A stretch of 64,000 nucleotides of DNA from Podospora anserina (Eukaryota), in NCBI GenBank assembly GCA_017654855.1, contig CM030337.1, forward strand, positions 1,798,001 through 1,862,000, written 5' to 3'. Both the position numbers and the translations under genes were made by a program. The notes beneath the pieces are model-generated. The model was not told the DNA's origin. It ran no database searches and was given only the letters and a program-made list of their open reading frames with translations. Numbering within the stretch: the stretch's first letter is position 1; each line of letters opens with the position of its first letter. This document shows positions 1-64,000 of the stretch, one piece after another.

Positions 1-729
1 CAACACAAACCCTCCCGACCCATCCTCAGGCCACCCACCCCCTTGGTCTGTTCTCCTGCTCCTCAACGCCTCCGCCGTCCTAACCATCATACCAACATCA
101 TCCCCTTTAGCTCCCGCAACATGCAAAGTCCTCAATTCCAACCTCCTCACATCATCCAAACCAAACTCCAATATCCAAGGAAACATATCGTGCACCACCT
201 CCCAAGTGATATTCCCCTTCATCTCCTCTATCAACTCAATATCCAGCTTCAACCCAAGCAACGAAGCCTGCCATTGATACAACCAACTCGGTACCCACCC
301 TACCATCATCTTCATAGTGTAGTAAGTCAATCCCGGCCATTGCGCCATGAATAACCGTGCCCTGCTCGCGGGAGCAGCACCTGTCACAAAAAGAGAGAGG
401 ACTAGGTCGGGTTGGTCCAAGGCGAGGCATTGGGCTATGTACCCGCCCATTGAAACACCGACAACATGGGCCTTGCCGCCGTGGGCGTGTGAGCGGATGA
501 GTTGCGCGACGTGCTGGGCTGAGTGGTCGGTGGTGCCTGGTTTGATGTGGCGGGAGGCGGAATGGAGTGGTAGGTCAGGGACGACGAGGTGGAAGTCCGA
601 GAGGTAGGGGATGATGAGGGCGAATTCAAGACGGCAGGTGAAGCCGCCGTGGAGGAGGATGATTGTGGCGGGTTTGTCGTCGTTCCACGACGTGAAGGAT
701 AGCGACGTTGTGGGGGGAGGTGGGGTCAT
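1..729 (-). CDS. alpha/beta-hydrolase fold protein, 3' end runs off the window
   Basis: Manual translation from ATG at 729: MTPPPPTTSLSFTSWNDDKPATIILLHGGFTC...VVPDLPLH...HVVGVSMGGYIAQ, with the oxyanion HGG and the G-x-S-x-G nucleophile elbow. Frame is open to the window edge, so it is absent from the ORF track. Confidence 0.85.
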   Translation of the reverse strand, partial: MTPPPPTTSLSFTSWNDDKPATIILLHGGFTCRLEFALIIPYLSDFHLVVPDLPLHSASRHIKPGTTDHSAQHVAQLIRSHAHGGKAHVVGVSMGGYIAQCLALDQPDLVLSLFVTGAAPASRARLFMAQWPGLTYYTMKMMVGWVPSWLYQWQASLLGLKLDIELIEEMKGNITWEVVHDMFPWILEFGLDDVRRLELRTLHVAGAKGDDVGMMVRTAEALRSRRTDQGGGWPEDGSGGFVL

Positions 730-963
730 GGTGAAGGATGTGAAGCTGGAGTGTTTTTGAGGCTGGAATAGAAAGTGAATTTTGAGTGTAAAGTTGATTT
801 GTCAGAAAGAGAAATAATTAACTCGGATTCAAGTCTAGGCCGAGCGGCCCGTGCGACCGATTGGCTCCGTCTCCATCTATGATAGGCATGCATTTCGAAC
901 CCTTCGTCTGGGTCATTGCCAAAAACCCTCTTCCTCACCATCACAGCACCAAATCTTTGAGAC

Positions 964-1610
964 TCAATTCCCCAAAGAGAGCCCCAGAATGCGCTGCAAA
1001 AGACCCGAAAACCCCCCAGACTCTTCCTCCTCTTCCGTTTCCGGAGATCCTGCAGCTTGCAGTCAGCAACTTCCTCCCTGTGACAGCATCGAACAAAGGC
1101 CAACTTACGCCCAATAACATCAAACTTCGACTTGGTCTTTCCTGGATCAATCGCGCGAGCCGGGATCCCATGCAAACAAATGTACGCCCCTCGCTTGTGA
1201 GATTCTTGCACTTTTGAATCGATCTTGCTTCCAAGACCAAACCGATCGACAAGCGTGCTAAGCTTGAAAAAGTGGACATCTGTGAGCGTTGACGTGTCGA
1301 TGGTGAGAATAAACCAGTCGTCTTCACCTGGCTCGCTTCTGCCCCATCTTTCCAGACAGAGTGCCCATCTTACGGCGTGCTGCTCGACCGAAAAGAACGT
1401 TATGAAAGGTGTCGGGCGCGTGCTACTCCAGTCGAAGTGATCCGCAACGGCGTCTTTGAAGAGTTGAGTAGCTCTGATTCTCGCGAATTGCGTGGTTGTG
1501 TCCCGGGCTTTGAGTCCACTGGTCTTGTTGTACAGTCCTGTATTTCCTCGGTATTGCACCCGGTAAAGATAACGCGGGAGGTCGCCGGGTGGGTGTCGAT
1601 ATGTGTCCAT
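964..1610 (-). CDS. DUF7587-like / ART-like protein, copy 1 (apparently intact; one intron 1108-1050)
   Basis: MDTYRH...LYRVQYRG...PTPFITFFS...AVRWA...ILTIDT...GAYICLHGIPARAI. Intron GTAAGT...GCTGAC...CAG gives an acidic tail RSPETEEEEESGG. An upstream in-frame ATG at 1706 is possible. Confidence 0.7.
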
Positions 1611-3510
1611 TGTTGATGTGCTCTCGACACTTTCTCGCCAAGCGGAAATTTCCTTGGATAACTCAGGTGCCAATAAGTAGTTGTTGAAGGGGAACGCCCC
1701 TGGCATTTAAGCCTTTGATCGTCGGGGGTTTCAATGTCGAAACTTCACCTGATAAGATGCGCAGTTTAACTAGCGAAGGATAAATAGTTGTGTGATTCAG
1801 CAGAGCCCCACGCACATGGTTGGTCGAGAGAGACACACATCGATGTACCTAAGTTAGCTAACCCAACAGACTCGGGGCCAGATAACAGAAAGAGAAGGTG
1901 TTGCGATGGTCTAGTGGTCGCCCAGCCTCCTCAGCCCAGAGCCTTTGCCTGGCTCAGTCTGGTGGTTGCTTGGCTTCACCAAACTTCGTGACAAGGCTGT
2001 GACGGCGACCTAAAAGGGGATAACATTAGTTCCAGGGCTCTCCGAGCTGAGAGCCAAGACAATAGCAGTCTGCAGCCAGAACCACTGCCTTTTCCCTCAC
2101 TACCACCACCACTTACCAATACTACGTATTGCCCACACTTCGATGCCTTCCATACATCCCACTCTCAATTTGTGGTCGGGTACTTGGGAAGGTCAAGCGG
2201 GAATGGGCGATGTGTGGAGTTGCTGTTTGGAAAGGTCGGATGGAATGCTGTGGGTTGCTACTGATTTGGGCTATATTTCGATCAGATCTCCAGCCGGCCA
2301 GTCAGTGCTGTCCATGGAGAAAGGGTGAAGGTAAGATAAATAACAGCCTCATTCCTTGCCAAGTTGGTAGGTACTCAGATCGCTTCCATGGCGAGCTTTT
2401 CCCTCTTGAACTTTTGGCTTCGAAGCAGGTTGTTGGCCTTGTAGCGGGGCGAACAGTGATGGTTTGGTAACAGCATTATGAACCACATTACCTCATCTTC
2501 AAACTTCTTGATCTACCTACAATATTATGCTGCGGGCTGTAAATCCTGTTGCATTTTAAGCCATTTCTACCTGTTTCAACCTGGGCAGAATTTGAGTACC
2601 TAGGTAGCCAAGTTTGCAAACGTGGGTACTACCTACGGACCTATGACATGGCCATACTGGCTGGGTGTGGTGCTCCATGCGCCTGCCTTTTCGTCAGACC
2701 CACACTCTGGTTGCTCTTTACGGCTTTGTTTTGTTTCTATAGCTTTTTCGTTCTGTTAGATTTCATCACCATCACCACTTTTGTCGTCGTATTTTGCCTC
2801 ATTTTTGGTGCCAGTGACCCTGTCCCAGAACTAGGCCTACCCTATGCGAAGCATGGGGCTACACGGCCAATAATTTCGTAGGCTTAGCGAGCAACATAAG
2901 GTTAGCAACGCATGAACCCGAACGGATTTCAAGACCACATCCATCACCGAATGGCCGAACAGGCAGCGTTAATGTTAATGGTAGTGCTAAGCTACCTAGG
3001 TTTGATAGGCTAACCTATGTCGGTAGATAGATTGACACGAGACCCCTACAATCCAAGATGAAATCTCCGTCGGGCTTTCATATCACTGTGAAAAATCAAA
3101 GGGCTCACAATTCCACATGCTTAGTGTCTGTAGCAAAACGGGGGGAGGCAAAGGCTTCCACACTTGGCAACGGAGACATACCCAAAAGGCAGGCCTATCC
3201 TTGGGAAGATCTCACAGTTATCCAAGCTAGCTGGCGGATAAGAAAATCTCGTTCATCATACCTTCCTAAAGAGGGACCGAGTGAAGAAGGAACAACACGG
3301 AGATTTACCTAGGGAAGAGATCTTCGCACCGCTAGGTGGATGAGAGGGTTCAAGCAGAAGTCAGTGACTGCCTACCTAAGCTGACCACAACTCCCAATAG
3401 CAAATTCCTTTCTCTTCAACTGTCAGCTTCTCTCAATCTTACTTCTTCGAGCTGATCCTTACCCACTACCTCACTGAGAACATTTCAGTCCATCGATAGC
3501 ACCGTCCATC

Positions 3511-4071
3511 ATGGTAGGCGCCCTTCTTTGGTATTACACCGATGAGTAGGTACTGACAACTCGATCAACAGAAGCTCACCTCGCCGCCCCCATCCTTGCC
3601 GCCCTCACCGGCATCCAAGGCGTCCTCTCCGCCCCGGCAGCAAACTCCACCTCTGAGGCCCCCGATGCGATTGACTTCCTCTTCAAAAGACAAAGCAACT
3701 TGAGAGGCGAGTGGGACTGCCAGTTTGTCAACGCGGGCTGGAACCATGCAGCTCTCCGGGCCGACCACCAGGCATTCAACAGTGTCTTTGGCGATGCCCG
3801 CCTTACAGCGGCAGCGGGATAGTGCTACGTCGGCAGGTGCAACGGACGCGACTTTACATGGTGCAACACGTCTGCTACCACACGGACCGAGGTTTCCAAC
3901 CAGCAAAACATTGTCGCCGACACCAATCCCGGCACCGGGAAGAACTGCATGTATGAAAACGGGTCTATTCATGTGGGATACTGGTGGGGGGCATCAGGAA
4001 GGGCTCAGGTATACCAAAGCGGATATTTGGAGATGCTAGATGAAGACGGGAAAGGCGTCGGTTGGCAGTGA
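3511..4071 (+). pseudogene. degraded small secreted Cys-containing protein gene
   Basis: ATG|intron|AAGCTC..., then a frameshift into LAAPILAALTGIQGVLSAP...FLFKR (signal peptide + Kex2 site) and mature QSNLRGEWDC...AAAG*CYVGRCNGRDFTWCN with an in-frame TAG at 3820-3822. Confidence 0.6.
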
Positions 4072-5167
4072 TGTGGGAGTTTGATGATGAAGATTTTTTG
4101 ATGTTGGTAGTAAAGGTCGTAACAAAGTATGTTATACAAGACTTTGGTCAGTAATTTCGTTCATTGATTATCTGTGAAATGACACACATGGTCCAATGTC
4201 ACAACTTGCAGCCTGTTAATTAAGGCACAACTTCACTGAAGGAAGCTTCTGGCAATCACATCAACACTGAAACTTTTGCTTCCACGCCCCACTACATAAC
4301 ATTAGACGTTGTCAAAAAGCTTGAGCCTATTGGCTCTGCACTGCAGTATAAAATCGCTGCCGCCTTTCTCACTTCATGCAACCTCCTCTTCTTCTCGTCT
4401 TCAGTAGGTATCATTGTACAGGTAAGGTACGTACTCCTTCCAACGTCGCTCCCCATCAAAACATCTTATCCCCTTATACTCAAAAAGAAATGCGTCCTCA
4501 GAATCCAATTTCTTATCATGGAAAAAAATAAAAATCTTCCGACGGTGTTCGAACTGTCGTACGTAGAAGCAAGCGCGCATGCCTCGAGTATTTCATCATT
4601 GAACACATCAAACCATTTGGCCGGTTTCGTTGAACTGGATTGAGTTTATATGAGAGCCAAAGAACTTGTGGGCAAATCTGTTGATATTAGTGATGCCTAC
4701 TGGAAAAGAACTGGGAAAGGAAGGAAAAGGCCGTGGCTCAGGCTGCAAGAAGAAGAGCAAGGCAGTGAGTGGATGGTCAGTGCCCACGCCGCACAGTTTA
4801 AATGTGTTCCTGGCTCCTTCTTGGGGAAGGAACGAACGTAGAAAGATGATCATGGGGGCGGAAGGGGCGGTGGTTTCCAAAGGGCAGGTGGGAGGGGACC
4901 ATGTCAGCCGAAGCTTAATCGAGGAAGGAGGGACTGGGGAGCAGTGAAGTAACTTGACGGTGGTGATATCCAAAAGCATTGTCACAAAACTTGCTGGAAG
5001 CGACATCAGCTTGGGGTTGATAGAGATCTCACAAAGAATTTGCTGGATCGGGGTCTGTCACTTTCTGCAGCTGCTGGAAGGTTGGTTACATTGAACTTAT
5101 CAAATAAAGCGGATGAAAAACCAACAACAAACACACTCGCCCTCCTCTCCTCAAGTCTTCCCAGAAC

Positions 5168-6608
5168 TTATACATATACATGACAAAACAACCCCCCAAA
5201 CCCCCCAAGCCCATCATGCGCCTCAATAACAGGAATCACATCAGGCGCAAGCCACTTCAAATCAAGCTTCCTCGTCGCAGCATCCCTCCCACCAAGCGTC
5301 ACCTGCGCATTAACCCTCTTCTCCGGATCCATCATCTGCCAAATCCACCACAACCTATCCAGCGACGCGTGATGAAAATAAAAGATTGGGTCCCCAGGTG
5401 AAACCATCGGATCGCCACCGGGGTCTCCCCCCGATATGTAATGACCAGCTGTGTGGATCCCAAAGTTGTACGGATCGCTCACGTTCCGGGGTGGTGTGAG
5501 CAAGGTGTTGTAGAAGGTGTTGATGTCCTTGGACTTGGTGAGGAGGTTGTACGCGCGGTCTGCCGTGGCGCCGAGGGCCGCGTCGACGCTGATGTCGCGG
5601 CGCATGCAGCGAGGGTTGTACCCGGTGCCGTTGGAGATTGGGTTTCTGGGCACGTTGTTCATGACGGGGGCGCCGGGACCGATGTTGGCTGTGTACCTGT
5701 TGGAAGAAAGCTAGTTAGATACCTAAAGTGGCAGTGGATAGATGTCGAAGAAGGAACGAACTCTGTGAAGGGGCCGTCAACAACGCATCCACCTCCGCCG
5801 CCCGGTTTGATCGTTCCGGTACCGGTGCGAAGGCCGGTGTACTTGGGGTCCGGCAAGCCGTTGCCACCCATACTTGTCGCGTTGCCGTTGAAGAGGGCTG
5901 AATTCTTTGGATCTTTGGTGTAGCGGTCGTAGTTCATGTACTTTTCATCATCAAGAACAGTTAGCAAACCTTCGACGAGGAAGGCAAGGGATCCGTCATA
6001 CCGGGTGATATCCCTTATAGCCACACTCGTTACGAAGAGCCGTCTCATACGCAAGCAAGAAATACTTGTGGGCAGGGAACAAGCCAATCGTGTCGTGCAG
6101 AGAACCGGCATTCGTCAGGTGATAGGCCATGAAATCGTCGTACCGGGTCCGAGCTCCTGGGAACTGGCTCTTGGGCGCCTTGGATGGCGCCTTCATCAGG
6201 CAGAGCGTGGCGTTGATGAAGTCGGATCGTTGTTCGATGGTCATGTCGCCCCTGAGATACAAGTTAAATCTGGGGCAATCACTGAGGGTTAGGTAGAAGG
6301 TTGCCATACCACTCTCTCCGTACTCCCGCGTTCTCCAGTGTGCAGCCGTTGTTCTTGCCCGCGGCGATCTTCTGGCTCATGTACGCATCAACCTTGGCCA
6401 TGGTCTCGTCCGACAGCTTGTCGACGACATCTAAGGGGTAGAAGCCGTTGCGTTGTCTGGTATGAGGTCAGTCATAACCACAGATGGCAACCGGAGCTCC
6501 AACTGATAATGACACTCACACGTTCACTTTGGTTCTCCAATCCCTTGGAGCCACCACTCCGGCAAGAGCCGAGGGCACCAAGATTGCAACACTCCAAATA
6601 GACCGCAT
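5168..6608 (-). CDS. secreted tyrosinase / di-copper-centre protein (multi-exon)
   Basis: Signal-like MRSIWSVAILVPSALAG; CuA region RYDDFMAYHLTNAGSLHDTIGLFPAHKYFLLAYETALRNECGY; CuB region HTAGHYISGG...SPGDPIFYFHHASLDRLWWIWQ. Confidence 0.88.
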
Positions 6609-7538
6609 TTTTGCGCACTTGGTTTTGTTGATCAAAGCTCCAGCGTCTCTGGCGGCCAGAACCTGATGGGGATTTCAGGTTGGAGGGACATTTTGTAGAA
6701 TACACGGACATTCTCCTTGCCAGCATTTCAAAGTGATGGAGGGGACAGGCAATTCCGTACGCGTCGACTCTATATGACGACCTTTAAATTCGATGCTATC
6801 ATTGGACTGGTTATTAAACTAGTCCCTGTAGGTGGTCCGGCATATGAGATTCTGCTGGTTGAGGTCGAACCTTAAACTGCCGTCCTTCCGAGCCGTGTTT
6901 TAAGATAGATGCCTAACCCCAGAGTTTTGGTCACCCGATTAGGTTACATGTTTTCTTTCGTGCAGGGTTCTAGTTGTGCGACGGTTGAACTGATGATAGA
7001 ACAGGTATGGTTGGTGAGGTCGGTTTCGTTTTGATCAGCAGGGCATGAACATCTCAAGTTCAATGCGATAGCTGGACGTACCTGAGGTATCTGGTTGTAC
7101 AACTTTCTTATAGACGGACTGGTTTCATGATTCCATACACCTTAGCAGCATCAAGCATACATGGGTATGGGGGCATTATCACAGCAGCTAATCTCAATAT
7201 GTGGTCGTGGTACCACTCGTAACATCCTGATATATGCTGCTGGGAAGAACTCGATAACTCCTACGCAATCATCCGCGGCAACCTTCCCTCTCCCCGCAGC
7301 CGCCATCTATCTGATGGTAACCAATGACGATCCATTAGATTGTGCTGGCGTTGCTTGTTCCGTTAGCTACCCCCTTTGCCGTTCAGCCGAGAGATTCCAT
7401 GCCGGCAGTTCCCCCCTGTCGTGAGACTCCCACCACATTCACACCATATATGAGACTCGACCGTCAGATAAGTACCTACACACAAAGAAAGTGTTGTTAA
7501 AACTGGTTGAGTTTAATTCGGAATCTAACGGACAAAAA

Positions 7539-8088
7539 ATGCACATCGCTAATTTCCGCGTGGCTCTCCTCTGCGGAGTCACCCTCGCAAATCAAGACTG
7601 CACCACAACCTCCCAATCCCCTTCTTACTGGAGCATCAATGACCTGGTATTAAAGGTCTACGACTGGGACAAGGGTGGTTCGATGGGAACATTTGGGTTT
7701 ACATCATTTTCCTCAGCAACAAACAAGACGGTGGAGTGTCTGGCTCAGGACGTTGATCTAGCAAACTTGTGGGAGGATGGGTCGTGGTCAAAGTGCAGTG
7801 ATCCTAGGGTAGAGTTTCGGTTTGATTTCGAGGAGATGAGCTTGAGTTTGAAGGAAACGTGGACGTGTGAAGGGTCTCCGGGGTGAGTACCTTACCTACC
7901 TATGCCGTACCATCAGGCGTTGAGAACTTGGCTGATATTTGCGTAGAGTTACCTTCAATGCCAACGCGACAGGACTTATGATGTTGCATGGTTGTCTGGA
8001 TAGTGATACAGATAAGGGTGTTGAGTCTGATTGTTATGTCATGGAGTTTGACATGGCGGGTGATGTTACCTCTTCAGCGGTGATATAG
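7539..8088 (+). CDS. small secreted beta-rich protein, possibly Alt a 1 (AA1)-like; one intron
   Basis: MHIANFRVALLCGVTLANQDC...WSINDL...TVEC...WSKC...FRFD...LSLKETWTC; intron GTGAGT...TAG; exon 2 VTFNANATG...CYVMEFDMAGDV. Confidence 0.6.
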
Positions 8089-8250
8089 TTGATTATTGCA
8101 ATGTCTTTCTCAGGCTGAGCGATGATCATATTTATGAGAAGGCGTCTCGATCAAATTTTCATTGTAATTAAGTTCATTGTGTATCTATCGCAAACATGAA
8201 CCGAGAAAGCATAAACATTAGCCATTACATAATAATGAACCTTCACTCCT

Positions 8251-9648
8251 TCAAACAGCTCGAAACCCATCACCAGCTGTCCCTGTATTCGGGTCAGGTC
8301 GCTGAAGGGACACGGGCGACTGAGTCTGGACAGAAGTCTGCATCGGACTAATGACAACAGTCCCAGACCCCATTGATGCGAGCACTGCGTTTGGATTACC
8401 CAACACCGGCCCGGAAGAAGCAGCCGTAGTCCCACCAACCACCGAGGAAGGAGGACCAGGATAAACCGGCAGAGGCGTATCGTCCTCCACCCGCCGACCT
8501 CCTGTCCCAGCTCCTCCATTACCACCGCCAGTATCTCCACGTCTTTCCGTCTCGATGTTCTCCCCATGACGCCTCGGCTTTCTTTCCCCCAGCCAATCCA
8601 CCGGGTACCGTTGCCTGAATCCGAACTGAAACCACAATTTGATCTTCATTTTAAGGGGCATCGCCTTCCACTGCTCCCTCAGCTCAGACTGGTCCTCCGG
8701 CTTCCTTGCATCCTCTACGATTGTAAACCCAATAGTAAAAATGAAGATTAATATCCAGCAAACCGTTCCCAACCGGAGGGCCGTCCTGCCCATCATCAGC
8801 CGCCCGAACCAAAAGAAGTTTTCGACAAATCCAAGAAGAAAGACGGACGGGATGACAGTCGCGATGATGACCTTCCACGGCTCGACCTTGCTGCACTTCC
8901 CGGCGTAAGTATAAGGGCAGCGTTCCTCTTGAGTCAGCGGTCGCGGCCCGCCAGGGCGATGGCACTCCTGGACGTAAGTTGTGTTGAGGCTGCTGACAAC
9001 CGAGTCATAGTATGTGCGTGCATGAGGGCCACCGTGGCGGGTTGGGGGTAGATCAGTCGGCTTGACGTGGATCTCCCTGACTAGTGATGGGTTGTATCCC
9101 TTTGTCGAATGCGTCTGGACTGGGAGGACGGTGGCTTTGGGGAGCATGTACTCGGTGAGGAATTCGGACGGGAACCAGCCGGCCCAGGGTTGGAGGCTGG
9201 TGGATGTGGTAAACTCGAACGGGGTTGGGCAGCTGGCTGGGGCGGTGAGGATGTGGTCAATGATCCAAAGGTCGGTCGTGAATTGGGACCGAGTTGATGG
9301 CGATGGCAACTGGGACCAGTCTTCTAGCTCTGACCGGGGGATGGCGTCAGTGGGCAGAACGATGGTGGACATCACAATGTCCCAATCGATATTGGTTATT
9401 GCTATTGAGAACGCGGGTGTGACACCGGTGGGGATGTTGGTATGTTTCACTGTAAAGCGGCGTAGACCGTAGGTCTTGCTGCATGATCTTGTCCCAGTTA
9501 AAACCTCCGGATTGCAGCCGTACGGCAAGTAGGATGTTGCATAGGCCTGTAACTCTGTGCCAGTCCACCCAGTCCACTCGCTGGCCAGCGCTCGCTGAAA
9601 CCCAGTGGCCATGATGGCCAGTGAGGCCAATGTGCCCGTTCGTTGCAT
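8251..9648 (-). CDS. membrane protein: signal peptide, S/T-rich ectodomain, two TM helices, low-complexity tail
   Basis: 495-aa ORF (likely ATG 9648); hydrophobic segments VIIATVIPSVFLLGFV and VCWILIFIFTIGFTIV; PVYPGPP motif in the tail. Confidence 0.7.
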   Translation of the reverse strand: MQRTGTLASLAIMATGFQRALASEWTGWTGTELQAYATSYLPYGCNPEVLTGTRSCSKTYGLRRFTVKHTNIPTGVTPAFSIAITNIDWDIVMSTIVLPTDAIPRSELEDWSQLPSPSTRSQFTTDLWIIDHILTAPASCPTPFEFTTSTSLQPWAGWFPSEFLTEYMLPKATVLPVQTHSTKGYNPSLVREIHVKPTDLPPTRHGGPHARTYYDSVVSSLNTTYVQECHRPGGPRPLTQEERCPYTYAGKCSKVEPWKVIIATVIPSVFLLGFVENFFWFGRLMMGRTALRLGTVCWILIFIFTIGFTIVEDARKPEDQSELREQWKAMPLKMKIKLWFQFGFRQRYPVDWLGERKPRRHGENIETERRGDTGGGNGGAGTGGRRVEDDTPLPVYPGPPSSVVGGTTAASSGPVLGNPNAVLASMGSGTVVISPMQTSVQTQSPVSLQRPDPNTGTAGDGFRAV

Positions 9649-10456
9649 GATAAAGATGCAAGGAATGGAAAGAGAGAAGAGATCATTACGAAGACAGCAA
9701 GGGATTCCGATGCTTTTATGAGGCCCATGCATTGTCAAAAGAGATGAGGCCTTGGCAACAGGGAACTAACGTCGGAACAGATGATTTTTCCCCGTAGTCC
9801 ATCCAACCATAGGGCAGAATTTGGAGTGCCAAGGTGATGCCAAACCAACCAAGCTCAATAGCCATATGATAGGGCTGATTCGGTCGCGAAACCACCCCCC
9901 ACCCCCATCAAGCAAACCTGGACCCAAAAGCCATGTGTGTGTGTGTGTATCATCAGTCTCACTATCGTCGTAAGTGAGGGCTTCGGATTGATGTGTGCTC
10001 CTTGCTCAGAGGTGAGGTCAAGGGGCCCCAAAGCATTCGAAGCAAGGTCCACCCGATTACCAAATGTTGTCGCAATAAAGACTTAACACTAAGATATGCT
10101 GAAATTCCTGGGATAGATCCGATGGCCTTACTCGGAGTAAGCTGCTCCCTAGTTGTTATTCTCCCCATTTAGGCAGCTGGTTGCATCGGACTCAATGTCG
10201 TGTCGAAGATTGCTTGTTTTGTGACGGTAGCGGCTATCGTGATTGGTCAATGGTTGTGCAACTATCCTGAAGCCTCCGGACTATGTGACGGGCTTGGAGA
10301 GGCGTCATAGAGTTCAAGAGGAACCGTCCCTGATCGCCCCGGAGTCCGCTTGGAGCTCGGGCCATCTGGACTGCTTTATTATTAGGGTTTCCGGCAGTTC
10401 GTCTGGCCGTTAATTTCTTCAATCTAACCAATATTGCTATCATTACCTCAGACATT

Positions 10457-12693
10457 ATGGCACAACCAAGCCTAACAGGACTACCGAATGAGCTTCTCCT
10501 GCGCATCTGTTAACTCCCCTCCGACTCGCACTTTCCTGGTCTGAAAGCGCTTGCACAAGCCAATAAACATTCTTTCTCCGTTGCTGTCGCTGCCCTTATC
10601 GACACTATTACCTTCTATATTGATAAACCCGCTCCATTGGCTTAAGTTGTTGAGGGCTATAAACGAGCACTCCAGATACGGAACCATAATTTGTTCGCCG
10701 CCTCATTATCGTCGGTCGCATGAGACAGTCAGACACCGAGACCAATCCGTTTTACGCTGGATATGCAAACCGATCCTGGCATTTATCACTGCCCTCGACC
10801 ACAGACTTCGACACAACTCGCGCGAATCTGCATAGTTTCCTTTCCGGGTCTACGAACCGACACGGCGCGATCCCTTTAACTCCAACACTTAAACCCCGGC
10901 TTCTTCGTCAAATGGATACGCCAGCCAGGCAGGCCTATGAGGGTGATCGGCATTAGCAATCATTGGCAGCCCTCATCTCCCAGCTTCCGTGCCTACAAGA
11001 TGTTGTCTATCGATGCCCGTCACAGTTCCCACCTTGCTTGCTCATGGCATTGCACGCCAAGCAAATAAAAGCTCATTTACATCTTCAAATGTTCAGACTG
11101 TGCAGCGCCTTCGACAACTCGCCAACGATTGATCCTCACGAGTGGAACGTCATCACTTCTCCATGTCTCTACAGTGTCTGGGTTCGGTACTACAACATGT
11201 CATATAATAATAAAAACAACCCTAGACTCTACTCCCTCCAGCTGCGTGTTCTCGAGTGGGATGCTCAAGCAGCCGCTGGCCTTAGCCGGCCTAAAAGAAG
11301 TCTATATAATCTACGACTATACCGCCGAACTGGCTTCCTTCGGCAATCCTGACAAGCATCCAGACGAATATCGTGTATGTCGCAACGCGTCTCGCAACCC
11401 AGTCAAAAAATCCCAGGAGGCCACGGGGGTCACCCTTTTCCGAAAGGCCGATTGACACATCTAAACCTCAGCCACAGTATACACGCGTGCGAAACACAAG
11501 ATCATATTCATACCGGGGATTGGACAACCCCCCTTGGGCAACTTGAGACTAGGGACGGGCCGTGGAATGCTTTGACAGATTTCGCTCTGCTGCAGAGCTT
11601 GACTCTGGATCATGCAGTTTCTGCAAAACAGCTTATCGCGCTAACAATAACGTCCTTCCTCGCACTTCAGCAGCCTTTCGTTAGCCTGCGAATTACCACG
11701 GCGCGACGGATCTCGTGTGCCCCTCACACCAGTGGAGGCCGATTACTACCAAGAGGTCGCTCGTTTCCTGGACAGCCTGCCCTCTCTAAGGGCGCTCGAA
11801 ATCACTGGATGAGATCATTCCGTCTTTAGATTCTGCTTCGATTGTCCCAGATTGTAGAGCCTCTCGCTGCTTCCCTTACGAAAATAGGAAGGCCAAAGCC
11901 CCGTCGGTTATATGCAGAACTACGTTACTATTCAGGGTCTAGCTATGCTCACCAGGTCTTTTCTAGCGCTAACCGATCTCGCCGTTTTAATTACGAGGTC
12001 AAGAGGAGATGCTACAGAGATTGCCTGTTACAAGTTAATTAGTGACAATCGTCCCCAACTGCACCGCCTGACGCTGATGCTAGATTGCTTACCTCCAAGG
12101 CACATTCAGTCAAGCGGCCAGCATGACAAGCAAGCCATACCTCTGGTGAAGCCGTACCCATTAACACCCGTGTCTCGCATTCCTCCCTCTATAGTCTCCA
12201 TCCTAGACCAAGACAGAGATGAGACCGCTGATGACTATTGGCGTGTACAGGACTACCGCAACGGACACGTCTACGACATTTTCATAAACAGTGCCCTCAA
12301 CGCCTTCCTGGCTCGAGACATCTTTTCCGCGGTGAGGGGCAACGTGGATACCTTACTTGTATAATCTTATAGAGGCGAGAATCTGTCACAAAAAGGACCA
12401 CCGCCACGTTGCGGCATGTGGTTTAACGGGCGCTCAAGGGATCCTGCCGGGCACCTACTCAAACCATTTCTTCATGCCATTTCCAAATCGTGGATAGTGG
12501 AACGAATGAACAGCCAGCTGGTGGTTACGGAACTCACCAGCGAGGAGCCTGACAAGTGGCTGAAGAATTCGTTGAGCCTTAAATCATGGAAAGGTCATGG
12601 ACTATTTCAGGCGTGTGTGGCCTGCGAAAAAGGCCGGGAGTGGAGGGTGGTGGGGAGACTGGGAGAGCTGAGGTATTCAGATTGGATAGAATC
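10457..12693 (+). pseudogene. F-box-like / LRR-like protein pseudogene
   Basis: Begins MAQPSLTGLPNELLLRIC (F-box-like); coding-like blocks continue in changing frames (10963-11352, 11377-11829, 11912-12364, 12416-) with stops; ends in a W-rich RRVWPAKK...WWGDWES segment. Confidence 0.55.
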
Positions 12694-13083
12694 GGCTTGC
12701 GACGGTACTTTCTTTTCTGGTTCTGCGGTACAAATTTACGGTCAGCAGTCATTCTGCAATGCGATTTATCAGTTAGATTGAAGTCCGATCTTGTCATTGG
12801 ACTCACTTCAACCCTCTTTTACAAGCTCCTGGAAGGATTTTCTGCAGTTGGATCCCAGGCTGAATCAGGCAGGTGGAAATATCGTGGGATGGACGATGCC
12901 ACCCCATCGCCCCGTAAGCTTCCGGAATGGGACCGGGAATGATACTGTTGAGCGGGGGGCCAGAGCCTCGTTGGCAATAAATACATATCATGTCCTTAAT
13001 TTTTTTTATTTAAAAAAAAGCAGCTTTCCTTTGTGAGACTCATCCTGTCTAAGGTACCTTAGAGATCCAAGAATTTAAACATC

Positions 13084-14220
13084 ATGCAGCTCCCCAAAGT
13101 CCTGACAGCAATCTTCTACTTCTTCCTCAAAGTCCAGGCCGTCCTCCTTCCCGTCCCTCACACGCCCTACCTCGCCAGATGGACAACCTCAGAACTCATC
13201 AACCATGGGTTCCCAGACCCATTCAACACATCCCACACCCGCCGAATCATGATCTCGCGCTACACCCCAGTTCGAAGACGAGACTGTCTTGAAATCTGCC
13301 GGCTTCCTTACATGCCTGAATTCATCGCCTCGGTAGAGGATGAGATCTTCCAGGCCGACATGGGCGACACACCCTGGCCACGAGGCGTGCTTGCTTCGCT
13401 AGAGGTGAAGATGTGCTGCAAGGAGAGACGACGTGACCATCACGACAAACCACGCCCGCTTCTTCTCCTCGGTCCCGGCCTCAACACAACACGGTATTGG
13501 TACTCGGGCATGGGGCAGAGTCTCGCTGGGATGGGCTTTGAAGTCGTGGTGATGGACCACCCTTACGAGACGGACGTGGTGCAATACCCTGATGGCACCG
13601 TCATTTACGGGGGACGGGTTCCTGCGGATGCGGAGGCTGTGGAGGAGTTGAGGTTTGCGTTGGAGGTTAGGGCGAAGGATGCGACTCTTGTTCTTGACTG
13701 GCTCAAGGTTCCTAAATCAGCCAAGGTTGGCTTTGTGGGGAGTTCGTTTGGTGGACCGGCTGCTGCTGTGGCGATGAGGCGGGATGGGAGGATTGCTGCG
13801 GGGGTTAATCTTGATGGGGGTATGTTTGGTGCTGGGGTTGCTGAGGGTGGGGCGGTGAGGCCGTTTTTGATTTTCGGGGCAGATGGGCATAATACTACAA
13901 CTGATGAGACTTGGGGACGGTTTTGGGATGCTACTGCGGAGAGGAGGCCTGGGTTGTGGATGAAGGAGTTGAGTGTGGTTAATGCGACGCATAGGACGTT
14001 TTTGGACTTTTCGTTGGTTGGGGAGGTTAGTGAGGAGTTGAGGAGGGTTGGGTTCGGAGGTGTGGTTAGTGGGGTTTGGGCGATGGAGATGATGACGGAG
14101 TATTTGGCGGATTTTTTTCGGTTTGCGTTGATGGGGAAGGGGGAGGGGTTGCTTGCTGGGGAGAGTGGGAGGTTTCCTGAGGTGAAGTTTTTGAGATCGC
14201 AGGGGACACAACCACTGTAA
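13084..14220 (+). CDS. secreted PAF-acetylhydrolase-like alpha/beta hydrolase
   Basis: Signal peptide; LLGPGLNTTR, VVMDHPYE, GSSFGG nucleophile, GVNLDG, H-x-T-F-L-D; single exon, 378 aa. Confidence 0.85.
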   Translation: MQLPKVLTAIFYFFLKVQAVLLPVPHTPYLARWTTSELINHGFPDPFNTSHTRRIMISRYTPVRRRDCLEICRLPYMPEFIASVEDEIFQADMGDTPWPRGVLASLEVKMCCKERRRDHHDKPRPLLLLGPGLNTTRYWYSGMGQSLAGMGFEVVVMDHPYETDVVQYPDGTVIYGGRVPADAEAVEELRFALEVRAKDATLVLDWLKVPKSAKVGFVGSSFGGPAAAVAMRRDGRIAAGVNLDGGMFGAGVAEGGAVRPFLIFGADGHNTTTDETWGRFWDATAERRPGLWMKELSVVNATHRTFLDFSLVGEVSEELRRVGFGGVVSGVWAMEMMTEYLADFFRFALMGKGEGLLAGESGRFPEVKFLRSQGTQPL

Positions 14221-14553
14221 TATGGTCAATATTTACTCTACCAATGTTCAAAGGAGCACGTTAGGAATAGTTACACAGACCAATAAACCTAGGTACTCGA
14301 CGAAGGCTTGCTGAACCTCCGACCTCCGCTCAGTCTCCCGCCAGCCATTTACATCAGCGCATGTGTTACACAACCCCAATATCGCACGGCAATCACTTTC
14401 TTGTTATACCAAGCAGGTCACGTTGTGCTGTCATGTAATGTTCAAGCTCACCGCCTACCTATTAATTCGTCGGGCGTCATTGGGCTTCATCAAAAGTCTC
14501 CCACTCAACAACCAACATCTCGAAGGACCGAAACTAAGACGATACAAAAAAAT

Positions 14554-15055
14554 ATGGAGCTATACCGCTGTTTATCGCTTCCCGATTTCCTCTATCGGGT
14601 CCAATACGTAGGGACTAAAACCGAAGAAGACTCGAATGGTGGACTCATGGCTCAGCACCGTGTACCCCGCAGGGGCTTTGGACGATAAGGACTTCAAACA
14701 AGCAGTTTACAACCAATTCGACTGGGATTATAAAGGCCGCACTCCCTTCATTTCCTGCTTTTCAGACAAAGACTTCGCCATCAAGTGGGCCTGTAAAATC
14801 ATGAGATCTTCACGGAGATGTTCACAGAAAAAGGAGTGGACCCTTTTTACTATCGACACTTGGCTTCTTTCGCACTCTGTCTATGTTTACAAACTGAGCA
14901 GATTCATCGACTATATGGATATTCGGACTCCCGGTAGGGCGGAGGAAGTTTACAAACCAGGGGCCTATATCTGTTTACATAGCATTCCTTCTGACGCAAT
15001 TGTTGAGGCAGAGAAATGGATGAATCCTCGCGGAGCATCAAAATCCCCTCTATAG
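14554..15055 (+). pseudogene. DUF7587-like / ART-like protein, copy 2 (frameshift near 14650)
   Basis: MELYRCLSLPDFLYRVQYVG...GGLMA in one frame continues as STVYPAGALDDKDFKQAVYNQFDW...TPFISCFSD...WA...TIDT...GAYICLHSIPSDAI in another; a GTAAGT donor follows the stop. Confidence 0.7.
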
Positions 15056-17548
15056 GTAAGTATCTTGCCCTTAAATAGATGCATCTAAATGTGGTCGCTA
15101 ACCCATCCGTTACTTTACAGTGCCATCATGTCGTCCAAGCAACACCAATATGGTCGAATATCGGGATGATCAGATAGCAAAGGATTCTGAGTAGATGGAG
15201 AAGCATACTAGACTTTTCGAATCGTTGTCGAGATTTCTGACGTCTCTCTCTCTCTTGAACTACGCAAAACGACACATTCTCTTTCATCATCTTCAGACAA
15301 TGTACTTCATTTGATGGATATGGAGAAGCGGCCCTCGCTCCCGAACGCCATGACCATGGTTGCCGAAGCTCTTGAGTCTTGGGGCTCTGTGTTGGGTGTT
15401 GTTACCAAGGATAACAACAAGAAGACTTGGGGGGAAATTCTCGAGGAAGTGACACAAGGTCTGGAGCCCGTTGTTCCAAGGTTAGACGAAGCAAGACCTT
15501 GTTGGGGAGTATCTGAGGAGTCTGTGGATCTTACCCTTGGCATGGGGAGGGGGGGGGGCTCTCTTTGGAAACACATGATGCGTGAGTCTCAGATATACAT
15601 CGGAGACTGTGAAATATATGGGAGTCCACCGACACAGGGACTCATCACATTCACTTGTATGTAGTCCGCAATACTTTCAGCTCAGCGTCTCTTTTTTGAT
15701 GTATCATTTTCATAATCGAAGCTTAATTTGATAGAGCTGTGGTTAATGTTGTTAGAAACACGAGTGATGGCCAGCGTCGAGTCCAGTTTGGATTAGATCC
15801 TTGTGATCAACAGTGACAGGATCATCAGGAGACCGCTCCACTTAAATTTGCAACTCATGCAGGTACAGGTACTCGGTTACGGGCTCAACACGAAATACGG
15901 ACTCGAGACTAACGTGCGGCGCAGTAGATGCAGGCGATGTCCGCCTATCTAGGTGCATATCCCGAACTTGGGGCTGATATCAATACCTGTAGTTTGTCGT
16001 GCTGAGATCTGCTTCTGACTAGGTAGTTACCTCATTCCAGCCCGCTTGCATCCTCCATTTTAAGGTATGTCAATTTTCACATCGGTCCCCGGTAGGGGTC
16101 TTTTTTGGCCTGTTCATATATGTTCCCTCTTCCTCTTTCGAACATTGCCGGCACATACTCCGTCAAACGTCTGATGCATGATGATAGCTCGCCTTGTTCT
16201 CAAATTCGCTGTGTAATGGGGCTGTGAGTTCAGAGAGCGACATTGCAACATTCTCCACTATCATGGCAACATTCATTGACCATGGCCATGTAATGAGCTC
16301 CCCTGCAGATATAGCTTGCAACTGTCTTAGCGGGTGCAACCTTACAAGAAATACTTCGTGTCGTGGGTGCAAGTCCCTGAAATGCCCCACGGACGGTTTA
16401 TGTTTTATGTAACGGTCCCCTGCAAAGATGGCTAATCAAAACATGGATCGTGGTGCAGTTGGTTGCACAAGTTCTTCAGCGTCTGCACCATGCATGAGTG
16501 GATTGGTAGTGTCAAACAACCAACTGAATTCCGGATTAGATCCGGTGGCTTGGTGCTGGGAATAGCAGGCTGGATACCCTGCCGGGTCGAACGCATACAG
16601 GGTCACCCGACGTCGTTGGCGTTATAATTGATTATAGCGGAGCCACCAACGCATGGTTCTTTTCGCGACTGTAGGATTACAATCTAAATAGTTGCATCCT
16701 TCTACCATGTAGCTAGTTGTGATGGAGATGCTGCTTGCTAGCGCTGACGAGTTTGAAGAGCCTTGCCAGTAACAATTGGTGATAAGTTTTTGATCCCGCT
16801 GTAGTCTATGTCGAAGACGCACCATGGAATCAATACCTCAGTACCTTAGGTAAAATAGCCAAACGATACTCCGCCTGCTAACCTTTGACAGTTACGACCT
16901 CCCGTAACGTTCTCCAATGCTGTCTTCAGTAGATATCTAAACAGCCCAAACTGTGATGTACCAAATGGTCACGGAGCTCAGTTGTCATCCCAGGAGTCTC
17001 TCCCAGACATACAAATGAGAGCTCTTTCCGTTGCTACATCCGAAAGCTGTTGGCGATTGTTTCTGGGATACAATGGTCCTAGACTGATGATCCTAGTTGA
17101 TGAAGGAGCATAGATACTTGCCTTCCGATCCACTTTACTGAACACCGGCCTGTTGTTGGTCGAACTGTCGAGTAGACGAAGGCCATTTATCCTTGCAAGA
17201 CTTCGTTGGCAGGTGTTCTACGCTTAGGGACCCTGTCTAGTCAAGGACCAAAATACGACTCTCCCATCTCGAGGCCAAGTGGACTTAGGCGATGGACGTA
17301 CCTCAAGGTGATGTGAACGCCAGCCAATTCTTCTATAAAGACAGCAGTCCAATCTCTCAAAACACTCTTCTCTCTTCATCCCTCAGATCATCACATCCAT
17401 CTATTCTCATCCATCTTCACAGCCCAACTCCAAACCACACCATCGCCTCAATCCCAGGTCAACACCTCAGGTTCGTCTTAGCCCATTCCCACACCTCAGC
17501 CCGCAGCTCGCTTTCTTCTAACCACTGCTCTCATCCACAGCCGTCAAA

Positions 17549-17890
17549 ATGATGTTCAAGCCCTCCACCGTTCTCTACGCCGTTCTCGGCCTCGCCACCT
17601 TTGGCAACGCCGCTGCCGTCCCTGCCGAGGACACCACCGCTGCCGCCCCCCTCGAGAAGCGCGTCTGGCTCAGCAACTTTGACATGCAGGCTCTCTGCAG
17701 GCAGCAAGTCCACAACGCCGCGTCTGCCATTCGCAAGGGCAACAAGTGCCAGGATTGGAGGTGCATCTACAACAACGTGGAATATCATGCCAACATGGCA
17801 CTGTACTGCTCCGACAAGCACGGTACTCAGGCGTATGCTGCCTGCGGTGGTGGCACCGTCTGGGATTGGCAGTGCCACGATCGCAACTAA
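17549..17890 (+). CDS. small secreted Cys-rich prepro-peptide with internal tandem duplication
   Basis: Signal peptide, pro-region ending LEKR (Kex2), 75-aa mature peptide with 6 Cys; strong C-ending codon bias; TATA-like TATAAA near 17334. Confidence 0.85.
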   Translation: MMFKPSTVLYAVLGLATFGNAAAVPAEDTTAAAPLEKRVWLSNFDMQALCRQQVHNAASAIRKGNKCQDWRCIYNNVEYHANMALYCSDKHGTQAYAACGGGTVWDWQCHDRN

Positions 17891-18345
17891 GCGCGCGGCC
17901 TGGTCCTGAACTGACGGTTGCTCAACAATCAGCGGGTTGGTTGGAACAGTTGGAAAGGGATGTTGCGGGGTTTCAAGTGTTTCGGTTCGACAGATGTTTG
18001 TTTTGCTGGGAGATATCGGTGTTTCTTCTATTTGTGATATATCATAGGGAGATTTGTACTTAGCCTCTGGTGCAGATGGAACTGATTTATCTGTCTTGTT
18101 TATTGTGCCTGGCTGTCTTTCTGTTCTTGAATTGTCGGTGTTTTTTTCGTGACTTCCTTATCGGTGGGGTCTGATGATGATTGCACCTACCTTGTGGGTA
18201 GCTGTCTCTTACATTGCTTTTAATCCTTCAGGTCCAGTTATTTAGGCAGCAGCTCTACTTCCCCTCTTTCTAATCAGCTTTCACTTCATTTGACACACAA
18301 CAATCGCAGCATCTTATCCAGTGTACCTCAATCCAGCAATTCAAT

Positions 18346-19220
18346 ATGGAGGTGTATTATGGAATCAACACTGAAAACAGGGATAATACTATCTGGTCAA
18401 CCCGAAGACTATATCTTCGTCTCTTAGAAACCTTCCCCAAATTTGTCCACGACTTCCAAGCGAAGTGGAACGACTGGCATCAAGCTGTCTCGGCTGACGA
18501 GTTCGTATCCATCCCTAGCATCCATTCTATCCATTTGCTAACGTAAGGTAACCCGCAGCTCATCAACATGGTCGTCAGTCCCTTCCTTCACAGCCCTCAC
18601 CGCACTCGGTCCCCAGATCATACCTCTCGTCGTCTACCAGTTGGCTCTTGACCAAAACGACAAGACGGCCGTACATCTCTGTACCTTTATTCCCTACTTC
18701 CCTCGCGCGAGCCCTCGTGACACTGACGTATGATGCTGCTCCCCCTCGCGATGTAGACTTAGCCCTGGGACCTGACAGCTCCTACCTACTTGACGTTCTC
18801 GAAAATGAAAATTCCCCTGGGTTGCAGATCTTGCGCGCCTCCTTCGACCGCAACAGGGCGGTACGCAACGCTCTCGCCGACTGGGCCGAATATTGCGAGC
18901 GAGTTTCCCGCCACAGCTCGTCAAGCATATATACCGAGTGTGCTGAGTATGAGACCTTGGTCAACTTTGGGGAGAGTATTATCCCGCATGTAATGTTGCA
19001 ATATGCGAACGATATCAAAGTCCAGATTGAACCAAATGCGGTCTCACGTGCGAGTGGTATTGGCCGGGGTGTGCTGTTCTGGTATGAGCTGCTTCATGAG
19101 CTGGTGTGGGGCTGTAAGACGGGGGGGCAGACGTGGGTGTTTGAGGATGTGTATAATCGGTGGGAGGGGTGGTTTCAGGGGGGAAGTGGTGTTGGAGGGG
19201 CGCCTAGGTATCGTGGGTAG
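18346..19220 (+). CDS. hypothetical intracellular alpha-helical protein with a duplicated module (2 introns)
   Basis: Spliced product MEVYYG...FQAKWNDW...SSTWSSVPSFTALTALGPQIIPLVVYQLALD...LADWAEYC...SSSSIYTECAEYETLVNFGESIIPHVMLQYAND...FWYELLHELVWG. Confidence 0.7.
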
Positions 19221-19762
19221 GGTGCTTGATGGAGAGGTATACTTGGTCATTCTCCCTCGGCCGTTAGAGTCCGTTGGTTGGTTTTTCTTGCTTAAAATGG
19301 CAGATCGTCCCATATTTATACTGAAAGACTGTCTTGGCCTTTGTGGTATTGGACATGGATAGACATGGAGTCAGTTTGGGTCTCTGTTGGTTGTGTTACC
19401 TGCACCTAAGGAATTGCTTCTGATCATCTCAAAGGATAGGGGTTCTATGTTACCGAAAATGGTCAACCCTCACCTGTCAGAGTGACCTACCCTGGCTGTA
19501 TTATGTCCGGAATATTCCGCGGACTGTTTCCTCCGGATGGTGCTACAGTGACGTCGGGGTGCATCGCGCCCACCATTCACATCCAGGTACCTGTTACACG
19601 ACTTGAGTAAGGCAGCCAGACTCTTTTCATAGGTTTATTGGATTCAATGTCCGCACAGCCATGCGATGCTCAACTCCTTAAAAGCCCCGTCATGCTTGGC
19701 ATTGGGTTCTGATGAATCCTTCCCTCTGACAACCAAGATCTTCATAGCTGCCAACACCGACT

Positions 19763-20466
19763 ATGGATCCACGTTGGTATCATTGCTGTGAGCCGATTTT
19801 CCATCAGAGATTTACCGAGTCCAATATCAAGGGAGCCAAATCGATTACACCTCTGAAGGCTTGAAGGCTGCCAAAACCACCAGCTACAGGAACTCAAGCG
19901 CCGGCCAATCTCAGTTCACACGGGATGTTCAAAGCCACTTTACATGGGGCTATCATCGACCCTCCCCATTCATCTCGTTCTTTTCGGACAAAGACTATGC
20001 TGAGAACTGGGCTTGCAGTGAAGCCTGGCGTAAAGGCAAGCCTGTCGAAGAAAAGTGGACTCTCCTGACCATCGATACCTCGAGACTTTTTGAGGAAAAC
20101 GTCTACTTATTCAAGCTTGGCACGCTGGTCGAGGAGTTCAAGTTGGAGATACCAAATGGAGCACAGAAGCATATCCGACATGCGTACATTTGCCTAAACA
20201 AGATTCCGATTACCGCGATAACGAAGGAGAGGAACCCCAATGAGGTCAAAGAGGGTGAGCGAATGGATTGATCTCATCACTCTTATAATAGTTGCTGACT
20301 GAAGGCTGCAGATCGTAGGATAGCGAAACTGGAGGTTAAAATACAGGCTGATATAGAGGCTGACGCGAGGGCGGAAACATACTTCGGTTATGATAGTGAC
20401 GACTCAGCGATTGTGAACAACTGCAACGACAACATCATGAGGATCATTGAGGGGGACTGGGATTGA
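19763..20466 (+). pseudogene. DUF7587-like / ART-like protein, copy 3 (frameshift near 19790; intron 20255-20311)
   Basis: MDPRWYHCC is out of frame with ADFPSEIYRVQYQG...GLKAAK...HFTW...PSPFISFFSD...WA...TIDT...AYICLNKIPITAI; exon 2 ends YDSDDS...IMRIIEGDWD*. Confidence 0.7.
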
Positions 20467-20884
20467 GATGGTTGGCCCAACTTCCAAGACCCCCACCCCG
20501 CTTATCTTATCCTAGCTTCGCAAGCCTCTCCGCGGGCATGTCCAATCATCTTTTAGCGTCTGGAACAGGGGTGGTTCTGCGCGTCCGGGCCGACCCTGTA
20601 ATGCCCCGCCGCACCTGCACTCTGATGCAGCCGCCGTACCATCCATTCCTCACACGCCAGTCCATCTCGAAACACTTCTTCCCCAAACACATAACCTCCG
20701 TTCTCATCGCCATGGCCCGCACTCGAGCTCAAACAGCGGCCCGAAGGGCGCTCCCATCGTCGGCGGTTGCATACATTTGAGGCATAGGTTGGTGAGACTC
20801 CTCTGCTGGCAAGTAAACCACCTGATCATAGGCCTTTGCTCGCAGTGTGGACGCAACCCTTGATGCCTTTCTTGACTTTCCCAG

Positions 20885-22014
20885 TTAATTTAAATGGTCC
20901 CAATTAGTAGGGGGTTTTTTGTGCTTGCAAGCTGTGGTTGATAATGTAAAATCTTTTAAGGAGCTGGAAGGACGGGTGGTTACTTCCACAGATCGGCCGG
21001 TCAGAGCAAATGCTGTATGGGATTTGCTGATTCCGATATCGTGGACCTGATAAGGGGTAAGCTTGGAAACGGTGGCACCAGTTAACAAGCACGTAGTGGA
21101 CGTAAGAACAATAACAACGGGTAACCTGAATAGGGATTAGAATACCTTCTGTAATAAAGACCATAAGCTCACCCTTCTAAACGTGCACATCTCGCCGGGG
21201 AAAGTATAAAGGCAGGACAGTTGATTGTGCCAAAGCTATGAAGAGTCGTGTTTTCAAGGTCTTCAAGCGAGTGATATAGGAGTGCACTGAATCGAACTGT
21301 GAACGGCGTAGTTGAACGAATTCCAAGAACATCTGTGCCGCGTTGATGCGGCCGGTCGTGTGTATGGTTTTCTCCACGAGGTCGAATGTAACTTTGGGGT
21401 CTTTCTCTATCATTTACCAGCCGTTATTTTTCAGAAGACTGATGATCTTTGGTTCCATCAGCGTTGTGCGAAGTATGTGCCGTGCCATGGCCCGTTCCTG
21501 ATGCCAGACTTTTGCCAGTGTGGCATCAGCCGGATCGGGCACGGTTTGAAGGACGTAATCATCTAAACCTTTAGCTTTAAGAGCATCAAGGAGACTTGAT
21601 TTCCATATTTCGTAGTTGTCTTCACCCGTAAGGAGGGGACAGAGATATCATGAAATTCTATACGCATTAAAGTCTATGTAAAACGTTCTCGTCGTTGGCG
21701 TAAGTATTTTAGAACGTAATTAGATGGCGTGATACATGGCGTTTAATCCAGCCGTTTATTAAAAGAGTGTAAAATTTATAAAAGATAGCGATGTAAAGCT
21801 AAGAGTTTAACAATTTAAGGTCAAAAGTTTAACGATTTAGGGTTAAAGATGTATAGCGATTTAAAGCCAATAAAATTGCCAAAGCAACGACTGGGTTGAT
21901 CTCATCTCGATTGTGTCTTCTCTAGGAGAAGTCTCTGCAGTCGCACTCAGGGAGAGTGCTGGCTGGGATGGCATAATTATGCGGAGGGTTAGGGTCTACT
22001 GTATCCCTCCAACA
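20885..22014 (-). mobile_element. degenerate Ty1/Copia-type LTR retrotransposon fragment (gag relic, RIP-like AT enrichment)
   Basis: Minus strand reads PLLTGEDNYEIWKSSLLDALKAKGLDDYV (frameshift) WHQERAMARHILRTTL...NNGW*MIEKDPK...FLEFVQLRRSQFDSVHSYITRLKTLKTRL, typical of Copia gag. 21660-21870 is TpA-rich. A possible LTR start TGTTGG lies at 22014. Confidence 0.7.
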
Positions 22015-23402
22015 ACATGTCTTGTACGCCTTTAAGGGCCCAATTGGTATATACTTAGTCTACATCATCCTGTTACTGAGGGACATTTTCCGTCCTGTTT
22101 AGAAAAGCTCGCGCTCATGGGGACTCGGACTCCTTACTATGCATTGACGTCTTCCGGCGTGGGAACTCGCAAATTACCAAAGGAGGAATTCGTCCTGAGT
22201 ATTATCTTCTCCCCTTGCTGATTTTGCACAACACTTTGGAGCCTCAAATCGTTTCACTTCGACCACTTTGCTATCTCTATATTTGGAGAACCTGAAAGTG
22301 TGCACTTGCTAAAAGTTTCTAAACTGGAAGACCAACCGACCCAAAGCAAGCTCTTGTGAACAATGGTACTCTCGCGTACATGCAACCTGTCAGTCTAACC
22401 TAGCGTACCTGCTTGACCACTCACAACCTGCCAGATTCACATACCCAAAATAGAATTATGAAGCGGGCTGGTGGCTGAGGTTTGGCGGAAGCAGAATAAG
22501 AAGGTGCAGGCGGACGGAGCAGGGCTCGGGATTTTCCCCTGCCAGCGGCATCATGCAAAATGCCGCGGTTGTGAGCCCCGCATAATTCTGCACAAAACCA
22601 CCATGCAAATCCTCCAAGGAAGTTACCATTATTCACGTAGCTCACGGCATCTCCGCCAAAAATGGTAACGTCCTTGCCCGGGCCTATCCAGTAACGTCAG
22701 TATATGGTGAAGTAGATAGCGATTGGAACGAAATGTCGACGTTTTGTGAGTATGTCCAGCGGTCTCCTCTCTGCCATTATAACGGGAATGACCGCGTTAA
22801 TTCCTTCCAAAGATGAAGTCTTGTCTCGACTTTTAGTGAAATGACATCAAAGGGCCGAACCACTTTAACCTGGCTCGCTCCCTAGCCCATCATTCCTTGT
22901 GACGTGATGGTAAAAAGCACTGCCTGCCCAATCGTGAAAGAAGTGCAGCTGACCCTCTTCCCTTTTGCCCCGCGGTGTTCCCTGCAAGGGTCCGGAAAAT
23001 CTGCCCCTGGTTTACCCCTGAGCACCTCAGGGTCACCTGTCTCTTAGAGACGGTTGCGACCATCTACTCCTCACCATGGACTTAGGTTCTAGATGTTCGG
23101 ATTTCATTAAGGGATATCCTTTCCAGTGTGTCATCGAGCATCGGTACTGATTCGCCGGTTGCTGAGCCTACTGGAATATATTTAAAGTTATAATCTTAAT
23201 ATGAATAGTAATTATAGAGGGTTTAATAACGGGCTACTGGTACGCCTAAGGAAAAAACGGAAGTTATGATTTGTTTTGGTTGTATAGCCGAATGGTCCTT
23301 GGACCCACTTTAGCTTAGGGTGATCCTCACTGCGCTCACCTTTTGCTTACCTTGTGAGACCAATACGGACTGAGCCAAAAATTTTGTCGGGTGTGACTAT
23401 AT

Positions 23403-25165
23403 AGGTAAGGTCTGCATTGTTGGTGCCGGTGCTGATGGTTTTTATACCGCGATGATGCTTAAGTTCCGGGGCATTGACTTCGACGTCGTCGAAGCCAGCG
23501 ACCATGTCGGAGGGCGGTGTGCTACACACAGCTTTGTCGGAGTCGGCCCCGACTGCGCACATGATTATTATGACATGGGTGCCATGAGGATCCCCAAAAT
23601 CGGCTCGATGAAATCGACACTCAATCTAATCAAGAGCCCGTCCCTGCTCAACATTCCTGACAGTCTGGTTGAGTATGTGTACACGGTTTACACGGTGGAC
23701 TGCCAGGGTAATCCGACTTACTATGAACCATTCTGCTACTGGTACCAGAATAAGGACAGCCCCGAGTGCGTTTCTCCAAACTGGTGATAGTCCTACACAA
23801 ATGTTGGCAGCAGCTGACACTTTCATTTTGCAGTGCGTCGAAGTTCGAAAATGCTATCAAAGATGTGCTCAAGGAGTTCCAGTCCGAGGTACAAATCTAC
23901 TTCGACAAGGGATAGGACAACTACCCCACCAGGGATTTTCTCATGTTTCCGCAAGTCCTGTCATACGCCGATACTATGGCGGGCGAGCTAGCTGACAGGT
24001 GTGTCAGCACTCCATATATGGCGTTTCATATAACTCACAGTGTTTCTTAGTTCCACCGGCCTCTTTTAACCGGGCACTCACCGAGACTTTGTCGGACTAT
24101 GCAGACTTCGTCCAAACTGACCAGAAAGGCTGGTTTCGCGTCGAGGGCGGCATGTCGTTCGTCACTGATACCATGGCAGCTCGTCTGAAGAGCACCATCT
24201 GGCCCCAAGCCGGCGCCACATCCATTGATGTGTCGCTCTCCACACCCGCTGTAGCTATGTCTTTGGCTTCTGATGGAAGGACTATTCAAGTCACTACAGG
24301 CGGTGAGAAGTCCTCAACAAATTCCTACGACATGGTCTTCAACACCACAGCTCTAGGGCCTCTCCAGCAGATGGATCTCTCAGGTCTCAATCTCGACCGT
24401 GACATTCTCGACGGCATTCGTGCCCTCAGCTACGACCGGGCTACCAAAGTGGCCATCAACTTCAACAAGCGCTGGTGGACGGGTTTCTACCCCAATGCCG
24501 ACGCCATGCACCGCGGTGGCGGTGTATCTAGCAGCGACTTTCCCCTCGGCTTCACTGTCTATCCCTCGTGGGACAACGGCGACGGCACCAACGTTCTCAT
24601 CGCCTCATGCGCCTGGGCCCAAGATGCGTCCCGCATGGCAGCCCTTGTCCCGGACTACACTGATCCCTCAACACCAACACCAAGCTACGCCGGCCCCATC
24701 GCCGCAGTCTGCCTCGAGGGCCTGGTCAAACTCTGGGCAGGCCGACAGGAGGCTCCGACTTTGAAAGATCTCCACGATTACTACATCACCCATTACGCCT
24801 GGGCCTGGTCCCATGACCTGTGCACCTGTGGTACCTTTGCTCTCTTTGGACCGGGACGGTTCCAAAACATATACCCAAAGTTCCAAGAACTTCTCGCCAA
24901 TTCGCAGCTTGCCATCTGAGGCTAGGCTATCAGCGCGCACTACGCGTGGATCTCCGGTGCGTTGGACAGTGTTCTCTTCTCTGTGATCAAGTTTCTTGCG
25001 GCAAGGTCGACAGAATCGCCGGATGTGGCAACCAAGGCGCTCAAGTTGCTTGCTTCGGACTCTAACCCAGATAAAAAGCATTTTGAGAAGAACGAACGTG
25101 GTGAGCACCCGGAGGGAGATGAGAGGTTGGCGTACTGGTGTGCCGAGGCTAGCGCGATGAAATGA
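23403..25165 (+). pseudogene. flavin amine oxidase / L-amino-acid oxidase pseudogene
   Basis: KVCIVGAGADG, VGGRC, DYYDMGAMRIP, WFRVEGGMS, FNTTALG, FALFGPG. In-frame TGA 24917 and TAG 24923 fall in the GEA-x-S-A-H-x-A-W motif; the 5' end is missing next to an AT-rich patch. Confidence 0.85.
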
Positions 25166-25475
25166 GCAGATTCTTTGGGACATCACAGTTGAAGTAACGT
25201 AAAAAGGTGCTTGGAAGGTGGAGGAGAAAATGACATCGGTTCGATTTTGATGGAAAGTGCAAATCACACACCTACCTACCTAGTAACACGAGACATACAT
25301 CCAACAAACTCCTATATATGTTCAATCTTGCTACCCTACTATTTAATAAACGTGGAAGGAAAAGGCAGTGTGGCTGCAAGAAGAACAGGATATCCTTCCC
25401 CCTGCAGGTTGGCTCACACGCCGGTAAAAACCTTCCTAAAAGGAAAACCACACTGGAGGACGACAAGTGAGTGCT

Positions 25476-26103
25476 TTAGGTAAGGTTGTCGCAGAAGTTG
25501 GTGCCACTGAGATCGCGCCAGAAGGTGAAGTCGATGGTCGGGAACAGGGTGCCGGAATGATAAAAGAAATGCACCCAGCCCGTCCTCCACCATCCGGCGT
25601 TGTCGTCCATGAACCCGTTGAAGGAGTCGACAAGGGATGCACCGTGATTGACCTCAGCATCTGCAAGCGAGGTCAGTTAGCTTTGGGCATTGCAGTATGA
25701 TATAGTATGTGATCTTACACTTGTAGTTGCAGCCCGCAAGTACCGCCTGGCCCGACACGGCGAAGTACTGTGTTGTGGACGGAACATGACTTCCAGCGTT
25801 GAAGAAGTTCTTCCATCCTTGGGTGCATGCATTGTAGTCGGCTTGGTTTGGGAAAGTTCTCCCCGTTGCACCCCACGAGTTCACCTGTCTTCTGAGCTTC
25901 GCGCTGCGGCGAGGCAGGCTACGGTTCTCAAGGGGCTCTCCAATGACTGCGTGGGTCGAGGGATCAATCTCGACCGTGGTTGTGTTGCCGTCATCCCCAA
26001 CGGTGACTTCGTAAAAGCCATTTGGGGTGCCCTCAGGGACAACGAAACCGAGAGCGGTGGTCGCAACCAGGGGGAGAAGGGCGAGGAGGGCTTTGAACTG
26101 CAT
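25476..26103 (-). CDS. small secreted prepro-protein (one intron)
   Basis: MQFKALLALLPLVATTALG signal, KLRR processing site, mature QVNSWG...DYNAC...LAGCNYK|YAEVNHG...GWVHFF...TFWRDLSGTNFCDNLT*. Confidence 0.8.
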
Positions 26104-27005
26104 TTTGGCAGTCAATGAGAAGTGCGAGCCGGAAAGTCAGGTGAGAAAGTGATGCTGATCCGATGATGAGTAGTGATGAGGATGACAGACCTCATGGAAG
26201 TAGGAGAGGGGGACCCTTATATAATTTTTCGCAGCGAGTAAACATCTCTTTGTGTCTGTCACTACATATCCACATCGAACACTTGGCGGAAAGGCATAAA
26301 CCTGCTTCTGTGCTATTGGAAAAGCCTCAGATGCCGCTGTCAACCATCAGCTTGGCAAAATCAGGTACCTTACAAAGTTCCAGGTTGTCATACCAAAGCT
26401 AACAGTGGTCTATAGTCGCATTTGTGAAACCTACTTGCCTATTGAGAGACAATATAGACAGCTTCATTCCTGGTGGTTCTATCACCTGCTCGTAGTCTTA
26501 CGCCGAGAAGTCGCACGAACCTTGGAAGGCTTCGTCTACTGCATATAACATCGTCGTACCAAATCCTACATCGCGTCAGCCTCGAATAGAACACCGTCAA
26601 GCTGGCAGGTGGATACTCTGTGATACCTTGGAGAATAACCAACATGTACGTCCCAAGCCGCGATGGATATTCATGGATTTCAATAGTTCAATTGTCTCAT
26701 GTCTTTGACAGACCAGTGGTAAGTGCCTGTATCTCTAAGTGTTGGAACAACCAACATGCCGGACCGGAATTACTGAAAAATTCTTCAAGGTCATAAATCC
26801 GAGCCCACAATTCGGCCAAACACAGTTAGCCAGGGTAAGGAGAGCGGCGTTTGACCTTATCGCCTGCCATGGGAATTAGTGATGAAGAAGTTCGGTGTCC
26901 ATATTTGGAACTACCGGTTAGAACTGGTTGCACCGAACTCAATAGTTCAGCTGTGGACATGACGAGCAATCCTTCTGCGACATCTTCAACTCTTCAATGC
27001 CAAGA

Positions 27006-29225
27006 TCAGATGACAACAACCTCTTGCCTCATACCGTGACCCTCATCAAACCAATAAGGCTTCTTCTCAAAGCCCACATCGCCCTCAAGATAGCCCTTGC
27101 ATCCCATCGTCCCCACCCGCCGGTATGTGTCCGGCTGACCTTCAACAGGAACCAACAAAATCCCTCGTCCCTGTGTCATATTCGGCGACCCCCCTCTCTC
27201 GTCATACAGCTGCACCATAGCAAACTGCATCAGGTTCTCCGGCGCCTCATACGTGCAAACCTCAATGCAAGACATCACAATGTCTCTCTTCACCGGCCAC
27301 TCATCCGGCACATCAACATACCAAGAGAGCCTATCATCCCCCGGCACCTCACCAGACTTCACCCAATCGCTCTCCGAATCCCCAAGCGCCCACCCATAAC
27401 CGTGATCATGTTTACCGGTCCCATTCCGTTTCCAAACAACCTTCTTCACTCGTCCCCTCAGCCGAATGAAACCTCCCTTGACCTGCCCCAACGGATTACC
27501 CCCCACAAGCGTTGTCTCCGCATGAAGCAACTCACAAGCGTATTTATACCCAATACTCCCATCCAACACCCCCTGATGCAAAAAAATCCTAAAATGCCCA
27601 TCCAAACTCGCCCAACTCCAACTCGGCGCCCTGTACCTCTCCGGCCTCTTAAATTTGGTCTTCACATCACTAACCCTATGCGCCGCCCACAACAGCTGAA
27701 AAAGCATATCCCCCCTCCACAACCCAGCCAAATACTCCCCCACCCCTTCCTTCGTCCTCTTGTACTCCTCCGCAATAGCCATAACAGCCAACAACTTATC
27801 ATCCCCCACCGTCAACTCCCTCGACGTATAAGCCTCCACAATCACCCCCCAAGCCAACGGATGCCCCACCCCGCCCAAACTCTGATTTCCCGGGTCCAAG
27901 TTCTTGAAACTTGCGCCTATGGAATCATCAATCGATCTCAAAGTCGTAATTGGCTCCTCTAGCCCCCCATCTGTATGCCTCGACTCCAAACAACAAAACA
28001 CCATCCCCCTGTTTCCGTAAGCAAGCACCCGGGTGGATAACTGTCCCTCCTGGAAGGTCCAAGCCCTGGTGTAAAGAGGTAACATCTCCTGATCCCGCCT
28101 CAAGCGCACTGGCATGGCGATAGCTTGTCGTATCTCCCCTTCCTGCTTTCCAACTGGTGAATCAACCCTTACATTAAAGACATACCCCCTGTCGTGAACC
28201 CTCGGACGTAGGAACCCGTCAAGGCTGGTAGAAGCTACACCAGCAGCAATGGTGAGGAATGCTCCGCGGTAGATGAGGTGCATGTTGGAGATTTCATTCA
28301 TTTTGTCTTGGTCCGAGTCTTGAACAATGCACAGTGCATCCACCCAGAGGTATTTCATTCCTACGCCGTGGGTTACGGTTAAAGCGTCGATGATGGTCAA
28401 CGGGAGAACATCAAGAGGGATGTTGCGGGAGTAGGTTCCAACGTTCCTTTTGGTGGTCTTGCCGGGTTGGTCGCCGCCCCAGCAGTAGCTTAGGGTTGCG
28501 TAGGGGGCTGGGGGTGGGTTGCTGACAAGACGAACGATGAGGTGTGGTTCATCTGGGTTTGGAGAATTGGGGCGAGTAACGACTTCCAAGAGGCGGGTGG
28601 GCATGTGGCTAAGGTTGAACTCGCGGCATTTGGTGTGGTTGGCGGAGCAATCTCGGAGATATTTCCTGGCTCGGGAGTAGCTGAGCTCAGAGTTGGGGAG
28701 GAGGTTGGGTGGCGGTTGGGGTCCGAACAGCTCGTGGGGCTTTTGACCTGGAACATTGTAGAGCACCAATTCCCCCAACCTATTGTTCATTTTGTAGCCC
28801 AGCTTGAGTCGTTCCCAATCGACCTCGAAGAAGTTGACAATGGCTGGCTGCTTCAAAGTCCGCTCGACCCAGATCGGGTTGTCTGGACCTGAGGTCATGC
28901 TGACAAGGTAGGCCCCTTGACGAAAGGCAGAGAATAAAGCGCAGTTGTCTTTCAGAGCAGAGATGACATCAGCCTCAGTGAAGCCAATTTGACCGTCATC
29001 TTTGCCGTCTTTTGAGTTTTGTCTCATATCGATCGTGATTCTTGAACAGTGGCGACATGTGTGAGGGGAAACATCTTTCTGGTCCTGGTCTTCCTGGTCA
29101 TCGGTCATCGGTGGAAGGGCATCGTTGACCACGTGGATAAGTGGCCTTGCTTGGCTCTGAGAACTACCAGCTGCTTGATTCAATCCTGGACTTGTCGGCA
29201 GATTGTTGACTGGAACTAAGACCAT
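27006..29225 (-). CDS. HET-domain (heterokaryon incompatibility, TIR-related) protein
   Basis: PTRLL, YATLSYCWGG, YLWVDALCIVQD, EISNMHLIYRGA, PLYTRAWTFQE, YLAGLW, RAPSWSWAS; single exon of about 739 aa from ATG 29225. Confidence 0.93.
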   Translation of the reverse strand: MVLVPVNNLPTSPGLNQAAGSSQSQARPLIHVVNDALPPMTDDQEDQDQKDVSPHTCRHCSRITIDMRQNSKDGKDDGQIGFTEADVISALKDNCALFSAFRQGAYLVSMTSGPDNPIWVERTLKQPAIVNFFEVDWERLKLGYKMNNRLGELVLYNVPGQKPHELFGPQPPPNLLPNSELSYSRARKYLRDCSANHTKCREFNLSHMPTRLLEVVTRPNSPNPDEPHLIVRLVSNPPPAPYATLSYCWGGDQPGKTTKRNVGTYSRNIPLDVLPLTIIDALTVTHGVGMKYLWVDALCIVQDSDQDKMNEISNMHLIYRGAFLTIAAGVASTSLDGFLRPRVHDRGYVFNVRVDSPVGKQEGEIRQAIAMPVRLRRDQEMLPLYTRAWTFQEGQLSTRVLAYGNRGMVFCCLESRHTDGGLEEPITTLRSIDDSIGASFKNLDPGNQSLGGVGHPLAWGVIVEAYTSRELTVGDDKLLAVMAIAEEYKRTKEGVGEYLAGLWRGDMLFQLLWAAHRVSDVKTKFKRPERYRAPSWSWASLDGHFRIFLHQGVLDGSIGYKYACELLHAETTLVGGNPLGQVKGGFIRLRGRVKKVVWKRNGTGKHDHGYGWALGDSESDWVKSGEVPGDDRLSWYVDVPDEWPVKRDIVMSCIEVCTYEAPENLMQFAMVQLYDERGGSPNMTQGRGILLVPVEGQPDTYRRVGTMGCKGYLEGDVGFEKKPYWFDEGHGMRQEVVVI

Positions 29226-29719
29226 CTCGATGTAGGTGATCGTGTGGAGCTTGAGGATATCAGGAGTTGATGTTACTCTCCGAGGGAAAGAGCAACATTC
29301 GAGCGAGGCCTTATTGCCAAGAGCAAGATTCGGGTCCCAACCATGTGGAGCGGGTTGTTGGTGAGTTGACCTCCAACCAACCAATAGCAGTGCAACAAAT
29401 GCGTGAAGGATCGATCCTCTGCATGTTCCAAACAGGTAATAAAATTCCTAACTCCCTTTTGGTTAACATTGCACATTGCAATAAATTTGCCAATCAAAAA
29501 TATCACGAACAATAGACAGAGTTCTCCGTTACTAGAAACCCCGACTGTGATTGAGGTGGCCAGCTCGAGCTGAGGCTCTGCGCCCAACTCTGACCACTAG
29601 GTAGGAATGAAATCATGCTAGTGAAATATCTCGTGTCTGAGATGATGAAATTAATTCGAGAAGAAAAAAAGAAAACACAATTAACCACCATACCTCTGAG
29701 ACACAGCCTTCATTGCACA

Positions 29720-32700
29720 TCACCATGTTTCATCATCATCATCATCATCATCATCCTCCTCGTCGTCTGCAATCGGTCCCGCTGCTTCCGCCTTTCCCGA
29801 ACCCTCTTTTTTCTTCAGTTCAGCCAGCCTCAACTCTAGCTTCAGCCGCTTGACATTATCATCATCCTCGTCATCAGTGAACATTTCCTCCCGATTACGC
29901 CGTCGATTGTGTCTCCTGCCAAGATCTTCCATATTCGATACCGGATATACCGGAGGGTTTCTCCCTCTTCGACGACTTCCCCATGGCGCGGACGAATCGG
30001 GGGGAAGTGTCCCTGGGTTTTTGTCTTGCCGCAGCAGGTCACGTCCGGCGATGACGCTGTACGGGTCGTCTTCTTCTTGGAAGCCATGAATGTCGCGAAT
30101 GTAGTCATCGAAGTGGGCAGATGTTTGCGCGACGCGTTTGAAATGCCCAACTTTGAGGAGCGGTCCTTTTAGCTCAGTGTTTTCTCCGCCTTCATAGAAG
30201 TCCCAGTTTGCCAGTGCTGTGGCTGTCTGGAAAGCGTTTTTCATCTGCCTGCCATTCCATCTCCGGGATGGCTTGTGTTTGTTACGCTCCCAGTGCTGGT
30301 CAATAAAGCGTTCAATCTTCTCTTCTTCTATGTCCATGTCTATTCCGCTCGCTTTGAGACGGGACATGTTCCTCTGCCAAATGTCCTTGGCAGACTTCTG
30401 GCTGAGTTTTGGGTAGTAGAGACTAATGTGTATGCGTGATCGAAATGCTTCATCGAATTCTCCGACCCTGTTGGTGGTTAGGATGATGACGCCTGCGTAA
30501 TATTCTAGAACGCGCAGAAAAACTGTGAAACTAATCAACAAGCTGCTCTTGGTCCGATCTATACTTGCAAAACAGCATACCTGAAACTAGACTATTCCTC
30601 TCAATGTCTCCCTTTTCTCGCTTCGCCAAGAAGACATCGGCCTCATCCAGAAGCAACACACATCTCCACTTCTGCGCCAACCCACAGAAGGACTCCAATG
30701 TCCTCTCAGCTTCTTTTGCTGTGGTGCCGATATCACCGCATGTGATAGGTAAAAGTGGTCTGCCCAACTCAGCGGCGACACACTCAGCTGTGGAAGTCTT
30801 GCCCACACCAGGCACCCCGTGCAAAAGAATAATCAACCCTTTGCCTTTGCCAGCGACGAGATCCATAGAGAATGTCTCATGCGCAATACCGCTCTGCTTG
30901 GGTACCCGAACATGATTCTTCACGAGGGCCTGAAGGAGTGTTTTGTGGCCGTCAGGCAGCACCAGGTCCTCAAAGTGCGATGTGAGCGACCGGGGGGGGA
31001 TTTCGCTCACATTGTTGATGTCGAGGGCAAACCACCTGTGGTCGAGCAAGGAGTAGCCATACACGCGGGTCGGAAGCAACAGAGCCCATTCGTCAGTGCA
31101 GCCGGCTCTTCGGAACTCTTGAATACTCCGCAGTTCTGCTAACTGCAGAAAGTCGGCGTGTCGGTCAGCCTCGAACTTGGAGTCATCAAAGACGTCGGTG
31201 ACCCAGCTGTTGTCCTGCTTTTCGGGTAACGGATCGAATGTTTCTCGCTTGTCGGCCTTGGTCGGGCTGTAGATGATACTTCCGCCCAACTTTACGGAAA
31301 ATCTGTGGTACAGGTTCATGTCCTCTCTAAAGAATTCGATACCTGCCGCTTGATCCACCATGACCTCGCAGTGGAGCTTGCTTATATGTTAGGTACGTGT
31401 CTATATATGGTATGAAACTCAATGGACTAGGGAGATAGGAACCAGCCGAAAGCTTCATACCTCGGTGTCAGCTATCACATAGTTGTAAAAACCGCGTGTT
31501 GTCTGATTAGACTCTCGAATGGTAAACCCGTCATATTTCCTGTGTGTTCCGGTCGCCAGTTCTGTGAACTTCTTTCCCCGATGAAGGAGTATCTCCTGAA
31601 TTTGTGAATCATTAGGGTGGAGAAAAGATGGATACAGCGGCAATATTTTGACGGGGCGTGCCCCAACGTAGCGCGAAATGACGAAACGTTTTGGTCTTGG
31701 ACCCATCCGGAAACCGTCGAAGTCGATGTGGAAGGAGTCGATGATGAAACTGGTGCTTTCGTGGTCCGAGGCTTTGACAATATCGCGGCATCTTTCCTCT
31801 GACTCAGTCTCCGAATCCCATTCTCTATCGCGCACTGGGTCGAAAGAGCACTTCTTGCCAGAGTCAAACACTTCACGGCCACCGGTGACGTGAAGGATCT
31901 GCAACGCCTGGCATCGACGGTGATCATCCCGATTTTGGAAGAGGTACGATGTCTGCCCCGGTCGAAAGAGCTGCCACAGGTTCTCAAAAGCGATTTCTTT
32001 TATGGTCTTGTTGGAGATCTGGCGCTTGACGTCAAATATATCTGCCATGTCGTGATCCATGAACTCTATAAGACACCGAAACTCGTCCCTCTGTCGTTTA
32101 GCGCGATCCGCTATCTCCCTCAGTGTCTCATGCTCCGTCTCAGCCGAGATTTCATCTTCTGACGTCTCTTTTTCTTGAACGACTTCAGCCTGGGCATCAG
32201 CTTCGGCTTGGTCGTAGGCTGACTCAAGATCGGCGTAGAACTGTCGTATCTCCGCTTCATGCCCTACAAGATACTTGAACGGACGTACAAAAACGTTTTG
32301 AGTCTCGGTAAGCTCCTCCCCGATACACTCCCCTAGGGCGTGCAAAAGGTACTGGGAATTGATGGCGAGCCGATAAGGCACGTCTAGCTGCTGAGACACC
32401 TCTGCATTTTGAGATGATTCACCTTTTTTCTTTCTTATCGCACTTTCCCGTCGCAGCTTCCGTAGGTTGGCCTTGACATTCACCTTGGATGAGGTAATGA
32501 GAACGCTTTGGTCCAGGTCGAGTTTGCGCCCCTTTTTGACTCGTCGCCATTCTTCGGGAGGGACTCGTGTTATTTTAGCTTCTTGGGTCTTTGCTGGATC
32601 GGTATTCTTTGTTTCATTCACTGAAGTTGTGCCTTCTTGGGTACCGCTGGTCTCGGGTTCTTTTTTGCTTCTGCGCTGTCAGCAACATGGCACCAAGGCA

Positions 32701-32840
32701 CCTAAGCTGGACTGGAATGGAGAGATAACACACCCTGGCTGAGATGATGGGGGCGAAGACTCATCGACGACGTCCTCAACATCGCTTTTATTGAGGACAT
32801 CGGTGGAAGTGGAAGGAGGGTGATTTTCCACAAGAGACAT
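29720..32840 (-). CDS. fungal AAA+ ATPase with long N-terminal (DUF7025-like) region and lid; about 3 introns
   Basis: Walker A GVPGVGKT, Walker B LLLDEAD, LEYYAGVIILTTNR, DEAFRSRI, WNGRQMKNAFQTA; N-half FENLWQLFRPG, IDFDG; acidic C-tail encoded by a (GAT)n run. Confidence 0.9.
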
Positions 32841-33428
32841 CTTGATGAAAGTCAGGAATCATTCGTTGCTGCTGTATGCGTTGAGCTCAGGCAACAGTCA
32901 TAGTGCGGGGTCAAGGGTACCTAGGGTATTTAACACTGAGGTGGATAAGGTTTTGCTTTCGCTCGTATCGTTAACAGCGTGACGGGAGTGCCACCGGACA
33001 GGAACGGGGCCACTCGCCGTGTCGCCGCCTACGCGCTACTTCTTCAAGAGCCGAATGGCAAAAATGTACTGTTCTCGACCGTGTCCCCGCTTCTACAGCA
33101 AGGCTCTGAACTCACCGAACACAATCTGGGCACGCTACCTACACAAACTTGAGTGTCATCGAACGATCTGTAGAGGCGCAAAAGTCCTCAGCCAATGGAA
33201 AAGAGGTCATCCTGCAGGTCCTGCATTCGTATCTGTTTCATGTTTGTGTGCCGCACCGTGGCGGGCATGGTGATACCACACTCACACACTGATAGATTCG
33301 TTACTATTCTCCCCACCTACCTATCAATCACACAGCAATTGCAAAAAGAAAACCCCTATTTTCCTTGGTCATCTTGGTTGCCTTGCGACTCAGTCATTAC
33401 AAGCTTCTCCCTTGAAGTTGCAGGTATC

Positions 33429-35717
33429 ATGTCGACAAAAGCGCCGAACACTAATCGAGGTCTAGGAACTCTAGTGGACAGCTATGTTCGCAAAAGACTC
33501 CGTCGTGACATTCACCCTGCGCTTGCCAAGGTGCGGGACAAATCTGAGGCAGAATCAACATTCCTGAAAGCCACAGGCGCCGAACTCCGAGTATCGTGCC
33601 ATACAGCTGTGGGTGCGAGCGAAGATGGAAACCAGAACCCAACGTCCGTTGCCATGGTGGCAGGCGAAAATGACTGCGGCATCTCTCTGTAGGTCCATGA
33701 CCCAATCTTAAGACTCACCCAATGGTGTTATTGACATGGAAGTAGTGAAGAGATATACCGAGATGCCACACAAGAAAAGCTGCGGTTTCAATTAGCAATC
33801 GCTGATTATGAGAAGCTAACATCAGGACCAAAATTCGGTTCAGGAATCACCACCAAGCCTTCGTTTACTTGGGAGGATGTCTTGGAAGAGGCCCAGCGGG
33901 CTGCAGACACGTATTCGGAGGCTTCTGGAATGTGGAACAAGATTCGAAAGGGTCTTTGCAGCTTCGGGCGAAATGCAAAGGCCTTCGATGCCTGGGCCAG
34001 CTTGCTACCGTCTCAGTCCGAATACCTATCTGTTCTGTGCGGAGGATTGAAGTTTATCTTTGGGGTTTGTATTTCCTGGTGATCTGATTAGGTAGCCTTA
34101 ATCTTCCGCGACGTACTGATGTCTTTCATTCGCAGGCTGCTGCACGCTTGCACGACCTCAATTCGGATGTTTGTGATGCTCTGGCGGAAATTCCGATTCT
34201 ACTAAAAAGCACACATCTGGTGTTGGGGATCTTCAAACGCTCCAAGGACCTCCATCAAGCAAGTGCGGACCTTTATTCTGTGATAATAGCAGCACTGCAT
34301 CACATTGTTTTGTGGTATAGAGAGAAAGCCATCAGTGAGTACACGTTTCCTCTCTCCATTCTCTTCCGCATTGCTGAAACTAAATGGTATCCAGAAACGC
34401 TTTTCAAGAGTATCCTAAAGCAGGACGTATATGCTATACAACTTACAGAGCTCCTCAGCAACGTTCGCCAACAAGCTGACCGCTTCGAACATGTTGTTCG
34501 TCTCAACTCTTACGAGCGAATTGTGACTACGTCCGAGATGGTACGAACCCAAGGGGTCCGGCAGGATGAAAACCACAGCATACTTGTCCGCTATCTCGAT
34601 GATGCAAACAATGAGTTACACAATTTTCGGGAGGAATTCAGTTCCAAGGCGGTGGACTTGCAGTCGCAGGTCAGTGAATTGACCAATGTGTTGGCAGCGT
34701 TCTTAGGCAGTGGTGCCTGGATGAATGCGAGGACGCATGATGGTGAGCTACCTCTTAACAGATGTCAACTGGTCAAGTAGCTTATATGCCCGGTTCTTTT
34801 GCTGATATCCCCACCCACCTACTCTCACAGTGAGAGGTCCCTCTCTTCCGATTCGCAAGGCAAAATCCGAGTCAAGGCTCACACGAGATTCTTCGCCCGA
34901 GTCACTACCTCATGGCTCTAAAACCAGCCACAGGCTCGAGGAGACCATATCCACACTAGACTATGACAGCTCAGTGATTGAGAGGGACATAGTCACCAGT
35001 TTGCGCAGCGTATGGCAGGTCCCCATTTCAGATCAAGACCGCCTTGTCGCGGCCATACAATCACCAAAGCTCCAGAGCTGGATAACGGAAACAACATCCT
35101 CTGCCCTGTTCCTCAACTTCAACGCCACTCGCAACCACCACACGACATCGTTCGTCGCCGCAAAGTTGGCCAATTCAATCCAGTCATCTTCCGTCTTGGT
35201 GGTCACCTTCTTTTGCGGTCCACACACGGATCGACGCAGCGAAGATCCAGACTTTGGCGTCACGGGCATGATGCGCAGTTTAATCAGTCAGCTTCTCTTG
35301 ACATATCCAAATTTTGGTCTACATACCCTCCGTCAGATCCAGGAAAAAGACATGGATGACGTTGAGGACCTCTGCGAAATATTCTACCTCCTCGTTGCCC
35401 AGCTCCCACGTCACAAGGCACTTTTCTGCATTTTGGATAGTGTGACCAATTTCGAGGACAACAACATTTTGCGAATGGAGAGCGAGATGGTCATGTGGCA
35501 ATTGATGGAGATAATTACCTGGACGGCCGAGTACGGGTGTTGCTTCAAACTGTTGTTGACGAGTCCTCGAAACAGCCGGGTGCTCTACAAGCATCTGTCG
35601 AACCCCGAGCAAGACTCGATTTGGCTACCCGCGAAGGTTCCCTCGCAGGGGGGTTTCACGAAGGGGAAGTGGGACGGGAGTATTGGTGGGGAGGTTGATA
35701 AGCTGACGATTTTTTAA
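33429..35717 (+). CDS. truncated NACHT-like (STAND) protein: helical N-terminal domain plus NTPase domain lacking Walker A, no sensor repeats
   Basis: N-term FTWEDVL...LLPSQSEYLSVLCGGLKFIF..AARL; NACHT-like elements LQSWI, VTFFC, GMMRSLISQLL, FCILDSV, FKLLLTSP. The P-loop position reads FLNFNATRNHHTTSF with no GxxGxGKS/T. Confidence 0.75.
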
Positions 35718-36084
35718 GAGGGCTATGGGGAGACTTATTCAAGAAGGATGTTTGTTGACTTTGCTGGTATCTCATTGGAGAGATGCTACACTTAACTAGC
35801 TTACCTACTGCGTATACAGCTTGAAATATACTTGGGCAACCCACCACAAACAGAAACATGGACATGTGATCAAATATCAGTGGTGAAGTTGGCAATTATA
35901 TATACTCCTGCCACCTCCACGCCTAGACCCTGCTCGGCTCAACAACTGACTTCTAGCTATAGTGAAAGAAAACAAAGATGCAGAAGATAGCCTCTGAGAC
36001 GCAAAACAAGCTTCCTGTAAATCAGCACTCTCGTGATCGCTCTCGGCTTATACCACCTCTTCACACCCATTATCTCGAATTCAT

Positions 36085-37215
36085 CTAAAGGCCCCAGTCC
36101 AAAACCTCGGTGTAGTCCTTCTCAACCTCGACCTCACGGCCAACAATGGCACCGCTGCGAACCTTGAGCGTCTTGACGGTGTCGTCGAAGCAATCACCGG
36201 TGACGCTTGGGCCGCAGAGAGGAAGAACCTCACGGGTAGACATGTCGCAGAACTTACCCTCGTGCAGAGAGACGAGATCGGGCCCCCTGGAGCTGTCGCT
36301 TCCGCAGAGGGTGACGGCGCTGTGCTCAGGGCGGGAAGAGCGGACAAGACGGGTCTCGTTGAAGGCAGGGCGTGAGCCGGCGAGCTTCTCACGCTCCTCG
36401 CTTCCGGGCTTCACGGGACCAACGGCGATGCCCTGCTGGGGCTCGCTGCTGCGACCGGCGAGGCCTCTCTTGCGGGGGGTGACCCAGTAAGAGATGGTGT
36501 TGGGCTCCCAGTTGGTGTACCACTTGAGAGAGGGGTTGCTGGCGCAGTAGCTGGATTTGAGGTTAGATGTGATTCAGGGGGTGAGGAGGGGTGGGGATGG
36601 TGAACTTACTAGCCGACGTTCTTGCCTCTGTTCCGAGATTCATCAGCAAACTCATGAATATGAGTCTGGAAGGCTGTCTTGGGCCTGTCGCCATTGCGAT
36701 CGATCCAGGCGCAGTTGAGGGTCTTGCCGCTCTGGACGATGTTGGAATAATACCTATGAGTTTGTTAGGCACTGGTCCTATTGCTCGCAGACGAGAAAGA
36801 GTATCTCTTACCAGTCCTGGTTGCAGGACGAGCTGTCCGCCCAGTTACCAACCCAGCCGTACTTGGACCCGTCGGCCCAGCTGTTGGTGATGTACGCGAT
36901 GCAGATCGCATCGTCGTTGCCCGTGAACAGGGCGTACGTGGGCTGATGGGGCTGGGACAGCTGGACCGTCACGTCCTTGAAGGAGCCGTGGTTGATCTTG
37001 CCAGGGTCATACTTGGCACCGATGAACTGGCCGGCCTCATTCCAGACACGGATATCGGGCGCATCACCACCGGCGTTCGAGAGGCCGCTCGGACCATCAA
37101 GACCGACGTGGATGCGGAACTTGGTCTCATACTGGTTGGGCCTGTCCGGGATGTTGGATTGGATGAACCCCAGGACGGTGAGGATTCCCGAGAAGACTCC
37201 GAAAGCGGTAGCCAT
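36085..37215 (-). CDS. Cys-containing hypothetical protein (2 introns), uncharacterised fungal family
   Basis: MATAFGVFSGILTVLGFIQ...NDDAICIAYI...YGWVGNW...CNQDW|YYSN...CAWID|YCASN...SAVTLC...GPDLVSLHEGKFCDM; strong codon bias; TATA-like element near 37325. Confidence 0.75.
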
Positions 37216-39097
37216 GATGAACAAGAGAGGATGTGATGGTCGGTGGGTTGAAGTTGAGAGTTCTTGAAGGGCAAGCTGCTGGGTGCTGATCAATTCGAAC
37301 CACCTTGAGACGTCTTGAGCCTCCTTTATATACAGTTTCGTCTTGCTGCCTACGTCTCTCTCATCCTTGACAACTGCAAAGACCTTGTCATACAAGTTGG
37401 TGCTTGCTGCGGCGCAGTCATGGCTTCGTCCTCTTCTCGAGAAGTTCATGGCCGTAGAAATCCCAACCCTAGTCCCAGGACGACTCTGAATTCGCAGCAT
37501 TTTCTTGTTTGGGAAGCTATACGAGAGGCAGAGATAGATTCTTCGGGTCTGTCGACTGGCAGGATTGTGATCAAGCGTGGCTAGTGTAGGAATGTCATGT
37601 CGACAGACCCAACATGCATACTCAGCGCTTACTGAGGAGTAGAGGATACTCTTGGCCATCCTAAACCCTGACCGAAAGCCTGGGTCTTTGTTTTATTTTG
37701 CCTTATCCCAAGGCAGGGCCTTTAGGTAAAGTACCTTGCACAGTAGACTCTGCTTTGCCCCTGGGTGAGAGGCATTGATCTCATAGCACATCTTCACAAA
37801 AAGAGATACTTCATCGATGCCATACGCCGAGGGTGTCGACATTTACCTGAACCAGCACCGACATTCATCGTCTGTTTTGACCAAACCGCCATGGGCGTAT
37901 GCCAACCAAACAGGAGGGCTGGTCAACGCGGTCTCCGGCCGGATGTTCTCTTCAAGTTAGCATCAAAGTTAGCCAAGCCTGCTGTTGGGCGTTCCCCTTT
38001 AGACTATTGCTTTTCCCTGCATCCATGAATCGTGCTCGGTAAGGTATTCCAAATCCATGGTTAGGAGGTTTTTACCCAACTGATTGACATACACCTAGTC
38101 CATACCAAATGCATGAACGTTGAAGTTATGTAAGTCAGCCAAGTATTCACACTTGATTATACACTCCTCTCACAATTCTAAAAAAGCCGAACCGCCATTA
38201 ATTCGAATACCTCTCCGAATTTCAATGGCATTTTTCCCCATCCTACATCAGGTCGATGCGATCAACGGTTTTGATACTGCTCAATCTGGAAACTCGTGAA
38301 GAAACTTGTGAAGTCTTTGTTGGCCAAGACAATATGAAGTGGAACTCATGGACCACCGCCTGCCTCAACTGCAACAAAAACTCAGGCAACTCGAGCCGGC
38401 TCGGCGTATCCGGTCTTCAGAGGCACAGTTGGTGGAGGTCAGACAGTCTAGATTTTGGTATACCTGACCAATCATATTCCCTGATTTTAGCAACTGTCCA
38501 ATCATGTCCCATGGCACAAACCCTTAGCGGCGGCGTATCAGAGATCCTACAACACTACAAGCCAAGGCACGATGTCCCATAACAGCAAATGCTGAGTGGA
38601 TTTATACGCACTAAAGATCTGTCGCTTACACAAACACTCCGCAGCGACTGGACCCCTGATGCAAGGCTTACTAGACAAGTGCTTACTTTTGTGCCTCCGC
38701 ATTCGTTGAGTTTCTTCTTGTCATGGCTTTCACTTTAGCTAAGATCTACAACGTTGATCACACGACCCGCCTACTCGCCGGAGCCGCCCCAGCGGGCAAT
38801 GCGTTCGCTCGCAGTTGGTTGATGAAGAAACAAAACCTGTTGGCCGAGTGGGTGTCCGCTTTGCCAAGTTAACGGGGAGGAGGAGCATAACCTGGAGCGT
38901 AGCATTCAGGCTCGGTGGGTCCCAAAGCAAAGAAAATAGTCAGTCTAACGTTGATGCAGGGTCCTTTTTCGTGACGAGGACCCTTTCTTGGCGGTAGGGC
39001 TGAGTCAAATAAGTGTAATAACACGTCCCTGAACAAAAACTTCGTGAGTCGCATCTGCCCATCTCCCTCACCTGTGGGCAACAGGAAAAAAAATTCA

Positions 39098-39897
39098 ATG
39101 CTTTCCCCCAAACTTCTCGTTCTGGCGGCTTTGTCGTCGGCCTCGGTGGCCTTTGATCCTGCCACAGACACAACCTGCAACGACCAAGGAATCTGCCTGT
39201 CTTCTTTTATTTGGTGTGACAAGAATGGACAGTCGTGCTCCTACCCAGAGGGCGCGGACGCGTTGATCCCGTCCAGCACCGCGGCGTCGTACGCTGTGCT
39301 TTATCACCATGTCGAGTACGAGATTCGCTGGCGTCAGGCCAAGCGGGATACTGATGTTTTGATCGAATGGCTGTTTGATGGGAGCCCCTTTCAGAGCGAG
39401 GAGGAGAAGTCGGCTCGTGAGCTTCCTGTTATGTGGAGTACCAGTGCGTGATCCTTCACCCTCTTGTATGGAACAAAAACATTTGGCTAACTTTATTCCA
39501 TCTAGACGTGACAACCTCGAGCACTGAGGGATCCTTCACCTTTGATCCGTTCACCATCCTAAAGGACTTCCCCACGCAGCACGCGCCTAACATGTCCGCC
39601 GGGGAGGCCGCGTCTTCGGCGAGTGGTATGGCCAACACCATTCGCCTCAGCCAGCCCGGTTCCGGCTTCCCGGAGGTTTACACCAATCAGTTCAGTGTCC
39701 AGTCGGGCTGGGCTCATCAGCTGGTGAGGAACATCCGCGAGGAGGAGGCGGATGTTCGTGCGGATGAGAAGCGAAAGATGAGACTTGGGGTTGGGATTGG
39801 TGTCGGTTTGGGAGTTCCGTTGCTGTCTGCCGTGATGTGGTGGGCTGGTTCAAGACACGGGGCTTCCAGGGCGACTCGCTCCGTCGAGGGCAAATAA
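39098..39897 (+). CDS. type I membrane protein (signal peptide, Cys-containing ectodomain, C-terminal TM); one intron
   Basis: MLSPKLLVLAALSSASVA...; TM LGVGIGVGLGVPLLSAVMWW. Confidence 0.75.
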
Positions 39898-40115
39898 ATG
39901 AGCTGCAAGTGAAGCTATGGGACTGGGTATAGAGTGCTCATTGGGCAATGAGAGCCGGGTAGTCATGTTGCCTGTTTTTCAAAGGCAAGCATCGTCACAG
40001 AGTGACATGATGCAAGCCGACTGAGACGGAGATGGATGTCGCGGATGGTAACGGAGTGCTTGAAATTGCCTGGGTTGTTTGGAGTCTGACATTGACAAAT
40101 CCACACGTATATTCC

Positions 40116-41568
40116 CTATAACCCGACATTTTGACACCCCCTGATGGAAGACCCCGAAGCCTGCTCCTCATAAGTAAAAGCGCTTTCTCCCTCCACCTCA
40201 TCATCAACATCCAGCTCCTCCATCATCATCGAATGACCCCCTCTTTTCCCTGGAACAACCCGCTTGATAATCCCCTTTCCCTTCTTATCCTTCCTCGTAA
40301 TCTCAAACTCCTTCCGCGCATAGTCTGACTTCCCATCCAGCGCCATCTCAGCCAACGCCTTGCCAAGCAAAGGAACAAAGTTCATGGCCCAACCCGCGGT
40401 GAAAACCACAACGCTTTTCTCAGCTCCTCCTGCTAGATACTCCTTTGGCAGGTAATCAAGTACAAACATATTGTCAAAGACATTAGTCTGCGAACAGCTC
40501 AGTGTAAAAGCCGGTACGGTAGCATCAACACCGACAACGTGCTTCTTGATAAACTCCTGCGTGTCCCGGATGTCAGCCGGGTTCACGACGTTGGTCAGAC
40601 GTTCACTGGGGTCCTTGATGCGGCGGGTGGCTGCGTCGACGGCGATGCGAGTGACGTTAGGGGGGCCCCAGGGGACGGTGGGGAATCCGTAGAAGAGCTG
40701 GGATCGCCGGTGTTTGTTGGGGGCGAATTGGAACCACATGCTAGGGAAGATGGTGCCGTTGGGTCCGGGGTTGGTGTTGAAGTATGAGGCGACCATTTCC
40801 CAGATGTCGAGATCGAGGGAGACGCCGAAGCTGGGTCGTAGGACGTGGGTTGACGTAGGCGCCAGAGGCAATGACGATCTTCTTGGCTTTGAAAAGTGCC
40901 GGGTCAGTGTCGTGACTGATGGCGTGGACCTCCCAGATGGTCTTGTCGGTGGTGGAGGGAATGATGCGCTCGACGCGGGTGTGCTGTTTGGCCTCGGCGC
41001 CGTAATCTTTGGCTAGGCTGAGAAGGCTGCGCAAGAGAAGCTGGACGTTGATGACGCCGTTGTCGGGGGCGAAGAGACCGATCCATTTAGGGGGCAGATT
41101 TTTGAAGGGGTAGCGCTCTTCGATTTCCTTGGCCGTTACTGAGAACAAAGGGCTTCTAGTGTTCAGTACTATGGATGTTGAAGATCATGAACTCTTACAT
41201 TCTTGGTAAGACATCCCAAGCCGCTCTAAATTGAGCACCGGACCCATTAGAGTCCCTTCAAGGCTGTCTCCACCAAAGTTCTTGTCTCCAAAGTTGAGCA
41301 AGCCGCTCATCCAGCGGAGAGACGAGCCCGAGTCCTTCTCGAGTTTGTCCCAGAGTTTCATGGCGTCCTTTGCGAGGTCGGCCATGAAGTCCTCCGTGTA
41401 CATGGTACGGAACATGCGGGCGAGATCATTCGAGCTTCCAGCTTGATTGAAAAAGTTGTTCTGCTCCAGTACGATGACGCTCGCACCTGTTTTGCCCACC
41501 TCGTACGCGGCGGCGAGCCCGACTGGGCCGCCTCCCACCACGACGACGTCAAAGACTTCCGTGAGCAT
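40116..41568 (-). pseudogene. monomeric sarcosine / pipecolate oxidase-like flavoprotein with a +1 frameshift (pseudogene or sequencing error)
   Basis: FDVVVVGGGPVG, GSSNDLARMFRTMY, GLFAPDNGVIN, VIASGAYVN, then an extra base in a C-run (forward GGG 40847-40849) before HVLRPSFG; later CSQTNVFDNMFVLD and AGWAMNFVPLLG. Confidence 0.8.
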
Positions 41569-42163
41569 GTTAGTGAATAGTTCGCTGAAGTCGTCAAGGC
41601 TGTTTGTGTGAGGGATGTATGAATGGGATGAAAATGAACTGGTCGGGCTCAACAAATATAAGGACTTCTTGGCCTTCCTGTGAGCATTTTGAGCCCTGCA
41701 TTCACTAGGACCCGAGTTTCTGCACCTCCCTGTCGGAGTTGTTCTCTCGCTCGCCTCATCTCAGACCATATTTGTGGTTCTAGACTCTCGGGCTTGCAGC
41801 TTTGAAGCTGCCCAACCATGTCCAGTTTGATGCCCTACGTCAAATTGACAAATATTGTGGGCTTTATAGACCTTGGCTGCGTAATTCCATGCGGGGATAA
41901 CTGAGGGCAACCAATACCATGTGGAATGTACTTTCTCACAGAAACGTGGCATAGCTGTTTCAGTGTTGTTTCCTGACAGTGGCTAGCTGAAAGCGCAATC
42001 ATTATGATTCTTGTTGTGGCAGAAGCGGCAATGACATTTTGTGAGAATCAGTGGATTCCAGGTTTATAACTGGGTGAATGGAGAGTAACAGCCCGACTTA
42101 TTGTTTCCATGTGTACATCTCTCAGCTTATTCTCTGTTTGCTCCCTGCCCAAAGTGAACCGCC

Positions 42164-44038
42164 ATGAGCACCACCACTACGACTAGCATCAAGGCTCGCT
42201 GGGCTCAGCGGCTCATCCGCATCAAGCTTGCGGCGGAGCTCAACGCCCTTCAGGAGAAGGAGTCATTCAGAGGTGGTCACCCAGAGGGCGGTCTGGCAGG
42301 TTGGCTTCCAATCTCCAGCACAGAGGGACCTTTCACCTGGGACAACCTGCCTCATGATATAAGTCTTGAACACGACGAGGGCCATCGTCATTTCCACGAC
42401 GGCGATGGCGCTGGCGACTTTACCCCGCCAGCTCACAAAGTCTGCATTGTAGGCGCCGGTGTCGCGGGCCTCTACATCGCGATGATCCTCGACAGCTTGA
42501 AGATTAGTTATGATATCCTCGAGGCTAACACGAACCATGTGGGCGGACGTTGTTATACGTACCGCTTCAGCGAGGAACCACACGATTACCACGACATTGG
42601 CGCCATGCGATACCCCAAGATTCCCACCATGCAACGCACCTTCGACCTGTTCGAACTCACCATGATGCCCTTGATCCCATACTACCTGGATGGCCCAGAA
42701 AACCCCAAGCTCTTCAATGACCGTTTCTTCGCTCACGGCATCATTGACCCCTATCATGCGAGCAGAAGAAACGGTGGCGGCGTCCCCGATGATGTTGTCG
42801 ACAATGTTGACAAGCTTCTCAACGATGCTTTCGGACCATACAAGGACGAACTTGCCAAGGATTTCAACAAGGGGTTCGACAATCTGATGACGGTTGACGA
42901 CTACAGCACCCGCGAGTTCCTAAGACGAGGCGGCCCAGACGGAACGCTGCCCAAGTATGACTTCTTTGCCATCCAGTGGATGGAAACCCAAGGGACCTCA
43001 ACCAACCTCTTCGACCAGGCCTTTTCCGAGAGCGTAATGGACTCGTTCGACTTTGAGAACCCAACGCGCGATGTCGAGTGGTTCTGCATCGAGAGCGGCA
43101 CATCACTCCTCACCGACGCCATGCAAGCCAGTCTCAGCACCAAGGTTGAGACAGGTAAGCGTGTCGAGGTCATCTCCATCAACTGGACCTCACATGACGA
43201 CGGCAACATGTCTGTCAAATGTGCCGGTGAAACCGAAGCCCGCACGGGATACAGCACCGTGTTCAGCACCACAACCCTCGGTTGCCTCGGCCGCATGGAC
43301 TTGCGCAGCCTCGAGCTCCATCCCTCGCAGAAGGACGCCATTCGCGCCCTGCACTACGACGAATCAGTCAAGGTGGCTCTCAAGTTCTCGTACCCCTGGT
43401 GGATTGTCGACTGTGGCATCACCGAAGGCGGGGTTGCCAGCACCGATCTGCCGCTGCGAACATGCGTCTACCCATCCTACAACCTTCACGACGGCAAGGA
43501 AAACCCCGCCGGGCTGCTGGCCTCATACACTTGGGCACAGGACGCCACCCGCGTAGGCTCTCTCGTCAACAACCGCGCATCCCCCGCCGGTGAGGAGAAA
43601 CTTGTTGAGCTCATCCTCCGCGACCTCGCCCTCCTGCACGCTGAAACTATACCATACGACAAGATTCGAGCTGCTTTCACCGGCGTCCACCACGCCTATT
43701 TGTGGCCGCAGGACCCGAATACGGCCGGTGCCTTTGCATTGTTTGGGCCGGGCCAGTTTAGCAACCTGTACCCGTACTTGACGCGCCCCGCGGCTGACAG
43801 CAAGTTCCACATTGTTGGGGAGGCATCGAGCGCCCACCATGCCTGGATCGTTGGGGCTCTCGACAGTGCCGTCGCCGCCGTGTTGCGCTTCCTCAAGCGG
43901 TTCGAGTTGCGTGACCAGCTCAGGGAGCTCGAAGAGAAGTGGGAAGGTGTCGAGGAGCTGGAGACAGGTGCGAAGGGCACATTGCATTTGCAGGTCGCAA
44001 TGGGGATGTTGAGGGAAAAGAACCAGGTCAAGGTTTGA
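42164..44038 (+). CDS. L-lysine alpha-oxidase-like L-amino-acid oxidase (FAD) with N-terminal propeptide
   Basis: KVCIVGAGVAGLYIAMIL, GGRCYT, DIGAMRYP, KYDFFAIQWMETQ, NLFDQAFSESV, FALFGPGQFSNLYPYL, GEASSAHHAWI. These blocks match my recollection of Trichoderma lysine oxidase, including the RWA.RLIR.K.A.ELN propeptide. Confidence 0.88.
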   Translation: MSTTTTTSIKARWAQRLIRIKLAAELNALQEKESFRGGHPEGGLAGWLPISSTEGPFTWDNLPHDISLEHDEGHRHFHDGDGAGDFTPPAHKVCIVGAGVAGLYIAMILDSLKISYDILEANTNHVGGRCYTYRFSEEPHDYHDIGAMRYPKIPTMQRTFDLFELTMMPLIPYYLDGPENPKLFNDRFFAHGIIDPYHASRRNGGGVPDDVVDNVDKLLNDAFGPYKDELAKDFNKGFDNLMTVDDYSTREFLRRGGPDGTLPKYDFFAIQWMETQGTSTNLFDQAFSESVMDSFDFENPTRDVEWFCIESGTSLLTDAMQASLSTKVETGKRVEVISINWTSHDDGNMSVKCAGETEARTGYSTVFSTTTLGCLGRMDLRSLELHPSQKDAIRALHYDESVKVALKFSYPWWIVDCGITEGGVASTDLPLRTCVYPSYNLHDGKENPAGLLASYTWAQDATRVGSLVNNRASPAGEEKLVELILRDLALLHAETIPYDKIRAAFTGVHHAYLWPQDPNTAGAFALFGPGQFSNLYPYLTRPAADSKFHIVGEASSAHHAWIVGALDSAVAAVLRFLKRFELRDQLRELEEKWEGVEELETGAKGTLHLQVAMGMLREKNQVKV

Positions 44039-44288
44039 GAGGCCCCTCTCTCCTTTAGGACGATGACTTCTCTTGAATGGAGAAGTACTGAATGCTGGAT
44101 ACATGGATATTATGTGATATTAAGCTGGCAGTTCTCCTATATTACGCAGCAACTCCAACCAAAAGCATTTAGACTCTCTTGAGGACAAACCACAAATGTC
44201 GACGATCAACAGATTAACAGGCCAACCATCCAATGACCCCCCTTCCCACCAGCTTCCATCCCCCATCCCTCCTCATCCCCTCCCTACC

Positions 44289-44720
44289 TTATTCGTAATC
44301 CCACTCATACTCATTCAACGAATAGCACGAAGTACGCCCCCACGGCGTCGGCTCCATACCCCTAAAGAGATCGAAGTAGTCCTTCCCTGTATCAGTGATG
44401 ACAAAGGTCCCGTTTCCAAGGTCTTGAACCTCGCCAAAGCTCGAAGACCACTTTGAGTATTCGTCCCAGCTGGCCGCGCGCTCGAGCGCGAGTGCGTGTG
44501 AGCAGCTCTCGCAAAGCCCTCGGATGATAACTTTCTTGTTGGCGTCATCGAACTCGTAAGTTACATTCAGCGGAATGTAGGCGACGCATTCTGAAAGATC
44601 CCAGGCGACCCAGCATGCCATAACATCGCGCGAGACGCGGCAGCGTTTGGTAAGTTGCTGGGCTGGAGCGGCGAGGGCAAGAGCAAAAAGAGATGTGTGG
44701 AGGAGGGCGGCGAGTCTCAT
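44289..44720 (-). CDS. small secreted Cys-rich prepro-protein
   Basis: MRLAALLHTSLFALALAAP signal, LTKR Kex2 site, 6 Cys in the mature part; TATATA upstream near 44801. Confidence 0.75.
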   Translation of the reverse strand: MRLAALLHTSLFALALAAPAQQLTKRCRVSRDVMACWVAWDLSECVAYIPLNVTYEFDDANKKVIIRGLCESCSHALALERAASWDEYSKWSSSFGEVQDLGNGTFVITDTGKDYFDLFRGMEPTPWGRTSCYSLNEYEWDYE

Positions 44721-45712
44721 TGTCACTATCTAGTGTTGATGTGATGGTCAATTACCCACATGACAGCCGACTTGATGATGGGTCGTCTTTAAGAGCTGCC
44801 ATATATATGTAAGGGCTGCGCCCCACGGGTGAGGGTCGTCATTGAAGTCCCGTGGTGTTTGGGGAGGGTTGTTTCGAAGGAATTATCCAGATTAAACGAC
44901 AAGTTTCTCGGGCGACACAAGAGATTGAATATAGGTGTTGCCAAGGCCTGGAAATTGGAGATCAACACCTTGACATGTCTTGGCGTTGTCTTGTGGTGCT
45001 CTAAAAGGAAGCATTTCCCGCATTGGACTGCTAGGCATCTTCCGAGGTCATCACGATCTCCATCGACGACAAAATCTCTTCTCAAACTACCTACCCATCA
45101 AAACAGACTACCAGTTAGTAAAGGGACAAATCTCACCCCATTGTCCTGTTTTCCCCCTTCTCCCCATAGCGACCTTACCTGCCTTACTCACAAGTTCAGA
45201 CAACCAACTCGCCCTTTTCGCCACGTACACAAAGAGCGTAGACTTCTCACAACTAACTATGAGCTCGAGGTGTAGCTGAGGCTGAAACAAACCAAGAATG
45301 ACTACCCCAAAGAAACCCCAAATTCTTACCAATATCTCGTTACTCAATAATAGGGCCTATGGCGCAACTGCTTTTCCGCGCCCTTGTCAACGTCAAACTG
45401 CGGGGTGAGCGGCGGGGCGCGGGGGCACCGGGGGTAGCTCCCCTTATCGCCGGCATTGTCGAATGCGGGGCTGGCCCGGCAGAGTGGATAGCTATGGCGT
45501 CAGCAAGCACCCTCCCACTGACCCCCGTGTTTTGTTCTCTCCGGTGACGGGACCCCCTAATAATAACTGTCATTCTCCTCAATAACATGTTGTTGCCTGC
45601 CGCCGCAAGACTGAGGTATAAATCATTTTCTCAACTTTTCAAAACTTTGACAAAATCAAACGCTCGGTTCATCCTTGCCCCGCTCTTCACCCCGCCATCA
45701 ATCACAAGAACA

Positions 45713-46641
45713 ATGTCCTCCGCTGTTGCTAAGCGCCTCGAGGGCAAAACGGTGGTCATTACCGGTGCTAGTTCCGGCATCGGAAGGAGCACCGCTTTTG
45801 AGTTTGCTCGTACTGCTCCAAAGAACCTGAAGCTTGTTCTTACCGCGAGGAGGATTGATACCCTGAAGCAGATCGCGGCGGATATTGTTGCCGAGGTTGG
45901 TGAGGGGGTCAGGGTGTTGCCTGTTCAGCTTGATGTGAGCAACCCCGAGGAGGTCAAGACTTTTGTCGGGAAACTGCCGGAGGAGTTTGGGGATATTAAT
46001 GTTTTGGTGAACAATGCGTATGTCTTTGATCCCATCTTTTTTTTCTTCATGGTTCATACTGAACAAGATATAGGGGTCTCGTCAAAGGTCTCGCCCGGGC
46101 ACCCGAGATTGCCGAGGAAGACATCAACATCATGTTCAATACCAACGTTACTGGGCTGATCAACATGACACAGGCTATTCTCCCAATCTTCAAGAAGCGG
46201 CCTGAGGGTGGTGCTGGCGACATCATCAACGTTGGCAGCATCGCTGGCCGTGAGCCATACCCCGGTGGCAGCATCTACTGCGCTACCAAGGCGGCCGTTC
46301 GCAGCTTCACCGATGCTTTGCGCAAGGAGCTTATCGCTACTCGCATTAGGGTCATGGAGATTGACCCCGGTCAGGTTGAGACTGAGTTCTCTGTTGTCAG
46401 ATTTTACGGTGACAAGGCCAAGGCGGACGCTGTCTATGCGGGCTGCGAGCCATTGACGCCAGATGACATTGCCGAGGTGGTTGTGTTTGTTGCTGGCAGA
46501 AGGGAGAATGTTGTTATTGCTGATACTCTGATCTTCCCCAGTCACCAGGTATGTTTCTTTTAGATTCCATGTGTGGGGGCTTGACTAATTTGTTGTGATC
46601 AACAGGCCGGTGCTGGTATCTTACACAAGAAGTCGACTTAA
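45713..46641 (+). CDS. short-chain dehydrogenase, YdfG/YMR226C-like NADP-dependent 3-hydroxy acid dehydrogenase (2 introns)
   Basis: TGASSGIG, LVNNAG across an intron, GSIAG, YCATK, DPGQVETEFSVVRF, PLTPDDIAE. Confidence 0.9.
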
Positions 46642-46889
46642 GGAGATGTATGGTCGGCGGAGAGGACGGATTTGATGCTGTCACTTTTTTAGTACATTTT
46701 CTAGATAGAAGGCGAGCAATTGAGACCTTTTAGAGCCACAAACAATGTCATGAGCATCTCGTCAGGAAGAGGGACTTTGCACCTTACACCCTAACCCTGG
46801 AATGATATCGGCGGCAAAAAAGGGGGTGCCAAGCCTGCACCAGCCGCATAGACCCAAAATTCTGCTTTTGTTCCCACCAACAAATCAAA

Positions 46890-46980
46890 GGTTGTGTAGT
46901 GTAGTGGTTATCACTCTGGATTTTGACTTGTTCAAGTCACATTCCTTCCAGTAACCCCGGTTCGAACCCGGGCACGACCT
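46890..46980 (+). tRNA. tRNA-Gln(TTG) with a short (~19 nt) intron
   Basis: Acceptor GGTTGTG/CACGACC, D-arm TAGTGTAGTGGTTATCAC, anticodon stem CTGGA/TCCAG with TT-TTG-A followed by the intron, T-arm CCCGG-TTCGAAC-CCGGG; T-runs downstream. Confidence 0.93.
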
Positions 46981-48944
46981 TCTGCTTTTGCTTCTCTTTC
47001 TCTCTCTTGCACAGGCCTGTTGGCTGTCCTACTTTTGCGTTATTGCTTCTTTTTTTTCTCCCCCATGTCCATCCTGTTCAGCTCAGCAGGCCCATTAATG
47101 CAGTTCTCGTGGTTGCTCAAGCCAAGATTTCTAGATCGAATCGCGAAGTCGGCATGGTCTTGCAACCCAACCCAACACAAAGTCTCACCATGGGGCTCAT
47201 CTGGTATCCTTTTCTCGAATGCCACTTGTCCATCATCCGACTTTCTACGAGAAAGACGGCATTCTCGAGGTCCTACATTGCTTTTTTCTCCGACGAAACG
47301 GCGGGTAACCAACCCGGTACGCTTGTCTCGTGGTGGCTTTCGCAATGATCCAATGAAAGCTTTCCACTTACACGTCTTTTCTTCCTGTTGTGTTTCCCTC
47401 ACTCCTATCCATCCATCCATCCATCCATTCACACCACCATCCATGATACAACGTGCGCGATATTTCTTTTTTCCTTTTGATAGATGGCCTCGCACAAACA
47501 GCCGGGGTCAGACCGTCCGGAATATCCTCCCAGAACTGAGCTCGATGAGGACCAAAGAAAAGAGACCTTCATATTTCCACAACGACTACCCTGATTCGCC
47601 CGATGGTGTGTCAAGGCTCTCCATTATCGCCCAGCCGCTGTTGCATCTACCAAGCGTCCAACGTGGTTGCTGTAACCCCGCCGACCACAGAATGGTCAGG
47701 AGAAGGTCAAAAGCATGAGCTCCCTAGCTCCAGTCAACCTGCATCATGGAGTGTTGAACAGCAGCTACTTAGCTAAAAAAAACTACATGAAGCTAGGATA
47801 ACAGAGGCCTCCCGTCTTACGCCCTCAATGCAGTAGCTGGAGCACGCGACAGGTTTAAGAGATGGATATCGAGATCGAGTTGACAAAGCCAATGCCAATC
47901 TAGGTAACCCGGATCTCGTACAACATCTCGTATGTAAGAGGTAGCAAGAAATCTGATGATTTCTCTTGTTCCACGAAACGTAGGACCTGTGATGGCAGTT
48001 GCAGGTCAAGCAATGAAACGAAGCGCAGTGCCGGTGCAGCATGCAGCAAGTGCAGAATGCATAATCCCACCGAGGGGAGCTTTCCACCTAACCATGACGT
48101 CAGGCCAACCATCTGATCAAATCGACACCATAGGTAGCTTGCCCCTTCAATAAGAGCAATAATTTAGCTGATTGAAGATCAACTAGTGAGTCGCTGTCCA
48201 AAGGCAATGAATGACAGGTTGCCCGTGCATGGCGTTTTTGCACAGCCTCCCTCCTCCCCTCCGCCCCCTCTCCCAAACTTCCCAACAAGCCCTTCCTTTG
48301 ACACTTACACAGCGGCTCGCAAGTCAGCCCTTCTTCTCCCAAGAAAGAATCCCGCAGGTCGTGTGATGCCGACCCAAACCTCGTGAGACGATCGACGGTC
48401 GGGGCAAAAGAAAGCATGGGATGAGAGGTCCCTCCGTCAGAAAGCTAATGTCATCAAACAAAGGACAAAGATGAGGGGCAGCCTCCCACCACACACACAC
48501 TTGAGGGGGAGGGGAGGCAAAGTAACCCCAGGGTGTCCGTGAACTGAAGCCACATTACTCCATCATTTGTCTCCTCCCTTCCTATTTCGGATAGCAACAG
48601 AGAGATAACAGGAGCAACCCTTACTCGGTGACCACCCGGTTGGAAAAGCTAGGTTGTAGTCGTACCTCCCTCCTCTTCCGATCCGATCCCAACATTCCTT
48701 CCCTTTGAATGGGATATAATAACCCTTTCCCATCCCGCTTTCCCGAATGACCCCTTTCACCATCTCCGGGACCTCCCAAGTTCTAGACCTTGTTTAAATC
48801 TTCTTCCCAAACATCATTCATCCTTTTTGATCAGACAGCAAACCTGAACCACATCGGTCAAACCACCTACATATCTCTATTCTTTAGTTTATACTACAAC
48901 GACGTCACACCTACAATCACCTACGCTAAACCACAACCGCAACA

Positions 48945-49400
48945 ATGGCTGGTACGTCCTCCTCCCCTCCCCCCTTATCATCAGCCAATGCTAACCACCT
49001 CCCCACGTATTTAGACTCCCGCAACCCCTCCACAGCCTCCAACACCTCCCCAACCACAACCAACTTCCCCATCTCCCCATCTCCCACCTCCCCATCTCCC
49101 ACCTCCCCAAGGCGCGACCGTCGCAACAGCGACGAGTGGGGTAAGCCTCTTTCCCATCCCGTTGCCCCCCCCCCCTTTTTTTTCCCGTTCACTAACAATC
49201 TCTCTCTACCAGACGCCTCCAAAGTCCCCCCCTCCCGCTTCCAAAAGCGCAAAGGATCAATCTACGCCGTCCCCGGCTCCCGCGACGGCCACGTCGACTC
49301 CAACTACGCCCACAAGTTCCACGAGCTCCACGCCGAAAAGGGCTACACTGGGTTTGGCACGCCGAATTACAACCAAACCACAGCCACAAAGAAACAGTAG
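48945..49400 (+). CDS. small hypothetical protein (2 introns)
   Basis: Spliced MA|DSRNPS...RRNSDEW|DASKVPPSRFQKRKGSIYAVPGSRDGHVD; canonical GT...CTAAC...AG introns. Confidence 0.7.
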   Translation: MAGTSSSPPPLSSANANHLPTYLDSRNPSTASNTSPTTTNFPISPSPTSPSPTSPRRDRRNSDEWGKPLSHPVAPPPFFFPFTNNLSLPDASKVPPSRFQKRKGSIYAVPGSRDGHVDSNYAHKFHELHAEKGYTGFGTPNYNQTTATKKQ

Positions 49401-50084
49401 GAACTTTCTTCTTTTGTTGGGTTGGAGACGGTAAAAGGGGCGTTGGTGGGGGGTACTTCTTGGCTTTTTGGGAATAGCAACAACAATGCAGTGACTGAGG
49501 AGAGGACAGGGTTGGATGAACAGTGGGAGATGGCGCATGGGGATATTCGGATGGTGGACAGGGAGGATGTGAGGAGGGGAAAGATGTCTTGTTGATGTGT
49601 TAAGGGAGGAGGTTTGAGTTTGTCAGGTGTTGATTGGAGTTTTCGTGGGAATTATGAAACATTGGGAGGGCAGAATGAAATGAATACCTAGCAATATGAT
49701 GTTTTTTTTTCTTTGAAAGAGAAGATAAATATGCTGTATAGTGTGTGTGTGCAAACTTGTGTTTTTCTCCACGATGAGATCCCAGATCCTGTCGAGAAAA
49801 GAAGAGGTTGGTAGGTAGGTAAGTAATAAATAACACATCTGTCAAGGTAAAAAGACAAAAAGAAATGGTTTTGTTTGTAACTTTGCCTTGTTTTTTCCTC
49901 CTTCCCCCCAAAGACAAATAACATGACGAGAAAATATTTGAGAGAGAAAATACGAGAGTGATGACCACAAAGAAACAAGAAAAGAAAAAAACGCCCAGCT
50001 TTGAAGTGTGTCGGTAACCCAATGCAATCTAAATAACATACAGGTTAAAAGCAAGAAGAAAATAAATAAAAAGAAGAGGTTATT

Positions 50085-52673
50085 TCATTCCATATCATCA
50101 AGCTCGATAGCATCCGGGTTTGCCACCTCGACCACCTTGGGAGCAACCACACTCCCCTTGATCCCCTCGTTCGCCGCAACAAATCCCGCCGGGGCACGAG
50201 CCTGCCGTTCCAGCTGCTCCATCGCGTCCGCCACCTCCTGATCAACCTCTCCTCCTCCTTCGCCGTTCTTGGCCTGCTGTGCTCTCGCCAGGGCCTGCGA
50301 GGCAATAAAGTTGACATCGGTGTTGTACTGCGCCTGCACCGACCGCTTGATCCGCAGCATCTCCTTGAACGTGTCCTCATTGCCATGCTGCACCTCAAAC
50401 TGCTCCCATTTTTGCCAAAACCCCGGGTTTGTCCTGGGATCGCAAAACTGGGATCCATGGCCGTAGATGGCCCTTGCCCGGTCGATTTCCCCAAGACGTT
50501 TTTCCATGTCCGCGAATTTGAGGCACATGTCCTTTGCTTCGTTGTCGGGGAGGGTGGCGATGGCGCGCTCGTAAATAGGGCGCGTGGATGGGAGACCAAA
50601 ATTAGAGGCCGACTTGGTAATATAGAAATTAAACATGTCCGCCCTGTCCTCGTCCGACACGGCACGCGTTGCCCGCTCATAAATGCGCATCGCGTGCCGG
50701 GCTAGACCGCGCTCCTCTTCCAGGTTGCCGTACATGAGGTAGATCACCTTGGCGAACTTGGCCGGGCAGTCTTCAACGGCTTGTTCAAAGAGATCTCTCA
50801 GACGCTCGATGCTGATCTTGCGGTCAACGGCCTTGGTTAGGTAGAGGTTCCATAGCTCAAAGGCTACGGGGTAAGAGAAGAGATCAAGGCCGCGCTCGTA
50901 GATCTTGAATGACTCTTCAAAGTACTTGTGTTCCTCGAGTAGGTTGGCGTAGTTGACCACAGTCTGGGGGGTGGCGATGCGGAGCTCGAATATTCTTTCG
51001 TAAATCTTCTTGGTTTCCTCCAGGGTGCTGACACTCTCGACAAGGTCGACGTAGAACGACCACAGCTTCCAGCTCTTGTGTACTCGCTGTTGGGGAGATA
51101 ATGTCTCGTCAAAGTAGTCGACATTGGATCTCTTCGGGGCTTGGACAGCTTTGGCCATGATCCGGACGGCATCGTCAAAGTTCTCGTTGCGGAGTTCCAT
51201 CTCTGCCCACTCGATCCACATGTCGGCCAGCTCAGCTACCGACTTGAAGGGCACCTTGACCGCCTTTTCCATGATAGTCCTCGCGCTCCGGATATCCCCT
51301 CCGTTTTCGTAGAATTTGGCATAGTTAGCCCACAACTGATGGAACGCGCCAACAGCCTTCTTTGGCTGAATAGCAGCGATAGCATCCGTATAAGTCTGTA
51401 CAACCTCCTGCTTGTTGTCTCCCCACAGAGCAACTCTCTTCTCCCACTCGGTGACATTGTTCGGGTTCTGTCGTAGTAACACATCGTTCAGGAGGAACGG
51501 TCGTCGGTCCATCAGATGCTCAAACCGCATCATCCTGATATCCAGATCAAAATCAGCCACCTCATCCACCACGCCTTTTTCCGCCCGTCCCGAGGCCATC
51601 TCCATCAGTGCCCCAATGACAGACTCCTCAAACTCAGTGTACGAGTCAAAAATGAGCGTAAAGTCCCGGACCGTCATAACTGTTGTGATGCCCTCCTCAA
51701 AAACATCTCTTGCCCTCTCAAAGCTGCCCCTTCGAATCCAGTAGGTTGCCAGGCCGCACCACAGTTTCCCGCGCTGGTCCGCGAACCGTTCGATTCCGCT
51801 CCGAATGATCCGTTCCACGTCAATGCCTGTTTCGTGTCCCGTTTCAATGTCGACAGCGTGCTCCACCAACAGATCCACCATCTCGCTCCAAAGCTCGTAG
51901 TGACCCTTCCCGTTCTTGCTCTGGAATCGTGGGTTGTTGAGAATGTCGATGTACCTCTTGACTGCCTCGGTGTACAGCTCGCTCTGAATCAAAAGTTCGA
52001 TAAAGTCTTCGGCATCCTCCGGGTGGACCTGTGTGTAGCGCCTCCAGATCTTGACAGCCGTCAAACCCTCGGCCGAGTTGGCGAACGGTCGGTACAAGGC
52101 CCATATCCTGTTGTGTTGTGTAATCGGAAGTGCTCGGAGTGCGCGGTCGAAGGTGTGTCGTGTGAGGGTGACGAGGGGCTGCTGCATGAGGAACTTGAGG
52201 TACATCTCCCAGATGCGCGGCATTTTGTTGAGGAGGATCAGCGCCCGCTCAAAGAGCGCATTGACCTTTTGGTATTCGGAGGTGAAGATGGCGGCATTGA
52301 GCTTTGCGACGTGCTTCGTTCGGAATCGTAAATACTGGTTGAGGGTTAGAACATGCTGACTCGGCATCAAAACTTGCGAGGAATAACGTACCATTTTCCA
52401 CAGCTTATAGGAGCGCGGCAATTGGATACATGCCCTCTCCATGACGTAGGCTTGCTCGCGAAGTGTCCCATGTTGAATCTTGTAGTCAATGTAGGCGAGC
52501 CATGGCTTGGTGCTGCCGGGGTTTCGTTGGATGTCTTGCTCGTAGGGGTAGTCATCATCGGACTGAAGGGCGCAAATGTTAGCATTCGTTGATGTTCCCG
52601 CAATCCCAGAGCTGGAAAAACATACCACGAGCGCCAGATCAGGCTGGCGGCCAGAGGAGAGTGCCAGCGCCAT
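50085..52673 (-). CDS. SYF1: pre-mRNA splicing factor Syf1 (HAT/TPR repeats), short 5' introns
   Basis: YEQDIQRNP, LPRSYKLW, LLRQNPNNV, WAEMELR, HGNEDTFKEMLRIKRSVQA. Confidence 0.96.
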   Translation of the reverse strand: MALALSSGRQPDLALVVCFSSSGIAGTSTNANICALQSDDDYPYEQDIQRNPGSTKPWLAYIDYKIQHGTLREQAYVMERACIQLPRSYKLWKMVRYSSQVLMPSQHVLTLNQYLRFRTKHVAKLNAAIFTSEYQKVNALFERALILLNKMPRIWEMYLKFLMQQPLVTLTRHTFDRALRALPITQHNRIWALYRPFANSAEGLTAVKIWRRYTQVHPEDAEDFIELLIQSELYTEAVKRYIDILNNPRFQSKNGKGHYELWSEMVDLLVEHAVDIETGHETGIDVERIIRSGIERFADQRGKLWCGLATYWIRRGSFERARDVFEEGITTVMTVRDFTLIFDSYTEFEESVIGALMEMASGRAEKGVVDEVADFDLDIRMMRFEHLMDRRPFLLNDVLLRQNPNNVTEWEKRVALWGDNKQEVVQTYTDAIAAIQPKKAVGAFHQLWANYAKFYENGGDIRSARTIMEKAVKVPFKSVAELADMWIEWAEMELRNENFDDAVRIMAKAVQAPKRSNVDYFDETLSPQQRVHKSWKLWSFYVDLVESVSTLEETKKIYERIFELRIATPQTVVNYANLLEEHKYFEESFKIYERGLDLFSYPVAFELWNLYLTKAVDRKISIERLRDLFEQAVEDCPAKFAKVIYLMYGNLEEERGLARHAMRIYERATRAVSDEDRADMFNFYITKSASNFGLPSTRPIYERAIATLPDNEAKDMCLKFADMEKRLGEIDRARAIYGHGSQFCDPRTNPGFWQKWEQFEVQHGNEDTFKEMLRIKRSVQAQYNTDVNFIASQALARAQQAKNGEGGGEVDQEVADAMEQLERQARAPAGFVAANEGIKGSVVAPKVVEVANPDAIELDDME

Positions 52674-53294
52674 CGCGGGACTCGATCGTCTTCAGTAAGG
52701 AGCCAATTGGGGGGTGGGCGCCCTCCGCGGCAGAGCCGAAGAGCAGAAGAAGTAAAAAGAAAAGTCCTAGACGCGCCGTTGCCACGACATCACTGCTAGG
52801 TGTTGTCAACGAGGTAGGTTTGGCGCAGACAGTAACAATCCGACGACGGCGTGGTTTGACGAATTTCGGCACTGCTTTTTTCCAACTTCTCCAACAAGTC
52901 TGGCGATTGGGCACGCGCTTGAGGGAGACGGGTCACGTAAAGAAAGCACAGACCAGGTCATTATAATTGCACTAATTAGCGGGGAGACGCCGCACTACGT
53001 AGGTAATCAGCACGGGCCAGTTCCAGGTCCAGGGGATGTGCTGTTGGCAGCAAGCAACCTGGAAGGCTTCCGTCACCCAGCTGTCGCAACAAGCTCCAAG
53101 AAGCTCCACACCTCACGATCCCACAGCCCATCCCTCTCTGTCCAGCTGCTGTGCGAACGACAACAGCCATATCTCGCCGAGCCCTGCATCTTCCCTTGAC
53201 CCCTAGAGATCACCATCTCATCTCTTTGTATTACTTCTGCACCCTTCACTACAACACTTGGAAATCTCCAATTGCCCGATAACCACCCGCAATC

Positions 53295-54346
53295 ATGTCC
53301 GGCGCAGCAGTATGTTGGTCCAAACACCCCACTGTCTCCCAATATCAACATCACGATAACTAACCACCCAACCCTCCCCATCCAGGACCGCGAAGCCGTC
53401 TTTCCCACCCGGCAATCGCTGGGTATCATGAAAGCAAAGCTCAAAGGCGCCGAAACAGGTCACAGTCTCCTCAAAAGAAAGAGTGAAGCTCTCACCAAGT
53501 CAGTCTCCCGTCCCCATTCCCCTCCCAGGCCCCCCGAAACCATACCTAACCTCCCCGTCCCCCCCCAGACGCTTCCGCGAAATCACCCGCCGCATCGACG
53601 AAGCCAAGCGCAAGATGGGCCGCGTAATGCAAATCGCCTCCCTCTCCCTCGCCGAAGTCACCTACGCCGTCGGCGGCAACATAGGGTACCAAATCCAGGA
53701 ATCCGCCAAATCCGCCCGCTTCCGCATCCGCGCCAAGCAGGAAAACGTCTCGGGCGTCCTCCTCCCCGCGTTTGAGAGCTACCAGACCGAGGGGAACAAC
53801 GACTTTGCCATGACGGGTCTCGGCAAGGGAGGTCAGCAGGTGCAGCGGTGTCGCGAGACGTATGCGAGGGCGGTGGAGGCGCTCGTGGAGCTGGCGAGCT
53901 TGCAGACGGCGTTCGTGATTTTGGACGAGGTCATCAAGGTGGTGAACAGGCGAGTGAATGCCATGTAAGTGACAGACCTGAGATTTTTGAGAGTGGATGG
54001 GATGGGTTGGGGTGCTAACATTTGCCTAGTGAGCATGTCATTATTCCCAGGACGGAGAATACCATCAAGTGTAAGTGGAACTCCACCCTGTTTTAGATGG
54101 ACTGTACTGACTTTCCCAGATATCAACTCGGAGCTTGACGAGCTGGACAGAGAGGAGTTTTACAGACTGAAGAAGGTTGCCGGCAAGAAACAGCGAGACA
54201 CAGCTGAGCAAGATGCCGAGATGAAGGCTAGGAAAGAAGCGCAAGCTGCAGCTGCAGATGAGCAGAACCAAGCGCCAAATGCCGCGGCGGACGACGCGCC
54301 AGCTGATCTGTTGGCTGCGGAGGAGGATGAAGATGTCATCTTCTAA
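53295..54346 (+). CDS. VMA8: V-type ATPase subunit D (multi-exon)
   Basis: DREAVFPTRQ, GHSLLKRKSEAL, ENVSGVLLP, LASLQTAFVILDEVIKVVNRRVNA, ELDELDREEFYRLKK. Confidence 0.96.
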
Positions 54347-54618
54347 GGGAGTTGTTGGTCTTGGACCATCGAGCGTTGTTGTCACTGTCGCATGTTGGAA
54401 GGGCGTGGTTAGAGTCATTGGTCAGCACATTGTTTCATTAGGCATAGGCGCAATCCGGGAGTTGCTTGTTTCCATGTTTTTATTTCATTGGGTATCTCTA
54501 ATTCCCTTCGCTGAGGCATCAATGAGCCGATTACGCTAAACCTGTACCATTCGGAGCATTACATCCTACTTTACCTATCAAACCAGTTATATGTGGTACC
54601 TCAACTCCAGCCCCCAGC

Positions 54619-55518
54619 TTACTGGCGCTGGTACGTGACCTTCATCGTCTTCTCGCCATTCTTCAGCGCCATGCCAGCAGTATTCTCCTTGGCAGTAATA
54701 GCCCCGGCTTCTGCGTCGTACTCGACGAAAGCAATCCCGCTGCGACCAGGGACAGTACGGACTTCGCGGAAACCTTCGAAGCGGCTGAAGATACCAGTGA
54801 GCTCGTCCTTGCCAAAGTCGTCGGGGAGGTTCTGAACGAAGAGAATGCGGTTGGGTGGGAGGTATTCATCGGGTACGACAGCGGCGGCACCAGCACCGGT
54901 GGACTTGAGGCCGGCACCACGAGCGTTCTTGGTTGGGCGGCCACTGACGGCGGTTTCGGCACCTGGAAGAGGACGCTTGAGGCGCTTTTGCTCTTCGGCT
55001 GTTTCGAGCGCCTTCTTTTTGTCTATTGATAATTCATGTTAAAACCAAGTTCAAAACGGAGAAATGTTAACGAGGGCATACCCTTCTCTGCCATGCGCCG
55101 GCGCTTGTGGGCATCAAACTCCTCCTCGTTGCCGGTCTGTTTAACGGTGGCATCGCTTCGAGTGCGGGCAAGGGCGACTTGCATGGGCTTCTCGAACAAC
55201 TCGAACCCCTGGACTTCTTCGATAGCCGTGAGGGCGGACTCGGGCTTGTCGAAAACAACAAATGCCTGGCCCTTGGCCTTGAGGTTGGTCTTAACAACGA
55301 TATCGATCACATTGCCGTACTCGGAGAAGATGACCATGAGGGCTTCCTTGAGCGGTTCGGGCTTGACGCGCTCTTCGAGGTTGCGCACGTAGACACTATG
55401 CGATAGAGGATTGTGTTAGTTAATTCCAATGCGACGCGATACCTGAGATGGCTGATGCCTTGTATGTGTCGGAGTGCAATGACACATACGTGGCGATTGG
55501 CTGTTGTCCTGAAGCCAT
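54619..55518 (-). CDS. U1A: U1 snRNP protein A (U1A/U2B''/SNF family, two RRMs); intron 1 = 55489-55396
   Basis: MASGQQPIAT|VYVRNLEERVK...FSEYGNVIDIVVKTNLKAKGQAFVVF...KPMQVALARTRSD; C-terminal RRM PPNRILFVQNLP...VRTVPGRSGIAFVEY. Confidence 0.9.
55462..55489 (-). promoter_or_regulatory. U1A-binding hairpin (U1 snRNA stem-loop II mimic) overlapping the intron-1 5' splice site of U1A
   Basis: Minus strand GTATGTGTC-ATTGCACTCC-GACACATAC: perfect 9-bp stem, C-G closing pair, 10-nt loop identical to U1 SLII. Confidence 0.85.
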
Positions 55519-56030
55519 TTTTTATCTTTGTTGATGATGTTTATGATCAGGCAGCAACTGCTGATTTGTTTGCAAATGTTGAATGTTGTGGTTGAACTCG
55601 GAAAGGTTTTTTGATGATTGGAGGACAAGACATGAAGTTGGAGATTGGAGACGGTGCCAAAACAAAGTGGGCCTTGGTGGGCACTAGACACATGGTCCTA
55701 GCGTCCTTGCAGCTGGCGCGGGGACTGCCCCACTGGAGAACCACCTCCAGGGCGCATGCATCCCGCTTCTCCCGCTGAACCAGCGTCACGGTGTGCAGCA
55801 ACACACTGGGCAACTCCGACCAAGGAACCAACAAGTCATTTCCCTTCCTCTTCAACACTTCCCAACTTCTTCTCTTCCAAGTTCTTGGGGCTCCCCATCT
55901 TGTCATCTTTGCTCCAAAAATGCGCGAAGAGACCCGGTGAGCAGGCGCATGCTTACACACACGCTGTGTACGCTATTCTACTCTTTCACCTCGTTTCCGG
56001 CGGTCCGAGATCCTTTGATATAAGCCTACC

Positions 56031-59015
56031 ATGGACGAAACGATACCACAAGCCGTCATGGCAACCGCCACACCCTCTTTCGACAACACCAGTGCGTGGC
56101 ATAACTTTACACTATGGACAACTCAGCATCTCAAGATGAGTATGAACATGTCGAGGCTCGCGCCGTCGCTGGAAGACTTGGTGTTGGCAGGACCAAGGAT
56201 GGTCATGAAGCTGGGGAAACTGGGCTCTTTTATCTCGTTTCCAGATGCGGTTGACAACTTTGGACAACGAACCATGGCCGATCCCACCGATGCCGGTGTC
56301 TTTTCGTCGGCACTCTCGTCCTCGACCAGCAGCACGACAGCCAGCATACTCAGCGACGTCGCATCCTCTTCCGCCACTGCCGCCGCCGCCGCCGCCTCTG
56401 CTGCTGCTGAAGATCCTACCGCCTCGGTATCCCGCTTCTCGATGGAGGGAGCGAGAGGAATTGGGAGCGTTTTGAGCTACGCGACAAGCAAATGGGCCAT
56501 AACTTGCATTGCGATGGCTATCCTCTTTAACCGGACGCACATATTTGCCGCGACTCGGCGTCGTTTACGACTTGCATGGCATATCCGGGTGCTGCTTCGA
56601 CTCCCAACCATCTTGCTCCTGCTCTGGCAGGCTCGCAGACTTCTCCAGTCCATTCAGTGCCAGACCTCTCCGGATTTCGCCCAGTTGCGGTGGGGCGATC
56701 CTAACAAGAGCTTCGACGTTATGTTCTCCGAAGCAAACAGCTTTTTCCATGGACTGAGCTCAACTTTGCTGTTCGGTGCCAGCGACGAGGATTCATGCCG
56801 TTCTGTCCGGATGGTACCATGGGATAATCAGGAACAATCGGAGCTCGTTGGCTCGCTCTCCCGATTATGGCCACTTTTCCTGACGTTTTGCTTTGGCCAG
56901 TTTATGGAGGTGCTTTCGTGCACTGTACAGGGACGCCCGACGGGCACCGAGACGGGCACAACGCTTTTTGAACAGTCTCTGGCTTTTGCAGAAGCTGATG
57001 CTGCTATCAGCAGCCAGCTCGGATGGGGTCTTTTCGCCTCCAATGCTTCTAAAGCAGCAGCGGATGCGAACATGGGCACCAAGATTGCCCTCACACGTGC
57101 CATGATCATGAAGCGCGTCAACACACCCCCTGAAGTATTGCTGGTCACTTTTATCTCAACCATGAGCTACGTCACTAGCCACATATTGGGATTGCTGAAC
57201 TTGCAGCCAAGATTCCGTCTGATCAGTACCGGATTCTATGGGCTTTGCTCAATGGGGTGCATGGTTTGGAGTACCATCAACTTTTCTGTTGACGATCCTA
57301 CCAGCCAGGGGCTGTTGAGATATCCCACGGTGTACATCATCGGAATCATTCCTCACACTCTCATCTTGATTGGCATCATTTCATGTGCGGTCATTTACTT
57401 CGTGGCCCTGACACTTTCCGCTCTCGCTGTGCCCGAGGCTGGGACCGGCGGCGAGACGGAACAGCTTACCTTCAAGCAGCGCTTCCTCCGTGCTCATGCC
57501 AACATGCAGGCAAACGTTTCACTTTCCGAGATCCGGATTAGGATGGATATGGACTTTTACACCGCGCTGGTCCGGGCTGGCTTTGGTGCCATCACCATGG
57601 CTAGCGAGGCGGTTTATCTTAATGAGGACCACAAGGTGAACTTGAAGCGGTATACCTGGCTGGAAGAGGACCGGTTCCGTGAGATTGAGGACCTGAAGAT
57701 GCAGTGGATCGGAGGCGTTCCTGGATCTCGGTTTGATACGGTCGGCACGATAGGACTTGTGCCGGTTAAAAATGGACAGCCGGGGGTCAACAATGGGTAT
57801 GCCAGGGAGAAGTCGGCGCAGCAGGTTTCCAAGAAGGACGGTACTGGCAGGAGACAGAGGGATGGGGTTGGGGCTGCGGAGAGGAGTTCCAGGTGGCTCA
57901 TGGCGGTTGATTACATGATGCATATTTCGCGTCTTGTGGTGGTTACTTGGGCATTGTGTACGGTCAGGTTTCTCAGGTTTGTTGGTTGGAGGAACCCGCC
58001 GCGTTGGCTGAGGGGGTTGTCTGAACGGCCGAAGAAGTCGGACGGGCGGGATAAGAAGGGGAGTTCGAGACAGAATGGGGAGTCGTATGCTGATATTCTT
58101 TCTCCTGGCAATGGGGGTTATTTTACGATTCCGCGGGACGACCAGGTTGATGTGGAGGAGCTGCTCAGAAGTAGGATGGACAACCGCAACGAGGCAGAAG
58201 TCGACACCAAGCTCTACAGCTACTTCTTGCGGGATGGCTGGTGGGGGAATAAGGACACCAGCGGGGAATACGTCCCCTCCCACCCTTTGATCACGGCCGG
58301 CAACGAGGAGATCGATGTCAACGACCCTGACTTTGACACGACAAGCATGATCTCCACGACAGAGACCTCTATCGAGAGTGACTTTGGCTGGGAGACTGAC
58401 AATGACAACAACAACGACTGGCTTGACGACGGGCAGCGAACACCCACGCAGCAAAACCCCGGCACCGAGCTCACCTCCGCTCTCGTCTCTGCCCTCCAGC
58501 GATCAAGGGAACCCTCCCCCGTGTTGGACACCCCCATCGACCCAACCACCCTCGCCCGACTTTTACACCCCCAGTCCGCCGCCGACCGAGACGAAGCCCA
58601 GACCCTGGCCGCCCATTTATCCTCCGGCACGATAATGACGCGCTCCAAGTACAAGCAAGCGCTCCAGCGGCAGCGAGCGCAGATTTTGCTCACCACCCTT
58701 AACCGTGGCAACCCGCTGCAGAGGATGAGTCCAGAAGAGGAGGAAAGACAGCTTGAGCAGCTGCTTCTCACTCGGCGGTCGGAGGCGCAGGCGAGGGGGG
58801 GGCAGGAGTCATGGAAGGAAGGGGGGGCGGGGTTGGGGGCGGAGGGGCCGCAGTGTGTGGTTTGTCAGTGCGCGCCGAGGACGATTATTGTGTGGCCGTG
58901 TAGGTGTTTGGGGTATTGTGATGATTGCAGGGTGAGCTTGGCGATGAACAATTATGACAAGTGTGTTTGCTGTAGGAGGGAGGTGAGTAGTTTTAGTAGG
59001 ATTTATGTTCCTTGA
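56031..59015 (+). CDS. multi-pass membrane RING E3 ubiquitin ligase, Asi1/Asi3-like
   Basis: 994-aa single-exon ORF with several TM segments; C-terminal CVVCQCAPRTIIVWPCRCLGYCDDCRVSLAMNNYDKCVCCRR. Confidence 0.85.
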   Translation: MDETIPQAVMATATPSFDNTSAWHNFTLWTTQHLKMSMNMSRLAPSLEDLVLAGPRMVMKLGKLGSFISFPDAVDNFGQRTMADPTDAGVFSSALSSSTSSTTASILSDVASSSATAAAAAASAAAEDPTASVSRFSMEGARGIGSVLSYATSKWAITCIAMAILFNRTHIFAATRRRLRLAWHIRVLLRLPTILLLLWQARRLLQSIQCQTSPDFAQLRWGDPNKSFDVMFSEANSFFHGLSSTLLFGASDEDSCRSVRMVPWDNQEQSELVGSLSRLWPLFLTFCFGQFMEVLSCTVQGRPTGTETGTTLFEQSLAFAEADAAISSQLGWGLFASNASKAAADANMGTKIALTRAMIMKRVNTPPEVLLVTFISTMSYVTSHILGLLNLQPRFRLISTGFYGLCSMGCMVWSTINFSVDDPTSQGLLRYPTVYIIGIIPHTLILIGIISCAVIYFVALTLSALAVPEAGTGGETEQLTFKQRFLRAHANMQANVSLSEIRIRMDMDFYTALVRAGFGAITMASEAVYLNEDHKVNLKRYTWLEEDRFREIEDLKMQWIGGVPGSRFDTVGTIGLVPVKNGQPGVNNGYAREKSAQQVSKKDGTGRRQRDGVGAAERSSRWLMAVDYMMHISRLVVVTWALCTVRFLRFVGWRNPPRWLRGLSERPKKSDGRDKKGSSRQNGESYADILSPGNGGYFTIPRDDQVDVEELLRSRMDNRNEAEVDTKLYSYFLRDGWWGNKDTSGEYVPSHPLITAGNEEIDVNDPDFDTTSMISTTETSIESDFGWETDNDNNNDWLDDGQRTPTQQNPGTELTSALVSALQRSREPSPVLDTPIDPTTLARLLHPQSAADRDEAQTLAAHLSSGTIMTRSKYKQALQRQRAQILLTTLNRGNPLQRMSPEEEERQLEQLLLTRRSEAQARGGQESWKEGGAGLGAEGPQCVVCQCAPRTIIVWPCRCLGYCDDCRVSLAMNNYDKCVCCRREVSSFSRIYVP

Positions 59016-59544
59016 GGGGGGGATAAACAGCGAGGGGGGGGGGGGTAAAATCAGGTGAGAGCAGGGGGGATATTGTTTTTAATACGGATCTTGTTATGGG
59101 AAGAAGGCGTTTACATTTTGTGGTGGGATTACATGAGGTGGTTTACACATCTATGTCCAGAGAGCGAGATTGCGGTTGATGATGTTGGTCTTTTTCCTTT
59201 TTAATTTTTTTTTTGTGAAAAGAGTTCTCATACAGAAAGTACAAATTTGAGCATTTCCATCCTGTCAATATCTGGGTGATCAAGATTACCTACCTACATG
59301 CCGAAGTTGTCATGTTTCAGGTGCCGAGCAAGAAAACATGGTGATGGAGGTGTATTTTGACTCGGGACCGTCTACTTCCCAGCATCAACGAGCTACTCAG
59401 ACACTACCAGGGCCTCGAGAAGTCAACCGACTTGGATTCGACATCTTCATCCATCCCACATCATGTTTTCATCAAGAGCAGCACATTTCAAGAACAAAAG
59501 ATACAACACACAATTAAAAAGGGTATCATTGCTTCGAAACACAT

Positions 59545-60438
59545 CTACATGCCCGCCCACTCAACACAAAACATCCTCACCTCCCCCTCCCCACGTTTCT
59601 TCCCTCCCTCCTCCTCTTCCCTCTCCGCCCCAAACATAAAACTCTTCTTCACCGCTGTCCCCAGCCGTCCACTAGTAACAATATCCAACATCGGAATCTT
59701 CTCATCCCATCCATAACAGCTACTCAAATAATGAGCATGAAACTTGAACGGATCAGACGGATAAACCGAATACCCTCCACCAAACCTGAGCCCCGGCGTG
59801 GTGAAATAGCCTCGTTTGTTCAGCTCCCTATAAAAAGCAGACGGCTCAGGCAAGTTCTCATCAGCAATAGCACCACTAGTGCCCGCCGGATCAAGCATCG
59901 CATTGCTAGTCGAAGGCGTAATGGCAGGAAGGGCTTCCTCGGGCGCAGGCTGCACAGCAGTCGCCGTCTCAAAAAGCGAGTCACCACCACCACCACCCTC
60001 CTCAACCTTCTGCACCTTCTTCTTCCCCTTCCCCCTCTTACCCTCATGCATCCTCCTCACCGCCTCCTTCTCCTCATCAAACAGCCTCTTGGCCGCCACC
60101 CTCTTCTCCCTCAGCTCCCTCAAATACCCCTCCCTCCTCTTCTCCCCTACACCCGAGCTCATTTCCTTGAGAAGCCTCAAATGATCACCCGCCTCATCAG
60201 CAACATACCCCGCCCCTCTATCAACCACCAACCTCGCCTCCTCCGCCCTCAGCTCCTGCGGCATACTCAGAAACAAGTTCTGCGTAGGGTTCTGCGGCAT
60301 CGTGCCCGTCAGCACCCCGCAGAGCCCAAAACTCCGCCTCAGGACCATCACCGCGTCAATGTCAAAGACGAGGTACCGGCCTGCGATCAGCGAGATCCGG
60401 ACAGGAGGGTGGGTTGGGGTAGAGGTAGAGGTGGCCAT
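59545..60438 (-). CDS. SEN34: tRNA splicing endonuclease subunit Sen34
   Basis: GVLTGTMPQNPTQNLFLSMP, GYFTTPGLRFGGGYSVYPSDPFKFHAHY, GRLGTAVKK. Confidence 0.92.
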   Translation of the reverse strand: MATSTSTPTHPPVRISLIAGRYLVFDIDAVMVLRRSFGLCGVLTGTMPQNPTQNLFLSMPQELRAEEARLVVDRGAGYVADEAGDHLRLLKEMSSGVGEKRREGYLRELREKRVAAKRLFDEEKEAVRRMHEGKRGKGKKKVQKVEEGGGGGDSLFETATAVQPAPEEALPAITPSTSNAMLDPAGTSGAIADENLPEPSAFYRELNKRGYFTTPGLRFGGGYSVYPSDPFKFHAHYLSSCYGWDEKIPMLDIVTSGRLGTAVKKSFMFGAEREEEEGGKKRGEGEVRMFCVEWAGM

Positions 60439-60525
60439 CTTGAAACAACACTGATCTGTAAAGAAAGTTAGAAAGAAACTCCTTTGAATGGTTTTGTACA
60501 TAACAAAAAATGAAGAGAGAGAACC

Positions 60526-60615
60526 AGATATCATAAGCCTTGGACTAGTTCGCGGTCATCACAGAGTATTCAGTGGATTGACAGATTGATACGAAGATTT
60601 GTATAATCATGTAAA
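60526..60615 (-). ncRNA. box C/D snoRNA in the SEN34 5' UTR intron (60679-60456), guide for 18S rRNA
   Basis: Box C-like ATGATTA, 15-nt TCAATCTGTCAATCC antisense to 18S GGAUUGACAGAUUGA, D' CTGA, C' GTGATGA, D-like ATGA; flanked by the inverted repeat GAAGAGAGAGAAACC/GGTTCTCTCTCTTC. Confidence 0.8.
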
Positions 60616-61436
60616 AGAGGTTTCTCTCTCTTCGTTGTGCTGTAAGGCGGGGTGATAGTAGAAATGAAAGTCGACATACCTTGTGTTTGGCGATGCTGCT
60701 CTGAGGAAGAGAGCAGCAACGTTGGAGAAGAAAAAAGAGTTCTGGAGGTGAGTCGCTTTAGAAGCAAATTTATGGGACAGAAAATTTTGTGGGGCTCCAC
60801 TATTCCAGAACAGAAAAAGTCGGCTTGGCTGATTTTCCAGAGAGAAGGGGTCCGTGCAGGCAGATATAGATGGTTAGGGTCAGGGTTGGTGCTGTGAGCA
60901 TCTTCGACTGACGTCGGGTGCAGGTTTGTGAAATGAGGACGTGAATTATAGAGCATGCTTAGCATGTGAATTTGCGTGTTATCAATTCTCCTATTATTCA
61001 TCAGCTACTAGCTACACCGGGGGCTGTAACGGTCGTACATACATTGCAAGCCACAAATTCTCTCGATCCAAAATTGTGAGAAATTGTCAAGACTCAAGAT
61101 ACCACTGAGCATTTCGATGCCCCCTGAAGCAGCCCAGTTCCAACGGTCATGTGCCATTGTCATTTTTCAAAATGTGATCTGCTGCCAGAGCACAGCATCG
61201 TGAGGTTGGTCGCACAGCAGTGCAAAGTAGCTGCATGATAGATCACAAAGCGTCATGACTGATCGGCCCGATGGTCCCGTCTTTGAGGGGCAGTGTGCCT
61301 CAACTCGAGTTCTTGTTGGCCATGGTTCTCGATACAATCATTGTGAGGATAGGTCGGACCAAAGGCGAGGTCAGGACCCGAGTGTAGGAGAAATTGGGAT
61401 CAATATCTGCCTGTCCGAAGCACCCATGGCCCTCGG

Positions 61437-62603
61437 CTAGAAGTCAATCCCATCCCTGATCGTATCAGCAGGTGACTTCTTCTTCTTGTTCTCCTCCTCC
61501 TCCATAGGCGGCAAGCTATAAGGCTTGATATTAAGACCCTTCGTCGCACTCAAGCTAAACGAAAGAGTCTCCCTAAACGAGCTCGTCTCGGCTCCACCAC
61601 CTCCCTTCTCATGATAGATCGGTAGCGTATGTGCCTTCAGCAGCCCCTGTGCCTGTTCTGTCTTCTCAGATGAGCTTGACGGAGGAGCTGCCCCAGGCGT
61701 AGCCGGTAGAGGAATCAGCTCAAGCACTCCATCACACAGCAACTCCATCCACCTAACCAACCCTGAACTCCTTGGGTACAGCGACGTTTGTAGAGTGATA
61801 ATCGCCGTCAGCTGGGTGCTGTACCTTCGTAGTAACGCCCTTAGAGCATGCAAGAATTGCAGTACTTCGGATGGAAGACTGCATTGTGGTGCGTAAAGCT
61901 CTGGCAGCAAAAGACTGGGGATAACCACACGGTGAATATCGCTTGAGGGCGAGGTTTCGAGCTTCGTCTGCAGGTGTCTGATGATGGCTTTTAGAGGAGA
62001 TATACTCGTTGGCTGAGGTCTGGCATCAAACAAAGGTGGCCCAGTGCTCGGTGTTGGATTGAGTGACCCTTTGCAAACAGCTGGCTCGAGGCGCTTGGCG
62101 AGATCGAACGAGTGGCAGAAGGTGGGCTGGTTGGCATCTCCTCGTGGGGTATTTCCTGACGCTGCTGAGTTCCCAAGAGCTTCGTATCTCCATGCAATCT
62201 TCATCTTTTCCTCTTGCGCCGGTGGTGGTTGTTCTGACTTTGATTTCTTGTCGGGTTCGGCTAGGCCCGGGAGGTTCCTCCTCCATTGTGGTGGGTAGCC
62301 GACGAGGTGTACTTGGTGCCCTTGGACGAGGCCTTCGGCAGCATAATATCTGAGTAGGATACCTGAAAAGTCTGTCGTCCCTTGTTCTTCCACCAAAAGA
62401 CAGGTTCCTAGTGGTAACCCACTGTGACCAGCAAGGAGTTGATCTAGCGATGCGGTTCCGGTAGACGTTGTTGGTCGACCGTCCAGCGGCGACGGTCTCA
62501 CACCCGGCGGTGGTGGTTGATTCTCGGCATCTGGTTGCTTTGCCCCTGGGATGGCTCTCCCAGGTCTCGACGATAGTACTGTATTTCTCTTGACGAATGA
62601 CAT
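61437..62603 (-). CDS. ELP4: Elongator complex subunit 4
   Basis: GVRPSPLDGRPTTSTGTASLDQLLAGHSGLPLG, TTDFSGILLRYYAAEG, MKIAWRYE, FCHSFDL. Confidence 0.93.
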   Translation of the reverse strand: MSFVKRNTVLSSRPGRAIPGAKQPDAENQPPPPGVRPSPLDGRPTTSTGTASLDQLLAGHSGLPLGTCLLVEEQGTTDFSGILLRYYAAEGLVQGHQVHLVGYPPQWRRNLPGLAEPDKKSKSEQPPPAQEEKMKIAWRYEALGNSAASGNTPRGDANQPTFCHSFDLAKRLEPAVCKGSLNPTPSTGPPLFDARPQPTSISPLKAIIRHLQTKLETSPSSDIHRVVIPSLLLPELYAPQCSLPSEVLQFLHALRALLRRYSTQLTAIITLQTSLYPRSSGLVRWMELLCDGVLELIPLPATPGAAPPSSSSEKTEQAQGLLKAHTLPIYHEKGGGGAETSSFRETLSFSLSATKGLNIKPYSLPPMEEEENKKKKSPADTIRDGIDF

Positions 62604-62957
62604 GTTTAAAGATTGGTCCGAAAAGTGTAGCTGTCGCGGAAGCTATGGAGGGGTCAATTGGAGGGGTTGGTGACCGATAAGCTCAAAAAGTTTCGATATC
62701 AGTTGCAAGGGACAGCCCCGCCGCCAGCCTCAGTGACAGGGACCCCTGCCCGTGCGGCCCCCACCCGTTTCCCCAAACCTTAGAGCGCTAGTCGTTTTCA
62801 GCCTTGGGATTTTTTTGACTTCAGTCGCAACCAGCAAACACCGGCCCATCACACAAGAGCTCTTGAGTCGTCCAGCACAACCAATTGCTTTATTCTCGCC
62901 AACCCCGTTTACCCTCGCTTCACCACCACCCCCCCTCCCCCCAATACCACAATCAAA

Positions 62958-63470
62958 ATGGCCGGCCTCGGCTCCGACGCCCAGCTCTTCGAGGACAACT
63001 TCCGCGTCCACAAGCTCTCCGACAAGAAATACGACCGCGTCGACCGCATCTACGCCACCTCGGAAGACAAGTCAATCGAGATCACCCTCGACATCAACAA
63101 CGAGCTCTTCCCCTGTAAGGAAGGCGACGAGCTGAACATGCTCATCGCCACCTCCCTCCACTACGACGGCACCAAAGACGACGAGCGCGGCTGGCGCGAC
63201 GTCGCCAAGATGGGTGCGAGCGAGGGCTCGCTTGCCGACCAGTACGACTATGTCTGCTACGGCAAGATTTACAAGTTTGAGGATGGGGAGGACGGGCAGA
63301 CTATGTATGTTTCGCCGACTGGTAACATGGAAAGTAACGGCTGACACGAGTGGAAATACAGCAAGGCATACATCTCCTTCGGCGGGCTGCTGATGTCTCT
63401 TGTCGGGCCTTACAAGAAGCTCACCCCGTTGAGGGTGGAATACGTCTACCTCTTAGTTCGCAGACGATGA
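62958..63470 (+). CDS. RPB8: RNA polymerases I/II/III shared subunit RPABC3 (one intron)
   Basis: LFEDNF, KKYDRVDRI, TLDINNELFP, SLADQYDYVCYGKIYKF, then AYISFGGLLMSL...VYLLVRRR*. Confidence 0.95.
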
Positions 63471-63779
63471 TCAACTTGATTATGGACAGCAAACCACACC
63501 ATCGGACGAGAGCGCTCATGTTGGCTAAACGAGAGAGGGGAAAGACTTTGCTTGCGTCTATAATATGAAATCTATCAAAGGAATAGCCATTTCTCCAAGC
63601 GCGCCCGCAACCAAAGACCTTTTCGAGAAGCAAGAAGAGAGACAAGGAGTAGTACAGCATGGGGAATCTGGCGTTAAGGGTGCAAAAGGAACAAATTTAT
63701 GGACAGGAACAAAAAAAAAGCTGGCGGATAGGGGCAATGACAGAAGAGATACCCAGAAACGGAGCTAGCTTCTTCTTCT

Positions 63780-64000
63780 TCAACACCTCGTATCAGGGTG
63801 CTGGTAATCCCAGTGTGGTCCAGGAAAGGGAATGAAGCGATGGGCCCGGGCGCAAATCTGGTCATAGTATGGCTCGTTTTCCGGAGTGTAGACACCGTGT
63901 CTCGCAAAGAAATCGAGCATGACCATGGCGCAATTGGGCTTCCACAACCCCTGGGCAAGCTGCTCCTGGATCTCCTCCACCGTATGTAGACTAAAGCTCT
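63780..64000 (-). CDS. C-terminal part of a Nudix hydrolase (YJR142W-like), 5' end beyond the window
   Basis: ...EEIQEQLAQGLWKPNCAMVMLDFFARHG...ICARAHRFIPFP. Confidence 0.65.
   Translation of the reverse strand, partial: SFSLHTVEEIQEQLAQGLWKPNCAMVMLDFFARHGVYTPENEPYYDQICARAHRFIPFPGPHWDYQHPDTRC

Follow-up and report, generated by a model that had tools for sequence, protein, structure and literature searches.

A conserved pair of an AAA ATPase gene and a P-loop-less NACHT-like gene in Podospora anserina and other fungi suggests a two-gene cell-death or defence module

Two adjacent, divergently transcribed genes of Podospora anserina encode an AAA ATPase (Pa_6_2280) and a NACHT-like protein with a dead nucleotide pocket (Pa_6_2270, here called gene C). 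Judged from gene order and gene trees, this pairing is real, is conserved in several classes of Pezizomycotina, and is co-inherited. That a dead-pocket protein and an AAA ATPase have been kept together in distant moulds suggests a two-gene module, not yet described, that serves cell death or defence. We put the chances at about even that Pa_6_2280 and Pa_6_2270 are an old, co-inherited, divergently transcribed module that works as a split NLR-like switch.

Results

The window is a stretch of 64,000 nucleotides of P. anserina contig CM030337.1, and positions are counted from its first letter. The initial annotation of this DNA had placed a HET-domain gene, an AAA ATPase of about 950 aa, and a NACHT-like gene side by side. 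All three are present there and intact, and their Pa_6 names follow from 100% identity to named proteins. The HET gene is co-oriented with the AAA gene, at the predicted distance of about 500 bp (494 bp from the AAA stop at 29720 to the HET ATG), and the predicted 588-bp divergent promoter region is exact in its spacing.

27006..29225, minus strand: Pa_6_2290, HET-domain gene, 739 aa, single coding exon (exact match to P0354; RNA contig coverage)
29720..32840, minus strand: Pa_6_2280, DUF7025-AAA-AAA_lid_13 ATPase, 970 aa (exact match to P0349; Pfam)
32841..33428, no strand: divergent ATG-to-ATG spacer between the AAA gene and gene C, 588 bp, fully covered by RNA contigs
33429..35717, plus strand: gene C, Pa_6_2270, 670 aa (Pfam, splice joints, structure model)

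The AAA gene and gene C are both expressed, and all seven of their coding introns are spliced with GT..AG ends in RNA contigs from four of four runs, representing four studies. The exons of Pa_6_2280 are 32840-32734, 32667-31461, 31376-30581, and 30522-29720; those of gene C are 33429-33688, 33746-34064, 34136-34334, 34395-34742, and 34831-35717. Contigs bridge 32734..33688 in runs X1 and X4, and a contig in X3 begins at 33041. An intron in the 5′ untranslated region of gene C, 33242-33295, is seen in X1 only.

The following motifs were located in the AAA protein.

31614..32009, minus strand: DUF7025 domain, residues 256-387 (Pfam 1.5e-14)
30795..30818, minus strand: Walker A GVPGVGKT, residues 625-632; K631 in 40 of 40 orthologs
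30636..30656, minus strand: Walker B LLLDEAD, residues 679-685; D682 and E683 in 39 of 40 orthologs, with one gap

DUF7025 sits within a well-folded N-region of about residues 131-595, for which the AlphaFold2 pLDDT is mostly 70-94 over 131-590. In the ortholog alignment, the sensor 1 residue N721 is found in 40/40 sequences, and the second-region-of-homology arginines R731 and R733 in 39/40 and 40/40, respectively. From these intact motifs, Pa_6_2280 is predicted to be a catalytically competent AAA ATPase of the classical clade, and DUF7025 gives it a large N-domain specific to the family. Its nearest solved relatives, by sequence and fold matches, are Rix7, p97, Afg2, FIGL1, Msp1, and spastin. 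Like the classical AAA segregases (p97/Cdc48, Rix7, Afg2, FIGL1, spastin, Msp1), it has intact Walker A and B motifs, sensor 1, and the two arginines. Unlike them, it has one AAA module behind an N-region of ~460 residues that contains DUF7025, its AAA_lid_13 lid is fungus-specific, and its pore loop 1 has no aromatic residue. The aromatic-hydrophobic-Gly motif of pore loop 1 is absent at the position assigned by alignment to the classical motif; TCGDIGT is found there, and residue 653 is Asp in 34, His in 4, Lys in 1, and Glu in 1 of the 40 orthologs. Such a loop would be atypical for a threading unfoldase and counts against the split-switch reading. A paralog, P0068, combines HeLo, DUF7025, and AAA in one ORF, and through this fusion the AAA family is linked to a cell-death domain known from fungi.

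The gene C protein has a helical N-domain, DUF7708 (Goodbye-like), then a long helix and a disordered linker, and last a pseudo-NACHT nucleotide-binding-like domain. Its ortholog P0001, with 650 of 670 residues identical, matches Pfam DUF7708 at 8e-12 and NPHP3_N at 31.2 bits (cutoff 24.8), and exon 5 of gene C in the window matches NPHP3_N at 37 bits against the same cutoff of 24.8. Across the family, DUF7708 is found in 49/49 members and NPHP3_N in 43/49. The Goodbye profile (PF17109) gives weak matches to 3/49, and the label "Goodbye" otherwise comes from source names. According to PMC9815663, Goodbye-like domains share the HeLo/MLKL four-helix bundle, and a Goodbye-like class is described there among NLR N-termini.

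35097..35168, plus strand: degenerate Walker A SSALFLNFNATRNHHTTSFVAAKL; Lys replaced, Ser kept at the Ser/Thr position
35418..35441, plus strand: Walker-B-like ALFCILDS; Asp (D202 in alignment A1) invariant, NACHT "DE" missing

The helical N-terminal domain, the FCILD motif, and the lack of a P-loop and of WD, ANK, or TPR repeats, by which the NACHT-like gene had been characterized, are all seen in gene C. The Walker A site (LFLNFNATRNHHTTSF) contains no GK[ST], and 18 of 18 orthologs in alignment A1 are also without it. The site, NFNATRNHHTTS, does not fit GxxxxGK[ST], and 0 of 150 family representatives carry this motif anywhere; eight of the 150 are fragments that miss the Walker A site, and two have a stray GK[ST] in the loop. 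Since the P-loop is missing in all 18 orthologs and in the 150 representatives, its absence is an old family trait rather than a recent lesion, and the earlier description of a gene that had "lost" its P-loop does not hold. At the Walker B site, FCILDSVTNF, the "DE" position is occupied by TN, and in the wider family by S.Y (pattern hhFChhDGhS.Y); the site does not fit the NACHT Walker B definition, hhhhD[GAS]hDE (PMC12258605).

The stop codon at 35717 lies about 20 residues past the nucleotide-binding-like fold, and in the structure model a single helix follows the final strand and closes the chain. The length is typical of the family, in that 27 of 28 orthologous clusters have 577-690 aa and the one outlier is a fused gene model. 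In the structure model, residues 430-646 match ORC1/Cdc6 (Z 11.7, rmsd 3.5, 168 aligned), MalT (Z 11.3), ZAR1 (Z 11.0), and also the NRC nucleotide-binding domain; the matches span VIA Z 11-11.7, and those within 1 Z were counted as tied. The model predicts a P-loop NTPase fold of the AAA+/STAND type. Gene C resembles fungal NACHT NLRs (NWD-type, Goodbye-like/NACHT_N) in that a helical effector-type N-domain is followed by an NPHP3_N/NACHT-type fold. It differs from them in lacking the Walker A GK[ST], the "DE", the sensor arginine of the nucleotide-binding-like fold, a winged-helix/HETHS module, and C-terminal repeats (WD/ANK/TPR). Curated Podospora NLR sets demand GxxxxGK[ST], as stated in a preprint (bioRxiv 10.1101/2025.09.29.679196); on that description, proteins like gene C are excluded from such sets by design.

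The AAA gene and gene C have consecutive locus tags or accessions in 19 genomes outside the Podospora complex (Orbilia, Rhypophila, Onygenales), 17 of which belong to one order, the Onygenales. The named pairs are given below, and adjacency was found in 14 further Onygenales genomes.

TWF730_001820/001819: Orbilia pair, consecutive tags
V8F06_002479/002480: Rhypophila pair, consecutive tags
ACJ73_03156/03157: B. percursus pair, consecutive tags
AJ78_01255/01256: E. pasteurianus pair, consecutive tags
ACJ72_03394/03395: E. africanus pair, consecutive tags

The pairing is also seen from tags or accessions in four Podospora-complex species, and in 10 additional species the two genes are on contigs of equal length, including contigs of 17.6 kb and 24.7 kb. 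Beyond the orthogroup, the metagenome loci L004 and L005, two similar contigs that represent one paralogous pair, carry an AAA gene (26% identical) and a P-loop-less C-like gene (31% identical) head-to-head across a spacer of about 2 kb. The orientation of the pair is readable solely in the window and in L004/L005. For 16 paired taxa, the gene trees of AAA and C are in agreement at every starred split, and each rejects the grouping of Sordariomycetes+Leotiomycetes (AU p 5.5e-4 and 1.6e-48), a clade chosen after the trees had been seen. Because both trees reject the same species-tree clade, we conclude that the two genes move together as one unit. The proposed pairing of an AAA ATPase with a P-loop-less NACHT-like protein is supported by gene neighbourhood and by co-phylogeny, both of which had been suggested as checks: the genes are adjacent in many genomes, a paralogous pair is head-to-head, and the trees are congruent and not species-like.

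Could the genes be adjacent without any partnership between the proteins? A bidirectional regulatory region might by itself keep or move them together, in keeping with the full transcription of the divergent spacer and with transcripts that overlap or abut. Fungal gene order is generally scrambled between classes, yet this adjacency persists between classes, and it recurs in a paralogous pair of 26-31% identity with a ~2 kb spacer and alongside congruent trees. We therefore consider a purely regulatory explanation very improbable.

The distribution of the pair bears on another explanation, namely that a conserved adaptor and its AAA ATPase have an ordinary cellular role, for instance in the quality control of organelles or proteins, with no tie to immunity or cell death. 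Identity between classes is fairly high (C orthologs 45-66%, AAA 41-64%), the other flank of the pair in Onygenales, beside C, is a housekeeping gene (Mdm20-like), and the classical AAA relatives are segregases. We nevertheless regard this as unlikely, since the pair is patchy in its spread: a word-based search gave 28 C-ortholog clusters and 41 AAA clusters, and neither Neurospora, Aspergillus fumigatus, nor yeasts are named in these lists. Moreover, the phylogeny is not species-like, copies seem to be decaying in sibling species, and kinship to NLR parts and the HeLo-AAA fusion also argue against it.

In the sibling annotations, the AAA gene is truncated or split while C is full length (AAA of 432 aa in P. 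pseudocomata; 427 + 263 aa in P. pseudoanserina). This counts against the split-switch reading: if the breakage is real, the fungus tolerates C on its own and can dispense with either gene. A pair resembling a toxin and its antitoxin, in which a self-assembling, membrane-active C is continuously taken apart or held down by the AAA protein so that loss or inhibition of AAA frees cell death, should not bear such breakage, although this argument is at the level of annotation. The AAA pore loop without an aromatic residue also speaks against it. This guard logic has a parallel in bacterial CBASS, where Trip13 resets HORMA proteins, and it would account for the strict co-inheritance, the common divergent spacer, and the place of the AAA protein in a disassembly-type classical clade. 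On balance, it seems to us rather improbable.

The HET gene, the third gene at the locus, has a stop-to-stop frame of 29447..27006 with its ATG at 29225, by ORF reading. Its HET domain (residues 242-393, about 28047-28502) matches the full Pfam profile, 1-146, at 6e-27.

29226..29447, minus strand: HET transcript 5′ leader exon, spliced onto position 29694
29448..29693, minus strand: intron separating the AAA 3′ end from the HET leader, 246 nt, GTATGG...AG

Position 29694 is 26 nt past the AAA stop codon. The leader joint, 29446|29693 (cut +1) with CT..AC ends, is present in X1, X3, and X10 and absent in X4, so that three of four RNA runs contain it. Transcription of the HET gene is coupled to the AAA 3′ end in P. 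anserina. In six DNA-like runs with the same species label, which may be one strain, 0.99 of the sampled words were found.

The initial annotation had tentatively joined all three genes in one module, with the AAA ATPase remodelling a pseudo-NTPase adaptor or decoy and HET as the dedicated executioner. The spliced leader fits this proposal, as does the HET/AAA/C order, which is syntenic throughout the Podospora complex (P. comata VBB84003-5; P. pseudocomata QC762_602270/80/90). Outside the complex, Cercophora samala has a HET ortholog, 86% identical, on a contig equal in length to that of its pair, and this is the only such case. However, close HET orthologs (77-86% identical) occur in Sordariales only. 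The pair is present in T. verruculosa and P. didyma, whose best HET matches (41-44%) are on contigs of other lengths, whereas T. setosa and A. backusii have a HET ortholog with no C or AAA ortholog among those listed. The flank beside C in Onygenales is the Mdm20-like gene, and 0/5 metagenome loci have a HET match at E ≤ 1e-4. No motif common to the HET, AAA, and C proteins was found, the best pairwise local match (E 0.089) being an acidic run. As a neighbour of the pair, the HET gene is lineage-specific, a recent addition in the Podospora complex and probably in C. samala, and it is outside the conserved unit. A module of three dedicated components is thus improbable; its AAA and NACHT-like part stands, and the HET part reduces to the local splice link in P. 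anserina. Pa_6_2290 has the full HET domain of the HET-domain incompatibility genes het-6, tol, pin-c, and het-D/E, but it is not linked to the AAA/C pair outside close relatives.

Discussion

For the split NLR-like switch, we suggest the following mechanism. The dead NACHT-like domain of gene C would act as a scaffold for docking or oligomerisation, and an ATP-driven step would be supplied in trans by the AAA ring, either assembling or remodelling this scaffold or bringing copies of it together. This step would control the helical effector domain of gene C (DUF7708/Goodbye-like, MLKL/HeLo-related), and the output would probably be membrane-directed cell death or defence. We infer that the two proteins interact physically and that control runs from the AAA protein to gene C.

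One close parallel is seen in plant NLR pairs encoded head-to-head (RGA4/RGA5, RRS1/RPS4), where one member can do without a functional P-loop and leans on the other. The AAA/C pair resembles them in its divergent transcription and its P-loop-dispensable partner. However, the active partner here is a classical AAA ATPase instead of a second NLR, and the dead partner, C, has neither sensor repeats nor an integrated decoy. In the fungal NLR/effector clusters with amyloid signalling, het-s/nwd2 and PNT1/HELLP, an NLR-like gene adjoins a gene for a cell-death domain, as at this locus. In contrast to those clusters, a terminal motif common to HET, AAA, and C was not found, and the conserved partner here is an ATPase rather than an effector.

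The pseudo-NACHT family comprises >1,000 sequence clusters, and NLR surveys, with their demand for a P-loop, would miss such proteins. It is possible, though we hold it only tentatively, that in filamentous fungi DUF7025-AAA and DUF7708/pseudo-NACHT proteins together make up a large class of two-gene "split NLRs" for cell death or defence that has so far gone unrecognised. If so, a classical AAA ring took over the nucleotide switch from a NOD that has been dead since the origin of the family, and some members join a death domain (HeLo) straight to the AAA module.

Elsewhere in the neighbourhood, where the initial annotation had seen many pseudogenes, several enzyme genes look like split ORFs, and introns could equally account for the splits.

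Gene models and transcripts

In this intron-bearing fungal DNA, the interval 27006–35717 of the window is filled by three genes:

29225..27006, minus strand: HET gene, one coding exon, 739 aa
32840-32734, 32667-31461, 31376-30581 and 30522-29720, minus strand: exons of the AAA gene (DUF7025-AAA-AAA_lid_13), 970 aa
33429-33688, 33746-34064, 34136-34334, 34395-34742 and 34831-35717, plus strand: exons of gene C (DUF7708 and NPHP3_N/NACHT-like), 670 aa

The splice sites were chosen by eye first, and then verified on public RNA contigs (four runs from four studies). All seven coding introns, bounded by GT..AG (CT..AC on the minus strand), are absent from contigs of the four runs, which therefore derive from spliced RNA; the "RNA?" labels of all 14 candidate runs were guesses, and the evidence for RNA is the splicing seen in the contigs of these four. 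The AAA and HET proteins match the database proteins P0349 and P0354 at every residue, and shorter records from Podospora anserina S mat+ agree at 100% along their whole length. Thus, the genes are Pa_6_2290 (HET), Pa_6_2280 (AAA), and Pa_6_2270 (C). Among the database proteins, the closest to C is P. pseudocomata QC762_602270, which is identical at 650 of 670 residues. The coordinates of the initial annotation hold, with an ATG-to-ATG spacer of 588 bp between AAA and C (32841-33428) and a gap of 494 bp between AAA and HET, and the FCILD motif and missing P-loop that it described in gene C are both found in the sequence. Position 35496 is T in the window vs. G in the contigs of all four runs, a Trp to Gly change in gene C; the context is VMWQLME in the window vs. 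AMGQLME in P. pseudocomata, and the window allele is the odd one out. The bins at 35852-36500 have no contig cover in runs X1, X3, and X4. A GAT-type microsatellite at 29721-29772 encodes a poly-Asp C-terminal tail of the AAA protein, and reads seem to be cut at this repeat.

Gene C belongs to a P-loop-less family

Both DUF7708 and NPHP3_N exceed the Pfam cutoffs in gene C. According to a recent paper on Podospora NLRs, current InterProScan places most NACHT proteins in NPHP3_N (bioRxiv 10.1101/2025.09.29.679196). A word-based search among longer proteins gave 28 C clusters, 27 of 577-690 aa and the last a fused gene model, whose source names fall in the Sordariomycetes, Orbiliomycetes, Dothideomycetes, Eurotiomycetes, and Leotiomycetes. 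An alignment of 18 of the 28 shows the Walker A site kept as SSALFLNFNxxxNxxSTSF(I/V)AAKL, with the Walker A lysine in none of the 18. The alignment shows no variation in the Ser at the Walker A Ser/Thr position or in the Walker-B-like Asp, and the would-be sensor-arginine strand is CCFKLLLTSP. In an exhaustive search without a profile, 1,270 representative clusters reached E <= 1e-3 (34 of them E <= 1e-30), with matches that mostly terminate at the protein C-terminus. The best 150 of the 1,270 have the pattern S.aLhhNGN...SPhSFhCAKL, hhFChhDGhS.Y, and FKLLhTSP; GxxxxGK[ST] occurs nowhere in these 150, of which eight are fragments lacking the Walker A site and two contain a stray GK[ST] in the loop. 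Hence the P-loop is absent, as the initial annotation stated, but it was not lost in this gene, since its lack is as old as the family. Pfam searches of 49 full-length members (24 orthologs and 25 distant) found DUF7708 in all 49, NPHP3_N in 43, and, weakly, Goodbye in three. A search of the ESM Atlas found NPHP3_N-poor "hypothetical" clusters and DUF7025 clusters again, and nothing else.

The AlphaFold2 model of a C ortholog has a mean pLDDT of 76.7, rising to about 90 in the C-terminal domain. It consists of helical bundles, a 100-residue helix, and a disordered linker, followed by an alpha/beta domain of five strands, which has a single helix after the last strand and then ends. Residues 430-646 of the model align with the nucleotide-binding domains of ORC1/Cdc6 (Z 11.7), MalT (11.3), ZAR1 (11.0), NRC, and RPP1, where matches within 1 Z are tied. 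Based on the NPHP3_N matches and these model alignments, the C protein combines a predicted STAND/AAA+-type fold with a NACHT-type sequence signature. Of the features by which NLRs are recognized, it has neither Walker A, Walker B "DE", winged-helix, nor repeats. The current Podospora NLR curation leaves out P-loop-less genes by definition (bioRxiv 10.1101/2025.09.29.679196), and the 1,270-cluster family is invisible to fungal NLR catalogues because these demand a working P-loop and C-terminal repeats.

The AAA gene

Among 40 AAA orthologs, the Walker A Lys and sensor-1 Asn are present in all 40, the Walker B Asp-Glu in 39 (the other is a gap), and the arginines in 39 and 40. From these motifs, the AAA gene is predicted to be catalytically intact. 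The closest solved sequences are those of the classical-clade segregases Rix7, p97/VCP, NVL, Afg2, FIGL1, NSF, and Msp1, and the closest folds by Foldseek are spastin, Msp1, FIGL1, katanin, and p97; comparison with p97 by VIA gave Z 14.4 and 25% identity. At the position that we assign to pore loop 1, the sequence is TCGDIGT, with the Asp in 34 of 40 orthologs and an aromatic residue in none of the 40. A pore loop 1 of this putative kind, lacking the aromatic, would be unusual for a threading motor. A confidently predicted N-region, residues 131-595, holds DUF7025; in both fold searches, the match lists were filled by the AAA module and not by this N-region.

Conservation and history of the AAA/C pair

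A list of 41 AAA clusters, obtained by a search with the AAA N-terminal exon, was matched to the 28-cluster C list by source names. This gave consecutive AAA/C locus tags in five genomes: Orbilia blumenaviensis (001820/001819), Rhypophila decipiens (002479/002480), Blastomyces percursus (03156/03157), Emergomyces pasteurianus (01255/01256), and E. africanus (03394/03395). Cluster look-ups added 14 Onygenales genomes with adjoining AAA and C (with the locus tag FQN50_001460 taken from the AAA list), namely, Paracoccidioides ACO22, PADG, PABG, and PAAG, Onygenales sp. PD_40, PD_12, and PD_10, Emmonsiellopsis PD_5, E. crescens GX50, two Histoplasma (by consecutive accessions), and three Blastomyces, together with four Podospora-complex species. 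Outside the Podospora complex, 17 of the 19 tag-adjacent genomes are from one order, Onygenales, and the tags give no gene orientation. For 10 more species, the AAA and C proteins are on contigs of identical size, which we take as the same contig: C. samala, T. verruculosa, F. vanettenii, R. decipiens QBC37 (76 kb), Lophiostoma (17.6 kb), P. didyma, Xylogone, H. capsulatum G186AR, Rhexocercosporidium, and Amylocarpus (24.7 kb). By source name, none of 10 distant C-like representatives comes from a species in the AAA list.

A metagenome scan with the C ortholog alignment found five loci, L001-L005. The upstream flank in L001-L003 is too short or missing, so these are uninformative on the partner, and L004 and L005, being nearly identical copies, were counted once. 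The layout of L004, in which the two genes are about 2 kb apart and the exons of the second fit the family profile, is as follows:

4759..1115, minus strand: DUF7025, AAA, and AAA_lid_13 gene, 26% identity to Pa_6_2280 over 903 alignment columns
6915-7256 and 7274-7477, plus strand: N-domain exons of the C-like gene
7953-8882, plus strand: pseudo-NACHT of the C-like gene, NPHP3_N 3e-9, 31% identity

The C-like gene of L004/L005 is likewise without a P-loop. This paralogous pair, head-to-head as in the window, is the sole evidence for pairing beyond the orthogroup. With the adjacency in many genomes, its layout bears out the proposed partnership of the AAA ATPase and a P-loop-less NACHT-like protein, and we conclude that AAA/pseudo-NACHT is a conserved two-gene module. 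Among Blastomyces records (P0024, P0412, P0413, and P0420), the C ortholog is fused in several annotations with an adjoining Mdm20-like "cytoskeleton organization protein", giving models of 1,436-1,684 aa; other annotations cut C into 235 and 430 aa.

The initial annotation had proposed co-phylogeny as a check on the pair, and maximum-likelihood trees of the two genes, built for 16 taxa in common, proved congruent, agreeing on every starred split. Both trees group Orbilia and Lophiostoma with the Sordariomycetes, and split this group from Leotiomycetes plus Onygenales with SH-aLRT 100. The expected species relationships include a clade of Sordariomycetes and Leotiomycetes; this clade, chosen after the trees were seen, is rejected by the AU test for both C (p 5.5e-4) and AAA (p 1.6e-48). 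AAA and C thus have a common history that differs from the species tree. This could be explained by transfer or by an old duplication with sorting, and under either explanation, the two genes moved together.

The HET gene is a neighbor of the pair

The HET gene had been proposed as the third component of the module, and this part of the proposal is not sustained. Among 2,246 HET matches, only three outside the Podospora complex are close, all in Sordariales (C. samala, 86%; T. setosa, 80%; A. backusii, 77%), and only that of C. samala is on a contig of the same size as the pair's. T. verruculosa and P. didyma have the pair, and their best HET matches (41-44%) are on contigs of other sizes. The HET ortholog is present in T. 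setosa and A. backusii, two species that are in neither the C nor the AAA list, although a miss in a word-based search is weak evidence of absence. No HET match was found in any of the five metagenome loci, and the gene order in Blastomyces is Mdm20-like, C, AAA. We found no motif common to the HET, AAA, and C proteins, and no sign of an amyloid-signalling link.

In three of the four runs, a minus-strand GT..AG intron, 29693..29448, links position 29694, which is 26 nt past the AAA stop, to a HET leader that begins 222 nt upstream of the HET ATG. Therefore, at least some HET transcripts begin in or upstream of the last AAA exon. In two runs, a single contig spans HET and AAA and extends into C, but contigs cannot establish one transcript. 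An AAA-HET fusion protein was rejected, since the spliced RNA still carries the AAA stop, and the reading frame of AAA does not continue into the downstream exon; a 1,553-aa fused model in P. pseudopauciseta (P0358) has other junctions than the P. anserina RNA. Thus, HET is a recent, lineage-specific neighbor of the pair, transcriptionally attached to it in P. anserina. Of the initial annotation as a whole, the observation and the AAA/pseudo-NACHT module stand, while HET as a part of that module does not.

In each of the four runs, one contig matches the window at >=95% only over the 729 nt of 27762-28490, within the HET gene, with unlike sequence on both sides and loose ends of 255 nt. Because these contigs match this stretch and then diverge, there seems to be a second expressed locus with a near-identical HET core, arising by recent duplication or gene conversion. 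Every run also has a break in its HET contigs near 27697-27790. Downstream of the HET stop, the RNA contigs show a 61-nt minus-strand intron (CT..AC) at 26565-26625, which is either in a spliced HET 3'UTR or in an overlap with the next minus-strand gene:

25654-26136, minus strand: 160-aa ORF with a signal-peptide-like start

Possible function of the pair

One Logan contig of 3,494 nt encodes HeLo, DUF7025, and AAA in a single 887-aa ORF (P0068); therefore, a recognized fungal cell-death domain can sit on the ATPase itself in this AAA family. Goodbye-like domains have a HeLo/MLKL four-helix core and unproven death activity, according to PMC9815663. The distribution of the C and AAA clusters is patchy, and at the annotation level only, copies look broken in three sibling species (P0341, P0342, P0344, P0337, and P0358):

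P. pseudocomata: AAA of 432 aa
P. pseudoanserina: AAA of 427 and 263 aa
P. pseudopauciseta: C of 317 aa; truncated AAA fused to HET in one model

Because of the HeLo-AAA fusion, the link of Goodbye-like domains to HeLo, the patchiness, and the broken-looking sibling copies, a dispensable conflict or defence module is a closer fit than a core function of the cell. An intact C next to a broken AAA speaks against strict toxin-antitoxin logic.

We favor a split NLR-like switch, for which we infer the binding, the direction of control, and the output. The AAA ring would supply the nucleotide-driven step for a dead NLR-like scaffold, C, which would itself carry the helical effector domain. Complex prediction for full-length C with AAA residues 131-460, run without controls or alignments, gave scores of 0.14 and 0.01 vs. 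a mark of 0.34. If a classical AAA does act in trans on a dead NLR-like scaffold with an MLKL/HeLo-related domain, this would be a new design of regulated cell-death switch, and two large "domain of unknown function" families would gain a function. The literature searched, with supplementary gene tables outside its scope, gave no description of the AAA/C pair, DUF7025, or DUF7708, and nothing on Pa_6_2270/2280/2290, six Onygenales locus tags, PF24809, PF22942, PF23232, or AAA_lid_13, whereas PF24883 occurs in one paper; nothing relevant was found there on a fungal NACHT with degenerate Walker A together with an AAA ATPase. P. anserina allows direct testing, as a tractable, non-pathogenic model with established cell-death assays, and the pair also occurs in dimorphic Onygenales.

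Surroundings of the three genes

The window has 151 ORFs of >=110 aa; after omission of the 16 inside the three genes, none of the other 135 matches HET, NACHT-type, AAA, or DUF7025 profiles. The right 14 kb holds housekeeping genes (Syf1, V-ATPase D, Elp4/PAXNEB, and Rpb8), and the left 48 kb holds accessory-type genes, including hydrolases, a tyrosinase, amine oxidases, a short-chain dehydrogenase, and three DUF7587 ORFs (E 1e-17 to 1e-19) that form a local family cluster within 20 kb:

729-1706, minus strand: DUF7587 ORF
14612-15052, plus strand: DUF7587 ORF
19792-20268, plus strand: DUF7587 ORF

The tyrosinase and amine-oxidase matches are spread over several frames, and six overlapping or abutting plus-strand ORFs have no Pfam match:

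5171-6376, minus strand: split-frame match
23374-24916, plus strand: split-frame match
10957-12939, plus strand: run of six ORFs

What is seen at these three places could be introns, or the pseudogenes described among the neighbors in the initial annotation.

Follow-up and report, generated by a model that had tools for sequence, protein, structure and literature searches.

In this study, we describe an RNA hairpin at the start of intron 1 of a U1A-family gene, found in a 64 kb window (the whole stretch of DNA that was analysed). The 5' arm of the hairpin includes the donor of the intron, and its loop and C-G closing pair are those of the U1A site of U1 snRNA stem-loop II. We consider it probable, at roughly 0.7, that this hairpin is a cis-acting autoregulatory element: free U1A would clamp the hairpin, block U1 snRNP and thereby lower its own synthesis. 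Autoregulation of vertebrate U1A through its 3' UTR is a textbook example of feedback by an RNA-binding protein. The reading proposed here is based on the conservation of the hairpin among fungal orthologs and on the selective retention of intron 1 in assembled RNA.

The gene and the elements of its first intron are listed in Table 1. RRM_1 matches are found in both exon 2 and exon 3. Human U1A (3pgw_A, E 1.8e-24) is the best relative of solved structure, and the alignment of its RRM1 to the encoded protein covers residues 12-111. A protein of Podospora comata (248 aa) shows 97% identity with exon 2, and the RNP2, RNP1 and TxSD motifs are invariant in the encoded protein family (24 aligned orthologs). 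The gene is of the two-RRM usp102/U1A type; several orthologs are annotated as U2B''. The branch-site-like AACTAAC of intron 1 has a CTAAC or CTGAC at the corresponding position in orthologous first introns, and it overlaps the stop codon of the reading frame that results when the intron is kept. Several public models of the gene begin at an ATG within the hairpin or translate through intron 1, and one cluster of read-through proteins comes from Diplocarpon rosae. The hairpin and the retained intron would account for this repeated misannotation of the U1A gene.

Table 1. The U1A-family gene and the elements of its first intron (positions are those of the window).
Feature	Position	Strand	Basis and remarks
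U1A-family gene, two RRMs, three exons	54619..55518	-	sequence reading; ATG at 55518, TAA stop 54621-54619
Exon 1, 29 nt (MASGQQPIA + 2 nt of a Thr codon)	55490..55518	-	sequence reading
Intron 1, 94 nt, phase 2, GTATGT..ATAG	55396..55489	-	sequence reading; RNA contigs
Hairpin, 28 nt	55462..55489	-	sequence reading, ViennaRNA, covariance model
Hairpin 5' arm, includes donor GUAUGU	55489-55481	-	sequence reading
Hairpin loop, 10 nt, AUUGCACUCC	55480-55471	-	sequence reading
Hairpin 3' arm	55470-55462	-	sequence reading
GTATCG, candidate alternative donor (CAG/GTATCG)	55437..55442	-	sequence reading
AACTAAC, branch-site-like, intron 1	55415..55421	-	sequence reading
Exon 2, RRM1	55082..55395	-	RRM_1 domain match
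Intron 2, 59 nt	55023..55081	-	joint 55022->55082 in 4/4 RNA runs
Exon 3, linker + RRM2 + stop codon	54619..55022	-	sequence reading, RRM_1 match

All nine stem pairs of the hairpin are Watson-Crick pairs. For the 28-mer alone the same hairpin is predicted by ViennaRNA at -10.6 kcal/mol (z = -3.34), with 1 of 200 shuffles as stable, and it forms the core of the centroid structure when folded with 141 nt of context. The 12-mer made up of the loop and its closing pair occurs a single time in the window. At one mismatch or fewer it is also matched in 20 of 100 shuffled sequences, so that the motif by itself is not significant; likewise, ATTGCAC was counted 8 times in the window versus 8.76 expected. 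On both strands of the window, the intron 1 hairpin is the sole perfect hairpin combining a stem of at least 9 bp with a 10-nt loop, and the remaining seven ATTGCAC sites have stems of at most 4 bp. The combination of stem, loop and motif is significant, unlike the motif alone. The gene holds only one ATTGCAC, in a single terminal hairpin. Downstream, the ATTGYAS motif is absent from the minus strand between the stop codon and position 54300, which leaves no PIE-like 3' element in that interval. Rfam searched over the whole window at gathering scores returned tRNA only and no U1 or U1A-related family; between 55300 and 55650, at E up to 10, it returned four chance-level matches, none of them to U1, U1A or PIE.

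Scanning metagenome contigs with a protein pattern, without regard to the hairpin, gave 38 related loci. A hairpin at the same donor, with GUAUGU or GUACGU forming the 5' arm, is present in 21 of them, all Sordariomycete-like or Leotiomycete-like (20 distinct hairpin loci, L022 being a duplicate of L021). A covariance model built from 21 sequences scored 64.6 bits at the window hairpin, where its antisense echo was the only other match of the window; it gave one match of 38-67 bits in every hairpin locus and in the window. Over both strands of the 165 kb searched, its only other matches were 18 antisense echoes and two weak ones (12.9 and 9.4 bits). Both features of U1 type, a C-G closing pair and C as the seventh loop nucleotide, occur in 21/21 distinct sequences. 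Loop positions 1-7 are invariant across these sequences except for one C-to-U change at position 5 (L021, AUUGUAC), and the loop starts with AUUGCAC in 20 of the 21 distinct hairpins. AUUGUAC is also the sequence of the second PIE box; as a documented U1A site it was found in none of the literature matches listed, which were unrelated microRNA and other papers. Loop positions 8-10 vary (UCC 14, CCC 2, AUC 2, UGC 1, ACC 1 and AUCC 1 among the 21 distinct sequences). The loop is 10 nt long in 20/21 and 11 nt in L005, and stems measure 8-11 bp.

The stems of most orthologs have a predicted energy of -10.6 to -12.5 kcal/mol; in L016 one mismatch reduces this to -4.4 kcal/mol. Paired cells make up 96.8% of the stem alignment, and RNAalifold independently recovers the same helix. 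Intron position +4 covaries (C-G 13, U-A 6, U-G 1), and L036 has an 8-bp stem of another sequence in which both partners of the pairs at +3 and +7 have changed. Four stem positions include G-U wobbles, where the opposite strand would have A-C mismatches. In the main alignment, both-sided changes affect only one of nine pairs, a count matched in 489 of 500 shuffles; formal covariation is thin because six of the nine stem pairs fall on donor-consensus positions, and many of the aligned sequences are closely related, e.g. five Hyaloscypha-like loci. The remainder of intron 1 varies among orthologs both in sequence and in length (52-204 nt). Taken at the level of sequence, these data indicate that the hairpin is not a product of chance and that the constraint acts on pairing in the sense-strand RNA. 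The preliminary description had read a perfect 9-bp donor hairpin with a loop of the U1 stem-loop II type, which sequence and ViennaRNA confirm exactly. It had also suggested that intron 1 of the orthologs be examined for a conserved loop with compensatory stem changes, and the alignment bears this out in 21/38 loci, with G-U changes in addition.

The pattern of conservation agrees with the rules of U1A recognition. The contacts of U1A, according to the available part of PMC2203988, are to AUUGCAC and to the CG pair that closes the loop. U1 stem-loop II is set apart from U2 stem-loop IV by a C:G pair at the base of the loop and by C at position 7, and the loops of fly and human U1 differ only at positions 8-10, as stated in the excerpted text of PMC5992148.

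The hairpin is missing at the donor in 17 of the 38 loci, among them Lecanoromycete-like, Eurotiales-like and Dothideomycete-like orthologs whose RNA-binding motifs are the same; thus, the device is not needed for U1A homeostasis in general. Weaker AUUGCAC stem-loops with stems of 4-5 bp occur in L003 (at -217), in L008 (at -151), in L030, where the stem-loop adjoins the donor of the following intron, and in the Penicillium-like L037, where it lies over the 3' splice site. Those of L008, L030 and L037 show no significant folding stability (z -0.17 to +0.86). The four were not accepted as members of the hairpin group and are kept as leads only.

Sixteen sequencing runs had been guessed to be RNA, and four of them (X1, X2, X5 and X7, from four studies) proved to be so by the intron 2 joint. 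Intron 1 is kept in the main contig of all four runs, and intron 2 is removed in the same contigs. The spliced joint 55395->55490, which skips 94 nt (GT..AG, minus strand), appears in X2 only. This is the sole run with both forms, at a depth of 210.6 retained vs 70 spliced, a ratio that comes from one run and from assembled contigs, which are not quantitative and lose rare variants. In the window, the retained intron leaves an ORF of 32 codons that ends at the stop TAA 55422-55420, and retention truncates the ORF to 18-43 codons in 21/21 sequences. Intron 1 is retained selectively, and always unproductively. The hairpin lies ~100-140 nt from the transcript 5' end.

Earlier claims about the consequences of splicing at this intron fared unequally. 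That retention of the 94-nt intron leads to a premature stop was correct from the sequence, and the retention that was to be sought in RNA is the main assembled form in 4/4 runs. A second GT at 55442 was also correctly said to shift the frame into a premature stop: use of this donor would add 47 nt and lead to a stop at 55309-55307. The proposed diversion of transcripts to this donor was not supported. The joint 55395->55443 is absent from the contigs of the four RNA runs, in which rare forms may be lost. Orthologous introns do not conserve the site, and Leotiomycete-like introns of 52-72 nt are too short for an equivalent donor. With the joint missing from these contigs and no conservation, the 55442 donor was rejected as part of the mechanism.

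We propose that intron 1, while the transcript is still nascent, folds over its first 28 nt into a copy of the hairpin that U1A binds on U1 snRNA, with the 5' splice site itself as the 5' strand of the stem. Whenever U1A exceeds the capacity of U1 snRNA, its RRM1 would bind the loop and the closing pair and lock the stem. Base pairing between the locked donor and the U1 snRNA 5' end would be prevented, intron 1 would remain, the frame would end after 32 codons and no U1A would be produced. When free U1A is scarce, the stem, moderately stable at about -10.6 kcal/mol, may open often enough for U1 snRNP, and productive mRNA would be made. U1A presumably binds the hairpin, and this binding rather than the stem alone would set the rate of splicing. 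The retained-intron RNA presumably undergoes nuclear retention or decay, and we assume that stem-loop II of this fungus's own U1 snRNA carries an AUUGCAC loop. Autoregulation at the level of splicing through a mimic that buries the donor, as put forward in the preliminary description, is thereby kept in its main part, for which the conserved hairpin and the selective retention of intron 1 speak strongly, and given up as to the diversion to 55442.

The stem might also act by structure alone, as a brake that sequesters the donor, maybe in response to temperature or transcription rate, with a loop that is read by no protein. Artificial hairpins across splice signals inhibit splicing in yeast; moreover, the stem alone is predicted to be stable in most orthologs, the whole donor is covered and retention of intron 1 is high. 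However, such a brake leaves unexplained why the closing pair and seven nucleotides of the loop do not vary, given the drift at positions 8-10 and elsewhere in the intron, and why this invariant part matches the U1A recognition element within U1A's own gene. We therefore regard it as improbable.

We give no better chance to the idea that U1A binds the hairpin for other ends, with the retained RNA or the excised intron serving as reservoir, sponge or assembly platform, or with U1A promoting use of the donor. Despite its early stop, the RNA that keeps the intron predominates among the assembled forms in 4/4 runs; it is thus not merely degraded and might hold protein. Yet a gene of modest expression with a single site in each transcript would make a weak sponge, and recruitment of the snRNP is hard to envisage, as the RRM1 of U1A within U1 snRNP is already taken by U1 snRNA. 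A locked stem is incompatible with pairing of the donor, and the unproductive outcome of retention in 21/21 sequences fits repression.

It is very unlikely that the loop is read instead by another RRM protein of the family (U2B''/Msl1-type) or by some other factor. The AUUGCA core is common to the targets of U1A, U2B'' and SNF, and the U2B'' annotation of several orthologs would fit such cross-regulation, but all 21 hairpins carry the U1-type C7 and C:G instead of the G and the U:G or U:U pair that mark the U2 type, and the gene itself is of the usp102/U1A type. A palindrome that arose by chance, or an element acting in the DNA and overlapping the donor, e.g. the site of a dimeric transcription factor, can practically be dismissed: the sequence is indeed a DNA inverted repeat at a short distance from the transcript 5' end, but the four wobble positions keep pairing in the sense-strand RNA only, conservation is strongest in the loop and not in the arms, which change by compensation, and the 21 loci share the position of the hairpin at the donor although their flanking sequences are unrelated.

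The autoregulatory reading has close counterparts in known systems. In yeast RPL30 and in other ribosomal-protein genes, excess protein blocks splicing of its own transcript and unspliced RNA accumulates. As in the case of L30, the pre-mRNA imitates, across or next to its 5' splice site, the RNA to which the encoded protein primarily binds, and unspliced non-coding pre-mRNA accumulates for the regulated intron only, here on the evidence of contigs. Unlike RPL30, the regulator is a spliceosomal snRNP subunit, an snRNA is mimicked rather than rRNA, and the step proposed to be blocked is the binding of the donor by the regulator's own particle, U1 snRNP. The splicing-inhibition class of ribosomal proteins is summarised in the accessible portions of PMC8216456 and PMC6884704. 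Vertebrate U1A autoregulates via the PIE in its own 3' UTR, as outlined in the excerpts of PMC9977717 and PMC6884704. With this system, as so described, the element shares the protein family, an AUUGCAC-type mimic of U1 stem-loop II in the protein's own mRNA and a logic, proposed for the present gene, by which protein not bound to U1 snRNA represses its own synthesis. Within the 3' UTR, the vertebrate PIE keeps a fixed spacing to the poly(A) signal, whereas the present hairpin lies at the start of intron 1. The PIE has two sites in internal loops to which two U1A bind cooperatively, in contrast to a single terminal hairpin, and it inhibits poly(A) polymerase, whereas the effect observed here is intron retention.

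U1 snRNA stem-loop II itself has the same AUUGCAC-led 10-nt loop, C-G closing pair and Watson-Crick stem; unlike it, the element is an intronic copy outside any snRNA gene, with a stem sequence set by the donor consensus. In the cross-regulation of U1C and U1-70K, as far as the available text of PMC3798272 describes it, homeostasis of U1 snRNP proteins is likewise coupled to the splicing of their own or partner pre-mRNA, although through alternative exons or sites seen by the assembled snRNP and not through an snRNA mimic that buries a donor. Plant U1A is reported not to bind its own mRNA, according to the excerpted part of PMC5829640. Neither a feedback element of the kind proposed here nor autoregulation of fungal U1A was found described in the literature or in Rfam, a search that ran outside supplementary tables of retained introns or NMD (e.g. 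those of a F. graminearum preprint).

On balance, we lean towards the wider view that the hairpin is an ancient splicing-level homeostat of U1 snRNP common to Sordariomycete-like and Leotiomycete-like fungi, in which U1A would gate the access of its own particle to a donor, and that U1A autoregulation arose repeatedly or moved, acting on splicing in these fungi versus polyadenylation in vertebrates. Part of this view are the related AUUGCAC stem-loops of L030 and L037, which place the motif at different splice signals of the gene region in further Pezizomycotina lineages. The split between Sordariomycetes and Leotiomycetes dates back some hundreds of millions of years. If the autoregulatory reading is true, fungal U1A would control itself at a different step from its vertebrate relative, by hiding a splice site whose recognition falls to its own snRNP, and one RNA-protein recognition module would have given rise to convergent or relocated regulation. 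With its 28 nt, the hairpin would then be a compact, natural splicing switch that responds to a protein, available in fungi amenable to genetics, and it would offer a direct handle on how the cell senses free versus snRNA-bound U1A.

Exon 2 of the U1A-family gene (see the table of features) aligns with RRM1 of human U1A over residues 12-111 (E 1.8e-24), and its next structural relatives are human U2B'' (5.3e-21) and the single-RRM U2B'' of S. pombe (1.5e-13). The closest database proteins are two-RRM proteins of 245-250 aa from Sordariales, the Podospora comata protein matching exon 2 at 97%; U1A or usp102 is the annotation of more distant orthologs. Sequence comparison suggests that the gene is the U1A ortholog and the fungus Podospora-like. 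Its RNA contigs end at about 55595-55631 and those of a divergent neighbour (56019-59015, plus strand; a 998-codon open frame with a Cys-rich RING-like stretch at its end) begin at about 55795-55811. The intervening stretch of about 160 nt (55632-55794), uncovered in four runs, resembles a short promoter region shared by the two genes. Elsewhere in the window, a 91-nt tRNA match (46890-46980, plus strand, 54.2 bits) suggests an intron-containing tRNA gene, because it exceeds the 71-position model.

Features of the U1A-family gene and of the hairpin at its first donor (window positions)
Feature	Position	Strand	Basis
Start ATG	55518	-	sequence reading
Exon 1, 29 nt	from ATG 55518	-	sequence reading
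Intron 1, 94 nt, GTATGT to ATAG	55489-55396	-	sequence reading
Hairpin 5' arm, donor and three bases	55489-55481	-	
Hairpin loop, AUUGCACUCC	55480-55471	-	
Hairpin 3' arm	55470-55462	-	
AACTAAC branch-like site of intron 1	55421-55415	-	sequence reading
Exon 2, one RRM_1 domain	55395-55082	-	domain match
Exon 3, one RRM_1 domain	55022-54619	-	domain match

The preliminary description had placed a mimic of U1 snRNA stem-loop II at the first 5' splice site, and this is confirmed: a perfect hairpin with a C-G closing pair spans the first 28 nt of intron 1 and holds the donor in its 5' arm. The 28-mer folds at -10.6 kcal/mol (ViennaRNA; z -3.34, an equally good fold in 1 of 200 shuffles), and the centroid fold of a 141-nt context has the hairpin as its core. 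By itself, the loop motif occurs in the window about as often as expected (8 ATTGCAC observed, 8.76 expected), and the 12-mer of loop and closing pair is matched with at most one mismatch in 20 of 100 shuffles. Over 64 kb and both strands, the hairpin is the window's only perfect one with a stem of at least 9 bp and a 10-nt loop; the remaining seven ATTGCAC sites have stems of at most 4 bp. Apart from chance-level unrelated ones, no Rfam model matches the hairpin region (55300-55650, E up to 10; whole window, gathering scores). The most economical reading, to which we give a probability of roughly 0.7, is a putative negative feedback by U1A on the splicing of its own intron 1.

A scan that does not presuppose the hairpin, using two protein patterns inside RRM1 from a 24-ortholog alignment against metagenome contigs, returned 38 loci (L001-L038). 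The same kind of hairpin opens the intron directly upstream of the RRM1 exon in 21 of these. L022 duplicates L021, and a covariance model was built from the remaining 21 distinct sequences, the window and 20 loci, many of them mutually related. This model finds one match of 38-67 bits in the window and in each of the 21 loci; its other matches in 165 kb on both strands are 18 antisense echoes of these palindromes, plus two weak matches, in L030 (12.9 bits) and L010 (9.4 bits). ATTGCA(C/G) loops with stems of at least 4 bp number 22 in 101 kb of sense strand, all at most 217 nt upstream of an RRM1 exon and none elsewhere.

In some public gene models and some metagenomic gene calls the N-terminus is a direct translation of the hairpin, for example where ortholog models start at the ATG inside GT-ATG-TGT. 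Such N-termini occur in 6 of 120 related database proteins, four of them named (Lasiosphaeris hirsuta, Apodospora peruviana, Xylariaceae sp. FL1651 and Xylariomycetidae sp. FL2044), in 7 of 149 further representatives and in more among later matches. Gene models and metagenomic gene calls of this gene are often wrong at the N-terminus, starting at the in-hairpin ATG or reading through intron 1; misannotated ortholog proteins include P0038, P0065, P0080 and P0044 (named) and P0037, P0082, P0133, P0138, P0140, P0148, P0160, P0165 and others. In some Aspergillus models of 1378-1455 aa the gene is fused to the tubulin-folding cofactor D gene.

All 21 distinct sequences close the loop with C-G, and their loop positions 1-7 show a single C-to-U change and no other variation. 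Positions 8-10 vary (UCC 14, CCC 2, AUC 2, UGC 1, ACC 1, and AUCC 1 in an 11-nt loop). The sole departure at positions 1-7 is a loop AUUGUAC on two Hyaloscypha-like contigs (L021:1438-1465 and L022:984-1011), a variant presumably present also in the second box of the vertebrate polyadenylation inhibition element (PIE). AUUGCAC and the closing CG pair are the U1A contacts (PMC2203988); U1 stem-loop II is told from U2 stem-loop IV by a C at loop position 7 and by its C:G closing pair, and the last three positions are the sole difference between the fly and human U1 loops (PMC5992148). The loop conservation is the pattern expected for U1A-type RRM recognition, on the assumption that the fungus's own U1 loop is AUUGCAC. 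It argues against a brake on splicing exerted by the structure alone, which we consider unlikely. U1A might also bind the hairpin for another purpose, for example as a reservoir, a prospect no better than the preceding one; recognition of the loop by a paralogue appears more improbable still.

Of the stem cells, 96.8% are paired. At intron position +4 the base and its partner covary (C-G 13, U-A 6, U-G 1), and G-U pairs at four stem positions place the constraint on the sense-strand RNA, because they would mismatch on the opposite strand. The automatic alignment puts L036 out of register; its 8-bp stem differs in sequence and has changed on both sides at +3 and +7. Together with these compensatory changes, the G-U pairs speak against a DNA-level or chance palindrome, which is very improbable. 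The donor consensus takes part in six of the nine pairs, which leaves little scope for formal covariation: both-sided changes affect only one pair of the main alignment, a count reached by 489 of 500 shuffles. The number of cells with a both-sided change (6, versus 2.3 in shuffles) and the share of paired cells each exceed all 500 shuffles. On the 3' side of the hairpin the introns, 52-204 nt long, have in common a branch site (CTAAC or CTGAC), the AG and nothing else.

Sampled words of 54500-56000 were matched by public runs at 65-76% (sixteen runs) or at 100% (six runs). Four partial-match runs (X1, X2, X5, X7), from four different studies of one organism, are RNA: the assembled contigs of each contain the joint 55022->55082 left by removal of intron 2 (GT..AG on the minus strand). 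The contig lacking intron 2 continues through intron 1 in X1, X5 and X7, and in these three the spliced form of intron 1 was not assembled. The X2 assembly graph splits into a 154-nt unitig retaining intron 1 (depth 210.6) and a 60-nt unitig carrying the joint 55395->55490 (depth 70), about 3:1 by assembly depth in this one run; contigs are not quantitative and lose rare variants. Since introns 1 and 2 contrast within single contigs in all four runs, intron 1 is inefficiently removed. Its retention leaves 32 codons before a TAA at 55422-55420, and retention cuts the reading frame to 18-43 codons in all 21 sequences. Two outcomes had been anticipated for a masked donor, of which retention is seen in all four runs. 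Diversion to a second donor at 55442 is unsupported, because the joint 55395 to 55443 is absent from the contigs of the four runs, where rare variants may drop out, the site is not conserved and the 52-72-nt Leotiomycete-like introns have no room for it.

The donor hairpin is absent in 17 of the 38 loci. In most hairpin-less genes the Val-Tyr codons before RRM1 are split off as a 7-nt micro-exon between two short introns; these orthologs look Lecanoromycete-, Eurotiales- or Dothideomycete-like, and one intron takes the place of this arrangement in Sordariomycete- and Leotiomycete-like genes. AUUGCAC loops nevertheless lie nearby in three micro-exon-type loci (L036, L030, L037). The short-stem loops (4-5 bp) of L008, L030 and L037 fold weakly and are not individually significant; those in L030, L036 and L037 are leads.

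Distribution of the donor hairpin and of related features among the metagenome loci (taxon labels inferred from the nearest named protein over RRM1)
Feature	Group	Loci
Hairpin present	Sordariales and Chaetomiaceae-like	L001, L002, L013, L015, L017
Hairpin present	Coniochaeta-like	L011, L032 (L032 100% to C. hoffmannii)
Hairpin present	Phialemonium-like	L003
Hairpin present	Microdochium-like	L016 (one mismatch, 204-nt intron)
Hairpin present	Leotiomycete-like, Hyaloscypha	L004, L019, L020, L021, L027
Hairpin present	Leotiomycete-like, Cadophora	L018
Hairpin present	Leotiomycete-like, Mollisia-like	L025
Hairpin present	other Leotiomycete-like	L005, L006, L026
No hairpin	Lecanoromycete-like	L023, L024, L028, L033
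No hairpin	Eurotiales-like	L014 (upstream sequence too short to show exon 1, as in L030), L029, L037
No hairpin	probable Dothideomycete-like	L007, L031
No hairpin, no intron at position		L009
No hairpin, distant 32% homolog		L038
Micro-exon		L007, L010, L023/L024, L028, L029, L031, L033, L035, L036, L037
Second AUUGCAC, 8 nt past the intron 2 donor, besides the donor hairpin of intron 1		L036 (second AUUGCAC, 1441-1460)
4-bp AUUGCAC stem-loop, 13 nt past donor		L030:39-56
5-bp stem-loop, 3' arm ending at intron 2 3' splice site AG	96% to Penicillium proteins	L037:1480-1500
AUUGCAC loops on short stems, upstream of ATG		L008:44-61, L003:1280-1296

The proposed mechanism resembles that of ribosomal-protein genes whose products halt splicing of their own transcripts through mimicry of their target, with RPL30 as the classic case. 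Such genes form a described class (PMC8216456, PMC6884704). The closest known system is vertebrate U1A, reported to autoregulate through the PIE in its 3' UTR (PMC9977717, PMC6884704). The two share protein family, recognition motif and logic and differ in location (intron versus 3' UTR), in architecture (one terminal hairpin versus two internal loops) and in the step that they regulate (splicing, as proposed, versus polyadenylation). No ATTGYAS motif was found in the 3' region of the fungal gene, and plant U1A reportedly does not bind its own mRNA (PMC5829640). Full-text literature searches, covering few subscription journals and no supplements, turned up no account of a hairpin with a U1A site at the 5' splice site of a fungal gene, so that a prior mention is possible; U1A is nowhere named in a published screen that reported 17 conserved RNA structures in fungi.

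Under negative feedback by U1A on its own splicing, free U1A would bind the loop and closing pair and stabilise the donor-containing stem, which would keep U1 snRNP from pairing with the donor. Unspliced RNA with an early stop would accumulate, and the stem would open when free U1A is low.
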